DNA of 64,000 bases from Treponemataceae bacterium. Its GTDB lineage: Bacteria > Spirochaetota > Spirochaetia > Treponematales > Treponemataceae. A model generated the notes under the pieces. The model was not told the DNA's origin, did not search any database, and was given only the letters and a program-made list of their open reading frames with translations. Position numbers and translations under genes: made by a program. Positions 1-64,000 of this stretch are shown here, one piece after another (positions within the stretch are counted from its first letter, which is position 1; each line of letters opens with the position of its first letter). Location: assembly GCA_024402495.1 (NCBI GenBank), contig JAKSTR010000002.1, positions 16,708 to 80,707 of the forward strand. Direction: 5' to 3'.

Positions 1-74
1 ACTGTTACGGCAATGCCCATCGCAAGTCCTACAGCCTTAAAAATCAGATTGATTAATTCTTTCAAGTTTTTCAT
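1..74 (-). CDS. 5' end of a small hydrophobic protein; the gene runs off the left edge
   Basis: ATG at 74 is preceded by AAGGAG (rc of 81-86). It reads MKNLKELINLIFKAVGLAMGIAVT and stays open to the window edge. Confidence 0.4.
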   Translation of the reverse strand, partial: MKNLKELINLIFKAVGLAMGIAVT

Positions 75-87
75 TTGTTTCTCCTTT

Positions 88-102
88 GCAAGTTATGCTT
101 GC
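88..102. promoter_or_regulatory. palindrome GCAAGTTATGCTTGC, operator-like
   Basis: 5-bp arms GCAAG/CTTGC lie 14 nt upstream of the ATG at 74. A related CAAGCATAAGTTGC occurs at 159-172. Confidence 0.25.
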
Positions 103-200
103 ATTGTACAAATGTTTTTATTGAAAAGAAATAAGCAAAAACGTAAGTTGCCGCTTTACAAGCATAAGTTGCCGCTAAACTGAAAGAAAGTGAAATTACA

Positions 201-248
201 GAAAAAAAATATGAAAAAAAATATGAAAAAAAATATGAAAAAAAATAT
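201..248. repeat. perfect tandem repeat, 4 x 12 bp (GAAAAAAAATAT)
   Basis: Read directly: units at 201-212, 213-224, 225-236 and 237-248. Confidence 0.9.
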
Positions 249-321
249 TTTTGCCAGCCTCAGAACCTGCCCGGCAAAGGATTTCCGGTTTTTTGGGGCG
301 CAGTTTTGTTCCGTTTAATGC

Positions 322-372
322 AAAAAAACGCGCCACCCGATAAAGCTGATGCCGGGCGGCGCGCTTTTTTTT
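322..372. terminator. bidirectional rho-independent terminator downstream of the acyl-CoA ligase gene
   Basis: Stem CGCGCCACCCG (329-339) pairs with CGGGCGGCGCG (353-363) at 10 of 11 bp. It is flanked by A7 (322-328) and T8 (365-372). Confidence 0.7.
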
Positions 373-408
373 GCTGGCTATAAAAATTGCAGTTTTATGG
401 AAATATTT

Positions 409-2142
409 CTATTTCTTATAGTTGCGTTTAACTTTTTGGGTCGTGGTCATTTCCAAAGGTTTTTCAAGAATTGTAATTTTTGAAACCTTTTGATAAGACT
501 GCAAGTTTTTGTTTACTTTTTCAACAATACCGGCAATTTCTGCATAGATTTTGTCTTTTGCGCCTGCATCGTTGCGGGCAACATTAAGGCGCTTAATCAG
601 TTCATCTGCCGGATAAATCTGGGCTTCTATGCCTTCGCTTTTGGAACCGGCTTCAATTTCGTAGCCGACAACGGTAATCTGATTGATGTCGTTGTAATAA
701 AGCTGAAAAGCGTTTTCTATTTCTTCAGGGTAAACGTTTTTGCCGCCGGCTGTAACGATAAGGTTTTTGGCTCTGCCGCAAAGGTAAAGATAATGCTCGT
801 CGTCAATCCAGCCCAAATCGCCGGTTTTCAAAAAGCCGTCGTCTGTAAACATGGCTTTTGTTTCTTCCGGCATATTGTAATAACCCTGCATTACCATAGG
901 GCCTTTTATTACAACTTCGCCAACGCCTTTTTCGTCGGCATCAATGATTTTCATTTCTTCGTAAGGCGCAAAATCGCGTCCAACGCTTTCAATCTTAAAG
1001 TGTTCTACCGGGTTAAGCGCAATAATCGGCGAAGTTTCCGTCAAGCCGTAACCCTGAATAAAGTCAATTCCCAGTTCCTGATATGTGCGGAAAACGTTTG
1101 CAGCCAAAGGACCGCCGCCGCAAATTGCAACGCGTACCGTGCTGATGCTGGCTTTATCAAGCACGGCTTTGAACATTGCCTTGCCTGCATTAATTTTGAA
1201 AACCTTTTTTAGAAGATATGAAATACCCATTAAAAATTTCAGCAAGCCGTAAACAACCGGGCCTTTTGCCTTAATTCCTTTAACGATTCCGGCTAAAAGC
1301 TTGTTGTACAAAAGCGGAACGCCAAGCATAAGGGTAATTTTTCCGTCTTTCAGTTCTTTAAGCATTTTGGTAACAGCCATCGATTTGCCGAAAACAACTT
1401 CTGCGCCAACAGAAAGCGGTTCAATAAAGGCTGCCTGCATTGTGTATGCGTGGTGAATTGGCAATAGCGCGTAAAAAACGTCGGTTGGCAAAAGTTTAAG
1501 GTTGCACTGGGCAATAAAACAGTCGCTTACAAGGTTTTTGTGGCTAAGCATTACGCCTTTTGGCGTGCCGGTTGTGCCGGAAGTAAACAGAATTGCTGCG
1601 GTGTCGTTTTCTTCTGCCGGGTGCATCTCGTAAGTCTGGCTGGTGCTAAGGTTGTAAACGTAGGTTTCTGCTATTTTTTTATTAAGCGAAAATATTTTTG
1701 CTCCGCACGGGTTTTTGCAGAAATAGTCATATTTTTCTTCGTCTACAAAGAAAAGTTTTGGTTTTGCGGTATTTAAAAGATTTGTGGTTTCGGCTTCGTG
1801 CAAACCGTAGTCAATCGGTACAATAATTGCGCCAATAAAACCGGCGGTAAAATAAACCAGACCCCATTCCGGCGAGTTTTTGCCCGAAACAGCAACGCAG
1901 TCGCCTTTATCAACGCCCTGACTCCGCATCCACTGGGCAAGCTGCAAAATCTTGGCATAAACCTGCGCATAAGTTAATGTTATGCGGTCCGGGTCAAATT
2001 CTGTAAAACAGGGGCGTTCACCGTAAAGCTGGGCATTCATTGCAAAAAGTTCGCTAAGTGTCGGCCATTCCCCTTTAAAAGCCGATCCGCGGTGTTTGTC
2101 CAAAACGTCCCATGTCCAGGGGCGCTGCTGTTTGTTTTTCAT
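409..2142 (-). CDS. long-chain fatty-acid-CoA ligase / AMP-dependent synthetase
   Basis: 577-aa ORF with the AMP-binding signature LFTSGTTGTPKGV. SD GAGGAAAGAGGA lies upstream of ATG 2142. Confidence 0.9.
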   Translation of the reverse strand: MKNKQQRPWTWDVLDKHRGSAFKGEWPTLSELFAMNAQLYGERPCFTEFDPDRITLTYAQVYAKILQLAQWMRSQGVDKGDCVAVSGKNSPEWGLVYFTAGFIGAIIVPIDYGLHEAETTNLLNTAKPKLFFVDEEKYDYFCKNPCGAKIFSLNKKIAETYVYNLSTSQTYEMHPAEENDTAAILFTSGTTGTPKGVMLSHKNLVSDCFIAQCNLKLLPTDVFYALLPIHHAYTMQAAFIEPLSVGAEVVFGKSMAVTKMLKELKDGKITLMLGVPLLYNKLLAGIVKGIKAKGPVVYGLLKFLMGISYLLKKVFKINAGKAMFKAVLDKASISTVRVAICGGGPLAANVFRTYQELGIDFIQGYGLTETSPIIALNPVEHFKIESVGRDFAPYEEMKIIDADEKGVGEVVIKGPMVMQGYYNMPEETKAMFTDDGFLKTGDLGWIDDEHYLYLCGRAKNLIVTAGGKNVYPEEIENAFQLYYNDINQITVVGYEIEAGSKSEGIEAQIYPADELIKRLNVARNDAGAKDKIYAEIAGIVEKVNKNLQSYQKVSKITILEKPLEMTTTQKVKRNYKK

Positions 2143-2193
2143 TTTTCCTCTTTCCTCACTTTATGTTTTGCAAAAACTGCATAAATTCTGACA

Positions 2194-2212
2194 TATATTA
2201 TAGAAGAAAGTT
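2194..2212. repeat. 19-mer TATATTATAGAAGAAAGTT, copy 1 of 2 (second copy at 17881-17899)
   Basis: Identical 19 nt occur in two divergent intergenic regions. The motif contains TATAAT on the minus strand (2197-2202). Confidence 0.85.
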
Positions 2213-2346
2213 GCACAGTTCACAAACAGTATTTTTGACAATGCAAGGAAATAAACAGCCCGAATTGATGATAAAATAGTTTATGCTGAACAACTGAAAA
2301 TTTCACAAATGGTCGATAATAAAAAAGATACAATTTGGGGGCTTGC

Positions 2347-3786
2347 ATGAAAAAACAACATTTTCACCTTATCATTTGTTTTTCTTTTTTTATTTTTTGT
2401 ATTTTGCAAACAGCTTGCGGTCTTACGCCCCAGGAACAGCGTGAACGATTTATAGAACAGTGCAAATCTTATCTTGGAACGCCTTACAAATACGGCGGTA
2501 CAACCAAAAAAGGCATGGACTGTTCCGGTTTTATTTTTACTTCCGCCAAAGAATCTTTGGGTTTAAATTTGCCCCGCCGTTCCGAAGATTTGTACAACAG
2601 CCTGGAACATATTGAAAAAGGCGATTTGCAGCCCGGCGACCTTATATTTTTTAAGGCAACAGACCGCATAAACCATGCCGCGGTTTATTTGGGCGACAAT
2701 ACTTTTATTCATTCCGCCAGCGACGGTCCTAAAACCGGCGTTATAATTTCCAACCTTGACGAAAGTTACTGGAAGCAGACTTATGCAGGCTGTGCCCAGC
2801 TTTTGCCAAAAATGAGCGAACAGGAACTGGCAAGCCTTTTGAAAGGTGAAAAAAAAACAGCAGACGAAAATCCAGAGCCTGAAAAAGCAGAAACAGAAGA
2901 AATTCAGGTAGCAAAAACCGCAGAAAAAACAAATGCGCAGGCAAATACCCAAAAAGAAGCAGTTGAAACTGTACCGGATTCGCCGGTTGTTATGAAAGAA
3001 AACAAAACAGGTGGCGGCGGTACAAAGGCTTTGCGTATTGAACCGCGGCAGGAAAACGAAAATATGGAAGAAGTTGCCCAAGTTCAAAGCGCGCCAAAAG
3101 CCGAAGAACAGACTGCGCCGGTATCGCTGAAAAAAGCAGAAACCGCCGCCGTGCTGGAAGAAGAAGATGATGAAACTTTTACCGCCGTTGTTTTTGAAAA
3201 ATACAGCGAAAAAATAGAAGAATCGGCGGCTGAACAGACCGCGTTGCCGGCAGAACAGGTGCAGGCTTCAGAACCGGTTTTGGCAGAAAAAGCTGAAAAA
3301 TCTGCAAAAACGGCTGCGGAAGAAACAGAACCGGCAAAAGTAAACCTTGCCGACGCGTTGCCAATACCGGAAGCCGGGCAAAAAACCGCAAGTGCAGAAA
3401 ATGCTGAAAAATCTGCCGATATTGATGTGACCGTAAACGCAGCACCGGCACAAACTGCGCAAAACATTCAGAATGTTCAGCCTGCACAAACTGCTCCAGC
3501 CGAAGAACCCGTACAGATGGCAAGAACAGCTGCGCCGGTGCAAAATACTCAGGAATCGGAAAAAGTTTCCTATGCGCTGCCGGTTGCAGAACCCGTATCA
3601 ATGGAAAAATTTGAAGAACCTGCGCAGCCGGTACAAACCGCGCAGGCTTCAAAAACGGTTCAGGCAGCGCCGGTACCAGCTGCAAATAACGCCGCAGGCG
3701 CGGTCAACAGCCACGCACCGCAGCAAACCGTAGTTGCCCAGCCGCAGCTTAATGTAACTATTTCTGTAGAAGGTTTTATTTATTAG
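2347..3786 (+). CDS. NlpC/P60-family cell-wall endopeptidase lipoprotein with a long low-complexity tail
   Basis: Start taken as ATG 2347 (the track ORF begins at TTG 2335). Lipobox LQTAC. Catalytic core GMDCSGF ... HAAVYLG ... IHSAS. The C-terminal ~330 aa are E/A/K/P/Q/T-rich. Confidence 0.85.
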   Translation: MKKQHFHLIICFSFFIFCILQTACGLTPQEQRERFIEQCKSYLGTPYKYGGTTKKGMDCSGFIFTSAKESLGLNLPRRSEDLYNSLEHIEKGDLQPGDLIFFKATDRINHAAVYLGDNTFIHSASDGPKTGVIISNLDESYWKQTYAGCAQLLPKMSEQELASLLKGEKKTADENPEPEKAETEEIQVAKTAEKTNAQANTQKEAVETVPDSPVVMKENKTGGGGTKALRIEPRQENENMEEVAQVQSAPKAEEQTAPVSLKKAETAAVLEEEDDETFTAVVFEKYSEKIEESAAEQTALPAEQVQASEPVLAEKAEKSAKTAAEETEPAKVNLADALPIPEAGQKTASAENAEKSADIDVTVNAAPAQTAQNIQNVQPAQTAPAEEPVQMARTAAPVQNTQESEKVSYALPVAEPVSMEKFEEPAQPVQTAQASKTVQAAPVPAANNAAGAVNSHAPQQTVVAQPQLNVTISVEGFIY

Positions 3787-3787
3787 T

Positions 3788-4531
3788 ATGATTAAACTTA
3801 ACCGGGGTAAATACCCAAAATATTTCGTTCTTGCGGCTGTATTAGCCGGCGCTATTCTTTTCAGTTCTTGCAGCACATCGGTTGCACTTATTGCAGGTCA
3901 AAACAATTCCGGCGAAGTTTCCTTGCAGACCAAATTAAGCCCGTCGGTAATGTCGGTGGTAAGCGCATTAAGCGGTGCTTCTTCTACCGAAGCCCTGTTT
4001 GACAAAGACCAGATTGTTCAGTCGCTTAAAAAAACAGGCTATACCGTTTCCGGCGTGCGTTTTCCTGCGCGCAATACATTAACAATCAACACCCAGACGG
4101 CAAAATTAACCGACATGCTGCCTAATTCCAAAGACTTTGTAAGCCTTAAAAAAGACGGCAAAATTAACGATATGGTTATAAATCTTTCGCCTGCAAACAT
4201 AAAAAAGGCCGTTGACCTTATGCCGGAAGAAACCGCCTTGTATCTGGACCTTTTGTTTGCGCCGATTTTTACCGGCGAAGCAATGAGCGCAGACGAATAT
4301 ACCGAATTGATTGCAATGGCTTACGGCGATAACGTTGCCGCGGACTTGAAAAAATCAATTGTTACCATTCAGTTTGACGTGCCGGGGCAAATCGTTTCGG
4401 CAGAATTAACTAACAATGACAAAAATACAATAAGCATTGATGCCAAGTTTATAAAAATGTCTATGCCGCTGGTAGAAATGCTTACAAACTTAAAAGGCAA
4501 TGTTTGCCGCATAAGATGGACTGAAGAATAA
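3788..4531 (+). CDS. hypothetical lipoprotein
   Basis: 247-aa ORF with a signal peptide and lipobox LFSSC. It starts 1 nt after the previous stop. Confidence 0.75.
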   Translation: MIKLNRGKYPKYFVLAAVLAGAILFSSCSTSVALIAGQNNSGEVSLQTKLSPSVMSVVSALSGASSTEALFDKDQIVQSLKKTGYTVSGVRFPARNTLTINTQTAKLTDMLPNSKDFVSLKKDGKINDMVINLSPANIKKAVDLMPEETALYLDLLFAPIFTGEAMSADEYTELIAMAYGDNVAADLKKSIVTIQFDVPGQIVSAELTNNDKNTISIDAKFIKMSMPLVEMLTNLKGNVCRIRWTEE

Positions 4532-4764
4532 TGACAGAGCTGGAAAATGAACAGATAGCTGAACTTAACAGCCGAATGACGGAAATTGAAATAAAATTCA
4601 GCTATCTGGAAGATTTTTTGAACAAATTGCAGAACATTGCCGTAGAACACGACAAAACAATAGACCAGCTGAAAGCCGAAAACCTCATTTTGAAGCAGAA
4701 AGTGCGGGAACTGGTAGAAGCACAGGAAGGCGACATTCCAAACCGCCGTCCTCCGCATTATTAA
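4531..4764 (+). CDS. slyX: SlyX-family coiled-coil protein
   Basis: 77 aa with a heptad-like coiled coil. It ends in RRPPHY, like E. coli SlyX (...PPPHY). TAATG overlap with the upstream gene. Confidence 0.75.
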   Translation: MTELENEQIAELNSRMTEIEIKFSYLEDFLNKLQNIAVEHDKTIDQLKAENLILKQKVRELVEAQEGDIPNRRPPHY

Positions 4765-4782
4765 TACAAAAGGAAAAAAGCC

Positions 4783-6072
4783 GTGTTTGCGCCGCATATA
4801 ATTACATTTAAAGATTCTGTTACAGAAATTCGTAAAGAACGTTTTGCCGATTCCGAATGTCAGGCTGTTCAAATGCCTGCAACTGTTAATTTAATTGGCG
4901 AACGCGCTTTTGCAAACTGTACGCAGCTTACCCATCTGCTTATTGGCGAAGGCGTAACTGTGATTGAACCTTATGCTTTTGCCGGCTGCACGGCTTTAAC
5001 GCAGGTAATCATTCCGGCAAATGTAATTGAAATTGGTGAAGGCGCTTTTGCAGGATGCTTAAACCTGCGCTACGTGTGCATTTTTGCCGATTTGCAGGTT
5101 TTGCCCAAATATCTTTTTAAGGACTGCCAGAATCTTTGCAAAATCGTTTTGCCGCAAAACCTTATCCGCATTGAATATCAGGCGCTGGCTGGCTGCAAAA
5201 GTCTGGCAAGCGTTAATTTAAGCGAAAGTGTTACCGAAATTGACACCGACGCCTTTGACCGCAGTACAAAAATTGTTACAAAATACGAAAAACCTTTGGT
5301 TCACGCTCACACCACAATAGAAAACGCGCCAGTCAAAAGCGACGTAGATATTCCGGCGTGTCTTCGCACCCAAAACCAGAACTATCATCCCCAGCCGCAA
5401 AATAATTTTGCAGGTACATCCGGTACTGACAATAATGTTCAGCTTTTTGCCAACAGCGGCACTTTTGCAAATTACAGGCAGGCAGAAAATTATGCAAGCG
5501 CACCGGAATATGCGCCAAGTGCAAAACCGCCGGTACAGAATAATTATGCGCCCCAAAACATGCAGAACCAGCTGTATGCGCAAAGCAGTTTTTTCGTTTC
5601 AAATGCAAACGCAGCTGCGGCACAAAACGAAGAAGATTTGGAAGTGCCGGCATATTTGCGCAAACCTTTGCCAAATACCAGTCTGCAAAAACCGGTTGGA
5701 CGCGGCATGGCGTTTTCTCCGGTCAATCAGCCGGTTATGCAAACCAGCCCAAACAGTTCCGGCAGCCAGCCCGGCAGCGATGACGATTTGCAGTACGAAA
5801 TTCCTGCGTGCTTGCGCCAAAAGCCTGAACAGAATTACCAGCCGCAGCAAAACCGGCAGCCGCATCCGGCTTTTACCCGGCAAAATCAGCCGTTACAAAA
5901 CCAGCAGGGCACCAGCTTTTTTGAAGCCGTAAAAAATTATTCCGGGGCTGCCGTTACCGATGTAACAGACCAGTTTTTAGGTACAGCTGCCACGCCAAAA
6001 AACGCAGCGCCTTCTTCCGCCGGCGACACCCTAAGCGACAAAGCCCAAAACGGCATAACCCTGAACTTTTAA
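4783..6072 (+). CDS. cytoplasmic BspA/LRR_5-type leucine-rich-repeat protein with a Q/N/P-rich tail carrying three FtsZ-C-terminal-peptide-like motifs
   Basis: GTG start with AAAGGA SD and no signal peptide. Repeats of the form IGERAFANCTQLTHLLI, IEPYAFAGCTALTQVII and IGEGAFAGCLNLRYVCI. Motifs at 5338-5367, 5629-5661 and 5779-5817. Confidence 0.8.
   Translation: MFAPHIITFKDSVTEIRKERFADSECQAVQMPATVNLIGERAFANCTQLTHLLIGEGVTVIEPYAFAGCTALTQVIIPANVIEIGEGAFAGCLNLRYVCIFADLQVLPKYLFKDCQNLCKIVLPQNLIRIEYQALAGCKSLASVNLSESVTEIDTDAFDRSTKIVTKYEKPLVHAHTTIENAPVKSDVDIPACLRTQNQNYHPQPQNNFAGTSGTDNNVQLFANSGTFANYRQAENYASAPEYAPSAKPPVQNNYAPQNMQNQLYAQSSFFVSNANAAAAQNEEDLEVPAYLRKPLPNTSLQKPVGRGMAFSPVNQPVMQTSPNSSGSQPGSDDDLQYEIPACLRQKPEQNYQPQQNRQPHPAFTRQNQPLQNQQGTSFFEAVKNYSGAAVTDVTDQFLGTAATPKNAAPSSAGDTLSDKAQNGITLNF
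5338..5817 (+). other. three copies of the peptide motif D-x-[DE]-[IV]-P-A-[CY]-L-R inside the LRR protein tail
   Basis: SDVDIPACLR (5338-5367), EEDLEVPAYLR (5629-5661), DDDLQYEIPACLR (5779-5817). Compare the E. coli FtsZ C-terminus DYLDIPAFLRKQ. Confidence 0.8.
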
Positions 6073-6091
6073 ATAGCAAAAACCCATAAAA

Positions 6092-6128
6092 AAAAGCCCA
6101 AAACCTTTTTGCAAGTTTTTGGGCTTTT
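6092..6128. terminator. bidirectional terminator between convergent genes
   Basis: 12-bp stem AAAAGCCCAAAA / TTTTGGGCTTTT with a 13-nt loop. The A/T runs are part of the stem and flanks. Confidence 0.7.
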
Positions 6129-6145
6129 TGCATATTTCTAAGTGG

Positions 6146-6610
6146 TTATGGATTTGGTGGGTTAAACATGTCGTCAAACTGTTGACCTGTTTTACCTACA
6201 ATTGTTGTGGCATTACATTTTTTCAAATCACCAAAACCTGTAACTGTCATTATGTCGCCGTTGATAGTACCAGTTAAAATGCCGCCTGTGCCGTCCATTG
6301 TTATTTTAACTTCATTGTCATTGGCTGTATATGTACCAGCTTTTACACCTGTATATTCATCTGTTATATAAAAATAGGTTGATTTATCAAATGTGAAAAC
6401 CAAATAAGATTTTCCTGATGTAAAATAAAGACCAGTGCAAACCAAAGCAGAAGGGTTGTTTAAATCGTCTTTATCAACCCAAACGCCGGCTGCATTGTCA
6501 ACAGTTGTTGTTGTGCTGTCTTTGCTGTCTCCGCCACCGCCGCCTTTACAGCTGGCAAAAAGCATTGCTAATGCTGCCAAAACACAAAAAATAATTACAT
6601 TTTTCTTCAT
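6146..6610 (-). CDS. small hypothetical lipoprotein
   Basis: 154 aa with a signal peptide, lipobox LFASC and a G5 linker. SD AGGAAA. Confidence 0.8.
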   Translation of the reverse strand: MKKNVIIFCVLAALAMLFASCKGGGGGDSKDSTTTTVDNAAGVWVDKDDLNNPSALVCTGLYFTSGKSYLVFTFDKSTYFYITDEYTGVKAGTYTANDNEVKITMDGTGGILTGTINGDIMTVTGFGDLKKCNATTIVGKTGQQFDDMFNPPNP

Positions 6611-6658
6611 TTTTGTTTCCTTTTTTTATAAAATCATTTTGGTTATAAAAGTGCGCGA

Positions 6659-6689
6659 ATTATACCCCCCCCCGGTAATTTTTTGTCAA
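6659..6689 (-). promoter_or_regulatory. consensus sigma-70 promoter TTGACA-N19-TATAAT with a G9 homopolymer in the spacer (phase-variation candidate)
   Basis: Minus strand: TTGACA (6689-6684), spacer aaaaattaccGGGGGGGGG (G9 = 6673-6665), TATAAT (6664-6659). The site lies 48 nt upstream of ATG 6610. Confidence 0.6.
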
Positions 6690-6857
6690 TCAAAAGTTTT
6701 TACAACGCCTAAAGAAAAAAATTGTAGAAAAATATGTTAATTTCAATAAATTACGCAAAAAAATAGCACAATCTTGCAACAATCTTTAGATTTTTATACT
6801 CTTAAATCATCTTTAATTACGAGTTTATATTATCTAGCCTGAATATCTTTTTATAAA

Positions 6858-6965
6858 TGTACATAAAACGGCTGTAGGCAGGCTCAGCCATGAAAAAAAA
6901 TACGCTGTGCGAAGCACGAGTCTTTTTTTCATGGTGGGGACTGCCGAGAGGCTGTTTTATGTACA
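6858..6965 (+). promoter_or_regulatory. 108-nt imperfect hairpin with a terminator-like tip in the alpha-2-macroglobulin 5' region (attenuator or small-RNA candidate)
   Basis: Outer arms TGTACATAAAAC / GTTTTATGTACA. Inner arms CCATGAAAAAAA / TTTTTTTCATGG. The tip GTGC-GAA-GCAC is flanked by A8 and T7. Confidence 0.4.
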
Positions 6966-7026
6966 ATTTAGCAAATTCAACATTTAGGCTAAGTTAAAAT
7001 GAAAAAAAACAAGAGGAGGGGAAATT

Positions 7027-10000
7027 TTGAATTTATCTAAAAAAGATAACCCGAAATTCAATTTTTCTAAAATAGCAAAAAAAGCACTTTCGCTTTTGCT
7101 ATGCATAACAAGCCTTGCAGCGTGTTCCAAAAATGCAAAGGCAAATGGCGTAAACAGCCAGCCCGGCGATTTTTACGTAATCAGCTGCGACCCGGCTGGA
7201 AAACTTCCTTCAGAAGTTCGGTTTCCTTCTATATATGTGCAGTTTTCTGAACCAGTAGTTGCACTTGAAAAACTTGGCGAACAAAGCGACAAGTCTGACG
7301 TTTTTTCAATTGAACCAAAAATTGACGGCGTTTTCAGATGGTATGGCACAAGCCTTCTGGCTTTTGAATGTGCCGATGCCGTTGTGCCGCAAATGGAATA
7401 CAAGGTAAAAGTTAACGGCAACCTGAAATCAATTAACGGTACCCAGTTAACGGGCGAAACCGAATATACTTTTACAACCGAAGAATTAAAAATTACAAAC
7501 TTTGTGCCCGGATATTCGGCACGCAAAGAAGAAAATACAATTTCAAGCGAAGATTATTACGATTATTATTATTCGTCTTACGGCAATTTGAACGATCTGG
7601 ATTTAACTTCTGCTGCGGATTTGGCTGTATTTTTCAATTACCCGGTAAATGCGTCGGTTACAGGTTCTTTTATTGAACTGCGCGATGAAACCGGCAAAGT
7701 TTACAAAACCGAAGCCAGCGCAATTGAAGGCGAAAACGCCCTGCTTGTAAAAGTTAAAGACACAATGCCGGAAAACACCGGTTTTCAGCTTGTGCTGAAA
7801 GAAGGCGCCTGTTCGGAAAAAGGCTTTTTAGGCAAAAGCGAAGAACAGATTAAAGAATTCCACACGTTAAAAACATTCACGTTTAATTATGCAGACAGCG
7901 ACCGGCGCAGTTACGGCAAGTACAGCAACCCGGTATTTTTATATTTCAGCCACCGCATAGACCCGAATGCGGCAGAATGGGTCAGCAAAAACGTAACGAC
8001 AAAGCCTTCAATGCCAGTCAGTGCCGAAAACGTAAGTATTTCGGGCAATTCGGTAATGATTCACAGTTTGCCTGTTAATTTTGAACAGACCTATACACTT
8101 TCGCTTGCAGCCGGCTTAAAAGATGCTTACGGTCGCGCCACCACATCTTCTGAAGAAATTGAAGTAACCGTGCCGAGTGCCGCAAGCATGGCAACTTTTA
8201 AAGATTACGGTCACGGCATTCTTGAAGCCCAGTTTGAACCGAAACTTGCATTTCAATACCAGAACATTCTGGACGGTTCTTATTACAGCGTAAATGGCGA
8301 AACCGTAAAATACGACGAAAGCAATGTACCTAAAAATACAAGGGTAACGGAAGTTGTAGACCTTGCGCCGTATTTGAAGAAAATTAAAGACCGCTATTTT
8401 GGTCACGTAAATTTTTCTGCAAATATTGTCGTTAAAGACAATTACGACCGCGACTATACGTATACCCACAATAACAGCCAGGTTATTCAGGTTACAAACC
8501 TAGGCGCAACCGTGCGTTACGCCTATAACAAGGCCGTTGTTATGGTTAACTATCTGGATACAGGCAAACCGGTTGCAAATGCAGATGTAGCCTTTCTGGT
8601 TGTTCCGGGCAACAAGAACAGCTGGATTGCTTCGATGGAAACAATCCTGAACGAAGTTTCCATGTTTGACAAAGATTACCGCGGCTACGATTTTACGCCG
8701 ATGGGAATTGCCAGAACCGACGCAAACGGTCTTGCCGTAATTGATTTTGCCGAAACTGAAAAATTTTCAACGCTGGCGGATAAACGAGGCGCACCGATTA
8801 CGCTGGGCGACATTATGGGCGATAACCGCCACTACGGCTATACGCCTGTCATTGAGGTTTCATGCGAAGGCGACCGTCTGGTATTCAACCCGGACATTAC
8901 CTATATGTGGTCTACCGGCGCAAATTATTGCCGCGACGCAACCCACGGCGACGCACAAATTACCAAAACATTCCTTTTTACAGACCGCGGCTTGTACAAA
9001 CCGGGCGAAAAACTTTCGTTCCGCGGAGTTGACCGCGACTTGAAGCTTAGCCAGTACAGTGCATACACCGGCGCTTATACTTTGACCGTAAGGGAAAGCC
9101 GCTGGCAGGGCAAGGAAATTTACAATACCAAAGGAACCTGTACCAAAAACGGAAGCTTCTGGGGCAGCATTCGTTTGCCGCAAGACCTTGAACCGGGCAG
9201 TTACGAAATTGTATACGAACGCGCCGGTACAAACGAGCGCATGTACGAATATTTTACGGTTGCATATTTTGAACGCCTGCGTTTTTCTGCCAGCGCCAGT
9301 ATTGCAGACCAGACCTACGTGCGCGGCGACCGTGTAGACGCAACCGTAAACGCCGAATATCTTGGCGGCGGCAGTTTGGGCGGCTGCAACTTTACCGCTT
9401 CGTGGTTCCGCGAACCAACTTATTTCCGCATCAGCAAACCCGAATTTGCAGAATGGCGCTTCGGTCCTGTTCAGGGTTACGACAACCGTTCGTTCCTTGG
9501 GCGCGAAACCGGCGTTTTGGGCAGCAACGGCAGCGGCAGCGTCAGCACAACCAGCGGCAGCGAACAGCTGAAAGGCATGGCGTACCAGTACCGTACCGAA
9601 ATGCGCGTAAGCGATTCTGCCGGGCAGGAAATTAGTGCCAGCGCAAGCACAGTCGTTCACCCGGCGGCTTTTTATATTGGTTTAAGCCCTGCAAAAAATC
9701 TTGCCGGTTTTGCGACCAAAGGCAAGGAACTTGACTTTGATTTCAAGCTTGTACAGCCAAACGGAAACGCTCCGCTGGACAACCAGCTGCCGGCAAAAAA
9801 GGCTGATAAAAAAATCAAGCTGGAACTTTTGCGCGAAAACTGGAAAATCGTTCAGCAGATGGGCATTGGCGGCACAATCAATACCCGCTACGTAAAAGAA
9901 ATGGTAAACGAAATTACCAGAGACATTGATTTGCAGAACGCGGGTTCATTCAATTTTACCGTGCCGAAAGGCGGTGCCTATATTCTTCGCCTTTCTACCA

Positions 10001-12975
10001 CAGACCGCAAAGGCAACGATGTTGTTACCGAACGGCGTTTTTATGCAAGCGGCAGCGAATGGCGCTATTTTGGCAACCAGAGCGAAGAAATTAAGCTTAT
10101 TTGCGACAAAGATGAATACGCCGAAGGCGATACCGCAAAAATCATGCTGCAAAGCCCTATTGAAAAGGGAACATATTTAATCACCGTAGAACGCGATTCT
10201 ATTATCAGTCAGGAAGTCCGTACTTTTGACCAGAGCGTAAGCATTATTGATTTGCCGGTTAAGGCAGAATATCTGCCGGTTGTTTATGTTACAGTTTCAA
10301 GCTTTTCGCTGCGCAGCGGTGAACCGGCTGAAGATTACGACAGCCCTGACCTTAACAAACCGAAAGGCTATTTTGGCGTTGCGCCGGTACACGTAAATAC
10401 CGAAGGCAAATCAATGGATCTGGCTATCAGCACCGACAAGCCTTCTTACAAGCCGGGCGAAAAAGCCACTGTTTCATTAAAAGTTTCACGCGGCGGCGTA
10501 CCGGTGGAAGGCGCTGAACTTTCGTTTATGGCGGTAGACCGCGGCGTAATTGACCTGATTGATTACCACGTTCCCGATCCGATGAAGTTTTTCTACAGCG
10601 AAAGCTGCTTCCCGCTGAGCTGTAACGGCGGCGACAGCCGTTCACTTTTGATTGACCCGGTACGCTATGCGGCTAAAAATCTTTTTGGCGGCGATGCAGA
10701 AAGCGACGATGACAAAATGAACGAGCGCAAAAACTTTGACCCGACTGCGATTTTTGAACCTTGCATCATAACCGACGCAAACGGTATTGCAAAAGCCGAA
10801 TTTAACTGGCCGGATACTTTGACGACATACCGCATGACCGCGTTTGGCGTTAAAGACGACCATTTTGCAGTTAAAGAAAGCGAAATCAATGTCGCAAACC
10901 CTATTTCGGTACGCGAAGTTTTGCCGCGGCGTTTGCGCGTTGGCGATATCAGCGAAGCCGGCGTTGTAATTTCTAACCTTGAAGCAAGTGCGCAGAACGT
11001 TACTGTTTCAATGGAAGTTTTTGAAGGCATCGAAAAATCCGGTCAGCCGGCGGAAGTAGACGGAATTGTTAAACAGCCGGGTTTTGCCCGCATGATTGGC
11101 AAAACTGAAGAAACTGTAAAAGTTGGCGCAAATACAACGCTTCCTGTAATGTTCCCGTTTGAAGCACAAAACGACGGTTTTATTACCGTTCAGTTTACGG
11201 TTAAATCAAGCCTTGTAAACGAACGCATATTGAAGCCTTTGCAGATTGACCGCCCGATTATTTACGAAACCGTTGTTACCACCGGCGAAACCGGCGATGA
11301 CAAGCAGGCTTTTGCAAAAGAACAGGTAAAACTTCCGCAGGTTTTTGATAAATCTTACGGAACTTTGTCGCTGACCCTGGATGCAACACGCCTTGGCGTT
11401 CTTAAAGAAGCCGTAAACTATTGTTTCAGATACCCATACGGCTGTCTGGAACAGCGCAGCAGTGCAATTTTGCCGCTTGTTCTTTTCAGCGATTACATCA
11501 AGGCGTTTGACCTTAACAGCGAAGTTAAGAACCCTAAAAAAGTAATTGAAAAGGAAATTAAGGACTGGGGAAAATATCAGAAATCAAGCGGCGCATTCCC
11601 GTACTGGCCAAGCGGCTATTACGAAAGCCTGCCTGTTACCCTGCGCATTGCAGAAATTGTAGGCATTGCCCAAAGCAAAGGCTATTCTACAAACGCAATC
11701 AACACGCGCAGTCTTTTTCAGTATATCGAAGCCCAGATTGACGCAGAACTTGCAAAAGAACATCCGAATACGGCAATGCTCGCCTATGCAAGCTATGTTT
11801 TAACCGGTTTTGAAAGCAAAAACCTGAAACAGCTTTATGCAGAATCTGAAGTAATAAAAGATGCCTTGACCATGGTAGGAAAGGCTGAAAAAGCTTCAAT
11901 CAGCGATATGTGTTTTGCGGCTTTGGCTTATAAAAAACTTAACAACAACGTAAAAGCCTTGGATTTGCTTAAACAGGTTCAGGGTTACTTTAAGCCGACA
12001 ACCCGCGGTCTTGATATTACCGACCCGGCAAGATGTTCTTACTGGTACTGGTTTGGCGGCAACAGCGACGCATATTCTGCGGCACTTAAAGCTTATTCCG
12101 TAATTAACCCGGAAAGCGACTATTTAGGCCGTCTGGTATTTGAACTTTTGCAGATTCAGAAAGCCAGCCGCGGATACTGGCGCAGTACCGCAAGCACCGC
12201 CCGCGTTCTGGACGGTTTTGCAACTTATATTGAAGCCCTGAACCTTGAAAAAACTGATTTTACGGCAGAAGCTTTGATTGCCGGTAAAAGCGTGGAAGTT
12301 AACAAGTTTAAGGGTCTTGGTGCAGAACCGGTTACCAAAACTTTTGCCTTTAACGACAATGCTTTTGACGGAATTGCGGAAAACACCGCTTTTGATGTTG
12401 AGTTCAGCAAAAAAGGCACGGGCAATTTGTTCTATACAATGGTTCTTAAATATCCGCTTTGGGCAAACGAAATGACAGCCCGCGACGAAGGTTTGTGTGT
12501 ATTTATGGAATACGTTGATATAGAAACAGGAAAAACCGTTGCCGCGGATAAGCTGGAAAGCGGAAAAACATACAAAGCCAAAGTTATGGTAAGTTCTACC
12601 AAAGACCGCACCTTTGTTGCCTTGCGCGCGCCAATTCCAGCCGGATGCGAAGTTTTGAATGCGGCGTTTGTTACCACCGGTACTTATTCAGACTACGCAG
12701 AAGAAACCAAAGAAAGCAGTGATGATTATTACGATGATTACTACTACTACGATGACGATTACGGTTATTCGTTCAACATGCTTTCTAACCAGACCATTTA
12801 CGACAACGAAGTTCAGTACTTCTGGGACGATTTCCCGCGCGGACGCCAGAGCGTAGACTTCCTGTTCCGTGCAGTGCGCAAAGGTACTTACCAGACACCA
12901 AGCGCAACAGTTGAATGTATGTACGAACCGGAAATCTTTGGACGGTCTGCCGGTAAAGTTTGGAAAGTTGAATAA
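7027..12975 (+). CDS. bacterial alpha-2-macroglobulin-family lipoprotein with thioester site
   Basis: 1982 aa. TTG start with SD GAGGAGGGG. Lipobox LAAC. Thioester motif GCLEQ at 11440-11454. Followed by pbpC. Confidence 0.9.
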   Translation: MNLSKKDNPKFNFSKIAKKALSLLLCITSLAACSKNAKANGVNSQPGDFYVISCDPAGKLPSEVRFPSIYVQFSEPVVALEKLGEQSDKSDVFSIEPKIDGVFRWYGTSLLAFECADAVVPQMEYKVKVNGNLKSINGTQLTGETEYTFTTEELKITNFVPGYSARKEENTISSEDYYDYYYSSYGNLNDLDLTSAADLAVFFNYPVNASVTGSFIELRDETGKVYKTEASAIEGENALLVKVKDTMPENTGFQLVLKEGACSEKGFLGKSEEQIKEFHTLKTFTFNYADSDRRSYGKYSNPVFLYFSHRIDPNAAEWVSKNVTTKPSMPVSAENVSISGNSVMIHSLPVNFEQTYTLSLAAGLKDAYGRATTSSEEIEVTVPSAASMATFKDYGHGILEAQFEPKLAFQYQNILDGSYYSVNGETVKYDESNVPKNTRVTEVVDLAPYLKKIKDRYFGHVNFSANIVVKDNYDRDYTYTHNNSQVIQVTNLGATVRYAYNKAVVMVNYLDTGKPVANADVAFLVVPGNKNSWIASMETILNEVSMFDKDYRGYDFTPMGIARTDANGLAVIDFAETEKFSTLADKRGAPITLGDIMGDNRHYGYTPVIEVSCEGDRLVFNPDITYMWSTGANYCRDATHGDAQITKTFLFTDRGLYKPGEKLSFRGVDRDLKLSQYSAYTGAYTLTVRESRWQGKEIYNTKGTCTKNGSFWGSIRLPQDLEPGSYEIVYERAGTNERMYEYFTVAYFERLRFSASASIADQTYVRGDRVDATVNAEYLGGGSLGGCNFTASWFREPTYFRISKPEFAEWRFGPVQGYDNRSFLGRETGVLGSNGSGSVSTTSGSEQLKGMAYQYRTEMRVSDSAGQEISASASTVVHPAAFYIGLSPAKNLAGFATKGKELDFDFKLVQPNGNAPLDNQLPAKKADKKIKLELLRENWKIVQQMGIGGTINTRYVKEMVNEITRDIDLQNAGSFNFTVPKGGAYILRLSTTDRKGNDVVTERRFYASGSEWRYFGNQSEEIKLICDKDEYAEGDTAKIMLQSPIEKGTYLITVERDSIISQEVRTFDQSVSIIDLPVKAEYLPVVYVTVSSFSLRSGEPAEDYDSPDLNKPKGYFGVAPVHVNTEGKSMDLAISTDKPSYKPGEKATVSLKVSRGGVPVEGAELSFMAVDRGVIDLIDYHVPDPMKFFYSESCFPLSCNGGDSRSLLIDPVRYAAKNLFGGDAESDDDKMNERKNFDPTAIFEPCIITDANGIAKAEFNWPDTLTTYRMTAFGVKDDHFAVKESEINVANPISVREVLPRRLRVGDISEAGVVISNLEASAQNVTVSMEVFEGIEKSGQPAEVDGIVKQPGFARMIGKTEETVKVGANTTLPVMFPFEAQNDGFITVQFTVKSSLVNERILKPLQIDRPIIYETVVTTGETGDDKQAFAKEQVKLPQVFDKSYGTLSLTLDATRLGVLKEAVNYCFRYPYGCLEQRSSAILPLVLFSDYIKAFDLNSEVKNPKKVIEKEIKDWGKYQKSSGAFPYWPSGYYESLPVTLRIAEIVGIAQSKGYSTNAINTRSLFQYIEAQIDAELAKEHPNTAMLAYASYVLTGFESKNLKQLYAESEVIKDALTMVGKAEKASISDMCFAALAYKKLNNNVKALDLLKQVQGYFKPTTRGLDITDPARCSYWYWFGGNSDAYSAALKAYSVINPESDYLGRLVFELLQIQKASRGYWRSTASTARVLDGFATYIEALNLEKTDFTAEALIAGKSVEVNKFKGLGAEPVTKTFAFNDNAFDGIAENTAFDVEFSKKGTGNLFYTMVLKYPLWANEMTARDEGLCVFMEYVDIETGKTVAADKLESGKTYKAKVMVSSTKDRTFVALRAPIPAGCEVLNAAFVTTGTYSDYAEETKESSDDYYDDYYYYDDDYGYSFNMLSNQTIYDNEVQYFWDDFPRGRQSVDFLFRAVRKGTYQTPSATVECMYEPEIFGRSAGKVWKVE

Positions 12976-12977
12976 AA

Positions 12978-13054
12978 GTTAAAAGCCGGGTTTTTCAGAA
13001 TCAGATTTCAGAACAAGTCTGGAATGAAGGTTTTCTAAAAGCCCGGCTTTTAAC
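12978..13054. repeat. 13-bp perfect inverted repeat spanning a 51-nt loop just after the A2M stop (terminator-like)
   Basis: GTTAAAAGCCGGG (12978-12990) pairs with CCCGGCTTTTAAC (13042-13054). No clean T-run follows. Confidence 0.45.
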
Positions 13055-13206
13055 CATAAAACCTGTGACCGATATTTTTTAGCGCTCCGGCATTTTTTCA
13101 GTTTGCCGGGGCGTTAAAAATTTTTCAATTTTGAAAATGCAGAACGACCGCGGATATTTGTACCGCGCTTTGTTTTGTAAAAGTTCATAAAAACCCTTAA
13201 AATATT

Positions 13207-15489
13207 TTGAAAAAATTATTTAATACCGCCAGAATGCCAGAAATCTTACAAAAAATTCCGCCTGTACCGGCTTTTTTTAGCAGAATATTAAAAATTATTT
13301 TTGTTCTTGCCGCAGTTTTTCTGGTATTTTGGCTAAGCCTTTTAATCATTCCTTTTAAGCCCCTTAACCGGTTTATAAACCGCCCGTGCAGCACCCGTTT
13401 TTACGACCGCAACGGAATTCTTCTGCAAATTAGCAGCGTGGACGACGGATTGCGCCGGGAATGGACGGATCTGGAAAAAATTCCCCAGTCTGTGCAGCAG
13501 GCATTTATTGAAGCCGAAGACAAAAACTTTTACCGCCATCACGGCGTTGACATTCTGGCAATTTTCAGGGCGCTTGGGCAAAATACCAGGGCACAAAGCC
13601 GGGTAAGCGGCGCTTCTACCATTACAATGCAGCTGGCGCGAATGGTTGTGCCCCGGCAGTCGGCAAATGTAACGCTTTGGCAAAAAATGAAGGAAACTTT
13701 TAACGCCCTGCGCATTGAAGCCAAATTGAGCAAAAAGCAGATTCTGGAACTTTATTTGAACAATGTGCCCTTTGGTTTTAGAACTGAAGGCGTTACAAGT
13801 GCGGCGCGTAATTTTTACGGCGTGCAGTTGCACCAGCTTTCTTTTGAACAGATTGAAACGCTGGCGCTTTTTCCGCGCCGACCTGCAACTTATATACAGA
13901 AAGTGCCCGGTGCCGCCGTATTTGAATACCCGAACAATGCGCCGCATTTTGTAAACTTTGTAAAAAATCTGTACGCCGGCAATTTGGGCGGCAATTTTCA
14001 GATAGATTTAACCGGTAAAAAAACTGGCGCAAATGCAAAAAAAGCAAATTATACCCGGCTTCCTCCGGATTTGTATCTTTCAATTGACCTGCCGCTAACC
14101 GAAGAATGCCGGAGCCGGCTTTTTCAGACCAGCCTGGATTACAAAACGGCGCGAATTAACGACGGCGCGGCATTTTTGATTGACAATATTACCGGCGAAA
14201 TTCTGGTCTGGTGCGGCGGTACAGATTTTGACCGCGCCGATAACGGTCAGGTTGACGGCGTTCTTGCCAGAAACCAGACCGGCAGTTCTACCAAGCCTTT
14301 TTTATACGCCGCGGCTTTGCAGAACGGCTTTTATCCGGCTTCCGTTTTGCCGGATGTACCGATGGATTTTGGCACGGATCAGGTTTATGTGCCGCAGAAT
14401 TTCAACAACCGCTTTAACGGTCCGCAGCTTTTCCGCACCTGCCTTGCTTCCAGCCTCAACATTCCGGCGGTTTTTTTGCTTTACCGTCTGGGCGTTGATC
14501 AGTATTGCCGGGTTTTGGACAGTCTGGGGCTTTTTTCTATTAAAAACCAGCGCGAAAATCTGGGCTTGTCTTTGGCGCTGGGGGCTGGCGAAGTTAGCCT
14601 TTACGAATTGGGCAGGGCGTTCAGCGTTTTTAGCCGCGACGGTACCGTGCCCAAATTAACGATTTTTGCCCAAAAGCCCGGCTACAAAACCGGCGTTTTA
14701 AGCGAAGTTTTTACCAAAGACACCAGCCGCATTGTCTGCAACATGCTTTCGGATTATGACGCCCGGGCGCTGGGTTTTGGTTTTTCCAAAATATTTGATA
14801 CGCCGTATCCGGCAATTTTCAAAACCGGCACGTCGAATCAGTTTCAGAATATTGTGGCGCTTGGCGCAACGCCCAGATATACCGCCGCGGTTTGGATGGG
14901 CAATTTAAGCGGCGAAACCGTTATCGGCGAAACGGGCAGTTCTATTCCGGCTAAAATCGTGCGTTTTTTGCTGGACAGCCTGCAAAAAAAAGGCGAAAAG
15001 CCCGAATTTATGCCGCCGGAACAGTTTGAAAAACGCCGTATCTGCGCTTTAAGCGGCATGGGCGCAGGCAAAAGCTGTCCGGCGGCTACAGCTGAATATG
15101 TAAGAAAAGGCGAAAAAATTGAAAAATGCAGCTGGCATTATATTGATGCAGGCGGCAAAGTGCAGGTTAAATACCCTAACGAATATCAGCGCTGGCTTGG
15201 CGGCAAGAACATGAACGGCGAACTTAAATTTGAAGGCCGTTTCAGGTTTTTGTATCCGCTGAACGGCGCGGTTTTTGTTTACGATTCTTCTTTAAGCCGG
15301 AACGAACAGCAGCTGCGCATCGATTTGCTTGGCGGCAATGAAGAAACGGCGGAATTGTTTTGCGACGGTGTTTCTATCGGTATAAAAAGCAGGCCGTTTT
15401 CGTGGTATTTGCCGCTTAATCCCGGCGTGCACCAGTTGCAGGCTTATTGCGGTACTGCCACCGACGCGATAACGATTACCATAAAATAG
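13207..15489 (+). CDS. pbpC: penicillin-binding protein 1C (bifunctional transglycosylase/transpeptidase)
   Basis: GT51 motif EDKNFYRHHGVD. Transpeptidase motifs SSTKP (SxxK) and KTGTS. TTG 13207 or ATG 13234 could be the start. Sits immediately downstream of the A2M gene. Confidence 0.88.
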   Translation: MKKLFNTARMPEILQKIPPVPAFFSRILKIIFVLAAVFLVFWLSLLIIPFKPLNRFINRPCSTRFYDRNGILLQISSVDDGLRREWTDLEKIPQSVQQAFIEAEDKNFYRHHGVDILAIFRALGQNTRAQSRVSGASTITMQLARMVVPRQSANVTLWQKMKETFNALRIEAKLSKKQILELYLNNVPFGFRTEGVTSAARNFYGVQLHQLSFEQIETLALFPRRPATYIQKVPGAAVFEYPNNAPHFVNFVKNLYAGNLGGNFQIDLTGKKTGANAKKANYTRLPPDLYLSIDLPLTEECRSRLFQTSLDYKTARINDGAAFLIDNITGEILVWCGGTDFDRADNGQVDGVLARNQTGSSTKPFLYAAALQNGFYPASVLPDVPMDFGTDQVYVPQNFNNRFNGPQLFRTCLASSLNIPAVFLLYRLGVDQYCRVLDSLGLFSIKNQRENLGLSLALGAGEVSLYELGRAFSVFSRDGTVPKLTIFAQKPGYKTGVLSEVFTKDTSRIVCNMLSDYDARALGFGFSKIFDTPYPAIFKTGTSNQFQNIVALGATPRYTAAVWMGNLSGETVIGETGSSIPAKIVRFLLDSLQKKGEKPEFMPPEQFEKRRICALSGMGAGKSCPAATAEYVRKGEKIEKCSWHYIDAGGKVQVKYPNEYQRWLGGKNMNGELKFEGRFRFLYPLNGAVFVYDSSLSRNEQQLRIDLLGGNEETAELFCDGVSIGIKSRPFSWYLPLNPGVHQLQAYCGTATDAITITIK

Positions 15490-15573
15490 TGCGGAACATT
15501 TTGCGTCTGTAAGGCATAAAGCCGTAAAGAACGATTAAGACGCGTCATTCCAAACTGCAATAATGCAATAAAA

Positions 15574-15622
15574 ACGCCCTGAAACACGCAGTAAAATGCG
15601 GTCTTCAGGGCGTTTATTTTTT
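15574..15622. terminator. bidirectional terminator between pbpC and lgt
   Basis: 10-bp stem ACGCCCTGAA / TTCAGGGCGT, followed by TTATTTTTT and preceded by AATAAAA. Confidence 0.7.
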
Positions 15623-15633
15623 CAGCTGTTGGG

Positions 15634-16611
15634 TTACTGCTTTTTAGATTTTTTGCTGTAAAGCCAGCACAAAAACATGCCCAGCAGACTGGCGGCAATC
15701 ATGCCGAGGCACAGAATTTGCCCGGTAGAAATGTTAAAAACCGAAACATTAAAATAAATCGGCGAATCGGGCTGTGCCGCAATGCGGTAACCCAAATCGC
15801 TGTCCGGCTCTCTAAAATATTCAATTATAAAGCGGAAAAAACCGTAGCCGCCGGTATACAGACAGGCAAAAAAACCGTCAAAAGGTTTTTTGCGGCGCAA
15901 AAGCCACAGTATCAGCCACAATACAACGCCTTCAAAAAAAGCTTCGTACAGCTGGCTTGGGTGTCGCGGCAAATTTACCAGCGTCTGGTTTTCTGCAACT
16001 TTTATGCCGCAAACGTTTACAATCGTTTTCACCCAGTCCAGGCTGAGCGAATATTTTTCGGCATCCGGAAAAATCATTCCCCACGGCACGGTGGTAATTC
16101 TTCCGTAAAGTTCGCCGTTAAAAAAGTTGCCCAGCCGCCCAAAGGTAAAACCCAGCGGAATGGAAACGCACATTACGTCAATCCATTTAAGTGCCGGCTG
16201 TTTTTTTACAAAGCACCATAGCAGCATGCCGAACAAGCCGCCAATCCAGCCGCCGTGGTACGACATTCCGGCATAGCCCGTAAAATTACCGTATTCGTCA
16301 AAGGGCACAAAAATGCGCAGCGGATGCTGCCAGTAATAGAGGGTCGGGTCGTAAACGAGGGTGTAAAAAATGCGCGCGCCAAGCACCAGACAAATTATTC
16401 CGCACAAAAAAAAGCTGTAAATTTCGTCAGCCGCGGTTTCTTCGTCTTTAAAGGTAAGCGCGCCTTCTTTTACCTGCCTGCTGAAAACAAAATAGGCTGT
16501 ACCGAATGCAAAAACGTACATCAATCCGTACCAGCGCAAATGTTCCAAAAACGGCACACCGGGAAAAATCGACGGATTTATCCATGCTGGATAATTTATA
16601 AATAAAGGCAT
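15634..16611 (-). CDS. lgt: prolipoprotein diacylglyceryl transferase
   Basis: 325-aa polytopic membrane protein with the Lgt signature HPSQLYE. SD AAGGAA. Confidence 0.9.
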   Translation of the reverse strand: MPLFINYPAWINPSIFPGVPFLEHLRWYGLMYVFAFGTAYFVFSRQVKEGALTFKDEETAADEIYSFFLCGIICLVLGARIFYTLVYDPTLYYWQHPLRIFVPFDEYGNFTGYAGMSYHGGWIGGLFGMLLWCFVKKQPALKWIDVMCVSIPLGFTFGRLGNFFNGELYGRITTVPWGMIFPDAEKYSLSLDWVKTIVNVCGIKVAENQTLVNLPRHPSQLYEAFFEGVVLWLILWLLRRKKPFDGFFACLYTGGYGFFRFIIEYFREPDSDLGYRIAAQPDSPIYFNVSVFNISTGQILCLGMIAASLLGMFLCWLYSKKSKKQ

Positions 16612-16643
16612 GAAAATTCCTTGTTATCGTTATTTTTTTAGCG

Positions 16644-17780
16644 TTAAAACCTGAAACCCTGTTCGCTGGCTTTTACAATCTTGCGTTTCAGCAGATTGTT
16701 TTCTTTTTTAAGCTGGGTAATTTCGTACTGCTGTGCCTTGATAACTTCTGCAACGTCGCCCATCGTTAAAGTACCAGTACCAATAAGGTCTTCAATATAG
16801 CTCATTTTGTTTTCAAAATCGGCAATTGCCTGTTCTTCGGCATTTGTAAAGCTTTCCTGGCTTGCAACAAGATAATCGTCAAAGGTCAAAGTTTCGCTTA
16901 CGCGCACGCGTTCTGCAATGCGGTAAATGCCCTGGGCAAGTACAGACTGCGGCTTGTAAACAATAACCGGCAGGCGCGAAGCCAGCGCAATGTCCTGCAC
17001 CATGTCGCGGCAAATTACGCCGATATGCTCAAGTTCCAGACCGAGGTATTCCTTGCAGGAACGGCGGATTTTCTGCGCTTTGTCAACGTCGGCAGGGTTG
17101 TCAATCATGTTAAGGACAAGGCGCGGACGGAATTTCTGCATGCGCCGGCGGAAAAGTGCCGTGCTTTCCGGGTCAACCTGATCCAGTGCGTCCAGAAGTT
17201 TCGGTATGTAAAGTTTCTGCATTGCCGAAGAATCGCCCTTAAGTTTTTCAAGATAGGCGTAAGCCCGGCTGTCTTTTTTGAAAGAATTGTACATCATGCG
17301 GAAAACCGCATTTTTCAGGAACAGATAGCCGTCCAGAATTGAAGTAACTGTCGGGGCTGTTACAAGAATTCCCTGCGGCGAAAGCAGGAAAAAGTCGAGG
17401 ATGCTTAAGTGCGTACCGGCACCAAGGTCAATAAGCAGAAAGTCGCAGTTGGTTGCCTGCAAATGTTTTATAAGCATATTTTTCTGCGCTGCTTTTATGG
17501 TAGACATTCCCGGAATTTCTGAATCTCCGGGGATAAACGAAAGATTTGCGTAATCTGTCGGTACGATTATTTCTTCAAATTTAGAATTGCCGCTTAAAAA
17601 AGTGCCCAACCCGGCTTTTGGCGACTGGTGACCAAGAACAAGGTGCAGGTTAGAAGCGCCCAAGTCCATGTCTACAAGCACAACTTTTTTACCAGACTGA
17701 GCAAGTGCAATGGCAAGGTTTGCCGAAACGAGACTTTTGCCTACGCCGCCTTTGCCGCTTGCAATAGGAATGATTTGCAT
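16644..17780 (-). CDS. MinD/ParA/FlhG-superfamily P-loop ATPase with a C-terminal coiled-coil extension
   Basis: Deviant Walker A SGKGGVGKS at the N-terminus. 378 aa. No min or flh partner genes are nearby. Confidence 0.8.
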   Translation of the reverse strand: MQIIPIASGKGGVGKSLVSANLAIALAQSGKKVVLVDMDLGASNLHLVLGHQSPKAGLGTFLSGNSKFEEIIVPTDYANLSFIPGDSEIPGMSTIKAAQKNMLIKHLQATNCDFLLIDLGAGTHLSILDFFLLSPQGILVTAPTVTSILDGYLFLKNAVFRMMYNSFKKDSRAYAYLEKLKGDSSAMQKLYIPKLLDALDQVDPESTALFRRRMQKFRPRLVLNMIDNPADVDKAQKIRRSCKEYLGLELEHIGVICRDMVQDIALASRLPVIVYKPQSVLAQGIYRIAERVRVSETLTFDDYLVASQESFTNAEEQAIADFENKMSYIEDLIGTGTLTMGDVAEVIKAQQYEITQLKKENNLLKRKIVKASEQGFRF

Positions 17781-17880
17781 ATATTTCCACCCAAAAAGTA
17801 TTAGTTAATTTGTTGCTTCAATATCGGCTTATACAAAACCGATGTTAAGAATTTTCTGTTTTCTGCGCTGAAAACTACTT

Positions 17881-17899
17881 TATATTATAGAAGAAAGTT
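17881..17899. repeat. 19-mer TATATTATAGAAGAAAGTT, copy 2 of 2
   Basis: Identical to 2194-2212. Lies between the divergent ATPase and Ctp protease genes. Confidence 0.85.
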
Positions 17900-17907
17900 T
17901 TGCTATA

Positions 17908-17935
17908 TTGACAAAAAGTGTCTTGCTCTTAAAAT
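17908..17935 (+). promoter_or_regulatory. sigma-70-type promoter abutting the ctp start codon (leaderless candidate)
   Basis: TTGACA (17908-17913), 16-nt spacer, TAAAAT (17930-17935), then 6 nt (aagggc) to ATG 17942. Confidence 0.45.
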
Positions 17936-17941
17936 AAGGGC

Positions 17942-19486
17942 ATGAAATTTTCACATTTTTTTCTAAAATATTCAGCAAAAAGCACACTTTCACTTTTTAT
18001 TGCTGTTTTATTAGTATTTTCTTCTTGTGCCCAGGCAGAAGCCCAGAAAGAAAGCGCTTCTACCCAGCTTAAGGAAGAAAAACCACAGCTTTCGCAGGCT
18101 GAACGTTCTTTATTGACACGCCAGTACACTGACATGATTCGCAGTGTTTTTATGTTTGTTGAACAGAATTACGTTGACGAAGTTGACCCGACGGTTTTGT
18201 ACGAAGGCGCAATGAAAGGCATGCTCGATTCTTTGGGCGACCAGTATACCGTTTATCTGGATAAATCTCAGATGCGTGATTTGAACGATACTACTACCGG
18301 CAATTTCGGCGGGGTAGGTCTTTCCATAACAAAACCGAATGTTTCTACACCGGAAAAACCGGCTTATGTAGAAGTTGCTTCTCCAATCGAAGGCACTCCG
18401 GGCTGGCGTGCCGGCATTCAGGCAGGAGACCTGATTATTTCAATTGACGACACGAACACCGCAGATATTACGATGGAAGAAGTTCTTTCAAAATTGCGCG
18501 GCACCCCGAACACCGATGTAAAGGTTGTTATTCGCCGCGGAAAAAACATGGAATTTCCGGTTGTTCTTACCCGCGCAATCATCGAAGTTCCTTCCGTAAA
18601 ATGGTGCATGATTGACGACATCGGCTACCTGCGCATTACGGAATTTGCCGCAAATACGCCGGAACGCGTTCAGCAGGCTTTAAATAGTTTTGAAGAAAGC
18701 AATTACAAATCTATGATTATAGATTTGCGCAGCAACCCCGGCGGCTTGATTAACAGCGTCGTAGAAGTTGCAGACAAATTCATTTCAAGCGGAACGATTG
18801 TTTCTACAAAAAGCCGCATTCAGTCGGAAAACAGAGTGTTCTCGGCAAAAAGCAACAGTACCTGCGTGCCCAAAAACATGCCGGTTATCGTTCTTATTAA
18901 CCGTGGCTCGGCAAGTGCTTCAGAAATCCTTTCGGGTGCGCTTAAAGATTATCACCTTGCATATCTTGTAGGCGAAAAAACTTACGGCAAAGGGCTTGTT
19001 CAGCAGGTTATTCCGCTTAATTTGAACGACGACGGCTTTAAGTTTACAACTTCGCGCTATTATACGCCGAGCGGTGCAAACATCAACAAAATCGGCATTC
19101 CGCCGGACCGCGAAGTTCTGTATCCGGTTTTAAGCGAAGACGAAGAAAAAGCTTATATTGATTTGCTTAATTCGGGCGAAATTGAAAAATATGCGGAAGA
19201 CCACCCGGATATGACTTTGGCAGATGCCGAAGCTTTTGCTAAAACTTTGGGCAAAACATACAAGCTGGAAGACCGTGTTCTCCGCAAGCTGGTTCGCAAC
19301 CAGTATTACCGCAAGCATACGGAACCTCTGTATGATCTGGATTACGACATCCAGCTGAACGAGGCTATAAGAATTATCCGCAAGGAAAATTTCAACAGCC
19401 TGATGAAGAAAACCAAAACCATTATTGAATTGCAGGCTGAAGCAGAAAAAAAGGCAGCAGCTGAAGAAAAAACGAGCAAAAACTGA
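17942..19486 (+). CDS. S41-family carboxy-terminal processing protease (lipoprotein)
   Basis: Lipobox VFSSC and a PDZ region. Catalytic motifs GSASASEI and TYGKG. Confidence 0.88.
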   Translation: MKFSHFFLKYSAKSTLSLFIAVLLVFSSCAQAEAQKESASTQLKEEKPQLSQAERSLLTRQYTDMIRSVFMFVEQNYVDEVDPTVLYEGAMKGMLDSLGDQYTVYLDKSQMRDLNDTTTGNFGGVGLSITKPNVSTPEKPAYVEVASPIEGTPGWRAGIQAGDLIISIDDTNTADITMEEVLSKLRGTPNTDVKVVIRRGKNMEFPVVLTRAIIEVPSVKWCMIDDIGYLRITEFAANTPERVQQALNSFEESNYKSMIIDLRSNPGGLINSVVEVADKFISSGTIVSTKSRIQSENRVFSAKSNSTCVPKNMPVIVLINRGSASASEILSGALKDYHLAYLVGEKTYGKGLVQQVIPLNLNDDGFKFTTSRYYTPSGANINKIGIPPDREVLYPVLSEDEEKAYIDLLNSGEIEKYAEDHPDMTLADAEAFAKTLGKTYKLEDRVLRKLVRNQYYRKHTEPLYDLDYDIQLNEAIRIIRKENFNSLMKKTKTIIELQAEAEKKAAAEEKTSKN

Positions 19487-20397
19487 TGCGCCAGTTTGTT
19501 TTGACCCAAAACCTTGCAAAAGACGGAACTCTTTGGATAAACGGAAAAGATTTTAAGTATTTGGCACAGGTTTTGCGGCTGAAAACCGGCGACACAATTC
19601 AGGCAAGGCTGCCGGACGGTGGTCTTTGCCAGCTTGAATTGGCTATAAAAGAAAAAAATCGCCTGCTTTTAAGCAAAATAAAAGATGTGCAGCCGGCATT
19701 AAGCCAGAATGCAGAAGAAAACAGCGAAACCGTTGCCGGTTCAACTTACGTAGGCGGCGTAAAGGCTGAAAACGTTGAACAAAGCGACCAGCTTATAGAA
19801 GAAAACGGCGCGGTTCGCGGTTTTGGCACGGCAATCTGGCTGTTACAGTGCATGCCCAAAGCCGCCAAATTCGATTCTGTTATCCGCCAGTGTACCGAAA
19901 TTGGCGTTGAAAAAATATTTCCTGTATTAAGCGACCGTTCGGTTTATGCAAAAAGCGACGGCGACGGCAACAAGCTGGAACGCTGGAACCGGCTGATAAA
20001 AGAAGCCCGGCAGCAGTCGGCGTCTCCTGTAAATACCCGGATTTTTTCGCCGCAGAAAATGAATGAGGTTCTGCAAAATTTACAAACTTCAATCGAAAAC
20101 ATTACAAATTCAACAAATAATGACGATTTTAAAATATGTAAACTTGTACTGACCGAAGCCCCGCTGGATAAAAAAATGCTGCACGAATTTCTGGCAGAAA
20201 AGCCAAAGCTTGTGGTGCTTGCCGTGGGCAGCGAAGGCGGAATAAGTCCTGACGAATTGAACCAGCTTTACGATTGCGGCTTTAAGCCCCTGCATTTGCA
20301 GTGCAATGTTTTACGTGCCGAAACTGCGGCAATTTATGCAGTTTCTTCGGTGCAGATTTTAATGACGGAGTGTGCCAAATGGCTGCCAAACGCATAG
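19486..20397 (+). CDS. rsmE: 16S rRNA (uracil1498-N3)-methyltransferase
   Basis: RsmE-type C-terminus GSEGGISPDE ... VLRAETA. Shares an ATGA-type overlap with the upstream stop. Carries an internal ~55-aa insertion. Confidence 0.75.
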   Translation: MRQFVLTQNLAKDGTLWINGKDFKYLAQVLRLKTGDTIQARLPDGGLCQLELAIKEKNRLLLSKIKDVQPALSQNAEENSETVAGSTYVGGVKAENVEQSDQLIEENGAVRGFGTAIWLLQCMPKAAKFDSVIRQCTEIGVEKIFPVLSDRSVYAKSDGDGNKLERWNRLIKEARQQSASPVNTRIFSPQKMNEVLQNLQTSIENITNSTNNDDFKICKLVLTEAPLDKKMLHEFLAEKPKLVVLAVGSEGGISPDELNQLYDCGFKPLHLQCNVLRAETAAIYAVSSVQILMTECAKWLPNA

Positions 20398-21179
20398 ATT
20401 TATTGTCGGTTCCCGTTGATATTATTCAAGGTGAAGAATTAGAAGAAGAAATTCTGGCAATGCTGGCAAAACCCAGCGCCAAGCAGATTGTGTTTCTGTC
20501 TGTATGGGATTTGTTGCGCGCCCGTATAAATGCCGAATATCTGGTTGCGCTGCGCAATGCGGATTTGATTCTGCCGGTTTCAAAATCGATTATCCGTGGC
20601 GCAAAGTTTTTAAAAATGCCTGTACCGCAGCGCTACAATCAGTTTGACGCGGTTATAAAAGTTCTGGGTATTCTGGACCGCCACTATAAAAGCCTGTTTT
20701 TGTTTGGTGCGCACAAAAAAAGCCTTATGACCGCGGAACGCAATGTCCGTTTTACGTTTCCGGGGCTGCAAATTGTAGGGCGCTATGTGGGCTATTATCC
20801 CAAAGACGCAGAAAAAAATATTACTCAGGCAATTTTTAAGGCATCGCCTTCGCTTGTTTTAATTGGCAGCGGCATAAAAAAAGGCGTGCTTTGGGTTCAC
20901 CGCCGGCGAAACGTATTCAACAACAGCATATTTTTGTGGTACAGCGACGTAATTGATATTTTTTCTTCGCGCAAAAAAAGAATTTCGCCTAAGGTATTTG
21001 AAAAAGGGCTGGAAATCTGGCCTGCAATTTTCAGAAATCCGCTGCGCATATTCTTAATTTTTCCGTTTATGTGGTACAAACTGCTTTTGCTTGGCTACAG
21101 AATCAGCGGGAAAACCGGTTACCAGCAGCCGGAAGAAAGCGGCACGCAGGCAGAATCCGCCGGCGAACAAACCGAATGA
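20379..21179 (+). CDS. WecB/TagA/CpsF-family (GT26) glycosyltransferase
   Basis: ATG 20379 (MAAKRIDLLSVPVD...) is in frame with track ORF 20301 and overlaps the rsmE end by 19 nt. The N-terminal pattern is typical of the family. Confidence 0.7.
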   Translation: MAAKRIDLLSVPVDIIQGEELEEEILAMLAKPSAKQIVFLSVWDLLRARINAEYLVALRNADLILPVSKSIIRGAKFLKMPVPQRYNQFDAVIKVLGILDRHYKSLFLFGAHKKSLMTAERNVRFTFPGLQIVGRYVGYYPKDAEKNITQAIFKASPSLVLIGSGIKKGVLWVHRRRNVFNNSIFLWYSDVIDIFSSRKKRISPKVFEKGLEIWPAIFRNPLRIFLIFPFMWYKLLLLGYRISGKTGYQQPEESGTQAESAGEQTE

Positions 21180-21243
21180 TTCTGGGTATTGCATAGAATT
21201 GCAGTTTTTGAAGCCAGCCTTTTTGTTTACCCAAAATTGAACA

Positions 21244-21259
21244 TGGCAAAAAAGCTGCA
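21244..21259 (+). promoter_or_regulatory. sigma-54 (-24/-12) promoter candidate
   Basis: TGGCAaaaaagcTGCA has the exact GG-N10-GC spacing of the TGGCAC-N5-TTGCW consensus. It lies 78 nt upstream of the activator gene start. Confidence 0.5.
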
Positions 21260-21336
21260 ATTTGGCACTAAAATTATCATTGTAAAAAATACATAATCTT
21301 TACAAAGATTTTGCCGCAAGGCAAAAGGAGAGAGCT

Positions 21337-22491
21337 TTGGAACGATTTTTGCTGATAAGTAGGAATTTGGGCTTAAAGGCGTTTTTGCAGAAAATAGCTT
21401 TTGATACAGAAATCAAACTTTTCGATTTTAATTTTGACAGTTTTCCGGGTAAAAACGAAAACTATGCAATCATCGTCGATTATTCCTGCCTGAAAGAAAT
21501 AAAAGCAAAGTTGTGCAATTTGAAAAAACACTGCGCGGCTTGCTTTGCTTTTAAAGAAACTTTGTGTCTTTGCGTTGAACGAAAACTTTTTCCGTCTTTT
21601 GGGCGTTTTAAAAGTCACTGCGAAGAATTCGGTTTAAAAAATCTTTTGAACGGCACTTTTGAAGACTTTGATTTTACCAGCAAAGTTGCCTCGTTCTTAA
21701 AAAATCCCCGCTGTTCCTTCCAGATTTCAAAATTGCCAGGCTTCAGAACCAATAAAAACCTTCAAATCTTTCCAAAAGAACTAGCCGGTATTGCGGCGCA
21801 GAATTTTCAAACCCGGCGTTTGTTTGAAAAATTTGTAAACAGCGCCGAACCGATTTTAATTTGCGGCGAATCCGGTACGGGTAAAGGATATTTTGCAAAA
21901 CTGCTGCACAAACATTCGGCGCGCGCCGCCAATCCTTACCGCGAAATCAACATGGCAAACGTGCCCGAAACCCTTGCCGAAAGCGAACTTTTGGGTACGG
22001 TAAAAGGCGCTTTTACCGGCGCAGACCAGCGAATCGGCTGTTTTGAACAGACCAGCGGCGGCAGTCTGCTTTTGGACGAAATTGCCTGTATGTCTATGTA
22101 TATGCAGAGCAAGCTTTTACAGCTTTGCGAAACCAAAATATTTTACCGTCTAGGTTCCAGTACGCCGGTAAAAATGGACAGCCGTATTTTTGCCGCCACC
22201 AATGCCGATCTGGAAGCTTTGATTAAAACCGGGCTTTTCAGGGAAGATTTGTATTTCCGCCTGAAAACTTTGCAGGTTCATCTTGCGCCGCTTCGCCAGC
22301 GTATCGAAGACATTCCTTTTTTAATAGAACCTTTGCTGGCGCAGAAGCAGAAACTGCTTACGGCGGGTGCGTACAAAAAACTTTCGGCGTACTGCTGGCC
22401 GGGCAACATACGCGAACTTTTGGCGTGCATAAAGCGCAGCTGCCTGCAAAGCGACAGCGTTCTGTTAAATTCCTGCGACATTCTGTTTTGA
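21337..22491 (+). CDS. sigma-54-dependent AAA+ activator lacking a C-terminal DNA-binding domain
   Basis: Walker A GESGTGKG, GAFTGA loop (VKGAFTGADQR), Walker B LLLDEI, and WPGNIREL. The ORF ends ~25 aa after that motif, so there is no HTH. TTG start with SD AAGGAGAG. Confidence 0.85.
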   Translation: MERFLLISRNLGLKAFLQKIAFDTEIKLFDFNFDSFPGKNENYAIIVDYSCLKEIKAKLCNLKKHCAACFAFKETLCLCVERKLFPSFGRFKSHCEEFGLKNLLNGTFEDFDFTSKVASFLKNPRCSFQISKLPGFRTNKNLQIFPKELAGIAAQNFQTRRLFEKFVNSAEPILICGESGTGKGYFAKLLHKHSARAANPYREINMANVPETLAESELLGTVKGAFTGADQRIGCFEQTSGGSLLLDEIACMSMYMQSKLLQLCETKIFYRLGSSTPVKMDSRIFAATNADLEALIKTGLFREDLYFRLKTLQVHLAPLRQRIEDIPFLIEPLLAQKQKLLTAGAYKKLSAYCWPGNIRELLACIKRSCLQSDSVLLNSCDILF

Positions 22492-22503
22492 AGAAATAAA
22501 AAA

Positions 22504-22539
22504 AGCCCCGGCATAGTGAAATTTTTCAATTTACCGGGG
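22504..22539. terminator. hairpin between convergent genes
   Basis: GCCCCGG (22504-22510) pairs with CCGGGGC (22533-22539) across a 22-nt loop. A-run before it. Confidence 0.45.
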
Positions 22540-22584
22540 CGTATTTAGCAGAAATGCTAAAAAATTATAAAAAATAAGTAGATT

Positions 22585-23319
22585 TCAGCTGTTGTTCTGG
22601 TTTTTGCTAAAAAGCCCGGCGGCTTTGTTGAATATTTTTTCAATATACGCTGCTTCTCCTTCAGAAATTGCCGCGCGCGACAAAAGGTTCTGCCAGAACT
22701 GTTCCATGTCCGGTCTGCCGGCAAGTGAAAAAAATCCCATTTTCTGCAAATCGTCTGTAAGAATGTTTACGGTTTTTTCAATACGCGTCTGGTCTACCGG
22801 CGTGTAGCCCGGCGAAAATTCTTTGCTTGCCCTAAAAAGCGCATACGCCATAACCTGTACCGCGTGCGAAAGATTCAGCGAACCTGAACCGTCCTTGCTG
22901 CTGGTGGGAATTGTTACGCCCGTGTTGCATATTGCAAGTTCTTCGTCTGTTAAGCCGGTTCTTTCGTTGCCAAAAACCAGCGCAATTGTGCCGTCTGTAA
23001 AGGCGCTGCATTTTTCTGCAAATTCTTCGGGCAAAAGCAGCCAGTCCTTGCGCATTTTTCCGCGCCGCCGGGTAGTGCCTGCTACCCAGACGCAGTCTCT
23101 TACGGCTTGTGTCAAATCCGGGTAAAACTGCGCATTTTGCCAGATATTGAAAGCATGAACAGACAAAACTGCAATTTTTTCTTCATCATAATCGCTTTTT
23201 TTTCCCACAATCCGCAATTGATGAATGTCCATGTTCTTCATTGCCCTGCAAACCGAACCGATGTTGCGGCTTTCGTCCGGGCGGCATAAAATAATTGCTG
23301 TCTGCTGTGTTGTGGTCAT
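22585..23319 (-). CDS. SpoU/TrmJ-like RNA 2'-O-methyltransferase
   Basis: SPOUT motifs FGNERTGLTDEEL and IPTS...SLNLSHAVQV. ATG 23319 (MTTTQQTAIILCRPD) is preferred over the track start at 23397. Confidence 0.8.
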   Translation of the reverse strand: MTTTQQTAIILCRPDESRNIGSVCRAMKNMDIHQLRIVGKKSDYDEEKIAVLSVHAFNIWQNAQFYPDLTQAVRDCVWVAGTTRRRGKMRKDWLLLPEEFAEKCSAFTDGTIALVFGNERTGLTDEELAICNTGVTIPTSSKDGSGSLNLSHAVQVMAYALFRASKEFSPGYTPVDQTRIEKTVNILTDDLQKMGFFSLAGRPDMEQFWQNLLSRAAISEGEAAYIEKIFNKAAGLFSKNQNNS

Positions 23320-23326
23320 GCTTAAA

Positions 23327-23355
23327 ATGATATATTTCTTAAAACTGTTTGACAA
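23327..23355 (-). promoter_or_regulatory. promoter abutting the start codon (leaderless candidate)
   Basis: Minus strand: TTGTCA (23355-23350), 17-nt spacer, TATCAT (23332-23327), then 7 nt to ATG 23319. No SD. Confidence 0.4.
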
Positions 23356-23453
23356 GTCTTTTGTACACAGTGTATATTTTAATAAGTGATAAAACAATTT
23401 TGCTTTTTAGCGTTGTTTTCTTATTCCTTTAACATATAAACGGTGGTGATTTT

Positions 23454-24005
23454 ATGGCTAGTAATGATGATATTGTACCTGGTTTTAATGAGGAAAAAGA
23501 TGACAGCTTGCGCATAACTTTGGAACGCCCGGAAGAGAGTTCTGCTTGCATCATTTTGTACCTCAATGGATATATTGATACTTACAATTCTGCATTTTTT
23601 CAAAAACGCGTGCAGGCAGTTGTAGAAGCTGGTTATGCTAACCTTATTTTTAACTGTGCTGCATTGAATTATGTTTCTTCAACCGGTATCGGTTCTTTTA
23701 CAGCATTCTTAAAACTTGTAAAACCAAAGGGCGGCGACATTGTACTTCTGGACATTCAGCCAAAAGTATACGAAGTTTTCCAGCTTTTAGGTTTTTCTCA
23801 GTTCTTTAATATTAAAGACAATCTTTCTGATGCAATCGCTTTTTTCCGTCAGGATTTTGCAGAAGATTCAGAAATCTTTCCTAAAGTATTTGCCTGCCCG
23901 GTTTGTGCCAAAAAACTTAAGGCTATTAAACCCGGTCGTTTTAGATGCAGCGAATGTAAATCTATTTTGGCAATTGACAGCAAAGGCGAAGTTTCTGTTG
24001 GCTGA
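23454..24005 (+). CDS. STAS-domain anti-sigma-factor antagonist fused to a C-terminal zinc ribbon
   Basis: SpoIIAA-like core with YVSSTGIG. CPVC-X13-CSEC at 23895-23957. SD GGTGGTGA. Confidence 0.8.
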   Translation: MASNDDIVPGFNEEKDDSLRITLERPEESSACIILYLNGYIDTYNSAFFQKRVQAVVEAGYANLIFNCAALNYVSSTGIGSFTAFLKLVKPKGGDIVLLDIQPKVYEVFQLLGFSQFFNIKDNLSDAIAFFRQDFAEDSEIFPKVFACPVCAKKLKAIKPGRFRCSECKSILAIDSKGEVSVG

Positions 24006-24035
24006 TGCCTGTTAATTTTACCAGTTGAACAAATG

Positions 24036-24066
24036 AAAAGCCCGGTTTTGTGCCGGGTTTTTGTAT
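24036..24066 (+). terminator. rho-independent terminator after the STAS gene
   Basis: AAAAGCCCGG / CCGGGTTTTT stem with a 7-nt loop and a T-rich tail. Confidence 0.65.
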
Positions 24067-24250
24067 TTTAAAGTGCACAAAATATGGCAGAATTTTTTCT
24101 GGTTCGCGTATTTTTGTGCTTTTTTTTTGCATATTTTAGGCTGAGCTTTTTCGGTTTGCATGCGGTTTGTGGCGGCTGCTTGAACGATGTGATTTTTTTA
24201 TTAATTTTTATATAAAGTTTATTTTATTTGTGCCGAATGGCGTTTAAGCC

Positions 24251-24293
24251 TGTGTAAAGCTTGTGGAAAACTTGTAAGTTTTATTGTGGAAAA
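24251..24293 (-). promoter_or_regulatory. cluster of three DnaA-box-like 9-mers (minus strand TTTTCCACA x2 plus CTTTACACA)
   Basis: TGTGGAAAA occurs at 24262-24270 and 24285-24293. TGTGTAAAG at 24251-24259 is an 8/9 match. All three have the same orientation and match TTWTNCACA. Confidence 0.35.
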
Positions 24294-24482
24294 CCAAGAT
24301 TATATCTTGCAAAAATATTTTCTGCAAAATGATACTGGCTAAAATTTTTATTTAATTTGTAAGTGTTTGTAAAATAACAAAATATCTTTTGCTCTGTATA
24401 CATTTATCCGTTTTTAAAGTATCAGCCGGTTTCTGTTTTCCTTCAGTTTTTAATATTTGCTCGTTCTGCCCGGTGAAAAACT

Positions 24483-24491
24483 TGTGGAAAA
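24483..24491 (-). promoter_or_regulatory. fourth DnaA-box-like 9-mer inside a repeated 15-mer
   Basis: TGTGGAAAA lies within CTTGTGGAAAACTTG (24481-24495), which is identical to 24260-24274. Confidence 0.35.
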
Positions 24492-24548
24492 CTTGCGGTT
24501 ATTTTCTGTTTTCAAACACTTCTAAATGGCAAAAAATATGGTTTTTGG

Positions 24549-25550
24549 TTGTTTTTATCGTTACTTCGTGTTATTTTTAAAGATGTGAAAAAAGCCTTAT
24601 TTCTTATTCCAAAGTTTTTAGTATTATTCTTGTTATTTACGGTTTTAGCCGCTTTTGCCTATATGTTCTATTGCCAGTGCGAATTAATGATTATTGGCAA
24701 CCAAATCGGTATATTTTCGTTAAAAAGTTTTTTAGCCGGAATAATTTTAACCATTCCTTTTACTTCAATTTTCAGCCTGTTTCTGCTTTTCGTTTCGTGC
24801 ATTCGTAACCACAACTATACGGCGTGGTCTGCCGGCGTAATATTTTTTGTGGCGCTTTTAATATTTTCTACTATTATACCGCTTGCCTTTAATGCAAGGC
24901 TGAATGTTATTGATTCTGCGGCAGCTGGACAGCAAAAACCGGCTTTGCAGCTGCACAGCGGCTATTTTAAAACCACAGATTTTGGCGATTATTATTTTCT
25001 GGATGTTGAAGGGCGTGCTTTTGCAAGCGGCGTTTTTGTATCGGGTGCAAAAATGCAGGAAGAAAATAAACTGATAGAAACTTTCAGGAACGAATCTTTT
25101 GAAGCTACGCCGCCGGGTTTTGCAAAAGATTATCAGCTTGCAACCCAAAGCGTGCGGCTGCCGCGTTCTTTTGGCATGATTCTGGATGCTTTAAACGCCA
25201 TTTGCGATTTTGCCTACGCCGCGTATGCAAAAGGCTGGTTTACGTATTTTTGCTGTGCTTCAATCGCCTGCGCACTGCTTTCCATGTGGGCGGTTTCTTT
25301 CGTTTCTACATGGCCGCTGCTGTGCGTTCTTTTTATTCTGTACGATTTTGCAGCCGCCGTTGCCTTAAATTTTGCAATCGTTGCAACGCCTTTTGCAGCT
25401 TCGGCGATAAGTTTTATAAGCGAATGGATTAGTCCGGCTTTGGCGCAATACGTTTTGCTGCTTGCGGCAAACCTTTTATATTTTTTGATTTTTACTATCT
25501 TTGGATTTGGGGCTCATCTGAAGCGCCGGCATCAGAGTTTAGGAGCATAG
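24549..25550 (+). CDS. polytopic membrane protein, 3+3 TM with a central soluble domain (LptF/LptG-like topology)
   Basis: 333-aa ORF. The start is uncertain: TTG 24549 or GTG 24585 giving MKKALFLIPK. The hydrophobic segment pattern was read from the translation. Confidence 0.7.
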   Translation: MFLSLLRVIFKDVKKALFLIPKFLVLFLLFTVLAAFAYMFYCQCELMIIGNQIGIFSLKSFLAGIILTIPFTSIFSLFLLFVSCIRNHNYTAWSAGVIFFVALLIFSTIIPLAFNARLNVIDSAAAGQQKPALQLHSGYFKTTDFGDYYFLDVEGRAFASGVFVSGAKMQEENKLIETFRNESFEATPPGFAKDYQLATQSVRLPRSFGMILDALNAICDFAYAAYAKGWFTYFCCASIACALLSMWAVSFVSTWPLLCVLFILYDFAAAVALNFAIVATPFAASAISFISEWISPALAQYVLLLAANLLYFLIFTIFGFGAHLKRRHQSLGA

Positions 25551-25551
25551 C

Positions 25552-27360
25552 ATGAAACAAAAAACGCTTTTTTCGCGAGTCGCCTTCTTTTTTGTTCTGT
25601 ATTTTTTTATTACTTTTGTTTGCGTCTGGGCTGTTACCGCCGCAATCGGCGTAGAAGGCAAAATTCTGCCGATTTTTGAGCGCCAGTATTTAATAAACGA
25701 TACTTTGCTGAATTATTTTTCAATTTTCGTGTCGCTTCAAATTTCCAGCATAATGGTAGAACTTTCCTGGGCGTTTTCCAAAGAAAGCGACGAAGAAACA
25801 GTGCCGAAACCTGCTGACATGCTGAAGCACTTAAAAAATGTTTTTATAATAATCGTTGCCAATTTATTTTTGTTTATCGTTGCAACAGAATTTATTGAGC
25901 CTGTTTTAACCCAGCGCCAGCGTTCTATGCAGAATGCTTCGCTTGATTTTGTAGATTTTACAAAGCGTGCGGAAGAAAATCTTGCAGCCAAAAATTACAG
26001 TCATGCAACTTTGTATGCACAGCAGGCGCTTCGTATTGCGCCGGAATCGCCTGAAGCGATTGCCCTGATGAGCAAAATTGAAAGCGCGGCAAGTCATTAC
26101 GAATCGATGCAAGTGCCGCCGGCGCCTGTTGAAGAAGAAACAAAAATTGAACTGAATATTCCGGTGCCGGATTTGATAAAGCGCGCAAAAGAAGCCTATA
26201 AAAAAGGCGAGTATTTTGAAGCCCATTATTACGCAACTCTTGCGCAGGAATCTTATAATACTTCAAATGCAAATTTGAAAGAAGCAAAAGCCATTGCCGA
26301 GGATGCGTGGACAAAAATGCAGGTTACCAATACCAGCATGGGAATGTCCGAAGCTTTGTACAGCCAGAAAAAGCAGGGTTACGGCGCAATTGTGCGCGGC
26401 GATTATTTGCGCGCCTATTATATTTTCAGGGAATTGCTGAACGGTATTGGTTCTGACCCGGACGTTGACCGCTATTTGAAGGTTGCAGAAGAAAATATTG
26501 CAAATCAGGTATTTTTTACGGATGAAACGATGGATTTGCAGCCGTTTGAATCGGTGCGCGACGTGCATTTTGCTGTAGACCGCCCGGACGGTGGAAAAAT
26601 ATTTGTTGCTTTCAAGGGCATTACTTCGGTGCAGAAAGGTAAAGTTTTTGCCCAGTATGCCCGCGGAATGCATATTGCTTCTTATGATGAATACCACAAT
26701 CTGGAAGAAAGTTTTTACGTGCCTTATGCCAAATTGCAGGCGGAAAACGCTGAAGATTTTGGGTATATTTACGAAGCTGCCGTAGACAAGTCAAAAGACA
26801 AGCGCGTTCCTTATTTTATAATAAAAGCCGTTGACCGCAACGAACGCGACAACGCAATTGAACCTGTTGTTCATTATCGGGCAAAAACGGCGGTTGTAGA
26901 CAAAACCGTGTACATTTTGCCTATGCCTTTTAATGATTTTCTGGAAATTACGGAAGCTACCAAGGGCGCAAAACTGATTTCGCTTGGTAAATTAATTTCA
27001 TTTTGCGGCAAGGCTTCTAAATACGGCTTTGAAGAAGATGTTTTCTGGCACGCTTTGGCAAGCAGGCTTTGCATGCCGTTCTTGTTTTTGATTGTGGCAA
27101 TGATTGCAACGATTTTTGCATGGAAGTTTAAGCTGAAGAACAGCCAGCTTGTTCACTTCTGGTGGCTGCTTTTTGTACCGGCTTTTACGCTGCTTATGTA
27201 TTTCATATTGCGCGCCGTGGATTATTTTCACCGCATTTTGCTGTGTGCATTGATTGGCGTGCTGAACTGGGTTGCCTTGCCGGTTTGTGTTTGCGAATAT
27301 TTGCTGGTTTTTACCGCGCTTTGTGTTTATTTTGTTTCAATAAAAGACAAGGCTGAATAA
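25552..27360 (+). CDS. polytopic membrane protein, 3+3 TM with a ~370-aa central domain containing TPR-like helices
   Basis: 602 aa. SD AGGAG. The ATG lies 1 nt after the upstream stop (translational coupling). Confidence 0.75.
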   Translation: MKQKTLFSRVAFFFVLYFFITFVCVWAVTAAIGVEGKILPIFERQYLINDTLLNYFSIFVSLQISSIMVELSWAFSKESDEETVPKPADMLKHLKNVFIIIVANLFLFIVATEFIEPVLTQRQRSMQNASLDFVDFTKRAEENLAAKNYSHATLYAQQALRIAPESPEAIALMSKIESAASHYESMQVPPAPVEEETKIELNIPVPDLIKRAKEAYKKGEYFEAHYYATLAQESYNTSNANLKEAKAIAEDAWTKMQVTNTSMGMSEALYSQKKQGYGAIVRGDYLRAYYIFRELLNGIGSDPDVDRYLKVAEENIANQVFFTDETMDLQPFESVRDVHFAVDRPDGGKIFVAFKGITSVQKGKVFAQYARGMHIASYDEYHNLEESFYVPYAKLQAENAEDFGYIYEAAVDKSKDKRVPYFIIKAVDRNERDNAIEPVVHYRAKTAVVDKTVYILPMPFNDFLEITEATKGAKLISLGKLISFCGKASKYGFEEDVFWHALASRLCMPFLFLIVAMIATIFAWKFKLKNSQLVHFWWLLFVPAFTLLMYFILRAVDYFHRILLCALIGVLNWVALPVCVCEYLLVFTALCVYFVSIKDKAE

Positions 27361-27440
27361 AAATATTTCTGCAATTGAAGAATATTGAGGAACAACATAC
27401 CTCGCCGCAAGCAGCGAGGTATTAAACCCTCTGTACGAAT

Positions 27441-27496
27441 AAAAAAAACGGCAGGATTAAGATTGATTTTTTCAATATTAATTCTGCCGTTTTTTA
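27441..27496. terminator. bidirectional terminator between convergent genes
   Basis: 14-bp stem AACGGCAGGATTAA / TTAATTCTGCCGTT (one G-T pair), flanked by A8 and T5. A second small hairpin lies at 27398-27422. Confidence 0.75.
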
Positions 27497-27508
27497 TGAT
27501 GAAATGAA

Positions 27509-28789
27509 TTATACAGTTCTGCGTTCTATGTGAGCGCCCAAACTTTTTAATCTTTCTGTTAAGTTTTCGTAGCCGCGTTCAACCTGATAAACGTTGCGGA
27601 TTACGCTTTCGCCGTGGGCGCTTAAGGCTGCAATAACCAGCGCCATACCAGCGCGCACGTCTGGCGATACCAGTTCCGAACCGTGCAGGTTGCTTGGTCC
27701 TGAAACTACCGCGCGGTGCGGATCGCAAAGTGTAATGCGCGCACCCATTCCGATAAGCTTGTCTACAAAAAACATTCGGCTTTCAAACATTTTTTCGTGA
27801 ATCAGAACCGTGCCTTCAACCTGTGTTGCAACAACGGTCATGATGCTTGTTAAATCCGGCGGAAAACCCGGCCACGGAGAATCGTCAATTTTTGGAATCA
27901 TTCCGCCCAAATCGGTATTAACCTGCATGGACTGTCCGCTCGGTACAATCAGCGAATCTCCCTGAATATTCCACGTAATTCCAAGCTTGCCGAACGCAAG
28001 CTTGATAGGGCGCATATCGCGGCTGTTTACGCCGGTAATTGTAACGCTGCCTTTTGTCGCAGCCGCAAGCCCGATATAAGAACCAATTTCCATATAGTCC
28101 GGGCCAATTGTAAAATCGCAGCCGTGCAGTTCGCTAACGCCTTTAATCGTTAAGATATTGGAACCAATTCCGCTGATATTGCCGCCCATGGCATTCAGCA
28201 TTTTGCACAAATCCTGAACATGCGGTTCGCTTGCTGCATTGGTAATAATTGTTTCGCCTTCGGCAAGTACGGCTGCCATAACGGCATTTTCGGTTGCGGT
28301 AACAGAAGCTTCGTCCAGAAAAATGTCCGCGCCGATAAGTTTGTTTGCGTTAAACTTGAATCTGCCGTTAATGGCAACCCGGGCACCAAGTTCCTGCAAT
28401 GCCAGAAAGTGCGTATCAAGACGGCGGCGACCAATAACATCGCCACCGGGGGGCGGCAAAATTGCCTTGCCGGTGCGTGCCAAAAGCGGACCGGCGAACA
28501 AAATGGAAGCGCGGATGCGTTTTGAATATTCCAAAGGAATTTCGTGTTCAGTTACCTGAGCAACTTGCAGCTTGTAAGAATGTTCATCAAGTTTTTCTAC
28601 CGTACCGCCCAAAGCTTTTAAAATGTCCAGCATTACGCCAACGTCTTCAATTTGGGGAATGTTACGCAAAATTACAGGTTCGGCAGAAAGAACCGCTGCG
28701 GCAATACAGGGCAGGGCGGCGTTTTTGTTGCCGCTGGCGTGTACCGTTCCCTTAATAGGGAATCCGCCCTCAACTAGATACTCGTACAT
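27509..28789 (-). CDS. murA: UDP-N-acetylglucosamine 1-carboxyvinyltransferase
   Basis: 426 aa with GNKNAALP near the N-terminus. The active-site loop PGGDVIGRRRLDTH has Asp where E. coli has Cys115. Confidence 0.9.
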   Translation of the reverse strand: MYEYLVEGGFPIKGTVHASGNKNAALPCIAAAVLSAEPVILRNIPQIEDVGVMLDILKALGGTVEKLDEHSYKLQVAQVTEHEIPLEYSKRIRASILFAGPLLARTGKAILPPPGGDVIGRRRLDTHFLALQELGARVAINGRFKFNANKLIGADIFLDEASVTATENAVMAAVLAEGETIITNAASEPHVQDLCKMLNAMGGNISGIGSNILTIKGVSELHGCDFTIGPDYMEIGSYIGLAAATKGSVTITGVNSRDMRPIKLAFGKLGITWNIQGDSLIVPSGQSMQVNTDLGGMIPKIDDSPWPGFPPDLTSIMTVVATQVEGTVLIHEKMFESRMFFVDKLIGMGARITLCDPHRAVVSGPSNLHGSELVSPDVRAGMALVIAALSAHGESVIRNVYQVERGYENLTERLKSLGAHIERRTV

Positions 28790-28872
28790 AAGACCTCTAA
28801 AAAAAGAAAAGCCTGATTTTTATAATATTTTGTAAGACTTTCCTTAAATTTATCGGAATTTTATTTTTCAAC

Positions 28873-29115
28873 CTAAGCATTAAGTGCTGCGCTTACAGCA
28901 TTTGCCAGCTGATCCGGGCAGCTTGTTGATTTGAAGCCGCATTTTATGCCCTTCAGGCGTTTTATTACTTCTTCAGCCGGCATGCCTTCTACCAGCCGTG
29001 CCACGCCCTGCGTGTTGCCGTTACAGCCGCCTGCGAAAACTACGTTGCAAACTTTGCCGTCTTTAATTTCAAAATCGATTTTTGTGGCACATGTGCCTTT
29101 TGTCTGATAAGTCAT
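28873..29115 (-). CDS. TSCPD-domain small protein (TIGR03905-like)
   Basis: ATG 29115 (MTYQTKGTCATKIDFEIKDG...) with SD AGAGGAAAA. Contains the TSCPDQ motif. The track start at 29157 would overlap pepT. Confidence 0.7.
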   Translation of the reverse strand: MTYQTKGTCATKIDFEIKDGKVCNVVFAGGCNGNTQGVARLVEGMPAEEVIKRLKGIKCGFKSTSCPDQLANAVSAALNA

Positions 29116-29131
29116 TTTTCCTCTTTTTCGT

Positions 29132-30397
29132 TTATTTTTCGGTTTTATAAAGTTCAATTAAGTTCAGCACGGTTCTGGTTGCCAAAACCATCTGGCTTAG
29201 CGATGCCCATTCCTTGCGCGAATGGAAATTGTGTCCGCCCGTAAAAATATTCGGGCACGGCAACCCCAATTCTGTTAGGCGCGAACCGTCTGTTCCGCCG
29301 CGGATTGGCATGAAAACGGGTTCCATGCCGCACATTTTTACAGCCTGCACCAGTTTTTCAGTTACTGCTGGATTTTTTTCGATTTTTTCTTTCATGTTAA
29401 GGTACTGGCAGCTTATTGTTGCCATGCATTTACCGCCTTCAAATGTGGCTTCTATAGTGCGGGCAATTTGTTCTACAGTTTGAATGCGTTTTTGCATTCC
29501 GGCGCGGTCAAAATCGCGCAAATAAATGACAAGTTTTGCATTTTCTATGCTGCCGCTGATTTCCATCGGGGCAAAAAAGCCCTGGCGTTTGTCGGTGGTT
29601 TCGGGCGCCTGATGACGCGGCAGCATGCATACAAAATTTGCCGCCATTGTAAGGGCGTTTACCATGTCCGGGCGCGCCGTGCCGGTATGTTTTGCCTGCC
29701 CGAAGAAATTAATCTCGGCTTTATAAGCGTTAAAACATTCCATTTCAATTTCGCCTGCTTCGCCACCGTCCAGCGTGTAGCATATTTTAGACTGAATCCA
29801 GTCTAAAGGCACGTTGTCCATGCCGTGCCCGGTTTCTTCGTCCGGGCTGAAAATTATTTCAATTTGCCCGTGACTTTGGGCGTTTTTTTGCAAAGTTTCC
29901 AGCGCGGTAACAATTTCGGCAACCCCGGCTTTGTCGTCTGCGCCCAAAAGGGTAGAACCGTCGCTGGTAATGATTGTATCGCCTGCAAGTTTTGCCAGAC
30001 ACGAATCGTTTTTTGGGTCAATTGAAAGGTCGCCGTTTAATATGATTGGCTTTAAATCGTAATTCGGGTGAAGCTGCGGCTGCACGTTTTCGCCCGAAAC
30101 TTCTTCTACTGTATCCAGATGTGCTAAAAAACAAATGCTCGGAGCGTTTTCAAAGCCTTGGGTGGCAGGCAGGCGGGCGCACAAATAAGAATGTTCGCTG
30201 ATATGGCAGTCGCTGATGCCGATTTTTGCCAGTTCTGCCTGCAAGTTCTGGGCAAAAAGCCTCTGGCGTTCGGTGGAAGGCTGCACGCCTTTATCGGCAT
30301 TTTGCTGGCTGCTGGTTGTATGCTGTTTTACATAATTACAAAATCGCTGGGAAAGATTTTCCGCAATGGAATCGTTTAATAAAGCTTCAATATTCAT
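29132..30397 (-). CDS. pepT: peptidase T (M20B tripeptide aminopeptidase)
   Basis: 421 aa with M20 motifs HLDTV and GADDKAG, and the C-terminal PepT-like GGHNFHS. Confidence 0.85.
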   Translation of the reverse strand: MNIEALLNDSIAENLSQRFCNYVKQHTTSSQQNADKGVQPSTERQRLFAQNLQAELAKIGISDCHISEHSYLCARLPATQGFENAPSICFLAHLDTVEEVSGENVQPQLHPNYDLKPIILNGDLSIDPKNDSCLAKLAGDTIITSDGSTLLGADDKAGVAEIVTALETLQKNAQSHGQIEIIFSPDEETGHGMDNVPLDWIQSKICYTLDGGEAGEIEMECFNAYKAEINFFGQAKHTGTARPDMVNALTMAANFVCMLPRHQAPETTDKRQGFFAPMEISGSIENAKLVIYLRDFDRAGMQKRIQTVEQIARTIEATFEGGKCMATISCQYLNMKEKIEKNPAVTEKLVQAVKMCGMEPVFMPIRGGTDGSRLTELGLPCPNIFTGGHNFHSRKEWASLSQMVLATRTVLNLIELYKTEK

Positions 30398-30404
30398 GCT
30401 TTCA

Positions 30405-30432
30405 ATTTAAGCCATTTTGCCACTTTTTTCAA
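30405..30432 (-). promoter_or_regulatory. promoter abutting the pepT start codon (leaderless candidate)
   Basis: Minus strand: TTGAAA (30432-30427), 16-nt spacer, TTAAAT (30410-30405), then 7 nt to ATG 30397. Confidence 0.4.
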
Positions 30433-30495
30433 TTTGAAAGGCGCTTCGCCGGTGTGCGATGCGGTTAGCAAAGTGCCATTTTATAACGGAAGAAA

Positions 30496-30891
30496 TTAGT
30501 GCTGCCATTTGTTGCCGGAAGGGTGAGGGCAATATGCGTTTTTTGGGCGGGCGCGCAGTGCAACATAACAGCCGCACCAGCCGCAAAGCACGTTTGTTTT
30601 TAAGTCCGGGCAGGCTGTGCAGGCGTTTAGGCGCGCCAGATATTCGCTTTGGTCTGCAAGTTCACCCTGTGCAGGCGGAAGTTCTGCAAGCAGTTTTTTC
30701 AGATATGCAGAATCTAAAGGCTGGGGCGAAGAATTTTGTGTAATTGGGTCGTTTTTCGCAGCTGATGCGCTTTGTGCGGAAACAGACTGTGCGGCTTTTG
30801 TTAATATTTCTGCCTGTCTGGAAGCTTTCGCAGCTTCTGCAAGTTCGGTACAGCGCGGACAATCGGGCATGGTGTTTATTTTTTCGCTCAT
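30496..30891 (-). CDS. Cys-rich small protein, putative zinc-binding
   Basis: ATG 30891 (MSEKINTMPDCPRC...). The C-terminus is CTACPDLKTNVLCGWCGCY...CPHP. The upstream part of the track ORF is probably not translated. Confidence 0.6.
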   Translation of the reverse strand: MSEKINTMPDCPRCTELAEAAKASRQAEILTKAAQSVSAQSASAAKNDPITQNSSPQPLDSAYLKKLLAELPPAQGELADQSEYLARLNACTACPDLKTNVLCGWCGCYVALRARPKNAYCPHPSGNKWQH

Positions 30892-30932
30892 TACAGAATT
30901 CTTCAATTGGCAGTTTAAAAAGCAGATAAAAA

Positions 30933-30972
30933 AAGCATTTGCGCAAAGATGAAAAAACGTGCGCAAATGCTT
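30933..30972 (-). terminator. rho-independent terminator of the arabinofuranosidase gene
   Basis: 13-bp perfect inverted repeat AAGCATTTGCGCA / TGCGCAAATGCTT with a 14-nt loop. The minus strand continues with T7. Confidence 0.75.
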
Positions 30973-30985
30973 GTGTGTACAAAAA

Positions 30986-32467
30986 TTAGCAGGCTGTAAA
31001 CGAAGCTACCGAACGAGCCGGCATTTCAATTACAACTGTATTGTCATCCTGAATTTTTGCCTGCAATTTTTTTGCAGCAACTTCGTTTGGATTGTCGAAA
31101 GTGTTGCAGCTGGTCATTTTTTCGCCAGCCAGAACTTCGCCGCTTACAGCCGTAAGTTTTTTGCCAAGGTTTGCAAAGTTTACGACAACGGTCTTAGATT
31201 TTTCCAAATCCGGGTTTGCCAATGTAACGGTGTATTCATCGTTGCCGGCAACAGAAGCACTTACGCTTAAGCCAGGTACAAACAAATTGTCCTTGCCGCA
31301 GCCGCTAGAAGAAACGGTAGAATTAAGCAAGGTTGCGTCCATGTGCTTTTTGTACATTTTGAAAACGTGCCATGTAGGTGTTTTTACCATTTTGTCGCCT
31401 TCGGTTAAAACCAAAGACTGCAAAACGTTTACAGCCTGGGCAATATTTGCATTTTTTACGCGGTCTGAATGATTGTTGAAAATATTCAATGTGATACCGG
31501 CAACCAAAGCGTCGCGAACAGTGTTCTGCTGATACAGGAATCCCGGATTTGTGCCCGGTTCAACCTGATGCCAGCATCCCCATTCGTCAACAACAAGCGA
31601 AATGCGTTTTTCCGGGTCGTATTTGGTCATAATTTCATCGTGACGGCGTACAAGTTCTTCCATACGGTAAGCGTTTTTCATGGTTGAATACCAGTCGTCT
31701 TCGTTGAAGCTGAGGGCTTTCCCTTTGTGATCCCAGTCGTGTTCAAATGTATAATAGTGAAGGCTTAAGCCGTCCATAAAGCGTGCGGCTTCGCGCATCA
31801 AAACTTCTGTCCAGTGATAGTCGTCTACATTTGGTCCGCCGGCAATTTTGAAAATCTTGTCTTCTCCGTACTGACGTACGTAGGTCTGGTAGCGGCGGTA
31901 AAGGTCTGCATAATATTCGGCACGCATATTGCCGCCGCAGCCCCAGTTTTCGTTTCCTACACCGAAAAAGTCAAGTTTCCATGCGTCGGCATGACCGTTC
32001 TGGGTGCGTAATTTGCTCATTGGCGATTCGCCGCTGAATGTAATATATTCAACCCATTCAGACATTTCCTGTACTGTACCCGAACCAACGTTACCGCAGA
32101 TATATGGTTTACAGCCAAGTTCTTCGCAAAGACCCATAAATTCGTGGGTTCCGAAACTGTTGTCTTCTACAACGCCGCCCCAGTGGGTGTTAATCATGCG
32201 CTTGCGGTTTTCTTTTGGTCCAATGCCGTCTTTCCAGTGGTATTCGTCGGCAAAACATCCGCCCGGCCAGCGCAGGTTAGGGATATCAACTTCTTTAAAA
32301 GCTTCCAATACGTCAAGGCGGTAACCGTTTTTGTTTGCAATTGGTGAATCTTTACCAACCCAAAAACCGCCGTAAATACAGCGTCCAAGGTGTTCTGCAA
32401 AGTGGCCGTAAATATGGCGGCTAATTTGCGATTTTTTTTGATTTACATCTATAAATACAGAATCCAT
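30986..32467 (-). CDS. GH51 alpha-L-arabinofuranosidase
   Basis: 493 aa with the GH51 acid/base region [22 protein letters not shown]. Confidence 0.85.
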
Positions 32468-32571
32468 AATCTTTCCTCCGCCTTGAATATATCAGTGGTT
32501 TGCCATTTTTGCAAGTATATATCAAAAAAAACTAATTTATATCAAAAAAACTTGCGCTATAACGGCGATAC

Positions 32572-32604
32572 AAAAAAGGCGGCACATTTTGTGATGTGCC
32601 GCCT
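32572..32604 (-). terminator. rho-independent terminator of the GH13 gene
   Basis: 11-bp stem AGGCGGCACAT / ATGTGCCGCCT with a 6-nt loop, followed by T6 on the minus strand. Confidence 0.8.
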
Positions 32605-32620
32605 TTATAAAATCTTTCAA

Positions 32621-35600
32621 TTATTTCTTATCTGGTTTCTTTGCTTTTGTCGCCGGTTTTTCTGTTTTAGGCTTTTCTGCTTTTTCAGCTTTCGCTTTTG
32701 CAGCGGTTTTAGCAGCCGGGGTTTTTGCAGTTTTTGCAGTTTTGCCTGATGCTTTGGCGGCTGTGCCTGCGGTTTTTGTCCTGGCTTTTTTTGCAGGCTT
32801 TTTAACGGCTGGTGCTAAGGCTGCCAAAAAGTCATCGGCTTTATACTGGGCTTCTTCGCAGGTTTTTACCAGCAGTTTGGCGCACGCTTCAAAATCTTCT
32901 GCCTTTTTGCCTTTAAACAGGTTTTGTGCAAAGCAGATTTCTTCAAGGGCGCGTTCTGTCTGTTCTTTGCCAAACCAGCGCACATTGTCAAATGTGTTTA
33001 AGCCTGTTAATGCCGGCGCATTTTTATTTTCAAACAAGGTGCTTATTGTAAAATAAGCCGCTTCTTTTGTAGTTTTTTTGTCGGCAGGCGCGGTACTGGT
33101 ACAAAGCAATACCGGCGTTAATGCCTGATAATACCACAAACTTGTGTCTGCAATGGCAGTTTTTTTAACAATGCTGAACAGCTTGCGGTTTAAGCCCCAT
33201 TGTTCGGCAAGTTTTGCGGCGTCGCTGCTGGTGGCTTTTTTGCCGATGGCGCCTTTATTCGCTGCCAAAAGTGCCAGTACAAAGGCGTATTCTGCGCCGT
33301 TCGGTTTTGCAAGCAAAGTCTGATACAGTTCTTTCTGCTGTTTTGTTGCCGAAGGTTCTTCTGCGGCTTTTTTTATTTCTATAATTTCTGCCAGAGTATT
33401 GCCAAATGCCTTGTAGCATTTTTCGGCGGCAACGCTTTCGCCTGTTTTTGCAAGGTTTACAATTTGAGCTGCGCCATAGTTGCCTTTTACGAATTCAGCA
33501 AAAGTTTCAAAATATTTAATGCCTGCTTCTTTGTTTGCCTTCAGCAGTGCAGCCAAAGTTGGCAGTTTTTTAGGCTTTTCTGTTTTTGCCGTCTTTTTGC
33601 CGTCTTTGGTTTGGGCTGCGCTTTCTTTTAATGCGGCGGCTTTTGCCAAAGCTACTGCTTTGCTTTCGCAAAGGCTTGCAAAAGTGCCTGTAAAATCGCT
33701 GGTTACAAAATCGCACAAAGCTTTGTACAAATCTTTCAGGAAAATTTCCTGCAATGCAACCTGAATGTCTTCAACGCCGCTTCCGTTCAAGGTTTCGTAC
33801 AGAATGCGGTATTTGCCGGTTTCGTCATCAAAAACTTCGCTGAAATTCAGCAAAACCTGACTTTCAAAACCGTTCAGGCACATATACAAGCCGTTTTTAT
33901 GAATTTCTTCACAGGTGCGGATGTACCATAAACCGCTTCTCTGTTCCTGAAAAATACAGAATGCGTTGCCGGCGGTAGAAAGTTTAAGCGCATTTGCAAT
34001 TGAACATGTGTGCATTTCGCTTGTTTCTTCGCCGGTTTTTACTGCATAGCGGCAGGATTCTTTAATCCAGCCCACAGCCTGCTGGTAAACGTTGTTGTAA
34101 AAAACTACGGCTTTTTCGTCGCCAAAGCTGTTTGAATATGCAAAAACGTTTTCGTTTACGCTGCCGTTGTTCCATACATCATAAAAATAGAAGTTTTCAA
34201 CTTCGGCAAACAGATAGCGTTTTTTCATCAGCGGGAAGATTTCGCGGTTGTGGCGTGCAATCAGGTTTTCGTCCGGCTGTTCATCGTAATAGGCTTTCTG
34301 GTATTCCATACCGTATTTTTCCGTAAAGCCTTCAATCTGCCCGTGCCCGAACATTGGCAAGCCCGGCATTGTTACCATTAAGGTACAAACGCCAAAATAT
34401 TTGTCGTCGCGTCCAAACTGAGCAACTGCGGTTTCTTCGTCCGGGTTGTTCATGAAGTTTACAAAACGGCGCAGAACCTGAGGGTCAAACTCAAGGGTAT
34501 TTTTTACGGTCTGGCGGTATTTGTAGTTTTCTTCTTTTTTCAGCATGTTCATAAATGCTGAATTGTATACACGATGCATACCCAGCGTGCGCACAAAATA
34601 GCCTTCCATCATCCAGAAAGCTTCCGCTAAAAGAAGCGTATCAGGAATTTCTTTTGCACAGCGGTCTACAACTTCGCGCCAGAATTCGTTCGGTATGCGG
34701 TTTTCAAATTCTTCCCTGCTTAATGCCGATTCGCTCCGGCTTGCAATATCGCCGCCGCTGCCCGGTTCCGGGTACCAGAGGCGCTTGATGTGCTTTTTGG
34801 CAAGAACCATTGCCGCATCAAAGCGGATAATCGGGAAGTTGCGGGCAACGTGGAGAATTTCCTGAATAACGGCTTCGCGGGCTTCGGGATTTAAAAAGTC
34901 AATCTGGGCTGTGTCGTTCCACGGCAAGCCTGTACCGTCGTTACCGTGATAAATATAGCGCGTATCACCGGTGTAGTTGTCTACGCGCTTAAACACAACG
35001 GCGCAGTCGTTTTTGCTGTAATAATGGTCTTCAAGATAAACGCTTACACGGCTGTCGTGGCTTAGGTTTTCGCCGTTAAAAGTATAGGTCGGGAAAGGGC
35101 AGTCCCGGCGCTGAATGAACATATCCGGGCGTTCTACTACCCATTTTGCGTCCATACCCGTGTGGTTCGGCACCATATCCGAAGCAAGGCGGATTCCGCG
35201 CTGCCAGCACCGGCGGCGCAAATTATCCAGCGCATCCCAGCCGCCAAGATTGTTTGCAATGTTATAGTCTTCAAGGCTGTATGCACTTGCGGCAGCTTCC
35301 GGGTTGCCGTTTATCTGCTTAATGCGGCAGCTGGCTGTTGAACGTTCCCACAAGCCGATAAGCCAAAGACCGGTAAATCCGCGCTGGGCAAGCAAATCAA
35401 GTTCTTCGTCCGGAATTAAATCCAGCCGGTTAATCGGGCGCTGATATTTTTTTGTCAGCTGATCCAGCCATACCAGAACGGTTTTTGCCATAAGAACAAC
35501 ACGCGGCATCCATTCCCGGTCAGGGCTGTAGCGTTCGTATTCTTTTGTCAGATAGTCGTAATTGTACGGATCCATCGGCGGCAGACCGTCACCGCCGGGA

Positions 35601-36454
35601 CCGCCAAAGCCCTGCCAGTTCGGTTTTTCTTCTTCGTTCATTAAGTCGATGCCGGCTAAAAGGCGCTTCAGCCATTCGCCCAGAAGATCTGCCCACTGGC
35701 TGCGTATATAGTCCAGCTGACCGCGCAAACTTGTAGGGCTGTGAAGAACAGGTTCTTTCAGCATGTTGATTAAAGTATTGCTGTTCGGTCCGAAAGGCGG
35801 CAGTTTTGAAAAATATTTTTTCAGGTCAACCCAGGTTTCTGCGTAAAGCGGGTTTTCGTTCAGGTTTTTGTCATTAAAAAGAACAAAAAACGGTTCAAAA
35901 GCCGGGTTTTCGTTGGCAAGATGAAGCAGAACCATTTCTTCAAGCGTGGTAATGCGGTTATTTATGCCGGTCGCCGGGTTAATGCTTTCAAGATAGGTTT
36001 CCGGAAAAACGATATTGCGGTAAACGTCTGCCGGCGGAAACTCATTTGTAAAATCCAGAAGCAGCTGGTCAACAGATTCTTTGCCGTATTTGTCGTCAAG
36101 AAGAGCCAGAGCTTCTGCAAAAGCTTTGGGCGCAATCTGGCGGCGGTACAAATAGCATACATAGTGAAAAATTTCGTCGATTAAGCCCATTGCGTTAAGC
36201 TGACCGGCTTTTATCATTTGTTCCGGGTGCAAAACCGGGTCAATCGTATCGTTTATCTTTTTGGCAAACAGTCTTACATTCTTAAAATTTGCCAAAATTA
36301 CGTTGCCTGTTGTAGAAAAAAGTGAACCGTCAAACTGGCAGCGTTCCCTTATTGCGCGGGAAACATGAAATTCAAAATGCGGCTGGGGCGTAGTTTCGCT
36401 TATTGCAGGATTTATCGTAAAAACTTGGTCAAAAGCTTGGTTTTCTGTGTTCAT
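32621..36454 (-). CDS. giant GH13 alpha-amylase-family protein with a Lys/Ala-rich histone-H1-like C-terminal tail
   Basis: 1277 aa. GH13 regions DMVPNHTG, IIRFDAAMVLAKKH, LLLAEAFW and FMNNPDE. The last ~60 aa are AKKARTKTAGTAAKASGKTAKTAKTPAAKTAAKAKAEKAEKPKTEKPATKAKKPDKK. Confidence 0.85.
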   Translation of the reverse strand: MNTENQAFDQVFTINPAISETTPQPHFEFHVSRAIRERCQFDGSLFSTTGNVILANFKNVRLFAKKINDTIDPVLHPEQMIKAGQLNAMGLIDEIFHYVCYLYRRQIAPKAFAEALALLDDKYGKESVDQLLLDFTNEFPPADVYRNIVFPETYLESINPATGINNRITTLEEMVLLHLANENPAFEPFFVLFNDKNLNENPLYAETWVDLKKYFSKLPPFGPNSNTLINMLKEPVLHSPTSLRGQLDYIRSQWADLLGEWLKRLLAGIDLMNEEEKPNWQGFGGPGGDGLPPMDPYNYDYLTKEYERYSPDREWMPRVVLMAKTVLVWLDQLTKKYQRPINRLDLIPDEELDLLAQRGFTGLWLIGLWERSTASCRIKQINGNPEAAASAYSLEDYNIANNLGGWDALDNLRRRCWQRGIRLASDMVPNHTGMDAKWVVERPDMFIQRRDCPFPTYTFNGENLSHDSRVSVYLEDHYYSKNDCAVVFKRVDNYTGDTRYIYHGNDGTGLPWNDTAQIDFLNPEAREAVIQEILHVARNFPIIRFDAAMVLAKKHIKRLWYPEPGSGGDIASRSESALSREEFENRIPNEFWREVVDRCAKEIPDTLLLAEAFWMMEGYFVRTLGMHRVYNSAFMNMLKKEENYKYRQTVKNTLEFDPQVLRRFVNFMNNPDEETAVAQFGRDDKYFGVCTLMVTMPGLPMFGHGQIEGFTEKYGMEYQKAYYDEQPDENLIARHNREIFPLMKKRYLFAEVENFYFYDVWNNGSVNENVFAYSNSFGDEKAVVFYNNVYQQAVGWIKESCRYAVKTGEETSEMHTCSIANALKLSTAGNAFCIFQEQRSGLWYIRTCEEIHKNGLYMCLNGFESQVLLNFSEVFDDETGKYRILYETLNGSGVEDIQVALQEIFLKDLYKALCDFVTSDFTGTFASLCESKAVALAKAAALKESAAQTKDGKKTAKTEKPKKLPTLAALLKANKEAGIKYFETFAEFVKGNYGAAQIVNLAKTGESVAAEKCYKAFGNTLAEIIEIKKAAEEPSATKQQKELYQTLLAKPNGAEYAFVLALLAANKGAIGKKATSSDAAKLAEQWGLNRKLFSIVKKTAIADTSLWYYQALTPVLLCTSTAPADKKTTKEAAYFTISTLFENKNAPALTGLNTFDNVRWFGKEQTERALEEICFAQNLFKGKKAEDFEACAKLLVKTCEEAQYKADDFLAALAPAVKKPAKKARTKTAGTAAKASGKTAKTAKTPAAKTAAKAKAEKAEKPKTEKPATKAKKPDKK

Positions 36455-36470
36455 CTTTTCTCCCGAAAAT

Positions 36471-38438
36471 CTATTTTTTGTGCAGTTTGCACAATTCTTT
36501 TATTGAATTAATCAGTTCTTTGTCGCTTGCAAGCTGGTCAATGGTGCAGGGCAGGCGGTAAGTCCAGTTGAATTCTGTTACGCTGCCGGGAACATTTACG
36601 CGTTCTGCTTCGCAATCGTCGTCGTAATATCTGGCATTTAAATGCAGCAGATCTTGCAGCGGGTGAATGCAGAATGCACTTTGGGCTTTTGCAATGTTTT
36701 TAAGCACGTATTCTGCGGTTTGCGGCGTATAAGTTTCTTCATCAACGCCTTCGGCTTCGCCAAAATCGCGGATGAAATCTTTTCCGGCGTTTTCGTTAAG
36801 CCACCAGCCGCGTATTGTAGAAGAATCGTGTACCGAGTTTGCCGCAACGCTTACAGACGGATAATCTTCCGGCATGACGTAAGGCTGTCCGTCTTTGTTC
36901 CATTCGCGCGTCCAGCGCACAATCCGCAGGCTTAAAATATTCAGTGCGCCCATTACTCTGGGCACAGATTCCGGGTTTGCGCCCAAATCTTCGGCGCACG
37001 GTATCATATCCACCGATTTTGTTAAGTCGCCCAAAATGTTTTTTGCCTGTTTTTCCCAGGCTTTTTCCATTTTTTCCTGTTTGGATTCTATTAATTCCTG
37101 CAGCGCTGTTTTTTCCTGTTCGTTCAGGCTTTGCCACGCGGTAGAATCTCTGTATGCCCAGGTTGGCGTGTATTTGTTTTTGCTTACTTCAATTAAACAG
37201 CGGTTGCGCCAAAGTTCTGCAAGGCGGTTTTTTATTAAATCCGGCATATCGGTGCTGTAAATGTCGCTGTCAGTTTTTATGCTGTCTTTAAAAAGCCACA
37301 TTTCTTCTGTACCGATTCGGTTCATGATTTTTTGCAGCTCGCCGTGCGTACCCAAATAGTCAAAGTTGTTTACTTCTTCAATCTGGCGTGTTTCTATATG
37401 CGGCTTGCTTAGCCAGCGCAGGCGTTCTGCGCTAAAGCCTATTTCTTCCAGTTCTTTGGCACTAATGGTTTCCAGCGGCTGCGGATAGCCCAAAACAGCG
37501 GTTCTTTCGCCCTGCGGTACAGCCCAAATGCGGAAAAAGCCCAAAACGTGGTCGATGCGGTAGGCTTTGTAATATTTTTCCGCGGCTTTTAGGCGTTCTT
37601 TCCACCATGAATAGTCGCAGGCTTTAAGATTTTTCCAGTTATAAATCGGAAATCCCCAGTTTTGTCCGGTCGGGTTATAGCCGTCGGCTGGGGCACCGGC
37701 ACGAAGATTCATGTTGAAGAATTCCGGGTTTGCCCATGCGTCAGCAGAATCTTCGTTCATCATAATGGGAATGTCGCCTTTTAAAATTATTCCGGCGGCT
37801 TTTACGTATTCTGCGGCTTTTGTAAACTGTTCGTCCAGCCGCATCTGCATCCATGCGAAAAAATAATGTTCTTTCTGTTTGTTTTTATCGTTCCACGCGC
37901 TTTCAATTTCTTCGGTACTGGCGTTTTTTCCGTTGCTCCAGCTTTGCCAGTTTGCTTCAAAGTTTTCGCGTTTTTTCTGCATAAAAACGGCGTAGGCTTT
38001 TACCCACTGGTGGCTTTCAATCCATTTGGCAAGCCGGTCGTCTTTTATAATATTCTGCGCGTTTGCGTTAAAAATTGCAGACAGCAATTCTAATTTGTCA
38101 TTGCGTAACTGCTTGTAATTAAAGCGTTTAGCGTTATCGTGCTTTTGTTTTAGTTCTGTAATCTCGGTTAAAAACGGTTCTGCTTCGGGCAGTGCCTGCA
38201 GGCGCATATAAATAGGGTGCAGTGCAAAAGCCGAAAGTGCACTGTATGGGGAGCTTTCGGTGCCGGTATCGTTTACGGGCAAAAGTTGAATAAGTTCAAG
38301 GTTTGCTGATTTGCAAAAATCTGCAAAAGGTAAAAGGTCTAAAAATTCGCCGGCGCCGCAACTGTCGCCGGTTTTTAACGCTGCAACAGGAATTGCTGTT
38401 CCTGTGAGACGGGGTAATTTTGCTGTTTTCTGTGCCAT
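36471..38438 (-). CDS. malQ: 4-alpha-glucanotransferase (GH77 amylomaltase)
   Basis: GH77 signature YRIDHVLGFFRIW. ATG 38438 (MAQKTAKLPRLTG) is preferred over TTG 38465. Ends 16 nt before the GH13 start. Confidence 0.88.
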   Translation of the reverse strand: MAQKTAKLPRLTGTAIPVAALKTGDSCGAGEFLDLLPFADFCKSANLELIQLLPVNDTGTESSPYSALSAFALHPIYMRLQALPEAEPFLTEITELKQKHDNAKRFNYKQLRNDKLELLSAIFNANAQNIIKDDRLAKWIESHQWVKAYAVFMQKKRENFEANWQSWSNGKNASTEEIESAWNDKNKQKEHYFFAWMQMRLDEQFTKAAEYVKAAGIILKGDIPIMMNEDSADAWANPEFFNMNLRAGAPADGYNPTGQNWGFPIYNWKNLKACDYSWWKERLKAAEKYYKAYRIDHVLGFFRIWAVPQGERTAVLGYPQPLETISAKELEEIGFSAERLRWLSKPHIETRQIEEVNNFDYLGTHGELQKIMNRIGTEEMWLFKDSIKTDSDIYSTDMPDLIKNRLAELWRNRCLIEVSKNKYTPTWAYRDSTAWQSLNEQEKTALQELIESKQEKMEKAWEKQAKNILGDLTKSVDMIPCAEDLGANPESVPRVMGALNILSLRIVRWTREWNKDGQPYVMPEDYPSVSVAANSVHDSSTIRGWWLNENAGKDFIRDFGEAEGVDEETYTPQTAEYVLKNIAKAQSAFCIHPLQDLLHLNARYYDDDCEAERVNVPGSVTEFNWTYRLPCTIDQLASDKELINSIKELCKLHKK

Positions 38439-38444
38439 TGCAAT

Positions 38445-38453
38445 ATTATAGCA
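38445..38453 (-). promoter_or_regulatory. extended -10 element TGcTATAAT 6 nt from the malQ ATG (leaderless candidate)
   Basis: Minus strand: TGCTATAAT (38453-38445), then attgca, then ATG 38438. No SD. Confidence 0.35.
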
Positions 38454-38501
38454 CAGAAAAAGCAAATCGTGGTTAATTTTGTAAAGCGTTTTACAAAAAA
38501 T

Positions 38502-39044
38502 TTATTGCGCTTTTACGGCAATTCGGTTTGGATAAAGCTGGTTTAATTTGTCAAATTGAGCTTTTTCATCAACAAAATAAACGTATTCCGGATGCTTCTT
38601 TTTAAGTGCTTCAATAACTGCGGTTTCGCCGGTGCAATTGCCTGTTTGCGGCAAAACAAACCCGGCAACGGCTTTGCAGTCTTTTATGCGGCGTGCGCAA
38701 TGGTAAAAAACTTCTGCAAGCAATTCCGGTGCCGCATTATTTGCGTTTTCTACAGTCGGCAGAATTACAAAATTGGTCAAAGTTTCGTCAAAGGCTTTTA
38801 ATTCTTCACGCAAAGCTGCCAGAAATGCTTCGTCAAAGCCGGCTTCTTCCGTTCCGATAAGGGCAAAATCAAAAGCAACGGCAAAAAGCCGGGCGGTATC
38901 GGCAGCGGACTGCAAGGCTTTTATTTGCGCCAAATCGCTTTGGGCATTTGTTAACTGAATTGTAGAAAAAGTATTGAACTGGCTGCCTTTTGTGGTACAA
39001 AGGGCATTGTCTTTAATAAAATAATCGTTTTCGGTAAGTTTCAT
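38502..39044 (-). CDS. hypothetical protein, first gene of the malQ/GH13 string
   Basis: 180-aa ORF with ordinary composition. No motif recognised. Confidence 0.6.
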   Translation of the reverse strand: MKLTENDYFIKDNALCTTKGSQFNTFSTIQLTNAQSDLAQIKALQSAADTARLFAVAFDFALIGTEEAGFDEAFLAALREELKAFDETLTNFVILPTVENANNAAPELLAEVFYHCARRIKDCKAVAGFVLPQTGNCTGETAVIEALKKKHPEYVYFVDEKAQFDKLNQLYPNRIAVKAQ

Positions 39045-39074
39045 AATTTTATAAAATCGGGCTATAACGAAAAA

Positions 39075-39095
39075 AACCGCTGGCTTGCAGCGGTT
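39075..39095 (-). terminator. rho-independent terminator after the EIIA gene
   Basis: AACCGCTG / CAGCGGTT stem with a 5-nt loop, flanked by an A6/T5 run. Confidence 0.7.
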
Positions 39096-39118
39096 TTTGT
39101 ACGCAGAAAATAAACAAA

Positions 39119-39565
39119 CTATTCTGTAAGAATACGGATAACTTCAGATTTATCTGTTGTTTTCAAGATTTCTGCACGTTTGTCAGCGCTTTTGAACAAA
39201 AGGCTTACTTCAGCCAAAAACTGAAGGTGTGGACCTGTTTTGTTAACTGGCGACAAAGTCATAATGAAGATGCGGCATGGTTCCTGATCGAGTGAATCAA
39301 AATCTACAGGATTATCAGAAATACCGATACAGGCAACCAAATCGCTTACAGTATCAGTTTTTCCGTGTGGAATGGCAATTCCGTGTTTCATGCCTGTTGA
39401 CATTTTATGTTCGCGGTCAAGTACACAGGCACGAGCAGTTTCTTTATCAGTAACCTTGCCTGCGCTTACCAAAATGTCAAGCATTTCGTCGATAATTTCT
39501 TCTTTAGTTGTACCGGCAAGATGAAGGTTCACAGTGTCGGGTGTTAATACAGTTTTCAAGTTCAT
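39119..39565 (-). CDS. PTS EIIA, fructose/nitrogen (PtsN-like) type
   Basis: 148 aa with the phosphorylation-site context GIAIPHGKTD. Confidence 0.8.
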   Translation of the reverse strand: MNLKTVLTPDTVNLHLAGTTKEEIIDEMLDILVSAGKVTDKETARACVLDREHKMSTGMKHGIAIPHGKTDTVSDLVACIGISDNPVDFDSLDQEPCRIFIMTLSPVNKTGPHLQFLAEVSLLFKSADKRAEILKTTDKSEVIRILTE

Positions 39566-39571
39566 ACTAAC

Positions 39572-39600
39572 AGTTTAAGTCGCTTTATAAATAAAGTCAA
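39572..39600 (-). promoter_or_regulatory. promoter abutting the EIIA start codon (leaderless candidate)
   Basis: Minus strand: TTGACT (39600-39595), 17-nt spacer, TAAACT (39577-39572), then 6 nt to ATG 39565. Confidence 0.4.
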
Positions 39601-39706
39601 GAAAAAATGAGTTTGGAAAATTTCAAATTTCAATTGAAAATTAACCAAACGCCCAAAAAGTACTATAAAATTACGTTTTTTGCAATTTTTCTTCTATATA
39701 ATAAGG

Positions 39707-40630
39707 CTAAAAGAACATTCGTAAAATTATTCCCTGGTCATAGTTGCCGAAGCCGCGCCCGAAAATATTCATTCCGCCAACGTTTGCGGCGTTTTCTTTT
39801 ACGCCTATTTTCATTCTTACCGAATGGTGTTCTGCAAGCTGCAAATCTTCCAGCGTTACATCGGAGATTTTTACGCCGTCAATAAAGCTGCCTTCGCTGC
39901 TTACGCTCCAGTGCTTCAAAAGTCCGTACTGACTGCCTTCCAGTTTCCACCAATCCGGGGTTAAAATGCCGCGCTTGTCGCCAAAATCGCCGGGGCTGAC
40001 CCATGTGCCAATTTCAATGTTGTTAATCCACATGGTAATATCGCTTGGCCAAACCGAATTTGTTCCCGGCACTTCAGAAGAAAGTTCCATTGAAAATTCA
40101 ATTTTTTTCGGAATGCGGGCGGTGTTTTTGGCGTTGTTTGGAAATTTATATTCAAAAGTACCGCTGCCGCACCACAAAAGCCCTGCTTTCATGCGTTCCG
40201 GGTTCAAAAAAGCGTCCGGCATATCCAGATAGCCGATTATTCGCTCGGCGGAACAAAGACCGCAGGGCGCAGTAACTTCGTAATCTGTAAAAATACCTAT
40301 TGGCATTTCTACGTCGATGAAATTTTCATCGGGTTTTGCGGTTTCGGGGAATTTTATTAAAAGTTCATTGAAAGCACAGCTGCAAAGCTTTTGGCTGCCT
40401 TTTTTGGCTTTCTGGGCTTCGGTATTTATAAGGGCAGCGTTTTCCAGGATGGAAATATGGGTTGCCACCGTTGACTGCGGCAGCTGTAATGCCTCTGCAA
40501 TTTCGTTTACGTTTAGGGCTTTTTGCCGCAGCAGGTTTAAAATATTTATTCGCGGTTCAGAAGCTAGCGCTTTAATTTTGTCAATATCTTCAAGAGGGTT
40601 TACTAAAACCAGTTTTTCGGCTTCTTTCAT
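39707..40630 (-). CDS. ArsR-family HTH regulator with a ~200-aa C-terminal domain
   Basis: N-terminal winged helix: LASEPRINILNLLRQKALNVNEIAEALQLPQSTVATHISILE. Confidence 0.8.
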   Translation of the reverse strand: MKEAEKLVLVNPLEDIDKIKALASEPRINILNLLRQKALNVNEIAEALQLPQSTVATHISILENAALINTEAQKAKKGSQKLCSCAFNELLIKFPETAKPDENFIDVEMPIGIFTDYEVTAPCGLCSAERIIGYLDMPDAFLNPERMKAGLLWCGSGTFEYKFPNNAKNTARIPKKIEFSMELSSEVPGTNSVWPSDITMWINNIEIGTWVSPGDFGDKRGILTPDWWKLEGSQYGLLKHWSVSSEGSFIDGVKISDVTLEDLQLAEHHSVRMKIGVKENAANVGGMNIFGRGFGNYDQGIILRMFF

Positions 40631-40685
40631 GTTTGTAAGAATAACAATTTTTTTTGATATTGTACATAAATTATTGATATAATGG

Positions 40686-41480
40686 CTAAGTTTTCTGCAA
40701 AACGTCTACAATATGCGAACCTGCGCCCAGAAGTTCCGGGCGTTCGGCATTTAAAGAAACATAATTTATGAATTCTTCAAAAGTTTCTTCGCTCATGGCG
40801 TTCAGCTGGGCGCGCATAAAATCGGCAGGTCCGTCCGGTGAAAAGATTTTTACGCGCTTTAAGCCGGTTTGGGCATTCAGGCGGTTCAGGTCGTCTATGC
40901 GCACATAGTCGTATAATTCGTATTCCGGGCTTACAATATGAAAATTCTGGTCAACTCTTCCGGCTTTTTTAAGGTCGCAAATGCGGTTCTGGTCAAAACA
41001 ATATACCAGAAGGCTGTAATCGTTCATTACGTAGCCTGCAAAAATGTAGCCGCCTTTTTTTGTAATTCGTTTTACTTCGCTGAAGGCTTTCAATTTTTCT
41101 TCGTCGCCGTGCAAATGGTACAAAGGGCCAAAAAAAATCGTTAAATCAAAGGTTTCGTCTTTTAAGAAATGCAAGCTGCGTGCGTCGCCAGACCAGATTT
41201 TTACGTTTGCGTGTTTTTTTTCCATTATTTCAACGTTGTGCTTTACAAGTTCAACTGCGGTAATGTCAAAACCCTGATTTGCCAGTTCCACGGAATATCT
41301 GCCGGTGCCTGCGCCAATGTCCGCAATTTTTATGTTTGGGTTTTGCGCCTGCAAAATTTCAATAAACTGGTGAATATATTTCATCGCCACAGTAAATTCC
41401 ACCCTGCCGTGGCGTGTTTTTAAACGGTTTTCTTCTTTGTGCTTGTTGTAATATTCTTCAATAGTCATGTTTTTTGCCAT
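40686..41480 (-). CDS. class I SAM-dependent methyltransferase
   Basis: Motif I IADIGAGTGRYS. ATG 41480 (MAKNMTIEEYY) is preferred over the track start at 41606. Confidence 0.8.
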   Translation of the reverse strand: MAKNMTIEEYYNKHKEENRLKTRHGRVEFTVAMKYIHQFIEILQAQNPNIKIADIGAGTGRYSVELANQGFDITAVELVKHNVEIMEKKHANVKIWSGDARSLHFLKDETFDLTIFFGPLYHLHGDEEKLKAFSEVKRITKKGGYIFAGYVMNDYSLLVYCFDQNRICDLKKAGRVDQNFHIVSPEYELYDYVRIDDLNRLNAQTGLKRVKIFSPDGPADFMRAQLNAMSEETFEEFINYVSLNAERPELLGAGSHIVDVLQKT

Positions 41481-41630
41481 AATACTAAAAAATCGGCAAA
41501 AATCTTCAAAAACCCCATTACCCGCCCAAAATATAATCTCACCCTTTCTCCGTTTGCATTTCCTTCCCAGCCGCCAAAACACTCCCTTCAACGTAAAACG
41601 AAGCAAATGTAAAAATGAAAAGTAATAAAA

Positions 41631-41704
41631 ACGGCGAAAGCCCCAAAAAACAGATCCTTGTAAGCATAGCGCACACGGGAGCTGTTTTTCGGGGCTTTCG
41701 CCGT
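41631..41704 (-). terminator. long-stem (23 bp) hairpin terminator downstream of groEL
   Basis: ACGGCGAAAGCCCCAAAAAACAG (41631-41653) pairs with CTGTTTTTCGGGGCTTTCGCCGT (41682-41704) with one mismatch. The minus strand continues TTTTATT. Confidence 0.7.
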
Positions 41705-41736
41705 ATTCAATAATGTTTTATTTTACATTCGCGGAA

Positions 41737-43452
<1,716 letters not shown>

Positions 43453-43646
43453 TTAACTTAAAACGGCAATAGACAAACAAAACTTTTTCTTTCTGCCGGT
43501 TTTGGTGCTTTGCTCAGTGCCTTGTACAAAAACCGGCACAAGACGAAAGAAAACGAGAAGTACAAGTGGGACTTTAAATCACTTATAAAATGCGCTAAAC
43601 TAACAGGCGTGTTTGCCGCAAAAAAGGCATAAAAAGAGGCGTTATT

Positions 43647-44609
43647 ATGGAAAAGAATTCAAAAATTTATGTTGCCGGTCACAACGGTCTGGTTGGTTCG
43701 GCTATTGTACGTTCGTTAAAAGCCCAGGGTTTTACAAATATTATTGGAAAAAGTTCAAAAGAACTTGATTTGCGGAATCAGGCAGCGGTTGCAGATTTTT
43801 TTGCCGCCGAAAAACCTGAATACGTATTTTTAGCCGCTGCAAAAGTTGGTGGCATTTACGCAAACAATACAACTCCGGCAGAATTCATTTACGACAACCT
43901 GATGATTGAAACAAACATCATTCATTCTGCATACCTTAATAAAGTAAAAAAACTGCTGTTTTTGGGCAGTTCATGCATTTACCCAAAATTTGCCCAGCAG
44001 CCAATTAAAGAAGAATATCTTTTAAGCGGTTTGCTTGAACCTACAAACGAAGCTTACGCAATTGCAAAAATTACCGGTATTGAACTTTGCAAATTCTACC
44101 GCCGCCAGTACGGCTGCGATTTTATTTCGGCAATGCCTACAAACCTTTACGGCATAAACGACAACTTTGACATGAAGACAAGCCACGTTCTGCCGGCTCT
44201 TATCCGCAAATTCCACGAAGCAAAAGAAAGCGGTGCTGCCGAAGTTACCCTTTGGGGCACAGGAAAACCCCGCCGCGAATTTATGTACGTTGACGATTTG
44301 GCAGACGCCGTTGTTCACCTGATGCAAAACTATTCTGACGAAATTCACGTAAATCTTGGTACAGGCGAAGACCTGGAAATTGCAGAACTTGCCGCAATCG
44401 TTAAAAAGGTTGTCGGTTTTGAAGGCAAAATCGTTTACGACAGCACAAAACCTGACGGAACACCGCGCAAACTGCTTGATGTTTCCATTCTTAAAAATTC
44501 AGGTTACCAGCCGAAAGTTAGCCTTGAAGAAGGAATTACCCGTGTTTACGAATGGTACAAGCAGACTTTGGCAAGCGGCGACAACCTTAAAGGCGTAAAA
44601 AAAAACTAG
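43647..44609 (+). CDS. fcl: GDP-L-fucose synthase
   Basis: 320 aa. The NAD(P) motif is [12 protein letters not shown], with the SDR catalytic YAIAK. SD AAGAGG. Confidence 0.88.
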
Positions 44610-44761
44610 AACAAAATGAAAATGCCGGCGCTGAAAAAAAATCCGGCGCCGCTTCGTCCGGTGGCAGTGCCTCTGGCGAACTGTTTACGCAGGCTGAACT
44701 TTTTGCCGGTTCTGCCGCAGGTTCTGCGAACAGCGCCGCTGCCAGAACTTCTGCACCAGCT

Positions 44762-45259
44762 GTGCCGGAAGCAGGCAAGCCGTTAAAAAGCGAAATCGTG
44801 GTTTACACCGACGGCGGCTGTTCCGGCAACCCCGGTGCAGGCGGCTGGGCGTGCGTAATAATAGACGAAGAAGCGGCAAAACTGGGCATTGCGCCAAAAG
44901 ACGAATGCTTTAGCGGCGGCGAAAAACTTACAACCAACAATCGAATGGAATTAAGCGCGGTAATTTGCGCATTAAGCCAGATAATAAAAAAGCCTTACAA
45001 CAGCAGCCGCCCGGTTTGCGTTTTTACAGACAGCCAGTACGTTAAAAACGGAATAAGCACATGGATAAACGGCTGGAAACGCAAGGGCTGGAAAACGGCA
45101 TCGGGCGGGGCGGTAAAAAACCAGGACTTGTGGCAGCAGCTTGACCAGTTGAACGGCAGCCTGAACGTAGAATGGCGCTGGGTAAAAGGTCATGCCGGCA
45201 TAAAATACAACGAAATCTGCGATTCTTTGTGTCAAAAAGAAATAGCTAAATATCGGTGA
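44762..45259 (+). CDS. rnhA: ribonuclease HI
   Basis: VVYTDGGCSGNPG ... TNNRMEL ... FTDSQYV ... VKGHAG. Only a GTG start without an SD is available. The frame is open upstream to 44591. Confidence 0.8.
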   Translation: MPEAGKPLKSEIVVYTDGGCSGNPGAGGWACVIIDEEAAKLGIAPKDECFSGGEKLTTNNRMELSAVICALSQIIKKPYNSSRPVCVFTDSQYVKNGISTWINGWKRKGWKTASGGAVKNQDLWQQLDQLNGSLNVEWRWVKGHAGIKYNEICDSLCQKEIAKYR

Positions 45260-45264
45260 AAAAT

Positions 45265-48222
45265 ATGAAGAAAATTTTGGTAGTTGTTTTGCTTCTGGCG
45301 GCCCTTGCTGCCGGTGGTTTGTGGTTTTATTTTTTTGAAAAAGAACCTTTAATGTCGCTAAAATACCCGGACGAAGCCGAAGCCGTAATTACCCGGCAGA
45401 CAGCCGAAGATACCGGCAGCGAACAGACCGAAGATACCGCAGCTGCCGAAATTTTTCAAACTGAAACTTTTACTGCCAAACCAAACGCGGCAACGGCGCA
45501 CGAAAAACACTTGAACGATTCGCTTAAATTTGAAGCCTTTCCGCAGAGTATAGAAATAAATAAAAGTACCGCCGTTGTTGCAAGCGACAGCTGCCAGTTT
45601 TTTCAAATTGAATCAATAAACAGCCCGGAAGATTTAAAACTGCTGAAAGACGGCATAAAAATACCCGCCGGCACAATTTTAACTCTTACCGGCGGTGCAT
45701 TCCGCAACGTAAATGCCGCCGCCGAAGACAACGGCACATTCAGTTTTGAAAAAATAAAAAACTGGTTTTACCCGGTAGAATATGCCGGAAAAAGCGGCAT
45801 TGTATTTGCCGGCGATTTGCGCGGAATTGACGCGCCAGCCGAAGCAAACGAAATCCTTTCAATGCGCTACAGTGCGGCAAGCCCAAACAGCGCCGAAAAT
45901 GCAGAACTGACCGGCGGCTGGCAAACCGCAGGCGACCTTAAAAACTATCAGAAATTCAATCAGTTTTACCCGTTTTGCGGTACCGCGCCTTTGGACGGCG
46001 AATTGCAGAAGCTTTTACAGAAAGACAAAGCGGCAATTAAACAAATTTCTTCTATAGAATACGCAAATATTTTAAGTGCGGCGCAAAACCCGGTTCTGGA
46101 GCCGATGCTTGAGCTTTATTTGAGCCACTACAATCTGGAAACCAAAAAAACAGAAAGCGCCCTGTTTTTTACAACGGATTTGTTTGCCCGTTATGAAGAA
46201 TTGCTGTATCAAAAAGTTCTGCTGAATCTTCAGGAAAAAAACTTTTTGCCCAAAATGATGCTTTTGTGCGATGCCTTTATTGAACAGCTTAGCGGCGAAA
46301 CCGAAAACATTGCAGACAAAGCCGAATCCATTACGGAAACCGGGCACGACACCATTACAATAATTGTGCCGGACGAAATTACCCAGAAAGCGCTTCTGTA
46401 TTTTCAGACCGGCAGGGCTTTGGGCGAATGCATGAATGCAGAAAGTGCCAGCCTGCTTTTTAACCGCAAAACAAGCGACGGAACAGTGCGCCGGGCAACT
46501 GCGGACGAAGTTGAAGCTTCGCTGGACGTGATTTTGGAAAATTACCCGGACGCGGTAAAAAAAGAAGTTTTGAACATTCTGCGTGCCCAGTATACGGAAG
46601 CATCGCCGGTGTTTACTTTTGCAGACGGCACAAGCTACCGTCTTGATTATTCAGCATTTGCCGTGCCCGAAAAATACAGCACCAGTTCGGCTCTTGCGGC
46701 ATTTTACCGCATAAATACGTGGTTTTCTTCTATTAAATTCCCTGTTGCAGAAGAAAATCTTTTAAACACCCAAAACGAAATCAGCAGTTTGGGCGACGAA
46801 CACGACGAACAGAAACTGGCATTTAAAATGGCGCCGGTTGCTTTGTACATTTCAAATATGGTTTTTAACAGCCAGCCTTTAATGGAAAAATGGCAGCTGC
46901 TTTATTCGGCACAAAATGCGCTTTGCGGCAGCGGCTTGAACCTTAGTTTTGAAGAAATTGCGCAGGTTTATTCGGCAAAAAGCGAACAGTCTGCAAAAAT
47001 ATGGCTAAGCAAGCCTGCAAACATTGCAGAATTTGCCCTTAATGCCAGCCGCAAGTGCACAAGCCCGGCTTTGGATAATTTGCAGAACGATTTTAAGCTT
47101 TACGCGCCGGAACAAGTTGAAGGACAAGCTGAAAATGCTGAAGATGATGCCGATGTAAGTTATTTGTTTGCCGCAAGTTTTGCAAATACGGTTTATCCGT
47201 GCTGGTCTCTGTTTGCCGATAATTACGAGCTTGAACAGTGGTTTTACAAAACCTTGGCGCAGATTCTGCCTGCAAGCGAAAGGCAGCCGGTTCTGCGCGA
47301 AAAAGTGGAACTGCTGGCTTCTCTGGATTCTTCCTTTGGTGCAGAAATTGCGGCAAATAAAAAAGAGATTGAAGTTTTGAAAAAATGTTTTACCGCCCAG
47401 AAGGACGATTTCTGGAACAAGAATTATCACGCGCTGGCGTTAAAGCAGACAAAGGCTTTGGCAAACTTTGAACCGGGCAGCAAGTTTTATTTTACGGAAA
47501 GTTCGGTTTGGGGCAAAAAGGCGCTGCAAAGTGCGGCAGGTTTTAGTACCCAAAGCCAGCATTTGCAGCCGGAAAGCTTTTATTCTCCAAAAGTTGCAGA
47601 AAAAGCTGAAAGTTTTTCCGGCGAGTTCCGCACCAAAGATTTGCCCAAAATGGTAAGTTATCTTGAGCCGAACGTGGAATTTTTTACGGCGGCACGTCAG
47701 GCAACGGCATATTTGCGCGCAGTTTTGGGCGCAGAAGATTTTTCTTTTGGCGGCAACCAGAAAGAACTGCTGAACGCGGTTGTCAATTTTGAATCTTTGC
47801 TGGAAACCGCTCAGCGCATTGCAAAAACCGAAGTGCAGAACCAGCCTTTAGATGAAAAAGATTTGAACTGGATTGAATCTATTCCATTTGAACTGGCGGA
47901 AATATTGAAAATTTATCAGAAAGATGGCGAAGTAGTGCAGGGCGCGGAAACAATTCCGTATTTTGCGCCTGCTTTGTGCCGCCAGCTGGTACAAAATGCT
48001 GCCGCCAGCGAAACAAACCGTTTGTCAGCGCTGGGTGTTCCGGGGCGGCTGTATGTTGCCTTAAACGACGAACAGGGCGGCAAGCGCATAGCCTGCGGTT
48101 ATGCTTTTAGTTATTACGAATTTGACGAAAACAGCCGCACCGGCGATTTTGCCGCAAACTGGCATAATACGGTACAATCCGGCGGCAATCTGGAAAATTA
48201 CAAGCCCGAATGGTTAAAATAA
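45265..48222 (+). CDS. large N-terminally anchored/exported hypothetical protein
   Basis: About 985 aa. ATG 45265 (MKKILVVVLLLAALAAGGLWFY) gives a signal or anchor segment. The family is not recognised with confidence (possibly DUF3160-like). Confidence 0.7.
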   Translation: MKKILVVVLLLAALAAGGLWFYFFEKEPLMSLKYPDEAEAVITRQTAEDTGSEQTEDTAAAEIFQTETFTAKPNAATAHEKHLNDSLKFEAFPQSIEINKSTAVVASDSCQFFQIESINSPEDLKLLKDGIKIPAGTILTLTGGAFRNVNAAAEDNGTFSFEKIKNWFYPVEYAGKSGIVFAGDLRGIDAPAEANEILSMRYSAASPNSAENAELTGGWQTAGDLKNYQKFNQFYPFCGTAPLDGELQKLLQKDKAAIKQISSIEYANILSAAQNPVLEPMLELYLSHYNLETKKTESALFFTTDLFARYEELLYQKVLLNLQEKNFLPKMMLLCDAFIEQLSGETENIADKAESITETGHDTITIIVPDEITQKALLYFQTGRALGECMNAESASLLFNRKTSDGTVRRATADEVEASLDVILENYPDAVKKEVLNILRAQYTEASPVFTFADGTSYRLDYSAFAVPEKYSTSSALAAFYRINTWFSSIKFPVAEENLLNTQNEISSLGDEHDEQKLAFKMAPVALYISNMVFNSQPLMEKWQLLYSAQNALCGSGLNLSFEEIAQVYSAKSEQSAKIWLSKPANIAEFALNASRKCTSPALDNLQNDFKLYAPEQVEGQAENAEDDADVSYLFAASFANTVYPCWSLFADNYELEQWFYKTLAQILPASERQPVLREKVELLASLDSSFGAEIAANKKEIEVLKKCFTAQKDDFWNKNYHALALKQTKALANFEPGSKFYFTESSVWGKKALQSAAGFSTQSQHLQPESFYSPKVAEKAESFSGEFRTKDLPKMVSYLEPNVEFFTAARQATAYLRAVLGAEDFSFGGNQKELLNAVVNFESLLETAQRIAKTEVQNQPLDEKDLNWIESIPFELAEILKIYQKDGEVVQGAETIPYFAPALCRQLVQNAAASETNRLSALGVPGRLYVALNDEQGGKRIACGYAFSYYEFDENSRTGDFAANWHNTVQSGGNLENYKPEWLK

Positions 48223-48224
48223 GC

Positions 48225-48258
48225 AAAAAGCCGCCGGTTTTTAGACTGGCGGCTTTTT
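48225..48258. terminator. bidirectional terminator between convergent genes
   Basis: 11-bp stem AAAAAGCCGCC / GGCGGCTTTTT with a 12-nt loop. Confidence 0.75.
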
Positions 48259-48298
48259 GTTTTTCTGTATTTTATTCGTTTTTCAGGCTGTTCCGTAT

Positions 48299-50311
48299 TT
48301 ATTCAATTGAAAGTTTATTGAAAATTCTTTCTTTGGCATCTTTCCCTGAAGCAAACGGCCCCGGAATGACATCAACTCCGCGGTGATTACCCAGATAATC
48401 TGAATCAAATGTAATAGGCGTTCCGTCTGCATTTTCAAATTGCTGCTGCGGTTCAAAAGCCTTGCCTAAAGTTTCTGTTGAAATCATATCAACACTAAAA
48501 TCTTTCAATACGTCATAGATATTTGTGTCGAGGTAATAGCTGCCGTTTTTTTCTGCAACATCAACGTGAACTTTGCCTGCTTCTTCTGCAAACGAGTTTT
48601 TCTCATTTTTCCACGATTTTGCACCTTCAAAATAGGCATTCCCGTCAATCCATACAGGCAAATGCCCGAAATGATATTTGTCGTGCTTCATCATGTTCGG
48701 ATATTTTTCTTCCATGTCAAATTGAGCAAGCCATTCGTCATAAGTCGGGTATTCGTCAAAACAGTCTGTACCGACTTTTCTGTTTTCAACCTGTTTTTCA
48801 TCAGGATTTGATTCGTCAATCAATACAAAATCTTCCGAAGGCCACTTTTGAATAAAGATATTGTTGTAAATGCGGTCATCGCCATGAAGAATTGTCATAA
48901 AGCCCATAACTTCCGTGCGGTGCGGCATGTGATATGGAGTGTATCTCCATGTCGTGCCTTCGCCGACCATTGTAAACGAACCTGCACACAGATTATGAAC
49001 CATTGCAACGCCCTGTGTTGCAATGCGAAGGGAAACATCGGAAAGCAAAATGTTATTGTCAATCAGTGTCGGTCCGTGACCAACTTCTACGAAAATATCC
49101 TGACAGGTCATTCCGCCTTTAAGATACTTTGCAAAAGCCGGGCGTTCATTATCATGCAAAAGATTCTGCGTAATTCTTGTTCCCTGTGCTTCCCAGTCAC
49201 ACCATATTCCCATTGTACAGTGATGAATATGATTTCTTCTCATAACAACATCAATTGCGGCATGCATTTTGATTCCGGCTATTTCAGCACCTCCAAGTTC
49301 CATCATGTTGTTGATGTGGTGAATGTGGTTGTCTTCTATAATACTGAAAACGCCGCCCATACGCCCGATGATTCCGCCCTGTTCACAGTGATGAATGTTG
49401 TTGCGGCGGATTATATGGCTTCCGATTTTTTCCTTAAGCCAGCCATAATACTGTCCGCGGCATACGGAATCCCTTTCCATCTGGGTAGGGCTTTTTACGT
49501 GCTTTGTTGTATAAAAATTGTCGTTTTCCGGGTCAGAATAACGCCCAACACAGATGCCTGCGCATTTGCTTCCCCAAATTTCACAGTCTTCAATTATCCA
49601 GCCCTTGCTCCAGTGTGGACTAATCATTCCGTCCTGGTATGCGGCAGGCGGCGCCCATGTTGTAGCAGCTTTGTTTATGTTGAAACCGGTGACGGTGATA
49701 TATCCGACGCCTTCCTTGACCGGCATAAAACATTCGCGCCTTACATTAATCTCAACGCATTCTTTGTTAGGGTCTTTTCCGCCAAAATTAGCATAAATAA
49801 CAGTTTCATTATTCTGGCTGTCCTGTTCCGTATACCATTTTGCCCGTGAATTTTCCGGATCCCATGAACATTCATAAATCTTTGCTTCAAGACATTCTTC
49901 AATGCTTAAGGCTTCGTAAAGTGCCGTATCATTCAGCCAGACACATCCGGTATGCTTGTTTGGCGTTGCAAAATACCAGTCGCCGTATACAAGCGTTGTA
50001 TACGGATTATAATCGCCGAAAACGCTGTTTTTTATTCTTGCAACCCACACATCGTCTTTATATTTTGCCCAGCTGCGGACAACTTCTGCACCTGTAATAA
50101 CGGCGCCCAGCGGTTTTTCGCTTTTGTAAACTATCCGTTTTTCTTCAGTACCGGCATTAACAGGATTAACGTTTTCGCGATATATTCCGGGTGCTACTGA
50201 AATTTCGTCACCGGGCATTGCCACCGCCGCAGCCTCGTTAATTCTTCTGAAAGGCAACTTCTTTGTGCCGTTGCCGTCATTTTGAGCATTTACATCTACA
50301 TAAATAATCAT
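48299..50311 (-). CDS. right-handed parallel beta-helix repeat protein, probable cytoplasmic glycan-active enzyme
   Basis: 670 aa with no signal peptide. PbH1-like repeats IIRRNNIHHCEQGG, IIEDNHIHHINN and VMRRNHIHHCTMG. SD AAGGAG. Confidence 0.75.
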   Translation of the reverse strand: MIIYVDVNAQNDGNGTKKLPFRRINEAAAVAMPGDEISVAPGIYRENVNPVNAGTEEKRIVYKSEKPLGAVITGAEVVRSWAKYKDDVWVARIKNSVFGDYNPYTTLVYGDWYFATPNKHTGCVWLNDTALYEALSIEECLEAKIYECSWDPENSRAKWYTEQDSQNNETVIYANFGGKDPNKECVEINVRRECFMPVKEGVGYITVTGFNINKAATTWAPPAAYQDGMISPHWSKGWIIEDCEIWGSKCAGICVGRYSDPENDNFYTTKHVKSPTQMERDSVCRGQYYGWLKEKIGSHIIRRNNIHHCEQGGIIGRMGGVFSIIEDNHIHHINNMMELGGAEIAGIKMHAAIDVVMRRNHIHHCTMGIWCDWEAQGTRITQNLLHDNERPAFAKYLKGGMTCQDIFVEVGHGPTLIDNNILLSDVSLRIATQGVAMVHNLCAGSFTMVGEGTTWRYTPYHMPHRTEVMGFMTILHGDDRIYNNIFIQKWPSEDFVLIDESNPDEKQVENRKVGTDCFDEYPTYDEWLAQFDMEEKYPNMMKHDKYHFGHLPVWIDGNAYFEGAKSWKNEKNSFAEEAGKVHVDVAEKNGSYYLDTNIYDVLKDFSVDMISTETLGKAFEPQQQFENADGTPITFDSDYLGNHRGVDVIPGPFASGKDAKERIFNKLSIE

Positions 50312-50363
50312 AAAAACTCCTTCGTTTTACGATACATATTTTTTTGTTTTTTAGAAACAGAAA

Positions 50364-51251
50364 CTAACCTTTTACGGCGCCTGCAATCATTCCCTTAACT
50401 AATTTGTCCTGAAAGAAAATGAACAGTATTATCATCGGAAGAACTGAAAGAGTCAGAACTGCCATATTAATCGGAATGTTCAGTGCGTGTTCACCCTTGA
50501 ACTGACCGAGCGCAAGAGGAAGCGTTTTGTTTTCCGGCGAAATAAGGAAAGTGTTTGCAAAAGCAAATTCGTTCCACATTGCTACGCCGTTATAAATTGC
50601 AAGCGTTGACAATCCTGATTTTGAAAGAGGAAGAAACATCCTGAAGAAAGATTGATAGCGGTTGCATCCGTCTATTTCCGCAGATTCTTCAATTTCCTTT
50701 GGAATTGTCTTCATGAACGCCGTCAAAATGAAAATTGACATCGGCAGGGCAAACGCTACATAAGGGCCTATAAGCGACTTAAGCGAATCGTAAAAGCCAA
50801 CCGCTGTAGTAAGCTTGAATATAGGAATTAAGGTTACATGCATAGGTACTGACATCATTGCAACAATTGCGGCATAAATCAGCGCATTGAACTTGAATTT
50901 CATTCTGGAAAGCGGATAAGACGCAAAAGCTGAAACAATAAGCATGAGAGCCAGAGAAATTATTACGACGATTACGCTTCTGAAGAAAAATCCGAAAAAA
51001 CCGTGTGTAATAACTTCAACGTAGTTTTTGAAATACCACGGATCAGGAAGATGGAAAACGCCCTGCTGAAGCATGTCAAACTGCTTGCGGAAGGAATTTA
51101 TTATCATAAAAGCAAACGGCGTAAGCGTTATTACAAGCTGAAGAATTGCAAAAAGAAGCGCAATATTCCACGCGATTTTCGATTTCATTTTTGATAAACG
51201 ATATGATTCCGTTTTATCCATACTGTATGCTACATCTATTCTTTCATTCAT
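50364..51251 (-). CDS. carbohydrate ABC transporter permease (MalG-like)
   Basis: 6-TM protein with the EAA loop EIEESAEIDGCNRYQSFFRMFLPL. Confidence 0.88.
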   Translation of the reverse strand: MNERIDVAYSMDKTESYRLSKMKSKIAWNIALLFAILQLVITLTPFAFMIINSFRKQFDMLQQGVFHLPDPWYFKNYVEVITHGFFGFFFRSVIVVIISLALMLIVSAFASYPLSRMKFKFNALIYAAIVAMMSVPMHVTLIPIFKLTTAVGFYDSLKSLIGPYVAFALPMSIFILTAFMKTIPKEIEESAEIDGCNRYQSFFRMFLPLSKSGLSTLAIYNGVAMWNEFAFANTFLISPENKTLPLALGQFKGEHALNIPINMAVLTLSVLPMIILFIFFQDKLVKGMIAGAVKG

Positions 51252-51252
51252 A

Positions 51253-52164
51253 TTAATAATCCTCCTTAACTTTAAATACTTTATTAAAGAGAAGTGCTAT
51301 TGTTGTTATCAAAATGAACATGCCGGCTGCAACTGTTGAACCGTATCCCATGTTAAACTGCTGGAACGAAAGCTTGTACATATATGTTGCCATAAGTTCC
51401 GTACCGCCGGCAGGACCGCCCTGCGTCATGTTCCAGATCATGTCAAAATATTTTAAAGAGCCTATAAGCGACATTGTACAAGCCGTCTTGATGATAGGTC
51501 CAAGCATTGGCAGTGCAATATGAAACAAATACTGCGCTCTGGTTGTACCGTCTATTACGGCTGCTTCGTAAATATGCGGATCAATATTTGCATATCCTGC
51601 AATAAAATAAACCATATAAAAAGGTGTAAACTGCCATGCAATGACTACAATTATTGTAAAAAGCGCATTTGGCGAAACACCCAGAAGATCGATGTTTGTT
51701 TTTTTATCCAGAATAAAAGTTGCAATTGAAGAAATAAGCCCGCCGTTTGTGGCTAGGGCATAAACAAAAAGAAATGCTACCGCTACCGAACTCATAAGAT
51801 ATGGCAAAAACCATACGATTTTGAATATATTGTATTTTCTTCCGCCGGCATCAAGAAAAGTAGCCAGAAGTACGCCTATAGGAATTTGCAGCAAGATTGA
51901 AAATACCATCACGGTAAGGTTGTGCGAAAAAGATTTCCAGAACATTTCGTCATGAATAAGTGTATTCCAGTTTTCCAGTCCGACAAAAATCTTGGCAGAA
52001 GAAATGCCGTTCCATTTAAAACCGCTTATTACAAAAGTGTCGATGACAGGATATACGATAAAAATAGTGATTAATATCAATGCAGGCGACAGAAATACGG
52101 TTGCAGCTTTGGATATGCTGTTCGCCCTTGCCCGGGCGAGTCCCATATTTTTACTTTTTTCCAT
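51253..52164 (-). CDS. carbohydrate ABC transporter permease (MalF-like)
   Basis: EAA loop YEAAVIDGTTRAQYLFHIALPM. The stop lies 1 nt before the next start. Confidence 0.88.
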   Translation of the reverse strand: MEKSKNMGLARARANSISKAATVFLSPALILITIFIVYPVIDTFVISGFKWNGISSAKIFVGLENWNTLIHDEMFWKSFSHNLTVMVFSILLQIPIGVLLATFLDAGGRKYNIFKIVWFLPYLMSSVAVAFLFVYALATNGGLISSIATFILDKKTNIDLLGVSPNALFTIIVVIAWQFTPFYMVYFIAGYANIDPHIYEAAVIDGTTRAQYLFHIALPMLGPIIKTACTMSLIGSLKYFDMIWNMTQGGPAGGTELMATYMYKLSFQQFNMGYGSTVAAGMFILITTIALLFNKVFKVKEDY

Positions 52165-52209
52165 TTAATACCTCTTGTCTGTTAAAAAATCAAACCCTGA
52201 TACAAGGAA

Positions 52210-52241
52210 CTGCCCGCAGGATATGTTTTTCCTGCGGGCAG
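52210..52241 (-). other. intercistronic hairpin between the binding-protein and permease genes
   Basis: 12-bp perfect stem CTGCCCGCAGGA / TCCTGCGGGCAG with an 8-nt loop. No T-run follows. Confidence 0.6.
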
Positions 52242-52279
52242 CAACGTAAAAATTTTAATATATCGATTTTTTTACTTTA

Positions 52280-53689
52280 CTATTCTGCTATAGCTTTCTT
52301 CATGGCTGCATCATGCTCCTGCCCGATTTCCTTAGGAGTTTTTACAAGACCAAAAAGTTCTGTCATGCAGTTCTTGTGAACTTCTGTAACAGATGCAGGC
52401 AAATACTGATCGTACCAAAGCTGAACGTTTGAAGCATCAAAGAATGTATCAATAATTTTCTGGTTGTTCGGATCATCTATATTTGTGTTGAATCCCTTGA
52501 TTGACGGAACTGTTCCTGTATCCATCTTTTCTTTGTTGTAGGTGTCGTCATTGAAATACTGGGTTGCAAGAACGTAGCAGGCATCAAGCATTTCCTGGTT
52601 TACAGAACCGTCTTTGTTGAAACAGTTGAATGAAAAACCTGTACCAATTGCCGTACCGATTTCTACATTCTGCGGAACACCGGCAGCTTTTGCTTTTGTA
52701 TCTTCAGGGAAACGGAATACGCTGATGTTTTCGTTGTACCATTCTTCGCTATCAGCCTTAATTCCAGATACCTGCCAAGAACCGTGAAGCATCATTGCGG
52801 CAGAACCGTCATACAGAAGGGCTCTGTCCTGGTTATCATCTGCCGAAAGTGAGTTAACTCCATCCGGGAAATAGCCTTTTTTTACCCATTCCTGAATTTT
52901 TTCGCCTGCATAAATAAATGCCGGGCTTGTAAACGAACCGCCGTTTTTCTGTGTATAAGCTGCATCAAATTCTGCATTTCCAGAGTGACGGGCAACAAGG
53001 TACATATAGTACATAGAACCTGTCCATTTTGATGCGTTTGCAAGAGAAAATGGTGTAATTCCGTTTGCCTTAAGTTTGGCACAAACATTTTCAAGTTCAT
53101 CGATTGTTTCCGGTACTTTAAGACCAAGTTTTGCAAAAATCGTTTTATTATAGAAAATACTGCAACCAGAAAGTCCGCCAAAAGGAATTGCAAGCATTTT
53201 TCCGTTATAGGTTGACTGACCAACAGCTGCATCAATGAATGCCGGATGATCGTATTTTGCATACATGTCAGTAATATCGTTTACAAAACCAGAATTGTAA
53301 TATTCAGTCATAGGACCGCCGCCCCAGTGAATGTACATATTCGGTGCTTTTCCAGAACTCATTGCAACTACCAGCTGCTGCTTGTAGTTATCATTCTGCT
53401 GGTGAATCTGTTTAACTGTGATGTTCGGATAATCAGCCATAAATCTTTTTACGGCATCTTCATCCTGACTTTTTCCGGGTTCATTTGTAGAAATGTCCCA
53501 GAGAACAATTGTCAAAGGTTTTGTCGTTAATTCCGGAAGATTCTTTCCGTCTGTCTGTTTTTTTGAATTTGTGGTATTTACTGCCTTGCTTTTTGCCCCG
53601 GCAGAAGATTTCCCGCTGCAACCGCTAATCAATGAAACAGCAAAAACTGCACCAAAGATAAGTGCCAAAACTTTCATGTTCTTTTTCAT
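52280..53689 (-). CDS. extracellular sugar-binding lipoprotein of the ABC transporter
   Basis: 469 aa. Lipobox LISGC. SD GGAGGAAAA. Typical family-1 SBP size and position. Confidence 0.85.
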   Translation of the reverse strand: MKKNMKVLALIFGAVFAVSLISGCSGKSSAGAKSKAVNTTNSKKQTDGKNLPELTTKPLTIVLWDISTNEPGKSQDEDAVKRFMADYPNITVKQIHQQNDNYKQQLVVAMSSGKAPNMYIHWGGGPMTEYYNSGFVNDITDMYAKYDHPAFIDAAVGQSTYNGKMLAIPFGGLSGCSIFYNKTIFAKLGLKVPETIDELENVCAKLKANGITPFSLANASKWTGSMYYMYLVARHSGNAEFDAAYTQKNGGSFTSPAFIYAGEKIQEWVKKGYFPDGVNSLSADDNQDRALLYDGSAAMMLHGSWQVSGIKADSEEWYNENISVFRFPEDTKAKAAGVPQNVEIGTAIGTGFSFNCFNKDGSVNQEMLDACYVLATQYFNDDTYNKEKMDTGTVPSIKGFNTNIDDPNNQKIIDTFFDASNVQLWYDQYLPASVTEVHKNCMTELFGLVKTPKEIGQEHDAAMKKAIAE

Positions 53690-54097
53690 TTTTTCCTCCT
53701 GATTGAAAACATGCGGATACTTTTTACAATTCGTATTAAATATCCGAGAAAAACAATTTTCTGTTTTTTCTATACTTCTACCCTAAATGCGTTTTTTTAA
53801 TCCTGCCTTTAAAAAGTTGCTTTTTAAACATACAAAAATTGCTTTTTTATTAACAATATTTTACTCGTATTCTAGTATGTTCAGCCGTTTTTCTTCTTTT
53901 TTTTATACCTTTTTCAGTTAATTTAGGTTATTTTAAGTTATTTTAGCCGGTTTTTTGCTCAAAAACGGCTTGATTTTGAAAAAATCAGTAAAATATTAGT
54001 TATACGTAAAAGCAATTTTTAGCTTGTGACAGCAAAACATAATTGCTATTATTCGCATATCTTTTTTATGCAGGATGATTTTAAGGTCAATAGAAAT

Positions 54098-55063
54098 ATG
54101 AAAAATCAATATGCAGATTTTGAAGAAAACATTCGCCACAAAATTAACAGCAGCCTGCGCGTGTTCATAAACCGTCTTCACGCAAACTTTCCGCCGCACT
54201 GGCACACGGACATAGAAATTATCTGGGCAAAAGAAGCCCCCTACAAAGTAATCTGCGACAATCAAAGTTATTACGTTGACGAAGGCGACATTCTTCTTAT
54301 TTGTCCTGCCGTCATCCATGAAATTTTTTCCATTTCTCCCGGGGCAAAACTTTATATACAGGCTGATTTTTCCAAAATTACGGTATTAAAAGAATTGAAT
54401 AATGTGTTCCGGCAGATGGCACCTGCACTTCACGTAAAAAAAAGTACCTGCCCGCCAGAAATTTATGACCAGCTGTGTGACTGTATCAATAAAATTGCAA
54501 AATTGTATTTTGGCTATATTCCTTCCATTCATTCTGTTGACGGAAAAGGTGACGTAGAAGAAAGCTTTATAGCTTTTAAGGAATTGGATTCGTATGACAA
54601 ACTGGATATTTATTCTACGCTTATGCAGTTTATTTCTTTCTGCGGAAAAAACATGCACCTTTTTCAAAATTCAGGTTCCGTTTCTGCGGCGGGCAATCAG
54701 CAAAACAACGCTTTGCTGAATGATGTCTGTACTTTTATTGCTGAACATTTTACGGAAAACCTGTCTCTTGATAAAATTTCGCATTATGCAGGGTTCAGTA
54801 AATTTTATTTTGAAAAGATATTTACGGAATATACGGGGCGCACCTTTTATCAGTACCTTCAGCAAATACGAATAAACTACGCCCAGACGCTTTTGGCAAA
54901 TTCTGACCTTTCCATTACGGACATAGCCTATCAGTCTGGCTTTATAAGCTCTACCGCATTTACCCGCGCTTTTAAGAAAAGCACAGGCTATCCTCCGTCA
55001 GAATTCAGGATGCTGAACGAAGACCAGCATCCTATAAAAGGCTGTCCGCCCGGCACCGCTTGA
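54098..55063 (+). CDS. AraC-family transcriptional regulator (cupin + HTH)
   Basis: The C-terminal AraC HTH is ITDIAYQSGFISSTAFTRAFKKSTGYPPSEFR. ATG 54098 or 54068 could be the start (the track ORF begins at 54026). Confidence 0.85.
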   Translation: MKNQYADFEENIRHKINSSLRVFINRLHANFPPHWHTDIEIIWAKEAPYKVICDNQSYYVDEGDILLICPAVIHEIFSISPGAKLYIQADFSKITVLKELNNVFRQMAPALHVKKSTCPPEIYDQLCDCINKIAKLYFGYIPSIHSVDGKGDVEESFIAFKELDSYDKLDIYSTLMQFISFCGKNMHLFQNSGSVSAAGNQQNNALLNDVCTFIAEHFTENLSLDKISHYAGFSKFYFEKIFTEYTGRTFYQYLQQIRINYAQTLLANSDLSITDIAYQSGFISSTAFTRAFKKSTGYPPSEFRMLNEDQHPIKGCPPGTA

Positions 55064-55289
55064 TTTTATAAGTCAGAATTGAATTGATATGACAGAACCA
55101 ATTTTCCAGCCAATGGTTTTGCGCTTTTACTTTGCCGTTTTTATAAATTGCTGCGGTTGCTGAACTGTATAGAATGTTAAGCCCTGTGATATTATTTTTC
55201 AAAATGATCTTTTTTTGCTTTTTTAGCCAGTTCGAGCCGTCCCGGATTGTATTTGTTTTTGGGAAGTTTTAAATAACCGCACGTTAGAA

Positions 55290-55640
55290 TTACTTAGAAC
55301 TATGTTTCACAATCATAACCGTATAAAAACAAGAAGATGCACAACCCGTCAAAACAAAATAATAAAACGGAAACTCTATCAGTTCTTTTGCAAAACTTAC
55401 CCCAATAGTAAGAATGAAAAAAAATCCCAAGATTAAAATTATATGGTTAAGCCATTCATACGTCATTAAATAATTTAATAAGCGTTTATGGTTAAACATT
55501 AAAACCCTGTACTGAATAAATAAAATAAAGAAATATACAAATAGATTTATTAAAATATCTTCTAAGCTTTTTTTGTAAATGCAAATGAAAATTAAAAAAA
55601 ACAATGAAAATATTGTGTATAAAATTGAAATAAACTTCAT
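55290..55640 (-). CDS. small 3-4 TM membrane protein in the AT-rich islet
   Basis: 116-aa ORF with hydrophobic segments. Local G+C is about 30 percent. Confidence 0.55.
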   Translation of the reverse strand: MKFISILYTIFSLFFLIFICIYKKSLEDILINLFVYFFILFIQYRVLMFNHKRLLNYLMTYEWLNHIILILGFFFILTIGVSFAKELIEFPFYYFVLTGCASSCFYTVMIVKHSSK

Positions 55641-55776
55641 TATTCTGCCTTTGCTTTATCTTTTTGTCATCGGCTCTTCGTTTTTTGCTTCAAGCCCCAC
55701 GGGTCTCGGAATCTTACAGGACTGGTTACTACATAGAATTATCTGAAAATTTCTATCCGAATAATCAAAAAATACA

Positions 55777-56139
55777 TTACCAAATGTCGATTCTACTTGT
55801 TGAAAAACAAATATTCATATTTTCAACTATATCCCCTGGAATTTGAATTTCATCAATATGAATAATCATTCCAAATACATTAACAAAACCCTCACTTCGG
55901 TTAATAAGCTTTCCATGTATTTCATATTCAAAAATTTTTTCTTTTTTTATTATCTGTGAATCGTTTTCAGAAATCAGAACATTTTTTGTATCTAAACATT
56001 CCAATATATTATCTATTTCAGAGTTTAATTTTACAACGCATGGACATGAAAAGCATTTTATTGTTTGACCTTCATTTTTCAAAGTAACTATTGCTTCTTT
56101 TGCTTCTTCATCTATCCATTCAATTTGTTCCACTAACAT
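55777..56139 (-). CDS. hypothetical cytoplasmic protein in the AT-rich islet (immunity-protein-like context)
   Basis: 120-aa ORF. SD GAGGA (rc of 56144-56148), 4 nt upstream of the ATG. Starts 8 nt after the stop of the open frame 56363-56148. Confidence 0.6.
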   Translation of the reverse strand: MLVEQIEWIDEEAKEAIVTLKNEGQTIKCFSCPCVVKLNSEIDNILECLDTKNVLISENDSQIIKKEKIFEYEIHGKLINRSEGFVNVFGMIIHIDEIQIPGDIVENMNICFSTSRIDIW

Positions 56140-56147
56140 ACTATCCT

Positions 56148-56363
56148 CTAAAGTTCAAATCCTAAACTGGGGGCTTTATTTACTAGCTCTTTAACAGATT
56201 TAATATGAAAAGTTGTTATATCACCTGTTGCACGATCAATTCCAACAGTGATAAAAAATCCTCCTGGAAGAAGTATATTTTCAGTTGCCGAGAGCCTGAC
56301 TTGCAAGGCTTGCCAAATCGGTGCCGCCGTTGTCGGTTTTTTCTGTATTGGCGCGGGGATGAT
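56148..56363 (-). other. ATG-less open frame overlapping the uvrC 3' end, possible gene remnant
   Basis: 71 codons are open between stops. The tail reads NILLPGGFFITVGIDRATGDITTFHIKSVKELVNKAPSLGFEL, stop at 56150-56148. No ATG; only TTG at 56306. Confidence 0.2.
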
Positions 56364-58206
56364 TCATCGTTAAAACCTGTTTTTCCTGCCGTTCTTTATG
56401 CAGGGCTTTTGCGCTGGCTAAAATTTCTTCTGCCTGTTCCGGGCTGCAGCCGGCAACGCTGTAAATTTCTTCCGGTTCTGCGGCAACCAGATTCCCCAGA
56501 TTCGTATATTTTTCCAGCAGCTTTTTGGCTCGTACCTTTCCCACGTTCGGCAGTTCTTCAAAAATAAGGGTCGTATTTTCTTTTGTTCGCAGCGCCTGAT
56601 TGCGGCTGGTTGCAAAACGGTGGGTTTCGTCGCGCACGCGCTGCAAAAGCCGCAGTGCATCGCTTCGGCGCGGCAAATGCAGCGGAGTAGAGCAGTGTGG
56701 CTTGTAAATTTCTTCGTCGCGTTTGGCAAGACCTGCAATCGGAATATCAAGCCCCAGTTCGTCCAGCACGCCCTGCACCGCGTTTACCTGTCCTATGCCG
56801 CCGTCTATCAAAATCAAATCCGGCATTTCGGCGTGTTCGCGCAAAAGGCGACTGTACCGGCGCATGGTTGCTTCCTGCATGGAAGCAAAGTCGTCAATAA
56901 TGCCGTCAGTGGTTTTAAGGCGGAAAATGCGGTAATTCTTTTTATCCGGATTTCCGTTGTAAAAGCTTATCAGGCTTGCAACCGGAAATTTGCCGCCGAT
57001 ATGGGCAATATCAAAACCTTCAATGCGAACCGGCAGACCGGGCAGACCGAGAACCTTCATCAGTTCTTCCATAGCCGGAATGTCGCCGCGTTCGCGCATT
57101 CTGCGGATAATGTCTTCCTTTGCGTTTTGCCGTGCCATTTCCAGCGCGGCAAGATGGCGCTTTGCACTGGGCATATCCTGGGTAACGGTTGAAATGTCAG
57201 GCTGAATGCCCAGAGTCTGTTCAAAAAACTGCCGGGTCAGTTCCAGACCTTCGCTGCTGCTTACAAAAATATGCGGCGGAATCTGGTCTTTTTCGGTGTA
57301 GTAGGCGCGAAGGAATTCGGGAATGGTTTCGTTTTCGTCGTTCAGCGTTTTGCTGCGGAAAACGTCCCGGGCAATAAGCTTGCCGCCGCGCATTTTTAGA
57401 ACGGTAAAGCTTACCAGCGGGCCTTCGGAATGGCTTGCAATATAGTCGCGGGCTTCGGGGTCAAAGTCTTCTACCGCGTTCTGTTCGCGCAGGGTGCGTA
57501 TTGCCGCAATGCCGTCGCGCAGGCGTGCCGCTTTTTCAAAATGAAGCTCCGCGGCAGCATTTTTCATTTCTTTTTCAAGTTTTTTAATTGCTTCGTCGTC
57601 TTCGCCCTCAAGTAAGCGTGTAATTTCTTCGATAAATTGAGTATAGTCTGCTTGGTTAATTTTGCCGCAGCATGGTGCCGCGCACTGGTTTATATGATAG
57701 TACATGCACGGCGTTTTGCGTTTCTGCAAAGTTTTGCAGTGGCGAATTTTATAATGCTTGTAAAGACTTTCTATAAAAGTGTCCAAAGCGGCAACGTTCG
57801 GGTACGGGCCGAAATATTGCGAGCCGTCCTGAACAATGCGCCGGGTTTTGTACACTTTGGGAAATTTTTCGTTGGTTATGCGCAGAACCGGATAGGATTT
57901 GCCGTCTTTAAGGCAGATGTTGTATCGCGGCGTGTGCTGCTTAATCAGGGTGTTTTCAAGCAGAAGGGCTTCGTATTCGTTGGATGTAGTAATATATTCA
58001 ATTGAACGTGCCCGGGAAACCAGTATTCTGGTTTTTATGTCTTTGTTGGCTGCAAAATACGATGTAAGGCGGTTTTTAAGGTTCTTTGCCTTGCCCACGT
58101 AGATGATTGTAGATTCTGCGTCGCGCCAAAGATACACGCCGCTTGATTTTGGAGCTTTTAATGCTGTTTCATGTAATTGCTGGCGATAATTTTCTGCTTC
58201 GTTCAT
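56281..58206 (-). CDS. uvrC: excinuclease ABC subunit C
   Basis: GIY-YIG N-terminus GVYLWRDAESTIIYVGKAKNLKNRLTSYF and a C-terminal (HhH)2. ATG 58206 is preferred over TTG 58218. Confidence 0.93.
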   Translation of the reverse strand: MNEAENYRQQLHETALKAPKSSGVYLWRDAESTIIYVGKAKNLKNRLTSYFAANKDIKTRILVSRARSIEYITTSNEYEALLLENTLIKQHTPRYNICLKDGKSYPVLRITNEKFPKVYKTRRIVQDGSQYFGPYPNVAALDTFIESLYKHYKIRHCKTLQKRKTPCMYYHINQCAAPCCGKINQADYTQFIEEITRLLEGEDDEAIKKLEKEMKNAAAELHFEKAARLRDGIAAIRTLREQNAVEDFDPEARDYIASHSEGPLVSFTVLKMRGGKLIARDVFRSKTLNDENETIPEFLRAYYTEKDQIPPHIFVSSSEGLELTRQFFEQTLGIQPDISTVTQDMPSAKRHLAALEMARQNAKEDIIRRMRERGDIPAMEELMKVLGLPGLPVRIEGFDIAHIGGKFPVASLISFYNGNPDKKNYRIFRLKTTDGIIDDFASMQEATMRRYSRLLREHAEMPDLILIDGGIGQVNAVQGVLDELGLDIPIAGLAKRDEEIYKPHCSTPLHLPRRSDALRLLQRVRDETHRFATSRNQALRTKENTTLIFEELPNVGKVRAKKLLEKYTNLGNLVAAEPEEIYSVAGCSPEQAEEILASAKALHKERQEKQVLTMNHPRANTEKTDNGGTDLASLASQALGN

Positions 58207-58290
58207 GATGATTAACAAGGTTTAGCCGCGGCTGACTGCAAAAATGCTTGCAAGTTTGCCCAAAATGGCTCTAAAATTCCTTTATATTAT

Positions 58291-59796
58291 ATGGTAAAAA
58301 AAATGCTTAGAAAACAAATACCTTTTTTTGTTGCAATTTGTCTACTGGTTAGCTGTGCCTTTGGTGCTGGTGCCCAAACACAGCAAATCGTGCTTGGCGG
58401 TAAATCGGGCTGGAACAATGTTTCGGTCATGGATTCGGTTGTTCTGGGCGGCGGGCGTTTCGGTTACGACGCTTTGGTTCTTGCAAGCGATTCCAGCACT
58501 GTCGGCGAACACACCGACGCGCTGATTTCATTTGAAGACAACCAGTTTGTTGACCAGACCGGGCACTACGCGGTTACCCTGGCAAACATGGACTTTACGG
58601 ATCTTGCGATTATGGGTAAGGGCGCAGGCGTAAACCGCGGCGTGCTTAATTCGGGCATTAAGCTGAACGGCGATGCTTCTTCAATTTTTGGCAAAAGCGG
58701 TTTGACCGGTTCTTTTTTAATTGAATTCTGGCTTTATCCTTCTCTTGTAGAAAACGGCGAAACAATTTTCAACTGGCGTTCATCGCGCAACGTGGCAAGC
58801 TATCCGCTTTATCAGGTTATCCGCGCAGATATTTACAACAACCGCGTTGAATGGGTTTTTGACAACGTATTCGGTGCCGGTACAGAAGTTTTAAGCGAAA
58901 TCGTCCTGATGAGTGCCGATACAATCATTCCGCGCCAGTGGTCGCATCACAGTCTTTCCTACGATGACGAAACCGGGCTTCTGGAATACCGCATTGACGG
59001 ACATATTCAGGCTTTAAAATATGTTACGTCCAGCGGGCGCGAAAACGGCGAAGTGCGCAATGCAATTCTTGGCGTGCCTGCCGGTATTGAACTCTGTTCC
59101 AAATTCAACGGCTGCATTGACGATTTTTCTATTACGCGCCAGCCGTACAGCGAAACACGCAAGCATCTGTACAAGCCTCAGGGCGGCAGGTACGAAAGCA
59201 ACCCGCTGGAAACTACCGGCTATAATTCAAGCCTGACCAGCCTTGACGCAATTTACAGCGAACCTTCCCAGACGGACGTGGCTTTTTATGTAAGAAGCGG
59301 CGACAATTTTTACGAATGGAACGACAATTACCCGGAATGGACGCCTGTTTTGCCGGGCGAACGGATTCGCAATATAAGCGGAAAATATTTTCAGGTTGCG
59401 GCGGAATTGTACCCGGACGGCGATCTGGCAACTTCGCCTTCCGTAAGCCAGATTACGCTGAATTATAACGAAACTGTGCCGCCGCTGCCGCCAGCCAGCG
59501 TAAAGGCAAAACCGGGCAACGGCTACGTAGATTTGTCATGGTCTGCTTCGGTTGATTTTTCTGTTGGCGGCTACTTGATTTACTACGGTGTTCGTCCCGG
59601 CGAATATCTGGGCACTGTAGCAGTTGAAGGTGCTTCGCCGATTGATGTTGGCGACGTACTTTCTTTCAGATTAAACGGATTGCAAAATGGTAGAATATAT
59701 TACTTTACTGTGGTGGCATATTCTGGCTTAGATACCCGTATCATTGGGGCTTTGTCAAAAGAAGTTTATGCGCGGCCACTAAGGAAGACAAAATGA
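58291..59796 (+). CDS. secreted LamG (concanavalin-like lectin) + fibronectin-III domain protein
   Basis: Signal peptide. LamG-like FLIEFWLYP ... WSHHSLSYDDETGLLEYRIDG. The FN3-like C-terminus is YVDLSWSAS ... YYFTVVAYS. Confidence 0.75.
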   Translation: MVKKMLRKQIPFFVAICLLVSCAFGAGAQTQQIVLGGKSGWNNVSVMDSVVLGGGRFGYDALVLASDSSTVGEHTDALISFEDNQFVDQTGHYAVTLANMDFTDLAIMGKGAGVNRGVLNSGIKLNGDASSIFGKSGLTGSFLIEFWLYPSLVENGETIFNWRSSRNVASYPLYQVIRADIYNNRVEWVFDNVFGAGTEVLSEIVLMSADTIIPRQWSHHSLSYDDETGLLEYRIDGHIQALKYVTSSGRENGEVRNAILGVPAGIELCSKFNGCIDDFSITRQPYSETRKHLYKPQGGRYESNPLETTGYNSSLTSLDAIYSEPSQTDVAFYVRSGDNFYEWNDNYPEWTPVLPGERIRNISGKYFQVAAELYPDGDLATSPSVSQITLNYNETVPPLPPASVKAKPGNGYVDLSWSASVDFSVGGYLIYYGVRPGEYLGTVAVEGASPIDVGDVLSFRLNGLQNGRIYYFTVVAYSGLDTRIIGALSKEVYARPLRKTK

Positions 59797-62700
59797 GCGA
59801 ACTGACTTTTGATGTGCAAATTGAACGTGCTTCTGCCGCTTGCATTTCCCACGATTACGATTTGGCAACAAAAATTCTTGAAAACTGCTTGAAATCTGAC
59901 CCGGAAAACATACGGGTTTTAAGCGAGCTGGGAAGGGTTTATGTTTGTGCCGGAAACGATAATCAGGCGCTTAAATATTACGGCCGTGTTTACGAACTTG
60001 ACGGCCAGAACTTTAACGCGATGAACAATCTGGGAAGTATTTTCCGGCGTTTGAATAAAAACGAACAGTCTGTAGATATTCTTAACAAGGCTTTTGCGGT
60101 TGCGCCAAAGCCTGTTCTTGTTCACTATAACCTTGGGCAAACTTACAAGGCAATGAACCGCTACGAAGATGCCATTACCGAATTCCAGGCAGTTCTGGAC
60201 GAAACGCCGCAGGATGTTCTTGCGCACAACCATCTGGGCTGCATTTATGCCGCAATGGGCGACCACGAATCTGCCCTTAATATGTTCGGCCGCGCCCTTC
60301 TAATCGACGAAAACCATCCGATTTTACATTTCAATGCTGCCGTAAGTTACGAAGCCATAGGCAGATACAACGACGCAGCCGAAGCCTACGAAAATGCCCT
60401 GCGCAAAAAACCGGGCTGGTCAGAAGCCATGCAAAGCTATGCCGAACTTTTGCAGCACATGGGCAAAAACGATCAGGCAGAAACCTTGCTTCGTCAGGCA
60501 ATAAACCGCACTTACAAAAATCCTGACTTGCATTCTTCACTTGGCGATTTGCTTTTTGAGCGCGAAAGGGTTGACGATGCCGACGGCGAGTACAACGTTG
60601 CTCTTTCCATTAACAAAGACCACATAAAGGCAATTGGCGGCAAGGTTAACGTTCTGGAGAAAAAGGGCAGAAGCGACGAAGCCTACGACCTTTTGATGAA
60701 AATGGAACAGCTTGTGCCGGAAGACGCAACAGTTTCCATGCGCTGCGCGGAACTTTTGATGAACATGAAGAATTATGACGAAGCTTCCAAGCGCCTGCAA
60801 AATGTTCTGCAAAAACAGCCTGAAAACCCGGATGCGCAGTGCCTTATGGGCGAATACCTGCTTGCAAAAGGCGATGAAACCAGCGCCCACCAGTATTTTG
60901 AAAAAGCAATTAAAGCAAAACCCGAAAATATTTCGCACCGTTTCAGCGCCGCAAAGCGCCTTTACGATTTGGGCAATTACGAAGCTGCCGAAGTGCAGAT
61001 GCGCCATTATCTTGCGGCGCGCCCCGGCGATGTTTCGGCATGGCTGTATTTAAGCACTTTGTACATTGAACTTGGCGAAAGCGAAAATGCGGTAAAAGTC
61101 TTGAAAAAAGTTCAGACACTTGACCCGTCTAATTCTGAACTGCTTAATGCGGCAAACCGTCTTAAAAATGCTTTTTCCGGCGACAGCATGGTAGAAGACT
61201 TCGTTCAAAGCCTTTTGGGTAAAACTCAGGGCAATTCCAGCGATCTTGAAAAGCTTAGCAGCGCAATCAGCGCCTACGAACAGTCTGTAGAAAACCTGCC
61301 GGAAGAAACCAGCGACGATTTTGAAAAGAACCTGCGTCTTTTGGGTCAGACCGGCGAAGCTTACGAAAGCTATGACGCGCCTATAGAATCTCCGGTAACG
61401 GAATACATGGACGAAGACCTTGACCTTACCGCCGGTTATGATGAAATGACGCTTTCAGATCCGGCAGACAGACCGGCAAGCATTGACGATATGGCAGAAG
61501 ACGATTTTTCAGAATTTTCTGCAATTGAAGGCGATTTTGAAGATGATCCGGCTTTTGCAGATGACGGTTTTGACAGTCTGCGCGATTCTTCCGCCGATGA
61601 CGATATGCCGATTGATTTTGACGTTACCGAAGAAGACTTTAACAAAACTGACGATGACGGTTTTGAATCTTTGGTTTTGGGCGAAGGCGACGATGTGCCG
61701 ATTGACATTGATCCGGCGGAAAACAAAAAGCCTTTTGACCCGGAAAGAGCCGTTGGCGGCAGGGGCGGCGATAACGACGATTTTGAAGAAGAAGAAGTTT
61801 ACGATTTAGACCGGAATCAGGTTGTTCCGCCTAACCAGAACCAGCCGCCGTATACGCCGCCGCAGCCGGATTACCCGGCACAGCCTCAGCAGCCGCAGAC
61901 ACCGCCGCCTGTTCCGCAGTACCAGCCGCCGCCACAGCCGCAGGTTATTTATCAGCAGATTCCGGTTCCGCAATACCGCCCGGATCCGCTTGCAAATATT
62001 CCAATGCCGCCAATGCCAAAACCGGCACCAAACCCGGAACTGGAAAATTTGCGCCTTGATGCCGAATTGAACCAGAAGCTTGACGAGCAGATGATGAAAC
62101 TTGCGGCGGAAGCACAGGCAAAAGCCGATTTTGACCACGAAGCAGCAAATGCAAAACGCCGCGAAATGCAGGAAACAATCCGCCGCGCCCTTGAAAAACT
62201 GCGCGAGCAGAGCGAAGAATCGGCAGACCCTAAGCAGGAATCAATTGCCGATATGTTCAGTTATATGCGCGGTCTGTGCAATTATCTGCCGCAGCCCAAA
62301 AAGGCGCTTTTTATGTCAAGCGAAGAACGCGTTCAGCTGGAATACGTTATTAACAAGCTTAAAAACAAGCCGGGGCTGCTGAATGAATCTGCCGCGGTTG
62401 TAAAGGCAGTTGAAGAAACCGGCGAAGATTCTGCCGATTTTGTAAAGCGCCTTGATAATGCCGGCGACCAGAATGCAAAACTGTCTGCTTCCGAAATCAG
62501 CGATGCAATTTTGCACTTGCAGGATATTGCGCTGGCAAACATGCAGGATAAAGATTTGATTTCTGCATTGCAGTCAAAGGTGCGCAAGGTTTTAACCCGC
62601 TGCGACGACGAAAACGTTAACTGGCATGGCGAAAATTCTGCGCCGGATACGCTGCTAGAAAAAACAGAAGAAGCTGCCGCATCCGCAGAAAAAGCAGAAA

Positions 62701-63098
62701 CAGCTGAATCAGACGGCGTGCTTGAACAGACTTTCGAGCAGACAATAGAAGAAACTGTACCAGCCGGCGACGATTTTGCAATGCAGCCAGCCGCCGGAAC
62801 AGAAATTACGGATAATTTTGAAGCAGGCGAAGATGAAAACCTTGCAGAAGAAATTACTGTAACCGAAGGCGCAGAAGAAGGCTTTGAAACTATTTCCGTT
62901 ACGGAAAGCGGTGCAGACCCTTTTGCCGAAACCCAAGAACCGGCTGCAAGCGAAAGTTTTGAACCTGTTATGGAAGAAGAAATACCCGATGCCGGCGTTT
63001 TTGTTACCAGCATGGACGACGACGATTTCAGCATTTCTGATTCTGACGGGGACATTGCAGAAAAAGACAGGGATTTTGACAGGCTTTTGGGCTTGTAA
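59793..63098 (+). CDS. giant TPR-repeat protein with acidic and Pro/Gln-rich C-terminal half
   Basis: 1101 aa with about 14 TPR-like units in the first 470 aa. ATGA overlap with the upstream gene. Confidence 0.85.
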   Translation: MSELTFDVQIERASAACISHDYDLATKILENCLKSDPENIRVLSELGRVYVCAGNDNQALKYYGRVYELDGQNFNAMNNLGSIFRRLNKNEQSVDILNKAFAVAPKPVLVHYNLGQTYKAMNRYEDAITEFQAVLDETPQDVLAHNHLGCIYAAMGDHESALNMFGRALLIDENHPILHFNAAVSYEAIGRYNDAAEAYENALRKKPGWSEAMQSYAELLQHMGKNDQAETLLRQAINRTYKNPDLHSSLGDLLFERERVDDADGEYNVALSINKDHIKAIGGKVNVLEKKGRSDEAYDLLMKMEQLVPEDATVSMRCAELLMNMKNYDEASKRLQNVLQKQPENPDAQCLMGEYLLAKGDETSAHQYFEKAIKAKPENISHRFSAAKRLYDLGNYEAAEVQMRHYLAARPGDVSAWLYLSTLYIELGESENAVKVLKKVQTLDPSNSELLNAANRLKNAFSGDSMVEDFVQSLLGKTQGNSSDLEKLSSAISAYEQSVENLPEETSDDFEKNLRLLGQTGEAYESYDAPIESPVTEYMDEDLDLTAGYDEMTLSDPADRPASIDDMAEDDFSEFSAIEGDFEDDPAFADDGFDSLRDSSADDDMPIDFDVTEEDFNKTDDDGFESLVLGEGDDVPIDIDPAENKKPFDPERAVGGRGGDNDDFEEEEVYDLDRNQVVPPNQNQPPYTPPQPDYPAQPQQPQTPPPVPQYQPPPQPQVIYQQIPVPQYRPDPLANIPMPPMPKPAPNPELENLRLDAELNQKLDEQMMKLAAEAQAKADFDHEAANAKRREMQETIRRALEKLREQSEESADPKQESIADMFSYMRGLCNYLPQPKKALFMSSEERVQLEYVINKLKNKPGLLNESAAVVKAVEETGEDSADFVKRLDNAGDQNAKLSASEISDAILHLQDIALANMQDKDLISALQSKVRKVLTRCDDENVNWHGENSAPDTLLEKTEEAAASAEKAETAESDGVLEQTFEQTIEETVPAGDDFAMQPAAGTEITDNFEAGEDENLAEEITVTEGAEEGFETISVTESGADPFAETQEPAASESFEPVMEEEIPDAGVFVTSMDDDDFSISDSDGDIAEKDRDFDRLLGL

Positions 63099-63128
63099 TA
63101 TTTCTGGCTGAAAATAAAGACAAAAGGA

Positions 63129-63195
63129 CTGCCTGAAAAGCCATGTCATTCTGAACAAGTTTCAGCATGACATATTTTTCAGGCAGCCCTTTTTT
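63129..63195. terminator. long interrupted hairpin terminator between convergent genes
   Basis: CTGCCTGAAAA / TTTTCAGGCAG (11 bp), ATGTCAT / ATGACAT (7 bp) and CTGAA / TTCAG (5 bp), followed by T6 at 63190-63195. Confidence 0.75.
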
Positions 63196-63275
63196 AGTTT
63201 TAAAGACTTTCAGGTTTTTGTTTTTCAATTTGAAAAATAATACGTGCCGCATAAACAGCCAGCGCCCCAAAAAGC

Positions 63276-63689
63276 CTAGTCAAAGCTTACTTTTCCAACA
63301 ATGACCATCATCAAATCGTTCAAAAGGTCAATCGGCAAATCTTCGGCTTCGTAATTTACCAGATCCTTAATTTCTTTCCAGTCTGCCGCGTCTAGCGCTT
63401 CCAGATCCTGGCTTGTTGCATCACCGCTTTCCAGCAGTGCAAGCAGCGCCGTAATTTTGCCCAGATTCTGGTCGCTTGGTTCGTTTGCCGGGTCGCGGCT
63501 TTTGTAAATGTAAGAATCAAGCCAGTATTGCCCGAAAGACTGTGCTAGACCCGGGGCGGCGCGGTTAATTTTTTCAAAATGGTCGCGAATCTGTTCGCAA
63601 ACTTTTATGCCGTCGTAATTCTGGTGCTCGGCACGGTAATGTTTTTTTATGCGCTGGGCATCAGCTAAAAATTTCTGAATGTTATCCAT
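63276..63689 (-). CDS. hypothetical acidic protein
   Basis: 137-aa ORF. TATAAT (63701-63696) lies 6 nt from the ATG. No SD. Confidence 0.6.
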   Translation of the reverse strand: MDNIQKFLADAQRIKKHYRAEHQNYDGIKVCEQIRDHFEKINRAAPGLAQSFGQYWLDSYIYKSRDPANEPSDQNLGKITALLALLESGDATSQDLEALDAADWKEIKDLVNYEAEDLPIDLLNDLMMVIVGKVSFD

Positions 63690-63859
63690 GCCATGATTAT
63701 AAAAAAAATCTTGATTTGTTTCTATTTGTTTTTTCAGTTTTGCGCCTTCGGGCGCGCCGCCTTTGCAAATTCAGTCTGGCAGAAAGCAAACCTAAAAAAT
63801 ATAGTAAAAATGAAAAAATTCTGCTATCAAGATTTGCATTTTGGCTTCATAATAAAAGC

Positions 63860-64000
63860 ATGAAAAATAACAACTTTTTTAAATTTTTTAGCATTGTTTT
63901 TGCTTCGTTTTGTATTTTTGGGCTTGCGGGCTGCGGCAAAAAAGTTGCCGACGGCAGCGACACCCATCTTGCCATAGAAGACGGCAAACCCGTTGTTGAA
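63860..64000 (+). CDS. 5' part of a lipoprotein gene; runs off the right edge
   Basis: MKNNNFFKFFSIVFASFCIFGLAGCGKK with lipobox LAGC. CATAAT (63848-63853) lies 6 nt from the ATG. Confidence 0.65.
   Translation, partial: MKNNNFFKFFSIVFASFCIFGLAGCGKKVADGSDTHLAIEDGKPVVE

Follow-up and report, generated by a model that had tools for sequence, protein, structure and literature searches.

An LRR protein with three FtsZ C-terminal peptide-like motifs in a predicted disordered cytoplasmic tail, found in a narrow Treponemataceae lineage

An LRR protein encoded in a 64-kb stretch of Treponemataceae DNA (the whole stretch that was analysed, hereafter the window) carries three short motifs in its tail that resemble the C-terminal peptide (CTP) of the FtsZ proteins of its own lineage. 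We consider that this protein may be a trivalent mimic of the FtsZ tail, with FtsA or another CTP receptor as its partner, and give this reading a rough probability of 0.55 on the basis of sequence comparison and structure prediction. A more far-reaching proposal, which we hold only tentatively and at slightly less than even odds, is that it would be the first case in nature of a protein other than FtsZ with several copies of the FtsZ docking peptide of its own lineage, a pseudo-FtsZ tail that would occupy FtsA or the CTP receptor and thereby throttle Z-ring anchoring or deliver LRR-bound cargo to the divisome.

The protein consists of an N-terminal LRR domain and a tail (Table 1), which had been described as Q/N/P-rich, of low complexity and disordered; its composition (A 12%, Q 11.5%, N 11%, P 10%) and the low pLDDT of the AF2 model agree with this. 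The recurrence of one short motif three times in the tail was also found as described, with cores DVDIPACLRTQ (motif 1), EDLEVPAYLRKP (motif 2) and YEIPACLRQK (motif 3) spaced by ~98 and ~52 residues. The starts of the motif coordinates given in the preliminary description (5338, 5629 and 5779) hold, but its ends (5367, 5661 and 5817) are those of the Arg codon, whereas the peptides given there run 6 nt further, a minor error. The relaxed pattern [IVL]P[ATSV][FYCW][LMI][RK] occurs three times in the 262-aa tail, whereas the six frames of the window together contain only three further matches, and a scan of the window with a matrix of FtsZ CTPs ranks the three motifs highest. Random shuffles of the tail attained the score of the weakest motif in 0.065% of trials; the three motifs are thus beyond chance. 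A possible decayed fourth copy, HPAFTRQ, is present in four of the five orthologue clusters, is replaced in P0005/L001 and has a negative score on the CTP matrix.

Table 1. Features of the LRR gene, its product and its operon (window positions)
Feature	Position (nt)	Strand	Size or residues	Evidence or remark
NlpC/P60 lipoprotein, operon gene 1	2335..3786	+	483 aa	Pfam NLPC_P60 aa 48-152, E 1e-28
Lipoprotein of unknown family, operon gene 2	3788..4531	+	247 aa	..LFSSC lipobox; N-terminal signal only
SlyX-family small coiled-coil protein, predicted cytoplasmic, operon gene 3	4531..4764	+	77 aa	Pfam SlyX E 7e-16
Shine-Dalgarno AAAGGAAA for GTG at 4783	4768..4775	+		Read directly from sequence
Gene of interest, LRR_5 protein with disordered tail	4783..6072	+	429 aa	GTG start; GenBank MCQ2593770.1
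BspA-type LRR_5 domain, ~7 repeats	4783..5283	+	aa 1-167	Pfam LRR_5, AF2, Foldseek
Disordered tail	5284..6069	+	aa 168-429 (262 aa)	AF2 pLDDT <50 throughout
CTP-like motif 1 SDVDIPACLRTQ	5338..5373	+	aa 186-197	21.9 bits on FtsZ-CTP matrix
CTP-like motif 2 EEDLEVPAYLRKP	5629..5667	+	aa 283-295	29.0 bits on FtsZ-CTP matrix
CTP-like motif 3 DDDLQYEIPACLRQK	5779..5823	+	aa 333-347	11.5 bits on FtsZ-CTP matrix
Possible decayed fourth copy HPAFTRQ	5863..5883	+	aa 361-367	Read directly from sequence
C-terminal box ..DTLSxKAQNGITLNF-COOH	6025..6069	+		Last 10 residues invariant, 5/5 orthologue clusters
Intrinsic terminator, A-tract/GC stem/U-tract hairpin, operon end	6091..6134	+		RNA fold -17.3 kcal/mol, z -2.87

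The matrix was built from 112 distinct spirochaete FtsZ CTPs and compared with controls of ~200,000 residues. Real FtsZ CTPs scored 19.1-37.3 bits (median 30.1) and the best control 10.5, so motifs 1 and 2 lie inside the range of real FtsZ, and motif 3 lies below this range and above every control. All three agree with the general CTP pattern, in which hydrophobic-x-[IV]-P-[AT]-hydrophobic-[LMI]-R comes after one or more acidic residues and before polar or basic ones. A first matrix, made from non-Treponema spirochaete FtsZs, penalised Cys so that motifs 1 and 3 seemed weak, and it was replaced after the Treponemataceae FtsZs were added. The likeness to the FtsZ CTP had been proposed by comparison with E. 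coli and B. subtilis, which have Phe, and becomes stronger against the Treponemataceae FtsZs with Cys or Tyr. FtsZ of the T. maltophilum group ends with ..KDDIEIPACLRTNRISLDND, the tail of T. lecithinolyticum FtsZ contains ..EDLEIPACVRSN.. / ..EDLEIPACVRSNRINLNDD, and other Treponemataceae tails read ..LETPACLRKAAQ and ..IKIPAYLRKIQLGE (T. brennaborense). Motif 1 shares 9 of 12 residues with the T. maltophilum-group peptide KDDIEIPACLRT, and the match spans 9-12 residues, among them the K-x-D that flanks the motif and the T/Q that follows the Arg (KSDVDIPACLRT vs KDDIEIPACLRT). For motif 2, comparable FtsZ peptides are ..IPAYLRK.. and ..IKIPAYLRKIQ of T. brennaborense, ..DDLGVPAYLRMKQ of Spirochaeta lutea and ..NTPAYLRNRG. 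Cys at the usual Phe position was found in 20 of the 112 distinct spirochaete CTPs, all 20 from Treponemataceae, and in none of 47 CTPs of a broader spirochaete set. Compared with the related Treponema FtsZs, the Cys and Tyr variants of the tail motifs are apparently the lineage's own FtsZ dialect, because Treponemataceae FtsZs carry IPACLRT, IPACVRS or IPAYLRK.

The resemblance may extend to the extreme C-terminus. Of 81 Treponemataceae FtsZ tails, 47 have a terminal (R/P/G)-I-(N/S/T)-L box, versus 3 of 115 controls in an after-the-fact comparison, and the C-terminal box of the LRR protein resembles it. Its ..GITLNF could be a second mimic, of this Treponema-specific terminal box, but the meaning is ambiguous, as the box also fits the pattern of an outer-membrane-protein beta-signal. 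Homology of the tail with FtsZ linkers beyond the peptide was considered and is not convincing (the best alignment covers 34 low-complexity residues at 50%, with E 0.006 against a very small database). The LRR protein shares with the Treponema FtsZ tail (..D-[IL]-E-[IV]-P-A-C-[LV]-R-[TS]-N-R-I-[NS]-L..) a predicted disordered linker that presents acidic-x-[IV]-P-A-[C/Y]-L-R, a motif 2 that scores as a real FtsZ peptide and perhaps a terminal I-[NST]-L box. On the other hand, it has an LRR domain as its head and no tubulin/GTPase domain (no PF00091 or PF12327 in Pfam and NCBIfam searches) and cannot polymerise as FtsZ does; its peptide is internal and in three copies, whereas that of FtsZ is single and C-terminal; and its linkers are rich in Q/N/P/A, those of Treponema FtsZs in S/P/A.

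We also looked for the FtsZ of the same organism. The window contains no ftsZ, and the FtsZ signature GGGTG[ST]G is absent from all six frames. None of 240 FtsZ homology matches came from SRR17543907, ERZ1767598 or GCA_045599185.1, which bear the LRR gene, and look-ups of the proteins at the window edges gave only short Logan contigs. One candidate, FtsZ P0269, has the MCQ2 accession prefix in common with the LRR protein of the window (P0001), but its number is ~390,000 away and it very probably belongs to a different MAG. In four Treponema loci with Cys-type CTPs, ftsA lies directly upstream of ftsZ.

The motifs are under purifying selection. Conservation was assessed in orthologues that lie on more than 20 independent contigs and form five clusters. 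The cores of motif 1 (DVDIPACLRTQ, aa 187-197) and motif 3 (LQYEIPACLRQ) and the whole of motif 2 are invariant in 5/5 clusters, and only the preceding Ser186 of motif 1 is changed to Asn in P0005/L001. Against the orthologous locus L001, their codons show 4, 2 and 5 synonymous changes, respectively, 11 in total with no non-synonymous change, whereas there are 73 non-synonymous changes and 11 gapped codons in the whole tail. Identity to L001 is 71% for the tail and 95% for the LRR part; other proteins of the two genomes compared fall into the same 90% clusters. The preliminary description had named a lack of conservation in orthologues as an argument against its own proposal, and the comparison gave the reverse, invariant motifs with synonymous changes only. 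An exhaustive profile search with the tail among 1.84 billion proteins (representatives) returned only its own cluster, and a genome scan for relatives of the tail found one sister MAG only. The tail family thus occurs in only a single narrow, uncultured Treponemataceae lineage, and because of this the LRR-tail protein must be dispensable for Treponema in general.

The motifs might instead be genuine short linear motifs for partners of another kind, for example SlyX, a chaperone, an adaptor of a protease or some other hub. Their likeness to FtsZ would then reflect a simple mode of binding common to both (an acidic run, a Pro, a small hydrophobic helix and an Arg) or an ancient origin from the 3' end of ftsZ, with no present competition. 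We regard this as unlikely, and the evidence falls on both sides. The tail evolves as conserved islands between fast-evolving linkers, and several of these islands, all invariant, have no counterpart in FtsZ (NVQLFANSGTFANYRQxENY, LQKPVGRGMAF, SFFExVKNY, DVTDQFLGT and the C-terminal box). With at least five such islands, CTP mimicry cannot be the only function of the tail. The low score of motif 3 fits other partners as well. Moreover, a scan of metagenome DNA with the pattern [DE]x[DE][IVM]PAC.[RS] gave at least 120 scattered single matches in unrelated proteins, for example the ferredoxin-like CDRCPDLEIPACVSSCP; the FtsZ signature was in none of 120 frames among the matches listed, with one match per locus. 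Single occurrences of this pattern are uninformative. However, three copies in 262 residues cannot be an accident of database scale, the match to FtsZ covers 9-12 residues with their flanks, and the motifs reproduce a Cys that is rare and restricted to the lineage.

The location of the protein bears on a second alternative. Its head is a bona fide LRR_5 domain of the BspA type by both profile and predicted fold, like those of Tannerella BspA, T. denticola LrrA and T. pallidum TpLRR, as had been proposed for the first ~165 aa. The match to Pfam LRR_5 (PF13306) over aa 48-164 reaches 124.1 bits (E 4e-36; curated cut-off 27.7), the AF2 model of aa 5-167 has pLDDT 76-94 and eight regularly spaced short strands, and Foldseek finds 4FS7, 4GT6 and TpLRR (6MLX) at E 1e-6 to 1e-7; outside the clade the best identity is only 34-43%. 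The characterised LRR_5 members BspA, LrrA and TpLRR are exported to the surface or the periplasm. In contrast, the present protein lacks a signal peptide or lipobox, and over its whole length we found no 19-residue hydrophobic window and no TM segment. The first LRR strand begins at residue 6 in the AF2 model, which leaves no room for a signal peptide, and an in-frame TAA at 4762 blocks an upstream extension of the reading frame. The GTG start is preceded at 8-13 nt by an AAAGGA Shine-Dalgarno sequence, and both are kept in L001, L004 and L005. We predict that the protein is soluble and cytoplasmic, in line with the earlier suggestion of a 429-aa cytoplasmic product.

The operon had been described as a tight string of NlpC/P60, lipoprotein, SlyX and LRR genes with the LRR gene last, and the spacing (a 1-nt gap, a 1-nt overlap and an 18-nt gap, in this order) and a terminator after the LRR gene bear this out. 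The NlpC/P60 lipoprotein matches murein endopeptidases in NCBIfam and has a long low-complexity C-terminal extension rich in A/E/Q/P/T; its sole hydrophobic segment is N-terminal with a ..LQTAC lipobox, and L001 has an NlpC/P60 gene in the equivalent position. The second product (NCBI name 'hypothetical protein MJ196_00750') has no Pfam match, and its synteny is kept in L001, L004 and L005; a metagenome scan with it as query for synteny in more distant treponemes found nothing. The SlyX protein has no hydrophobic segment. The terminator, found by direct folding since the generic terminator scan misses loops >8 nt, is common to the operon and a convergent lipoprotein gene (6146-6610, - strand) and is conserved in L005. 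The operon (2335-6072) encodes no membrane-spanning component that could join the cytoplasmic and periplasmic products, and a functional coupling of the LRR protein to the cell-wall hydrolase, as suggested from the operon structure alone, would be speculation. The window has no Rfam match and no PADLOC match.

These data make it quite improbable that the protein is BspA-like and exported to the surface or the periplasm, in which case its repeated motif would serve a role such as adhesion or anchoring outside the cell and its likeness to FtsZ would be irrelevant. Its nearest structural neighbours are indeed surface or periplasmic proteins including TpLRR, NCBIfam gives weak matches to LRR adhesins, the neighbouring genes encode envelope proteins, and the C-terminal QNGITLNF fits polar-x-G-x-x-hydrophobic-x-F, which we take to be the outer-membrane beta-signal pattern. 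On the other hand, the lack of any signal or hydrophobic segment, the fold from residue 6, the upstream stop codon and the conserved start codon and Shine-Dalgarno sequence speak against export, and export would leave the lineage-specific Cys motif of FtsZ type unexplained. The score of motif 3 below the real FtsZ range, the invariant islands that FtsZ lacks, the restriction of the family to one lineage, the export of characterised LRR_5 proteins and the fit of ..QNGITLNF to the beta-signal pattern all weigh against the mimic reading.

The LRR domain itself could be the receptor of the FtsZ CTP, with the tail motifs as built-in pseudo-ligands for auto-inhibition or self-association, so that the protein would bind FtsZ and not FtsA. 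Short peptides are common ligands of the concave face of LRR domains, and regulation through a receptor domain that is linked to copies of its own ligand is known; here both the domain and the motifs are strongly conserved. However, we consider this very improbable: AF2 docks none of the motifs on the LRR domain (tail pLDDT 25-33, from an alignment 5 sequences deep), we know of no LRR_5 protein that binds FtsZ, and neither the tail nor a CTP-like motif was found in any of 115 LRR_5 homologues. Finally, it is scarcely credible, and largely refuted already by the conservation data, that the motifs are a functionless chance product or duplication relic of the low-complexity tail or of decayed LRR_5 repeats ('IPxxV'), as the weak extended similarity of motifs 1 and 3 (IPACLR..QNYxPQ) and the IPANV and LPQNL of the repeats might suggest, since the motifs stay invariant while their flanks diverge with indels, the LRR repeats score at most 1.7 bits on the CTP matrix and shuffled tails so rarely reach the weakest motif.

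For the mimic reading, we propose the following mechanism. The FtsZ CTP is a 'grappling hook' that docks on FtsA and other partners, and each contact is weak and gains avidity from the many FtsZ subunits in a filament. The LRR domain would be a small protein-binding module, and the predicted disordered tail of ~260 residues would display three Treponema-type CTPs (acidic-x-[IV]-P-A-[C/Y]-L-R-polar). One chain with three hooks on flexible linkers may behave like a short FtsZ oligomer and bind membrane FtsA oligomers, or another CTP receptor of Treponema, either competing with FtsZ filaments or binding beside them. Two outcomes are likely. As a decoy, the protein could tune or block the anchoring of the Z-ring; as an adaptor, it could land on FtsA and so carry its LRR domain, with the ligand of that domain, to the site of division. 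The binding to FtsA or a CTP receptor, and any effect on division, are inferences. In FtsZ, the CTC plus CTV is a hub for FtsA, ZipA, SepF, SlmA, ZapD and MinC (review, PMC9939409).

To our knowledge, the known division regulators all bind FtsZ or its peptide, and none imitates the peptide. The endogenous and phage regulators that act at the FtsZ / FtsA-ZipA interface (MinC, SlmA, SulA, MciZ and lambda Kil) resemble the proposed function of the LRR protein in that Z-ring assembly or anchoring would be modulated via the FtsZ-tail hub, but they bind FtsZ, as MinC and SlmA do at the CTP (PMC9939409), whereas the LRR protein would imitate the FtsZ tail and bind FtsZ partners. It has no sequence or domain homology to known division inhibitors or anti-phage systems (only LRR matches in Pfam and NCBIfam, none in PADLOC). 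The principle recalls short-linear-motif mimicry and multivalent decoys, a general strategy known chiefly from viral and pathogen effectors in eukaryotes, where an unrelated protein bears several copies of a short hub-binding peptide in a disordered stretch; the analogy is one of principle only, as the mimic and the mimicked protein would here reside in the same bacterium. The preliminary description knew of no family with this architecture; the tail profile search gave no family beyond its own cluster, and in the published literature on CTP-like motifs, CTP mimics and Treponema FtsZ and LRR proteins we found no described non-FtsZ protein with copies of the CTP.

Many Treponema FtsZs have Cys in place of the Phe of the docking peptide, a residue called 'fully conserved' in model and pathogen FtsZs (review, PMC9939409). 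This replacement would imply that in Treponema the FtsA pocket is re-shaped or the contact is redox-sensitive.

In bacterial cytokinesis the FtsZ CTP serves as the central docking hub, and this interface is a drug target. If our reading is true, the LRR protein would represent a new class of cell-division regulator acting by endogenous short-linear-motif mimicry. A natural multivalent mimic would show that the FtsZ-FtsA interface is regulated by decoy competition and would supply an evolved, avidity-tuned design for an inhibitor or adaptor. It would also open a route into the division of spirochaetes, which is poorly understood.

The gene of the LRR protein is a genuine ORF (4783-6072, + strand; 429 aa) that starts at GTG after an AAAGGA ribosome-binding site, and both the site and the GTG are kept in the orthologous loci L001 (of the sister MAG), L004 and L005. 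It is not extendable upstream because of an in-frame TAA at 4762. This stop codon of the SlyX gene (TAA, 4762-4764) and the GTG at 4783 lie in one frame in the window with 6 codons between them; since the frames of the two genes differ in L001, this looks incidental rather than a sign of read-through. AlphaFold2 modelled a regular solenoid for aa 5-167 (pLDDT 76-94) with pLDDT below 50 for the tail (aa 168-429), and Foldseek matched the head to solved LRR_5 structures, T. pallidum TpLRR among them. No hydrophobic segment was found across the full protein, which is thus cytoplasmic on sequence grounds. The ORF, LRR_5 head, disordered tail and motifs of the preliminary description are real (Pfam, AlphaFold2, sequence); its motif end coordinates were 6 nt short, and everything else in that observation stands.

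Features of the LRR protein, its operon and neighbouring genes in the window
Feature	Nucleotides	Residues	Remark
NlpC/P60 lipoprotein gene	2335-3786		first of operon
Lipoprotein of unknown family	3788-4531		second gene of operon
SlyX gene	4531-4764		third gene of operon
BspA-type LRR_5 domain		aa 48-164 of LRR protein	Pfam, E 4e-36
Motif 1	5338-5373	aa 186-197	
Motif 2	5629-5667	aa 283-295	
Motif 3	5779-5823	aa 333-347	
Terminator	6091-6134		hairpin/U-tract, downstream of LRR gene
Alpha-2-macroglobulin, bacterial	7027-12975	1982 aa	downstream cluster
PBP1C-like transglycosylase/transpeptidase	13207-15489		downstream cluster
Lgt	15634-16611		downstream cluster
ParA/MinD/MipZ-like ATPase	16644-17780		downstream cluster
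S41 protease	17942-19486		downstream cluster
ORF (+)	24549-25550	333 aa	no Pfam match at E 1e-5
Adjoining ORF (+)	25552-27360	602 aa	no Pfam match at E 1e-5

FtsA docks on the FtsZ C-terminal peptide (CTP), as do ZipA, SepF, MinC, SlmA and ZapD in other phyla, and a review terms the Phe of this peptide fully conserved across the FtsZs of model organisms and pathogens (PMC9939409). Our reference sets were taken from spirochaetes first and Treponemataceae second, the comparison being with the FtsZs of relatives, not the cognate FtsZ. In the broad spirochaete set the peptide is D-[DE]-L-x-[IV]-P-[AT]-x-[LIM]-R, as expected, with V, F, Y, I or A and no Cys at the 'Phe' position. Many Treponemataceae FtsZs have Cys exactly there (P0245, P0308, P0310-P0331, P0338-P0350, P0293, P0266 and others; loci L006, L007, L128, L130), with tails such as ..KDDIEIPACLRTNRISLDND in a large group including T. 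maltophilum, ..EDLEIPACVRSNRINLNDD in T. lecithinolyticum, ..GLEVPACVRSNRINLDSD, ..LETPACLRKAAQ and ..FTTPTCLRNK; Tyr-type tails are ..IKIPAYLRKIQLGE (T. brennaborense) and ..NTPAYLRNRG. The Cys (..IPAC[LV]R..) is present in 20 of the 112 distinct spirochaete FtsZ peptides, all 20 from Treponemataceae, and ftsA lies directly 5' of ftsZ in every retrieved Treponema locus with a Cys-type peptide. No mention of this replacement was found in the literature. Given what the review reports of the Phe in model and pathogen species, the Cys common to the motifs and these FtsZs is, on these comparisons, a lineage-specific signature that would be unexpected from chance or generic binding grammar.

With a matrix of the broad spirochaete FtsZs, motif 2 scored 27.3 bits, like a genuine FtsZ peptide, and both Cys motifs were low. 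The Treponemataceae FtsZs changed this outcome for the Cys motifs: on the matrix rebuilt with all 112 distinct peptides, motifs 2, 1 and 3 scored 29.0, 21.9 and 11.5 bits and were the best three sites of the whole window, genuine FtsZ peptides scoring 19.1-37.3 bits (median 30.1) and the top control 10.5 bits (about 200,000 control residues). Motif 1 (KSDVDIPACLRT) is identical at 9 of 12 positions to the T. maltophilum-group FtsZ peptide KDDIEIPACLRT. The CTP-likeness claimed earlier is supported as far as sequence goes and is strengthened by these Treponema-specific peptides. The relaxed motif has just three matches outside the tail in six frames of the window; one, ..ERVPAYLRQIP* at 18648-18665 (- strand), antisense within the S41 protease gene, is a chance match in a non-coding frame. 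Among the matches listed, D-L-[DE]-[IV]-P-A-C-V-[SR] recurs in unrelated metagenomic proteins, in a ferredoxin-like motif (RCDRCPDLEIPACVSSCPT..; loci L023, L090, L099, L106, L114). Single occurrences of the core pattern, common in huge databases, are therefore uninformative, so that the argument needs the number of copies, the likeness of their flanks, the Cys particular to the lineage and the purifying selection on the motifs, all together.

Homology search gave five full-length orthologue clusters (100, 98, 96, 91 and 77% identity) from more than 20 contigs (NCBI, ENA, Logan). The preliminary description had made its proposal depend on conservation in orthologues, and the motif cores are invariant in all five clusters, while the linkers vary with indels. 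Compared codon by codon with L001, the cores show 11 synonymous and 0 non-synonymous changes, and the entire tail 59 synonymous and 73 non-synonymous changes with 11 gapped codons. The window and L001 genomes are close, having 90% clusters in common for GroEL, Lgt, the S41 protease and the ParA-like ATPase, one protein being identical; the 71% tail identity thus reflects fast-evolving linkers around frozen islands, a pattern that short linear motifs usually leave in a disordered region. No obvious FtsZ counterpart was seen for five further frozen islands of the tail or for its C-terminus, which is also invariant. HPAFTRQ (aa 361-367, window 5863-5883), which looks like a degenerate fourth copy, is retained in four of the five clusters; in L001 it is replaced, and an extra partial copy (..EIPACLRQTKAPACLPMQ..) instead follows directly after motif 3. 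Together these suggest that copies are still being gained and lost. Motifs 1 and 3 show a weak likeness beyond their cores (IPACLR..QNYxPQ..N; window 5350-5409 and 5800-5859), with 8/20 identities ungapped, about 11/19 by eye when one gap is allowed, and a DNA identity of 50%. An old internal duplication is compatible with this likeness, which is not significant in such Q/N/P-rich composition. The tail may either have descended from the ftsZ 3' end or have converged on it.

The architecture fits no described family, and its distribution is narrow. A back-translated scan of the tail alignment over 185,579 species-representative genomes matched the sister MAG alone, HMMER, run exhaustively with a tail profile against 1.84 billion representatives, matched only the protein's own cluster, the CTP-like motif was absent from all 115 other LRR_5 homologues, and no named species was found within the same 90% GroEL cluster; these results restrict the LRR protein to a single uncultured lineage of Treponemataceae. 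The earlier impression of novelty holds in that profile, genome and literature searches found no described family and no paper on this protein.

The gene order of the preliminary description (NlpC/P60, lipoprotein, SlyX, LRR protein) is borne out, with spacings of +1, -1 and +18 nt, and is identical in L001, the sole other lineage with the LRR gene, and in short contigs of other samples. The membrane signals of the NlpC/P60 product and the second lipoprotein are N-terminal lipoprotein signals only, and no membrane segment was found in SlyX or the LRR protein, so the operon itself provides no physical link across the membrane; functional coupling of the putative mimic to the hydrolase is unsupported apart from the predicted co-transcription. 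The NlpC/P60 lipoprotein has an A/E/Q/P/T/K-rich low-complexity C-terminal extension of ~320 residues (aa ~160-483) without domain match, so that the first and last genes of the operon both encode long disordered tails. The neighbourhood is rich in envelope genes: downstream, alpha-2-macroglobulin is paired with the PBP1C-like enzyme, near Lgt, a CtpA/CtpB-like S41 protease and a 378-aa ParA/MinD/MipZ-like P-loop ATPase, which could be relevant to division-site placement.

The best-supported reading is that the LRR protein would be a trivalent FtsZ-tail mimic, and we put the probability that its motifs engage an FtsZ-tail receptor at about 0.55. That they bind another hub instead seems unlikely. 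Export, as of other treponemal LRR proteins, is rather less probable and is contradicted by the lack of an export signal, although the invariant end ..QNGITLNF-COOH (window 6025-6069) fits an outer-membrane beta-signal pattern, polar-x-G-x-x-hydrophobic-x-F. The same end could equally be a second FtsZ mimic, of the terminal box (R/P/G)-I-(N/S/T)-L-(G/D/T)-x1-3-COOH that follows the docking peptide in 47 of the 81 distinct FtsZ tails from Treponemataceae (P0241-P0401) and occurs in 3/115 LRR controls and 3/88 broader spirochaete FtsZs. It is improbable that the protein's own LRR domain receives the peptide and is auto-inhibited by the tail, as AlphaFold2, from a shallow alignment, shows no motif docking on that domain. 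A functionless relic is contradicted by the selection data and hardly credible.

The finding is real, and the interpretation of the preliminary description is supported within the reach of sequence analysis; the function of the LRR protein is unproven but directly testable. Single FtsZ peptide contacts are weak, and the many tails of a filament give avidity. As a trivalent mimic, one chain with three peptides on flexible linkers of about 50-100 residues would be able to engage adjacent FtsA subunits. Two outcomes, not separable from sequence, may follow: antagonism, with the protein as a decoy under which the Z-ring is less firmly anchored, or recruitment, with the protein as an adaptor through which the LRR domain would reach the divisome together with its ligand.

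Follow-up and report, generated by a model that had tools for sequence, protein, structure and literature searches.

A conserved poly-G tract in the promoter spacer of a hypervariable lipoprotein gene of uncultured Treponemataceae, a candidate phase switch

Transcription of the Treponema pallidum gene tp0126, which encodes an OmpW homolog, depends on a promoter with a poly-G tract between its -35 and -10 elements and peaks at a spacer length of 17 nt (PMC7864442). This is the closest described case to the promoter considered here, which was found in a 64-kb stretch of DNA from an uncultured Treponemataceae bacterium (the window, meaning the whole stretch that was analyzed). Both are treponemal sigma-70-type promoters with a spacer poly-G, and both precede an envelope-protein gene. 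However, the genes are unrelated, OmpW in one case and most likely a small lipocalin-like lipoprotein in the other, and the organism is not T. pallidum. In the window promoter, the -35 and -10 hexamers match the consensus perfectly, and the tract is immediately adjacent to the -10 element. Within-isolate variation and its effect on transcription have been demonstrated for tp0126, whereas the variation described here is between consensus sequences. The literature searched describes poly-G promoter variation in no treponeme other than T. pallidum.

The porA gene of Neisseria meningitidis also has a poly-G tract in the -35/-10 spacer, and its expression is graded as the spacer departs from 17 nt (PMC7864442). 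In addition to the differences in phylum and gene, contraction of the porA tract takes the spacer below 17 nt, whereas the 19-nt spacer in the window is above the optimum, and therefore loss of G's here would be expected to raise expression. Other T. pallidum genes for putative surface proteins, tprE, tprG, tprJ, and tprL, are preceded by poly-G tracts of 7 to 11 nt (mostly 9 in tprL); tracts of 8 G's or fewer give higher expression, and the mapped transcription start sites (TSS) are ca. 4 nt downstream of the tract (PMC7864442). The tpr tract is not a classical -35/-10 spacer. In contrast, TATAAT follows the tract in the window, the predicted TSS is ca. 13 nt downstream, and the genes are not homologous. 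The initial annotation of the window had likened this design to that of phase-variable surface genes in Neisseria and Haemophilus and to the poly-G tracts of T. pallidum tpr promoters. The window promoter is not of the tpr type because a perfect -10 element is located between the tract and any plausible TSS.

In overall architecture the locus most resembles the Vlp system of Mycoplasma hyorhinis, in which promoter and leader are conserved, the mature parts diverge, and the promoter contains a homopolymer. The vlp genes are single-gene lipoprotein units, each of which is switched by insertions and deletions in the promoter homopolymer (PMC10502178). However, the Vlp tract is poly-A rather than poly-G, and the vlp genes are clustered, with mature regions composed of size-variable tandem repeats, whereas at least two unlinked copies are found here, encoding a compact beta domain without repeats. 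Citti and Wise (1995) reportedly placed the Vlp homopolymer between the -35 and -10 elements.

Promoter anatomy and rarity of the G tract

The lipoprotein gene and its predicted promoter are encoded on the minus strand of the window and comprise the following features.

6692 to 6701, minus strand: A/T-rich stretch AAAAACTTTT, just 5' of the -35 element, at the upstream edge of the family-wide conserved block
6684 to 6689, minus strand: -35 hexamer TTGACA, perfect consensus, kept in the 9 homologs that reach this far, L008 excepted
6674 to 6683, minus strand: remainder of the spacer outside the G tract, AAAAATTACC, 10 nt
6665 to 6673, minus strand: G9 homopolymer GGGGGGGGG (C9 on the plus strand), adjoining the -10 element; the proposed slippage-prone element
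6659 to 6664, minus strand: -10 hexamer TATAAT, perfect consensus, conserved in homologs (TATAAC in L003, TACAAT in L014)
6611 to 6652, minus strand: predicted 5' untranslated region (UTR), with the TSS placed ca. 7 nt past the -10 element
6621 to 6627, minus strand: A7 run within the predicted 5' UTR, polymorphic, with 6 or 7 A among strains
6618 to 6620, minus strand: Shine-Dalgarno sequence GGA, within the predicted 5' UTR
6146 to 6610, minus strand: lipoprotein gene, 154 amino acids, with an open reading frame (ORF) that starts with MKKNVIIFCVLAALAMLFAS followed by C, a signal peptide and lipobox

The coordinates of all promoter parts were rechecked in the window. Each agreed with the initial annotation, which had reported perfect TTGACA and TATAAT hexamers, a 19-nt spacer, a G9 run from 6673 to 6665, and 48 nt from TATAAT to the ATG (6610). 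Its call of a 154-amino-acid lipobox lipoprotein was borne out by the signal peptide and lipobox in the ORF, and the G9 tract, which it had singled out as the only long G/C run, is the sole G/C homopolymer of at least 7 nt in the 64-kb window.

The full spacer, AAAAATTACC plus GGGGGGGGG, is 19 nt long. The -35 hexamers that could be read instead to bring the spacer to 17 or 18 nt, GACAAA and TGACAA, were inspected and match the consensus at only 2 of 6 positions, and thus the 19-nt reading stands. The automated promoter scan allows spacers of 16 to 18 nt only, and therefore this promoter is absent from its list. No significant RNA structure was detected in the 5' UTR (z = 0.28), in which the Shine-Dalgarno sequence is free, ruling out a regulatory RNA structure in this region and leaving the promoter as the obvious control point. 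A search of the whole window against Rfam at gathering thresholds returned no match.

The promoter and the tract are both rare in the window. The pattern TTGACA-N15-21-TATAAT occurred once on the two strands of the 64 kb, compared with 0.05 occurrences expected from shuffled sequences. Runs of at least 5 G or C numbered 6, compared with ca. 46 expected from an order-1 Markov model of the dinucleotide content, which indicates strong avoidance, and a G/C run of at least 9 was present in none of 100 order-3 simulations of the window. A/T runs of at least 5 were abundant (754). In 38.5 kb of related loci, the homologous promoter tracts were the only G/C runs of at least 6. The single hexamer pair against an expectation of 0.05, together with the depletion of G/C runs, demonstrates that the promoter and its tract are not a chance feature.

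The pattern of conservation suggests that the hexamers behave like a real promoter: they are within a block that is conserved family-wide, is found in two unrelated genomic contexts, and starts ca. 12 nt 5' of the -35 element. An alignment of 7 upstream regions placed the onset of conservation at AAAAACTTTT, and blastn matches between the window and copies at a second locus (locus B, described below) began at 6699 to 6701. The stretch at 6692 to 6701 may be an UP-like element. From its position and conservation, the predicted promoter appears to be the one used by the lipoprotein gene.

The lipoprotein cassette, its loci, and its neighbors

The block common to unrelated contexts starts just 5' of the -35 element, and therefore the unit consists of promoter, gene, and terminator. 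This cassette, which carries its own promoter, 5' UTR, and terminator around a lipoprotein leader and a hypervariable lipocalin-like domain, is monocistronic and self-contained, and it is present at two or more loci in uncultured Treponemataceae. It can be divided as follows.

6473 to 6701, minus strand: conserved 5' block with promoter, UTR, leader, and linker, defined by alignment and blastn
6149 to 6472, minus strand: hypervariable region encoding the mature domain, in which blastn found no similarity between the window and L009
6088 to 6130, minus strand: bidirectional intrinsic-terminator-like hairpin, GCCCAAAAAC...GGTTTTGGGC and then T8, conserved at all loci

The DNA of the 5' block was 84 to 89% identical to that of the locus-B copies and 98.7% identical to that of the second allele at the window's own locus (blastn). 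The conserved codons, 1 to 44, encode the signal peptide, the lipobox with Cys21, and the linker GGGGGDSKDSTTTT, and the 41 nt that encode GGGGGDSKDSTTTT hardly vary, synonymous positions included. The remainder of the protein is a hypervariable all-beta domain. Leaders were 84 to 100% identical between most allele types (ca. 71% for P0007), compared with 29 to 49% amino acid identity for mature domains. The hairpin at 6088 to 6130 is the conserved 3' end of the cassette, within a 3' conserved block at 6086 to 6149. In addition, it has the form of a terminator for the convergent BspA-type leucine-rich repeat (LRR) gene (4783 to 6072). The part of that gene for the Q/P-rich C-terminal half of the protein contains an 18-nt in-frame insertion/deletion (5847 to 5864) relative to L002.

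At locus A, the context in the window, the cassette is flanked by an alpha-2-macroglobulin gene and, at its other end, by the BspA-LRR and SlyX genes. At locus B it is flanked by a gene for a 267-amino-acid protein and a metallophosphatase gene on one side and a Na/Pi cotransporter gene on the other. One metagenome-assembled genome (MAG) contains both MJ196_00765 and MJ196_07855, and thus at least two paralogs coexist in one genome. Locus A is dimorphic. The mature domain in the window is 29% identical to that of L009, L012, and L014, whereas the flanks are 98.4 to 98.7% identical. The boundaries of this dimorphism are sharp, one just past the conserved leader and linker and the other at the stop codon. 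The ORF was intact in all eight locus-A sequences, and differences in the lipoprotein gene within an allele type were mostly nonsynonymous.

One scenario for this pattern is variation in two layers, in which the conserved 5' and 3' blocks would serve as recombination anchors for swapping mature domains among at least two expression loci while the G tract would independently set the expression level. Domain swapping would explain how alleles only 29% identical are present in strains with flanks ca. 98.5% identical. The allelic dimorphism is the one observation in its favor, and we consider the two-layer scenario unlikely. The carriers of such a system would be uncultured treponemes that are possibly host-associated. 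No silent donor cassettes were found in the window when it was searched with all mature domains (tblastn); the expressed gene was the only match apart from weak ones at 49.2 to 50.2 kb, which are inside an unrelated ORF of 670 amino acids and were rejected as chance.

The lipoprotein is identical to MCQ2593771.1 (MJ196_00765) from a Treponemataceae MAG. An AlphaFold2 model (pLDDT 79) has ten strands and a C-terminal helix. Neither a Pfam match above threshold nor a match to Tpr proteins was found. Lipocalin_4 (PF13648) was matched by four of eight family members, in each case below threshold (best E value, 0.02), and remote profile relatives carry Lipocalin_4, DUF5640, or Pallilysin barrels. 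The structure search revealed no significant match in the PDB, as the Foldseek matches were weak and limited to FABP/lipocalin-like folds (E ≥ 0.018; TM ca. 0.3). The product is thus most likely, though not established to be, a small lipocalin-like lipoprotein; it has a signal peptide, a lipobox, and a hypervariable mature domain and may be exposed on the surface. The family is tiny, with 7 clusters among 5.8 billion proteins and 6 matches at E ≤ 1e-10 among 1.84 billion representatives. Scans of JGI metagenomes with family peptide patterns and with the invariant leader 29-mer found no family member, GTDB representative genomes contained a single family locus, and an exact-protein look-up returned no record for P0007. 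We regard the family as a previously undescribed, very rare group of hypervariable lipocalin-like lipoproteins.

The tract is in a region shared with a divergent gene for a bacterial alpha-2-macroglobulin (Pfam; TTG start at 7027; 1982 amino acids), an arrangement to which the initial annotation had drawn attention. The divergent gene is present, with its start 354 nt from the G tract, but the relationship is positional only. A functional link between the cassette and alpha-2-macroglobulin was rejected on account of the different neighbor at locus B and a terminator-like palindrome between the tract and the alpha-2-macroglobulin gene. This imperfect palindrome of ca. 105 nt (6860 to 6963) is located between the lipoprotein promoter and the alpha-2-macroglobulin start. 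Its predicted RNA fold has an energy of -52.5 kcal/mol (z = -7.9), and its center, a GTGC-GAAG-CAC hairpin between A8 and T7 runs, resembles a bidirectional terminator. The palindrome is present in a single copy in the window and has no Rfam match. Five Logan contigs (L002, L009, L011, L012, and L013) stop within the palindrome or close to it. The alpha-2-macroglobulin has the lipobox LAAC, and its TTG start is preceded by a GGAGG Shine-Dalgarno sequence. The next gene encodes a PBP1c-like transglycosylase/transpeptidase. A2M-PbpC is the usual bacterial pairing. The gene lgt, for prolipoprotein diacylglyceryl transferase, adjoins this pair on the opposite strand; together these genes occupy 7027 to 15489 and 15634 to 16611.

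Tract length and spacer across copies

The initial annotation had proposed comparing the tract between strains. Eleven copies from consensus contigs, the window included, were compared at locus A (allele types a1 and a2) and locus B. L010 ends 4 nt before the ATG and thus has no promoter information, and L014, which begins downstream of the -35 element, was absent from the -35 comparison. The a2 allele is represented by runs SRR21151029, SRR28408158, and SRR19882019, and locus B by SRR17543912 and SRR17543914.

Locus A, a1, window: G9, spacer 19 nt
Locus A, a1, L002 (SRR17543908): G9, spacer 19 nt
Locus A, a1, L011 (SRR17543910): G9, spacer 19 nt
Locus A, a1, L013 (ERR11637157): G9, spacer 19 nt
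Locus A, a2, L012: G8, spacer 18 nt
Locus A, a2, L009: GGGGTGGG, an interrupted tract, spacer 18 nt
Locus A, a2, L014: at least 8 G at the contig end, -10 element TACAAT
Locus B, L004: G9, spacer 18 nt
Locus B, L006: G9, spacer 17 nt
Locus B, L008: G8, spacer not scored because the -35 element is disrupted near the contig end
Locus B, L003: GGGGGAG, spacer 16 nt, -10 element TATAAC

The tract was G9 in six copies, G8 in two, truncated at 8 or more G's in one, GGGGTGGG in one, and GGGGGAG in one. At least 8 G's were therefore present in 9 of 11 copies, and spacers of 16, 17, 18, and 19 nt all occurred, the non-G part being 10 nt at locus A and 8 to 9 nt at locus B. Judged by these consensus sequences, the promoters of this family have a conserved and family-specific G tract whose length, like that of the spacer, differs between alleles and loci. 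The interrupted runs of L009 and L003 resemble "locked" derivatives.

Two of the copies end close to the promoter. L014, a 12.7-kb contig, stops after exactly eight G's (L014 positions 1 to 14 cover the tract and TACAAT, in place of TATAAT). A de Bruijn assembly would stop at the tract if its length was mixed in the sample. Mixed tract lengths, mixed strains, or a drop in coverage are all compatible with this stop, which is thus only a hint of mixed lengths. L008 (positions 1 to 40) has G8 and an intact -10 element, but its -35 position reads GTTAGTTCA rather than GTTGACA. This sequence may be unreliable because it is close to the contig end. The L008 copy is related to L004, and its mature domain (P0003) is 82% identical to that of P0002.

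Homopolymers are error-prone, and at the A7 (6621 to 6627) and T8 (6088 to 6095) runs the window is one base longer than the Logan contigs L002 and L009. It might therefore be suspected that the G tract or its length is a product of sequencing or assembly. However, G9 was also present in three Logan contigs of the window's allele that were assembled independently from the short reads of different runs, making an assembly slip unlikely, and G8 to G9 was found at paralogous loci from other samples. An artifact is effectively refuted.

Although tract length differed among alleles and loci, it was identical, G9, in all four independent a1 samples, and the tract state followed the allele lineage, with 9 G's in a1 and 8 nt in a2. 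Furthermore, within the same 300 nt, the A run at 6621 to 6627 and the T run at about 6715 to 6721 (T7) varied by one base among near-identical strains in a pattern independent of allele type. With all a1 copies at G9 while nearby A/T runs differed, the G tract is not demonstrably less stable than other homopolymers. These observations are what would be expected if a genuine promoter had a G tract that is simply an inherited part of its spacer and changes on an evolutionary time scale, with no high-frequency switching and with fixed expression for each allele. Every length difference observed in the consensus contigs was between lineages, and neighboring A/T runs varied at least as much as the tract. 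Expression would then be low from the 19-nt copy in the window and higher from copies with spacers of 17 to 18 nt. However, T. pallidum tprL likewise has a dominant consensus of G9, yet 7 to 11 G's are found within isolates (PMC7864442). In addition, a run of G8 to G9 has been kept at both paralogous loci and by alleles that share only ca. 30 to 50% identity in the mature domain, in a genome from which G/C runs of 5 or more are otherwise purged, a persistence that is hard to explain without selection for the tract. To our knowledge, G/C runs of 9 are intrinsically prone to slippage in all bacteria that have been studied. A passively inherited tract is therefore possible, but we consider it rather less than an even prospect.

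Selection could also maintain the G run for something besides its mutability, in which case G9 would be the functional form and a 19-nt spacer would not represent an "off" state. The run might be the binding site of a regulator; it might form a stiff, A-form-like poly(dG).poly(dC) segment and thereby change the spacer's effective length or twist; or the G's at -14 and -15 might act like an extended -10 element. Exactly G9 was found in 6 of 11 copies with three spacer lengths (17, 18, and 19 nt), and selection may thus act on G9 itself rather than on spacing. Nearly all copies share GGGTATAAT. In L008 the tract and the -10 element are present without a recognizable -35 element, and a perfect -10 element preceded by G at -14 might let the promoter function in part without its -35 element. 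However, G8, GGGGTGGG, and GGGGGAG variants occur in intact genes, indicating that no precise tract sequence is required, and no regulator could be identified here. Furthermore, GC-rich spacers adjoining the -10 element generally weaken rather than strengthen sigma-70 promoters. For these reasons, selection for such a property is quite improbable.

A candidate promoter switch and its significance

With moderate confidence, we favor the interpretation that slippage in the G tract adjusts this promoter, as a rheostat or a phase switch, and so controls a variable lipoprotein that is probably exposed on the surface. In this proposed mechanism, the G9 tract would form the downstream half of the spacer in a sigma-70-type promoter, and slipped-strand mispairing would add or remove one G at a time. 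Because the tract directly abuts the -10 hexamer, each gain or loss would shift the spacing of the -35 and -10 elements. About 7 to 8 G/C or more are needed for slipped-strand mispairing, a length that G9 reaches. G9, with its 19-nt spacer, would be the weak or "off" state found in the window copy, and G8 (18 nt) and G7 (17 nt) would be progressively stronger states, so that loss of one or two G's from the window copy would raise expression. The tract would thereby act as a heritable and reversible rheostat or phase switch. That spacer length controls promoter strength in this organism is extrapolated from reporter work in E. coli, Neisseria, and T. pallidum, and the earlier expectation that G loss would switch on a very strong promoter likewise rests on E. 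coli rules. By analogy with those systems, tract length may fluctuate at high frequency within populations.

The phase-variation switch proposed in the initial annotation thus retains several lines of support: the promoter is conserved, the tract is polymorphic between strains and alleles, spacers range from 16 to 19 nt, tp0126 provides a precedent, and the gene encodes a hypervariable lipoprotein, the kind of product that is usually under phase variation. The uniform G9 of the a1 samples weighs on the other side. It is plausible that the window promoter is an added case of the mechanism already known from T. pallidum tp0126 and N. meningitidis porA, and even if the tract does switch, the general understanding of phase variation would be unchanged. 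Switching would, however, extend transcriptional phase variation by promoter poly-G beyond T. pallidum to uncultured Treponemataceae. A run of 8 to 9 G's in a genome that avoids G/C runs would then be a simple signature for contingency loci in spirochete MAGs, and these hypervariable lipoproteins would be marked as probable targets of host or phage selection.
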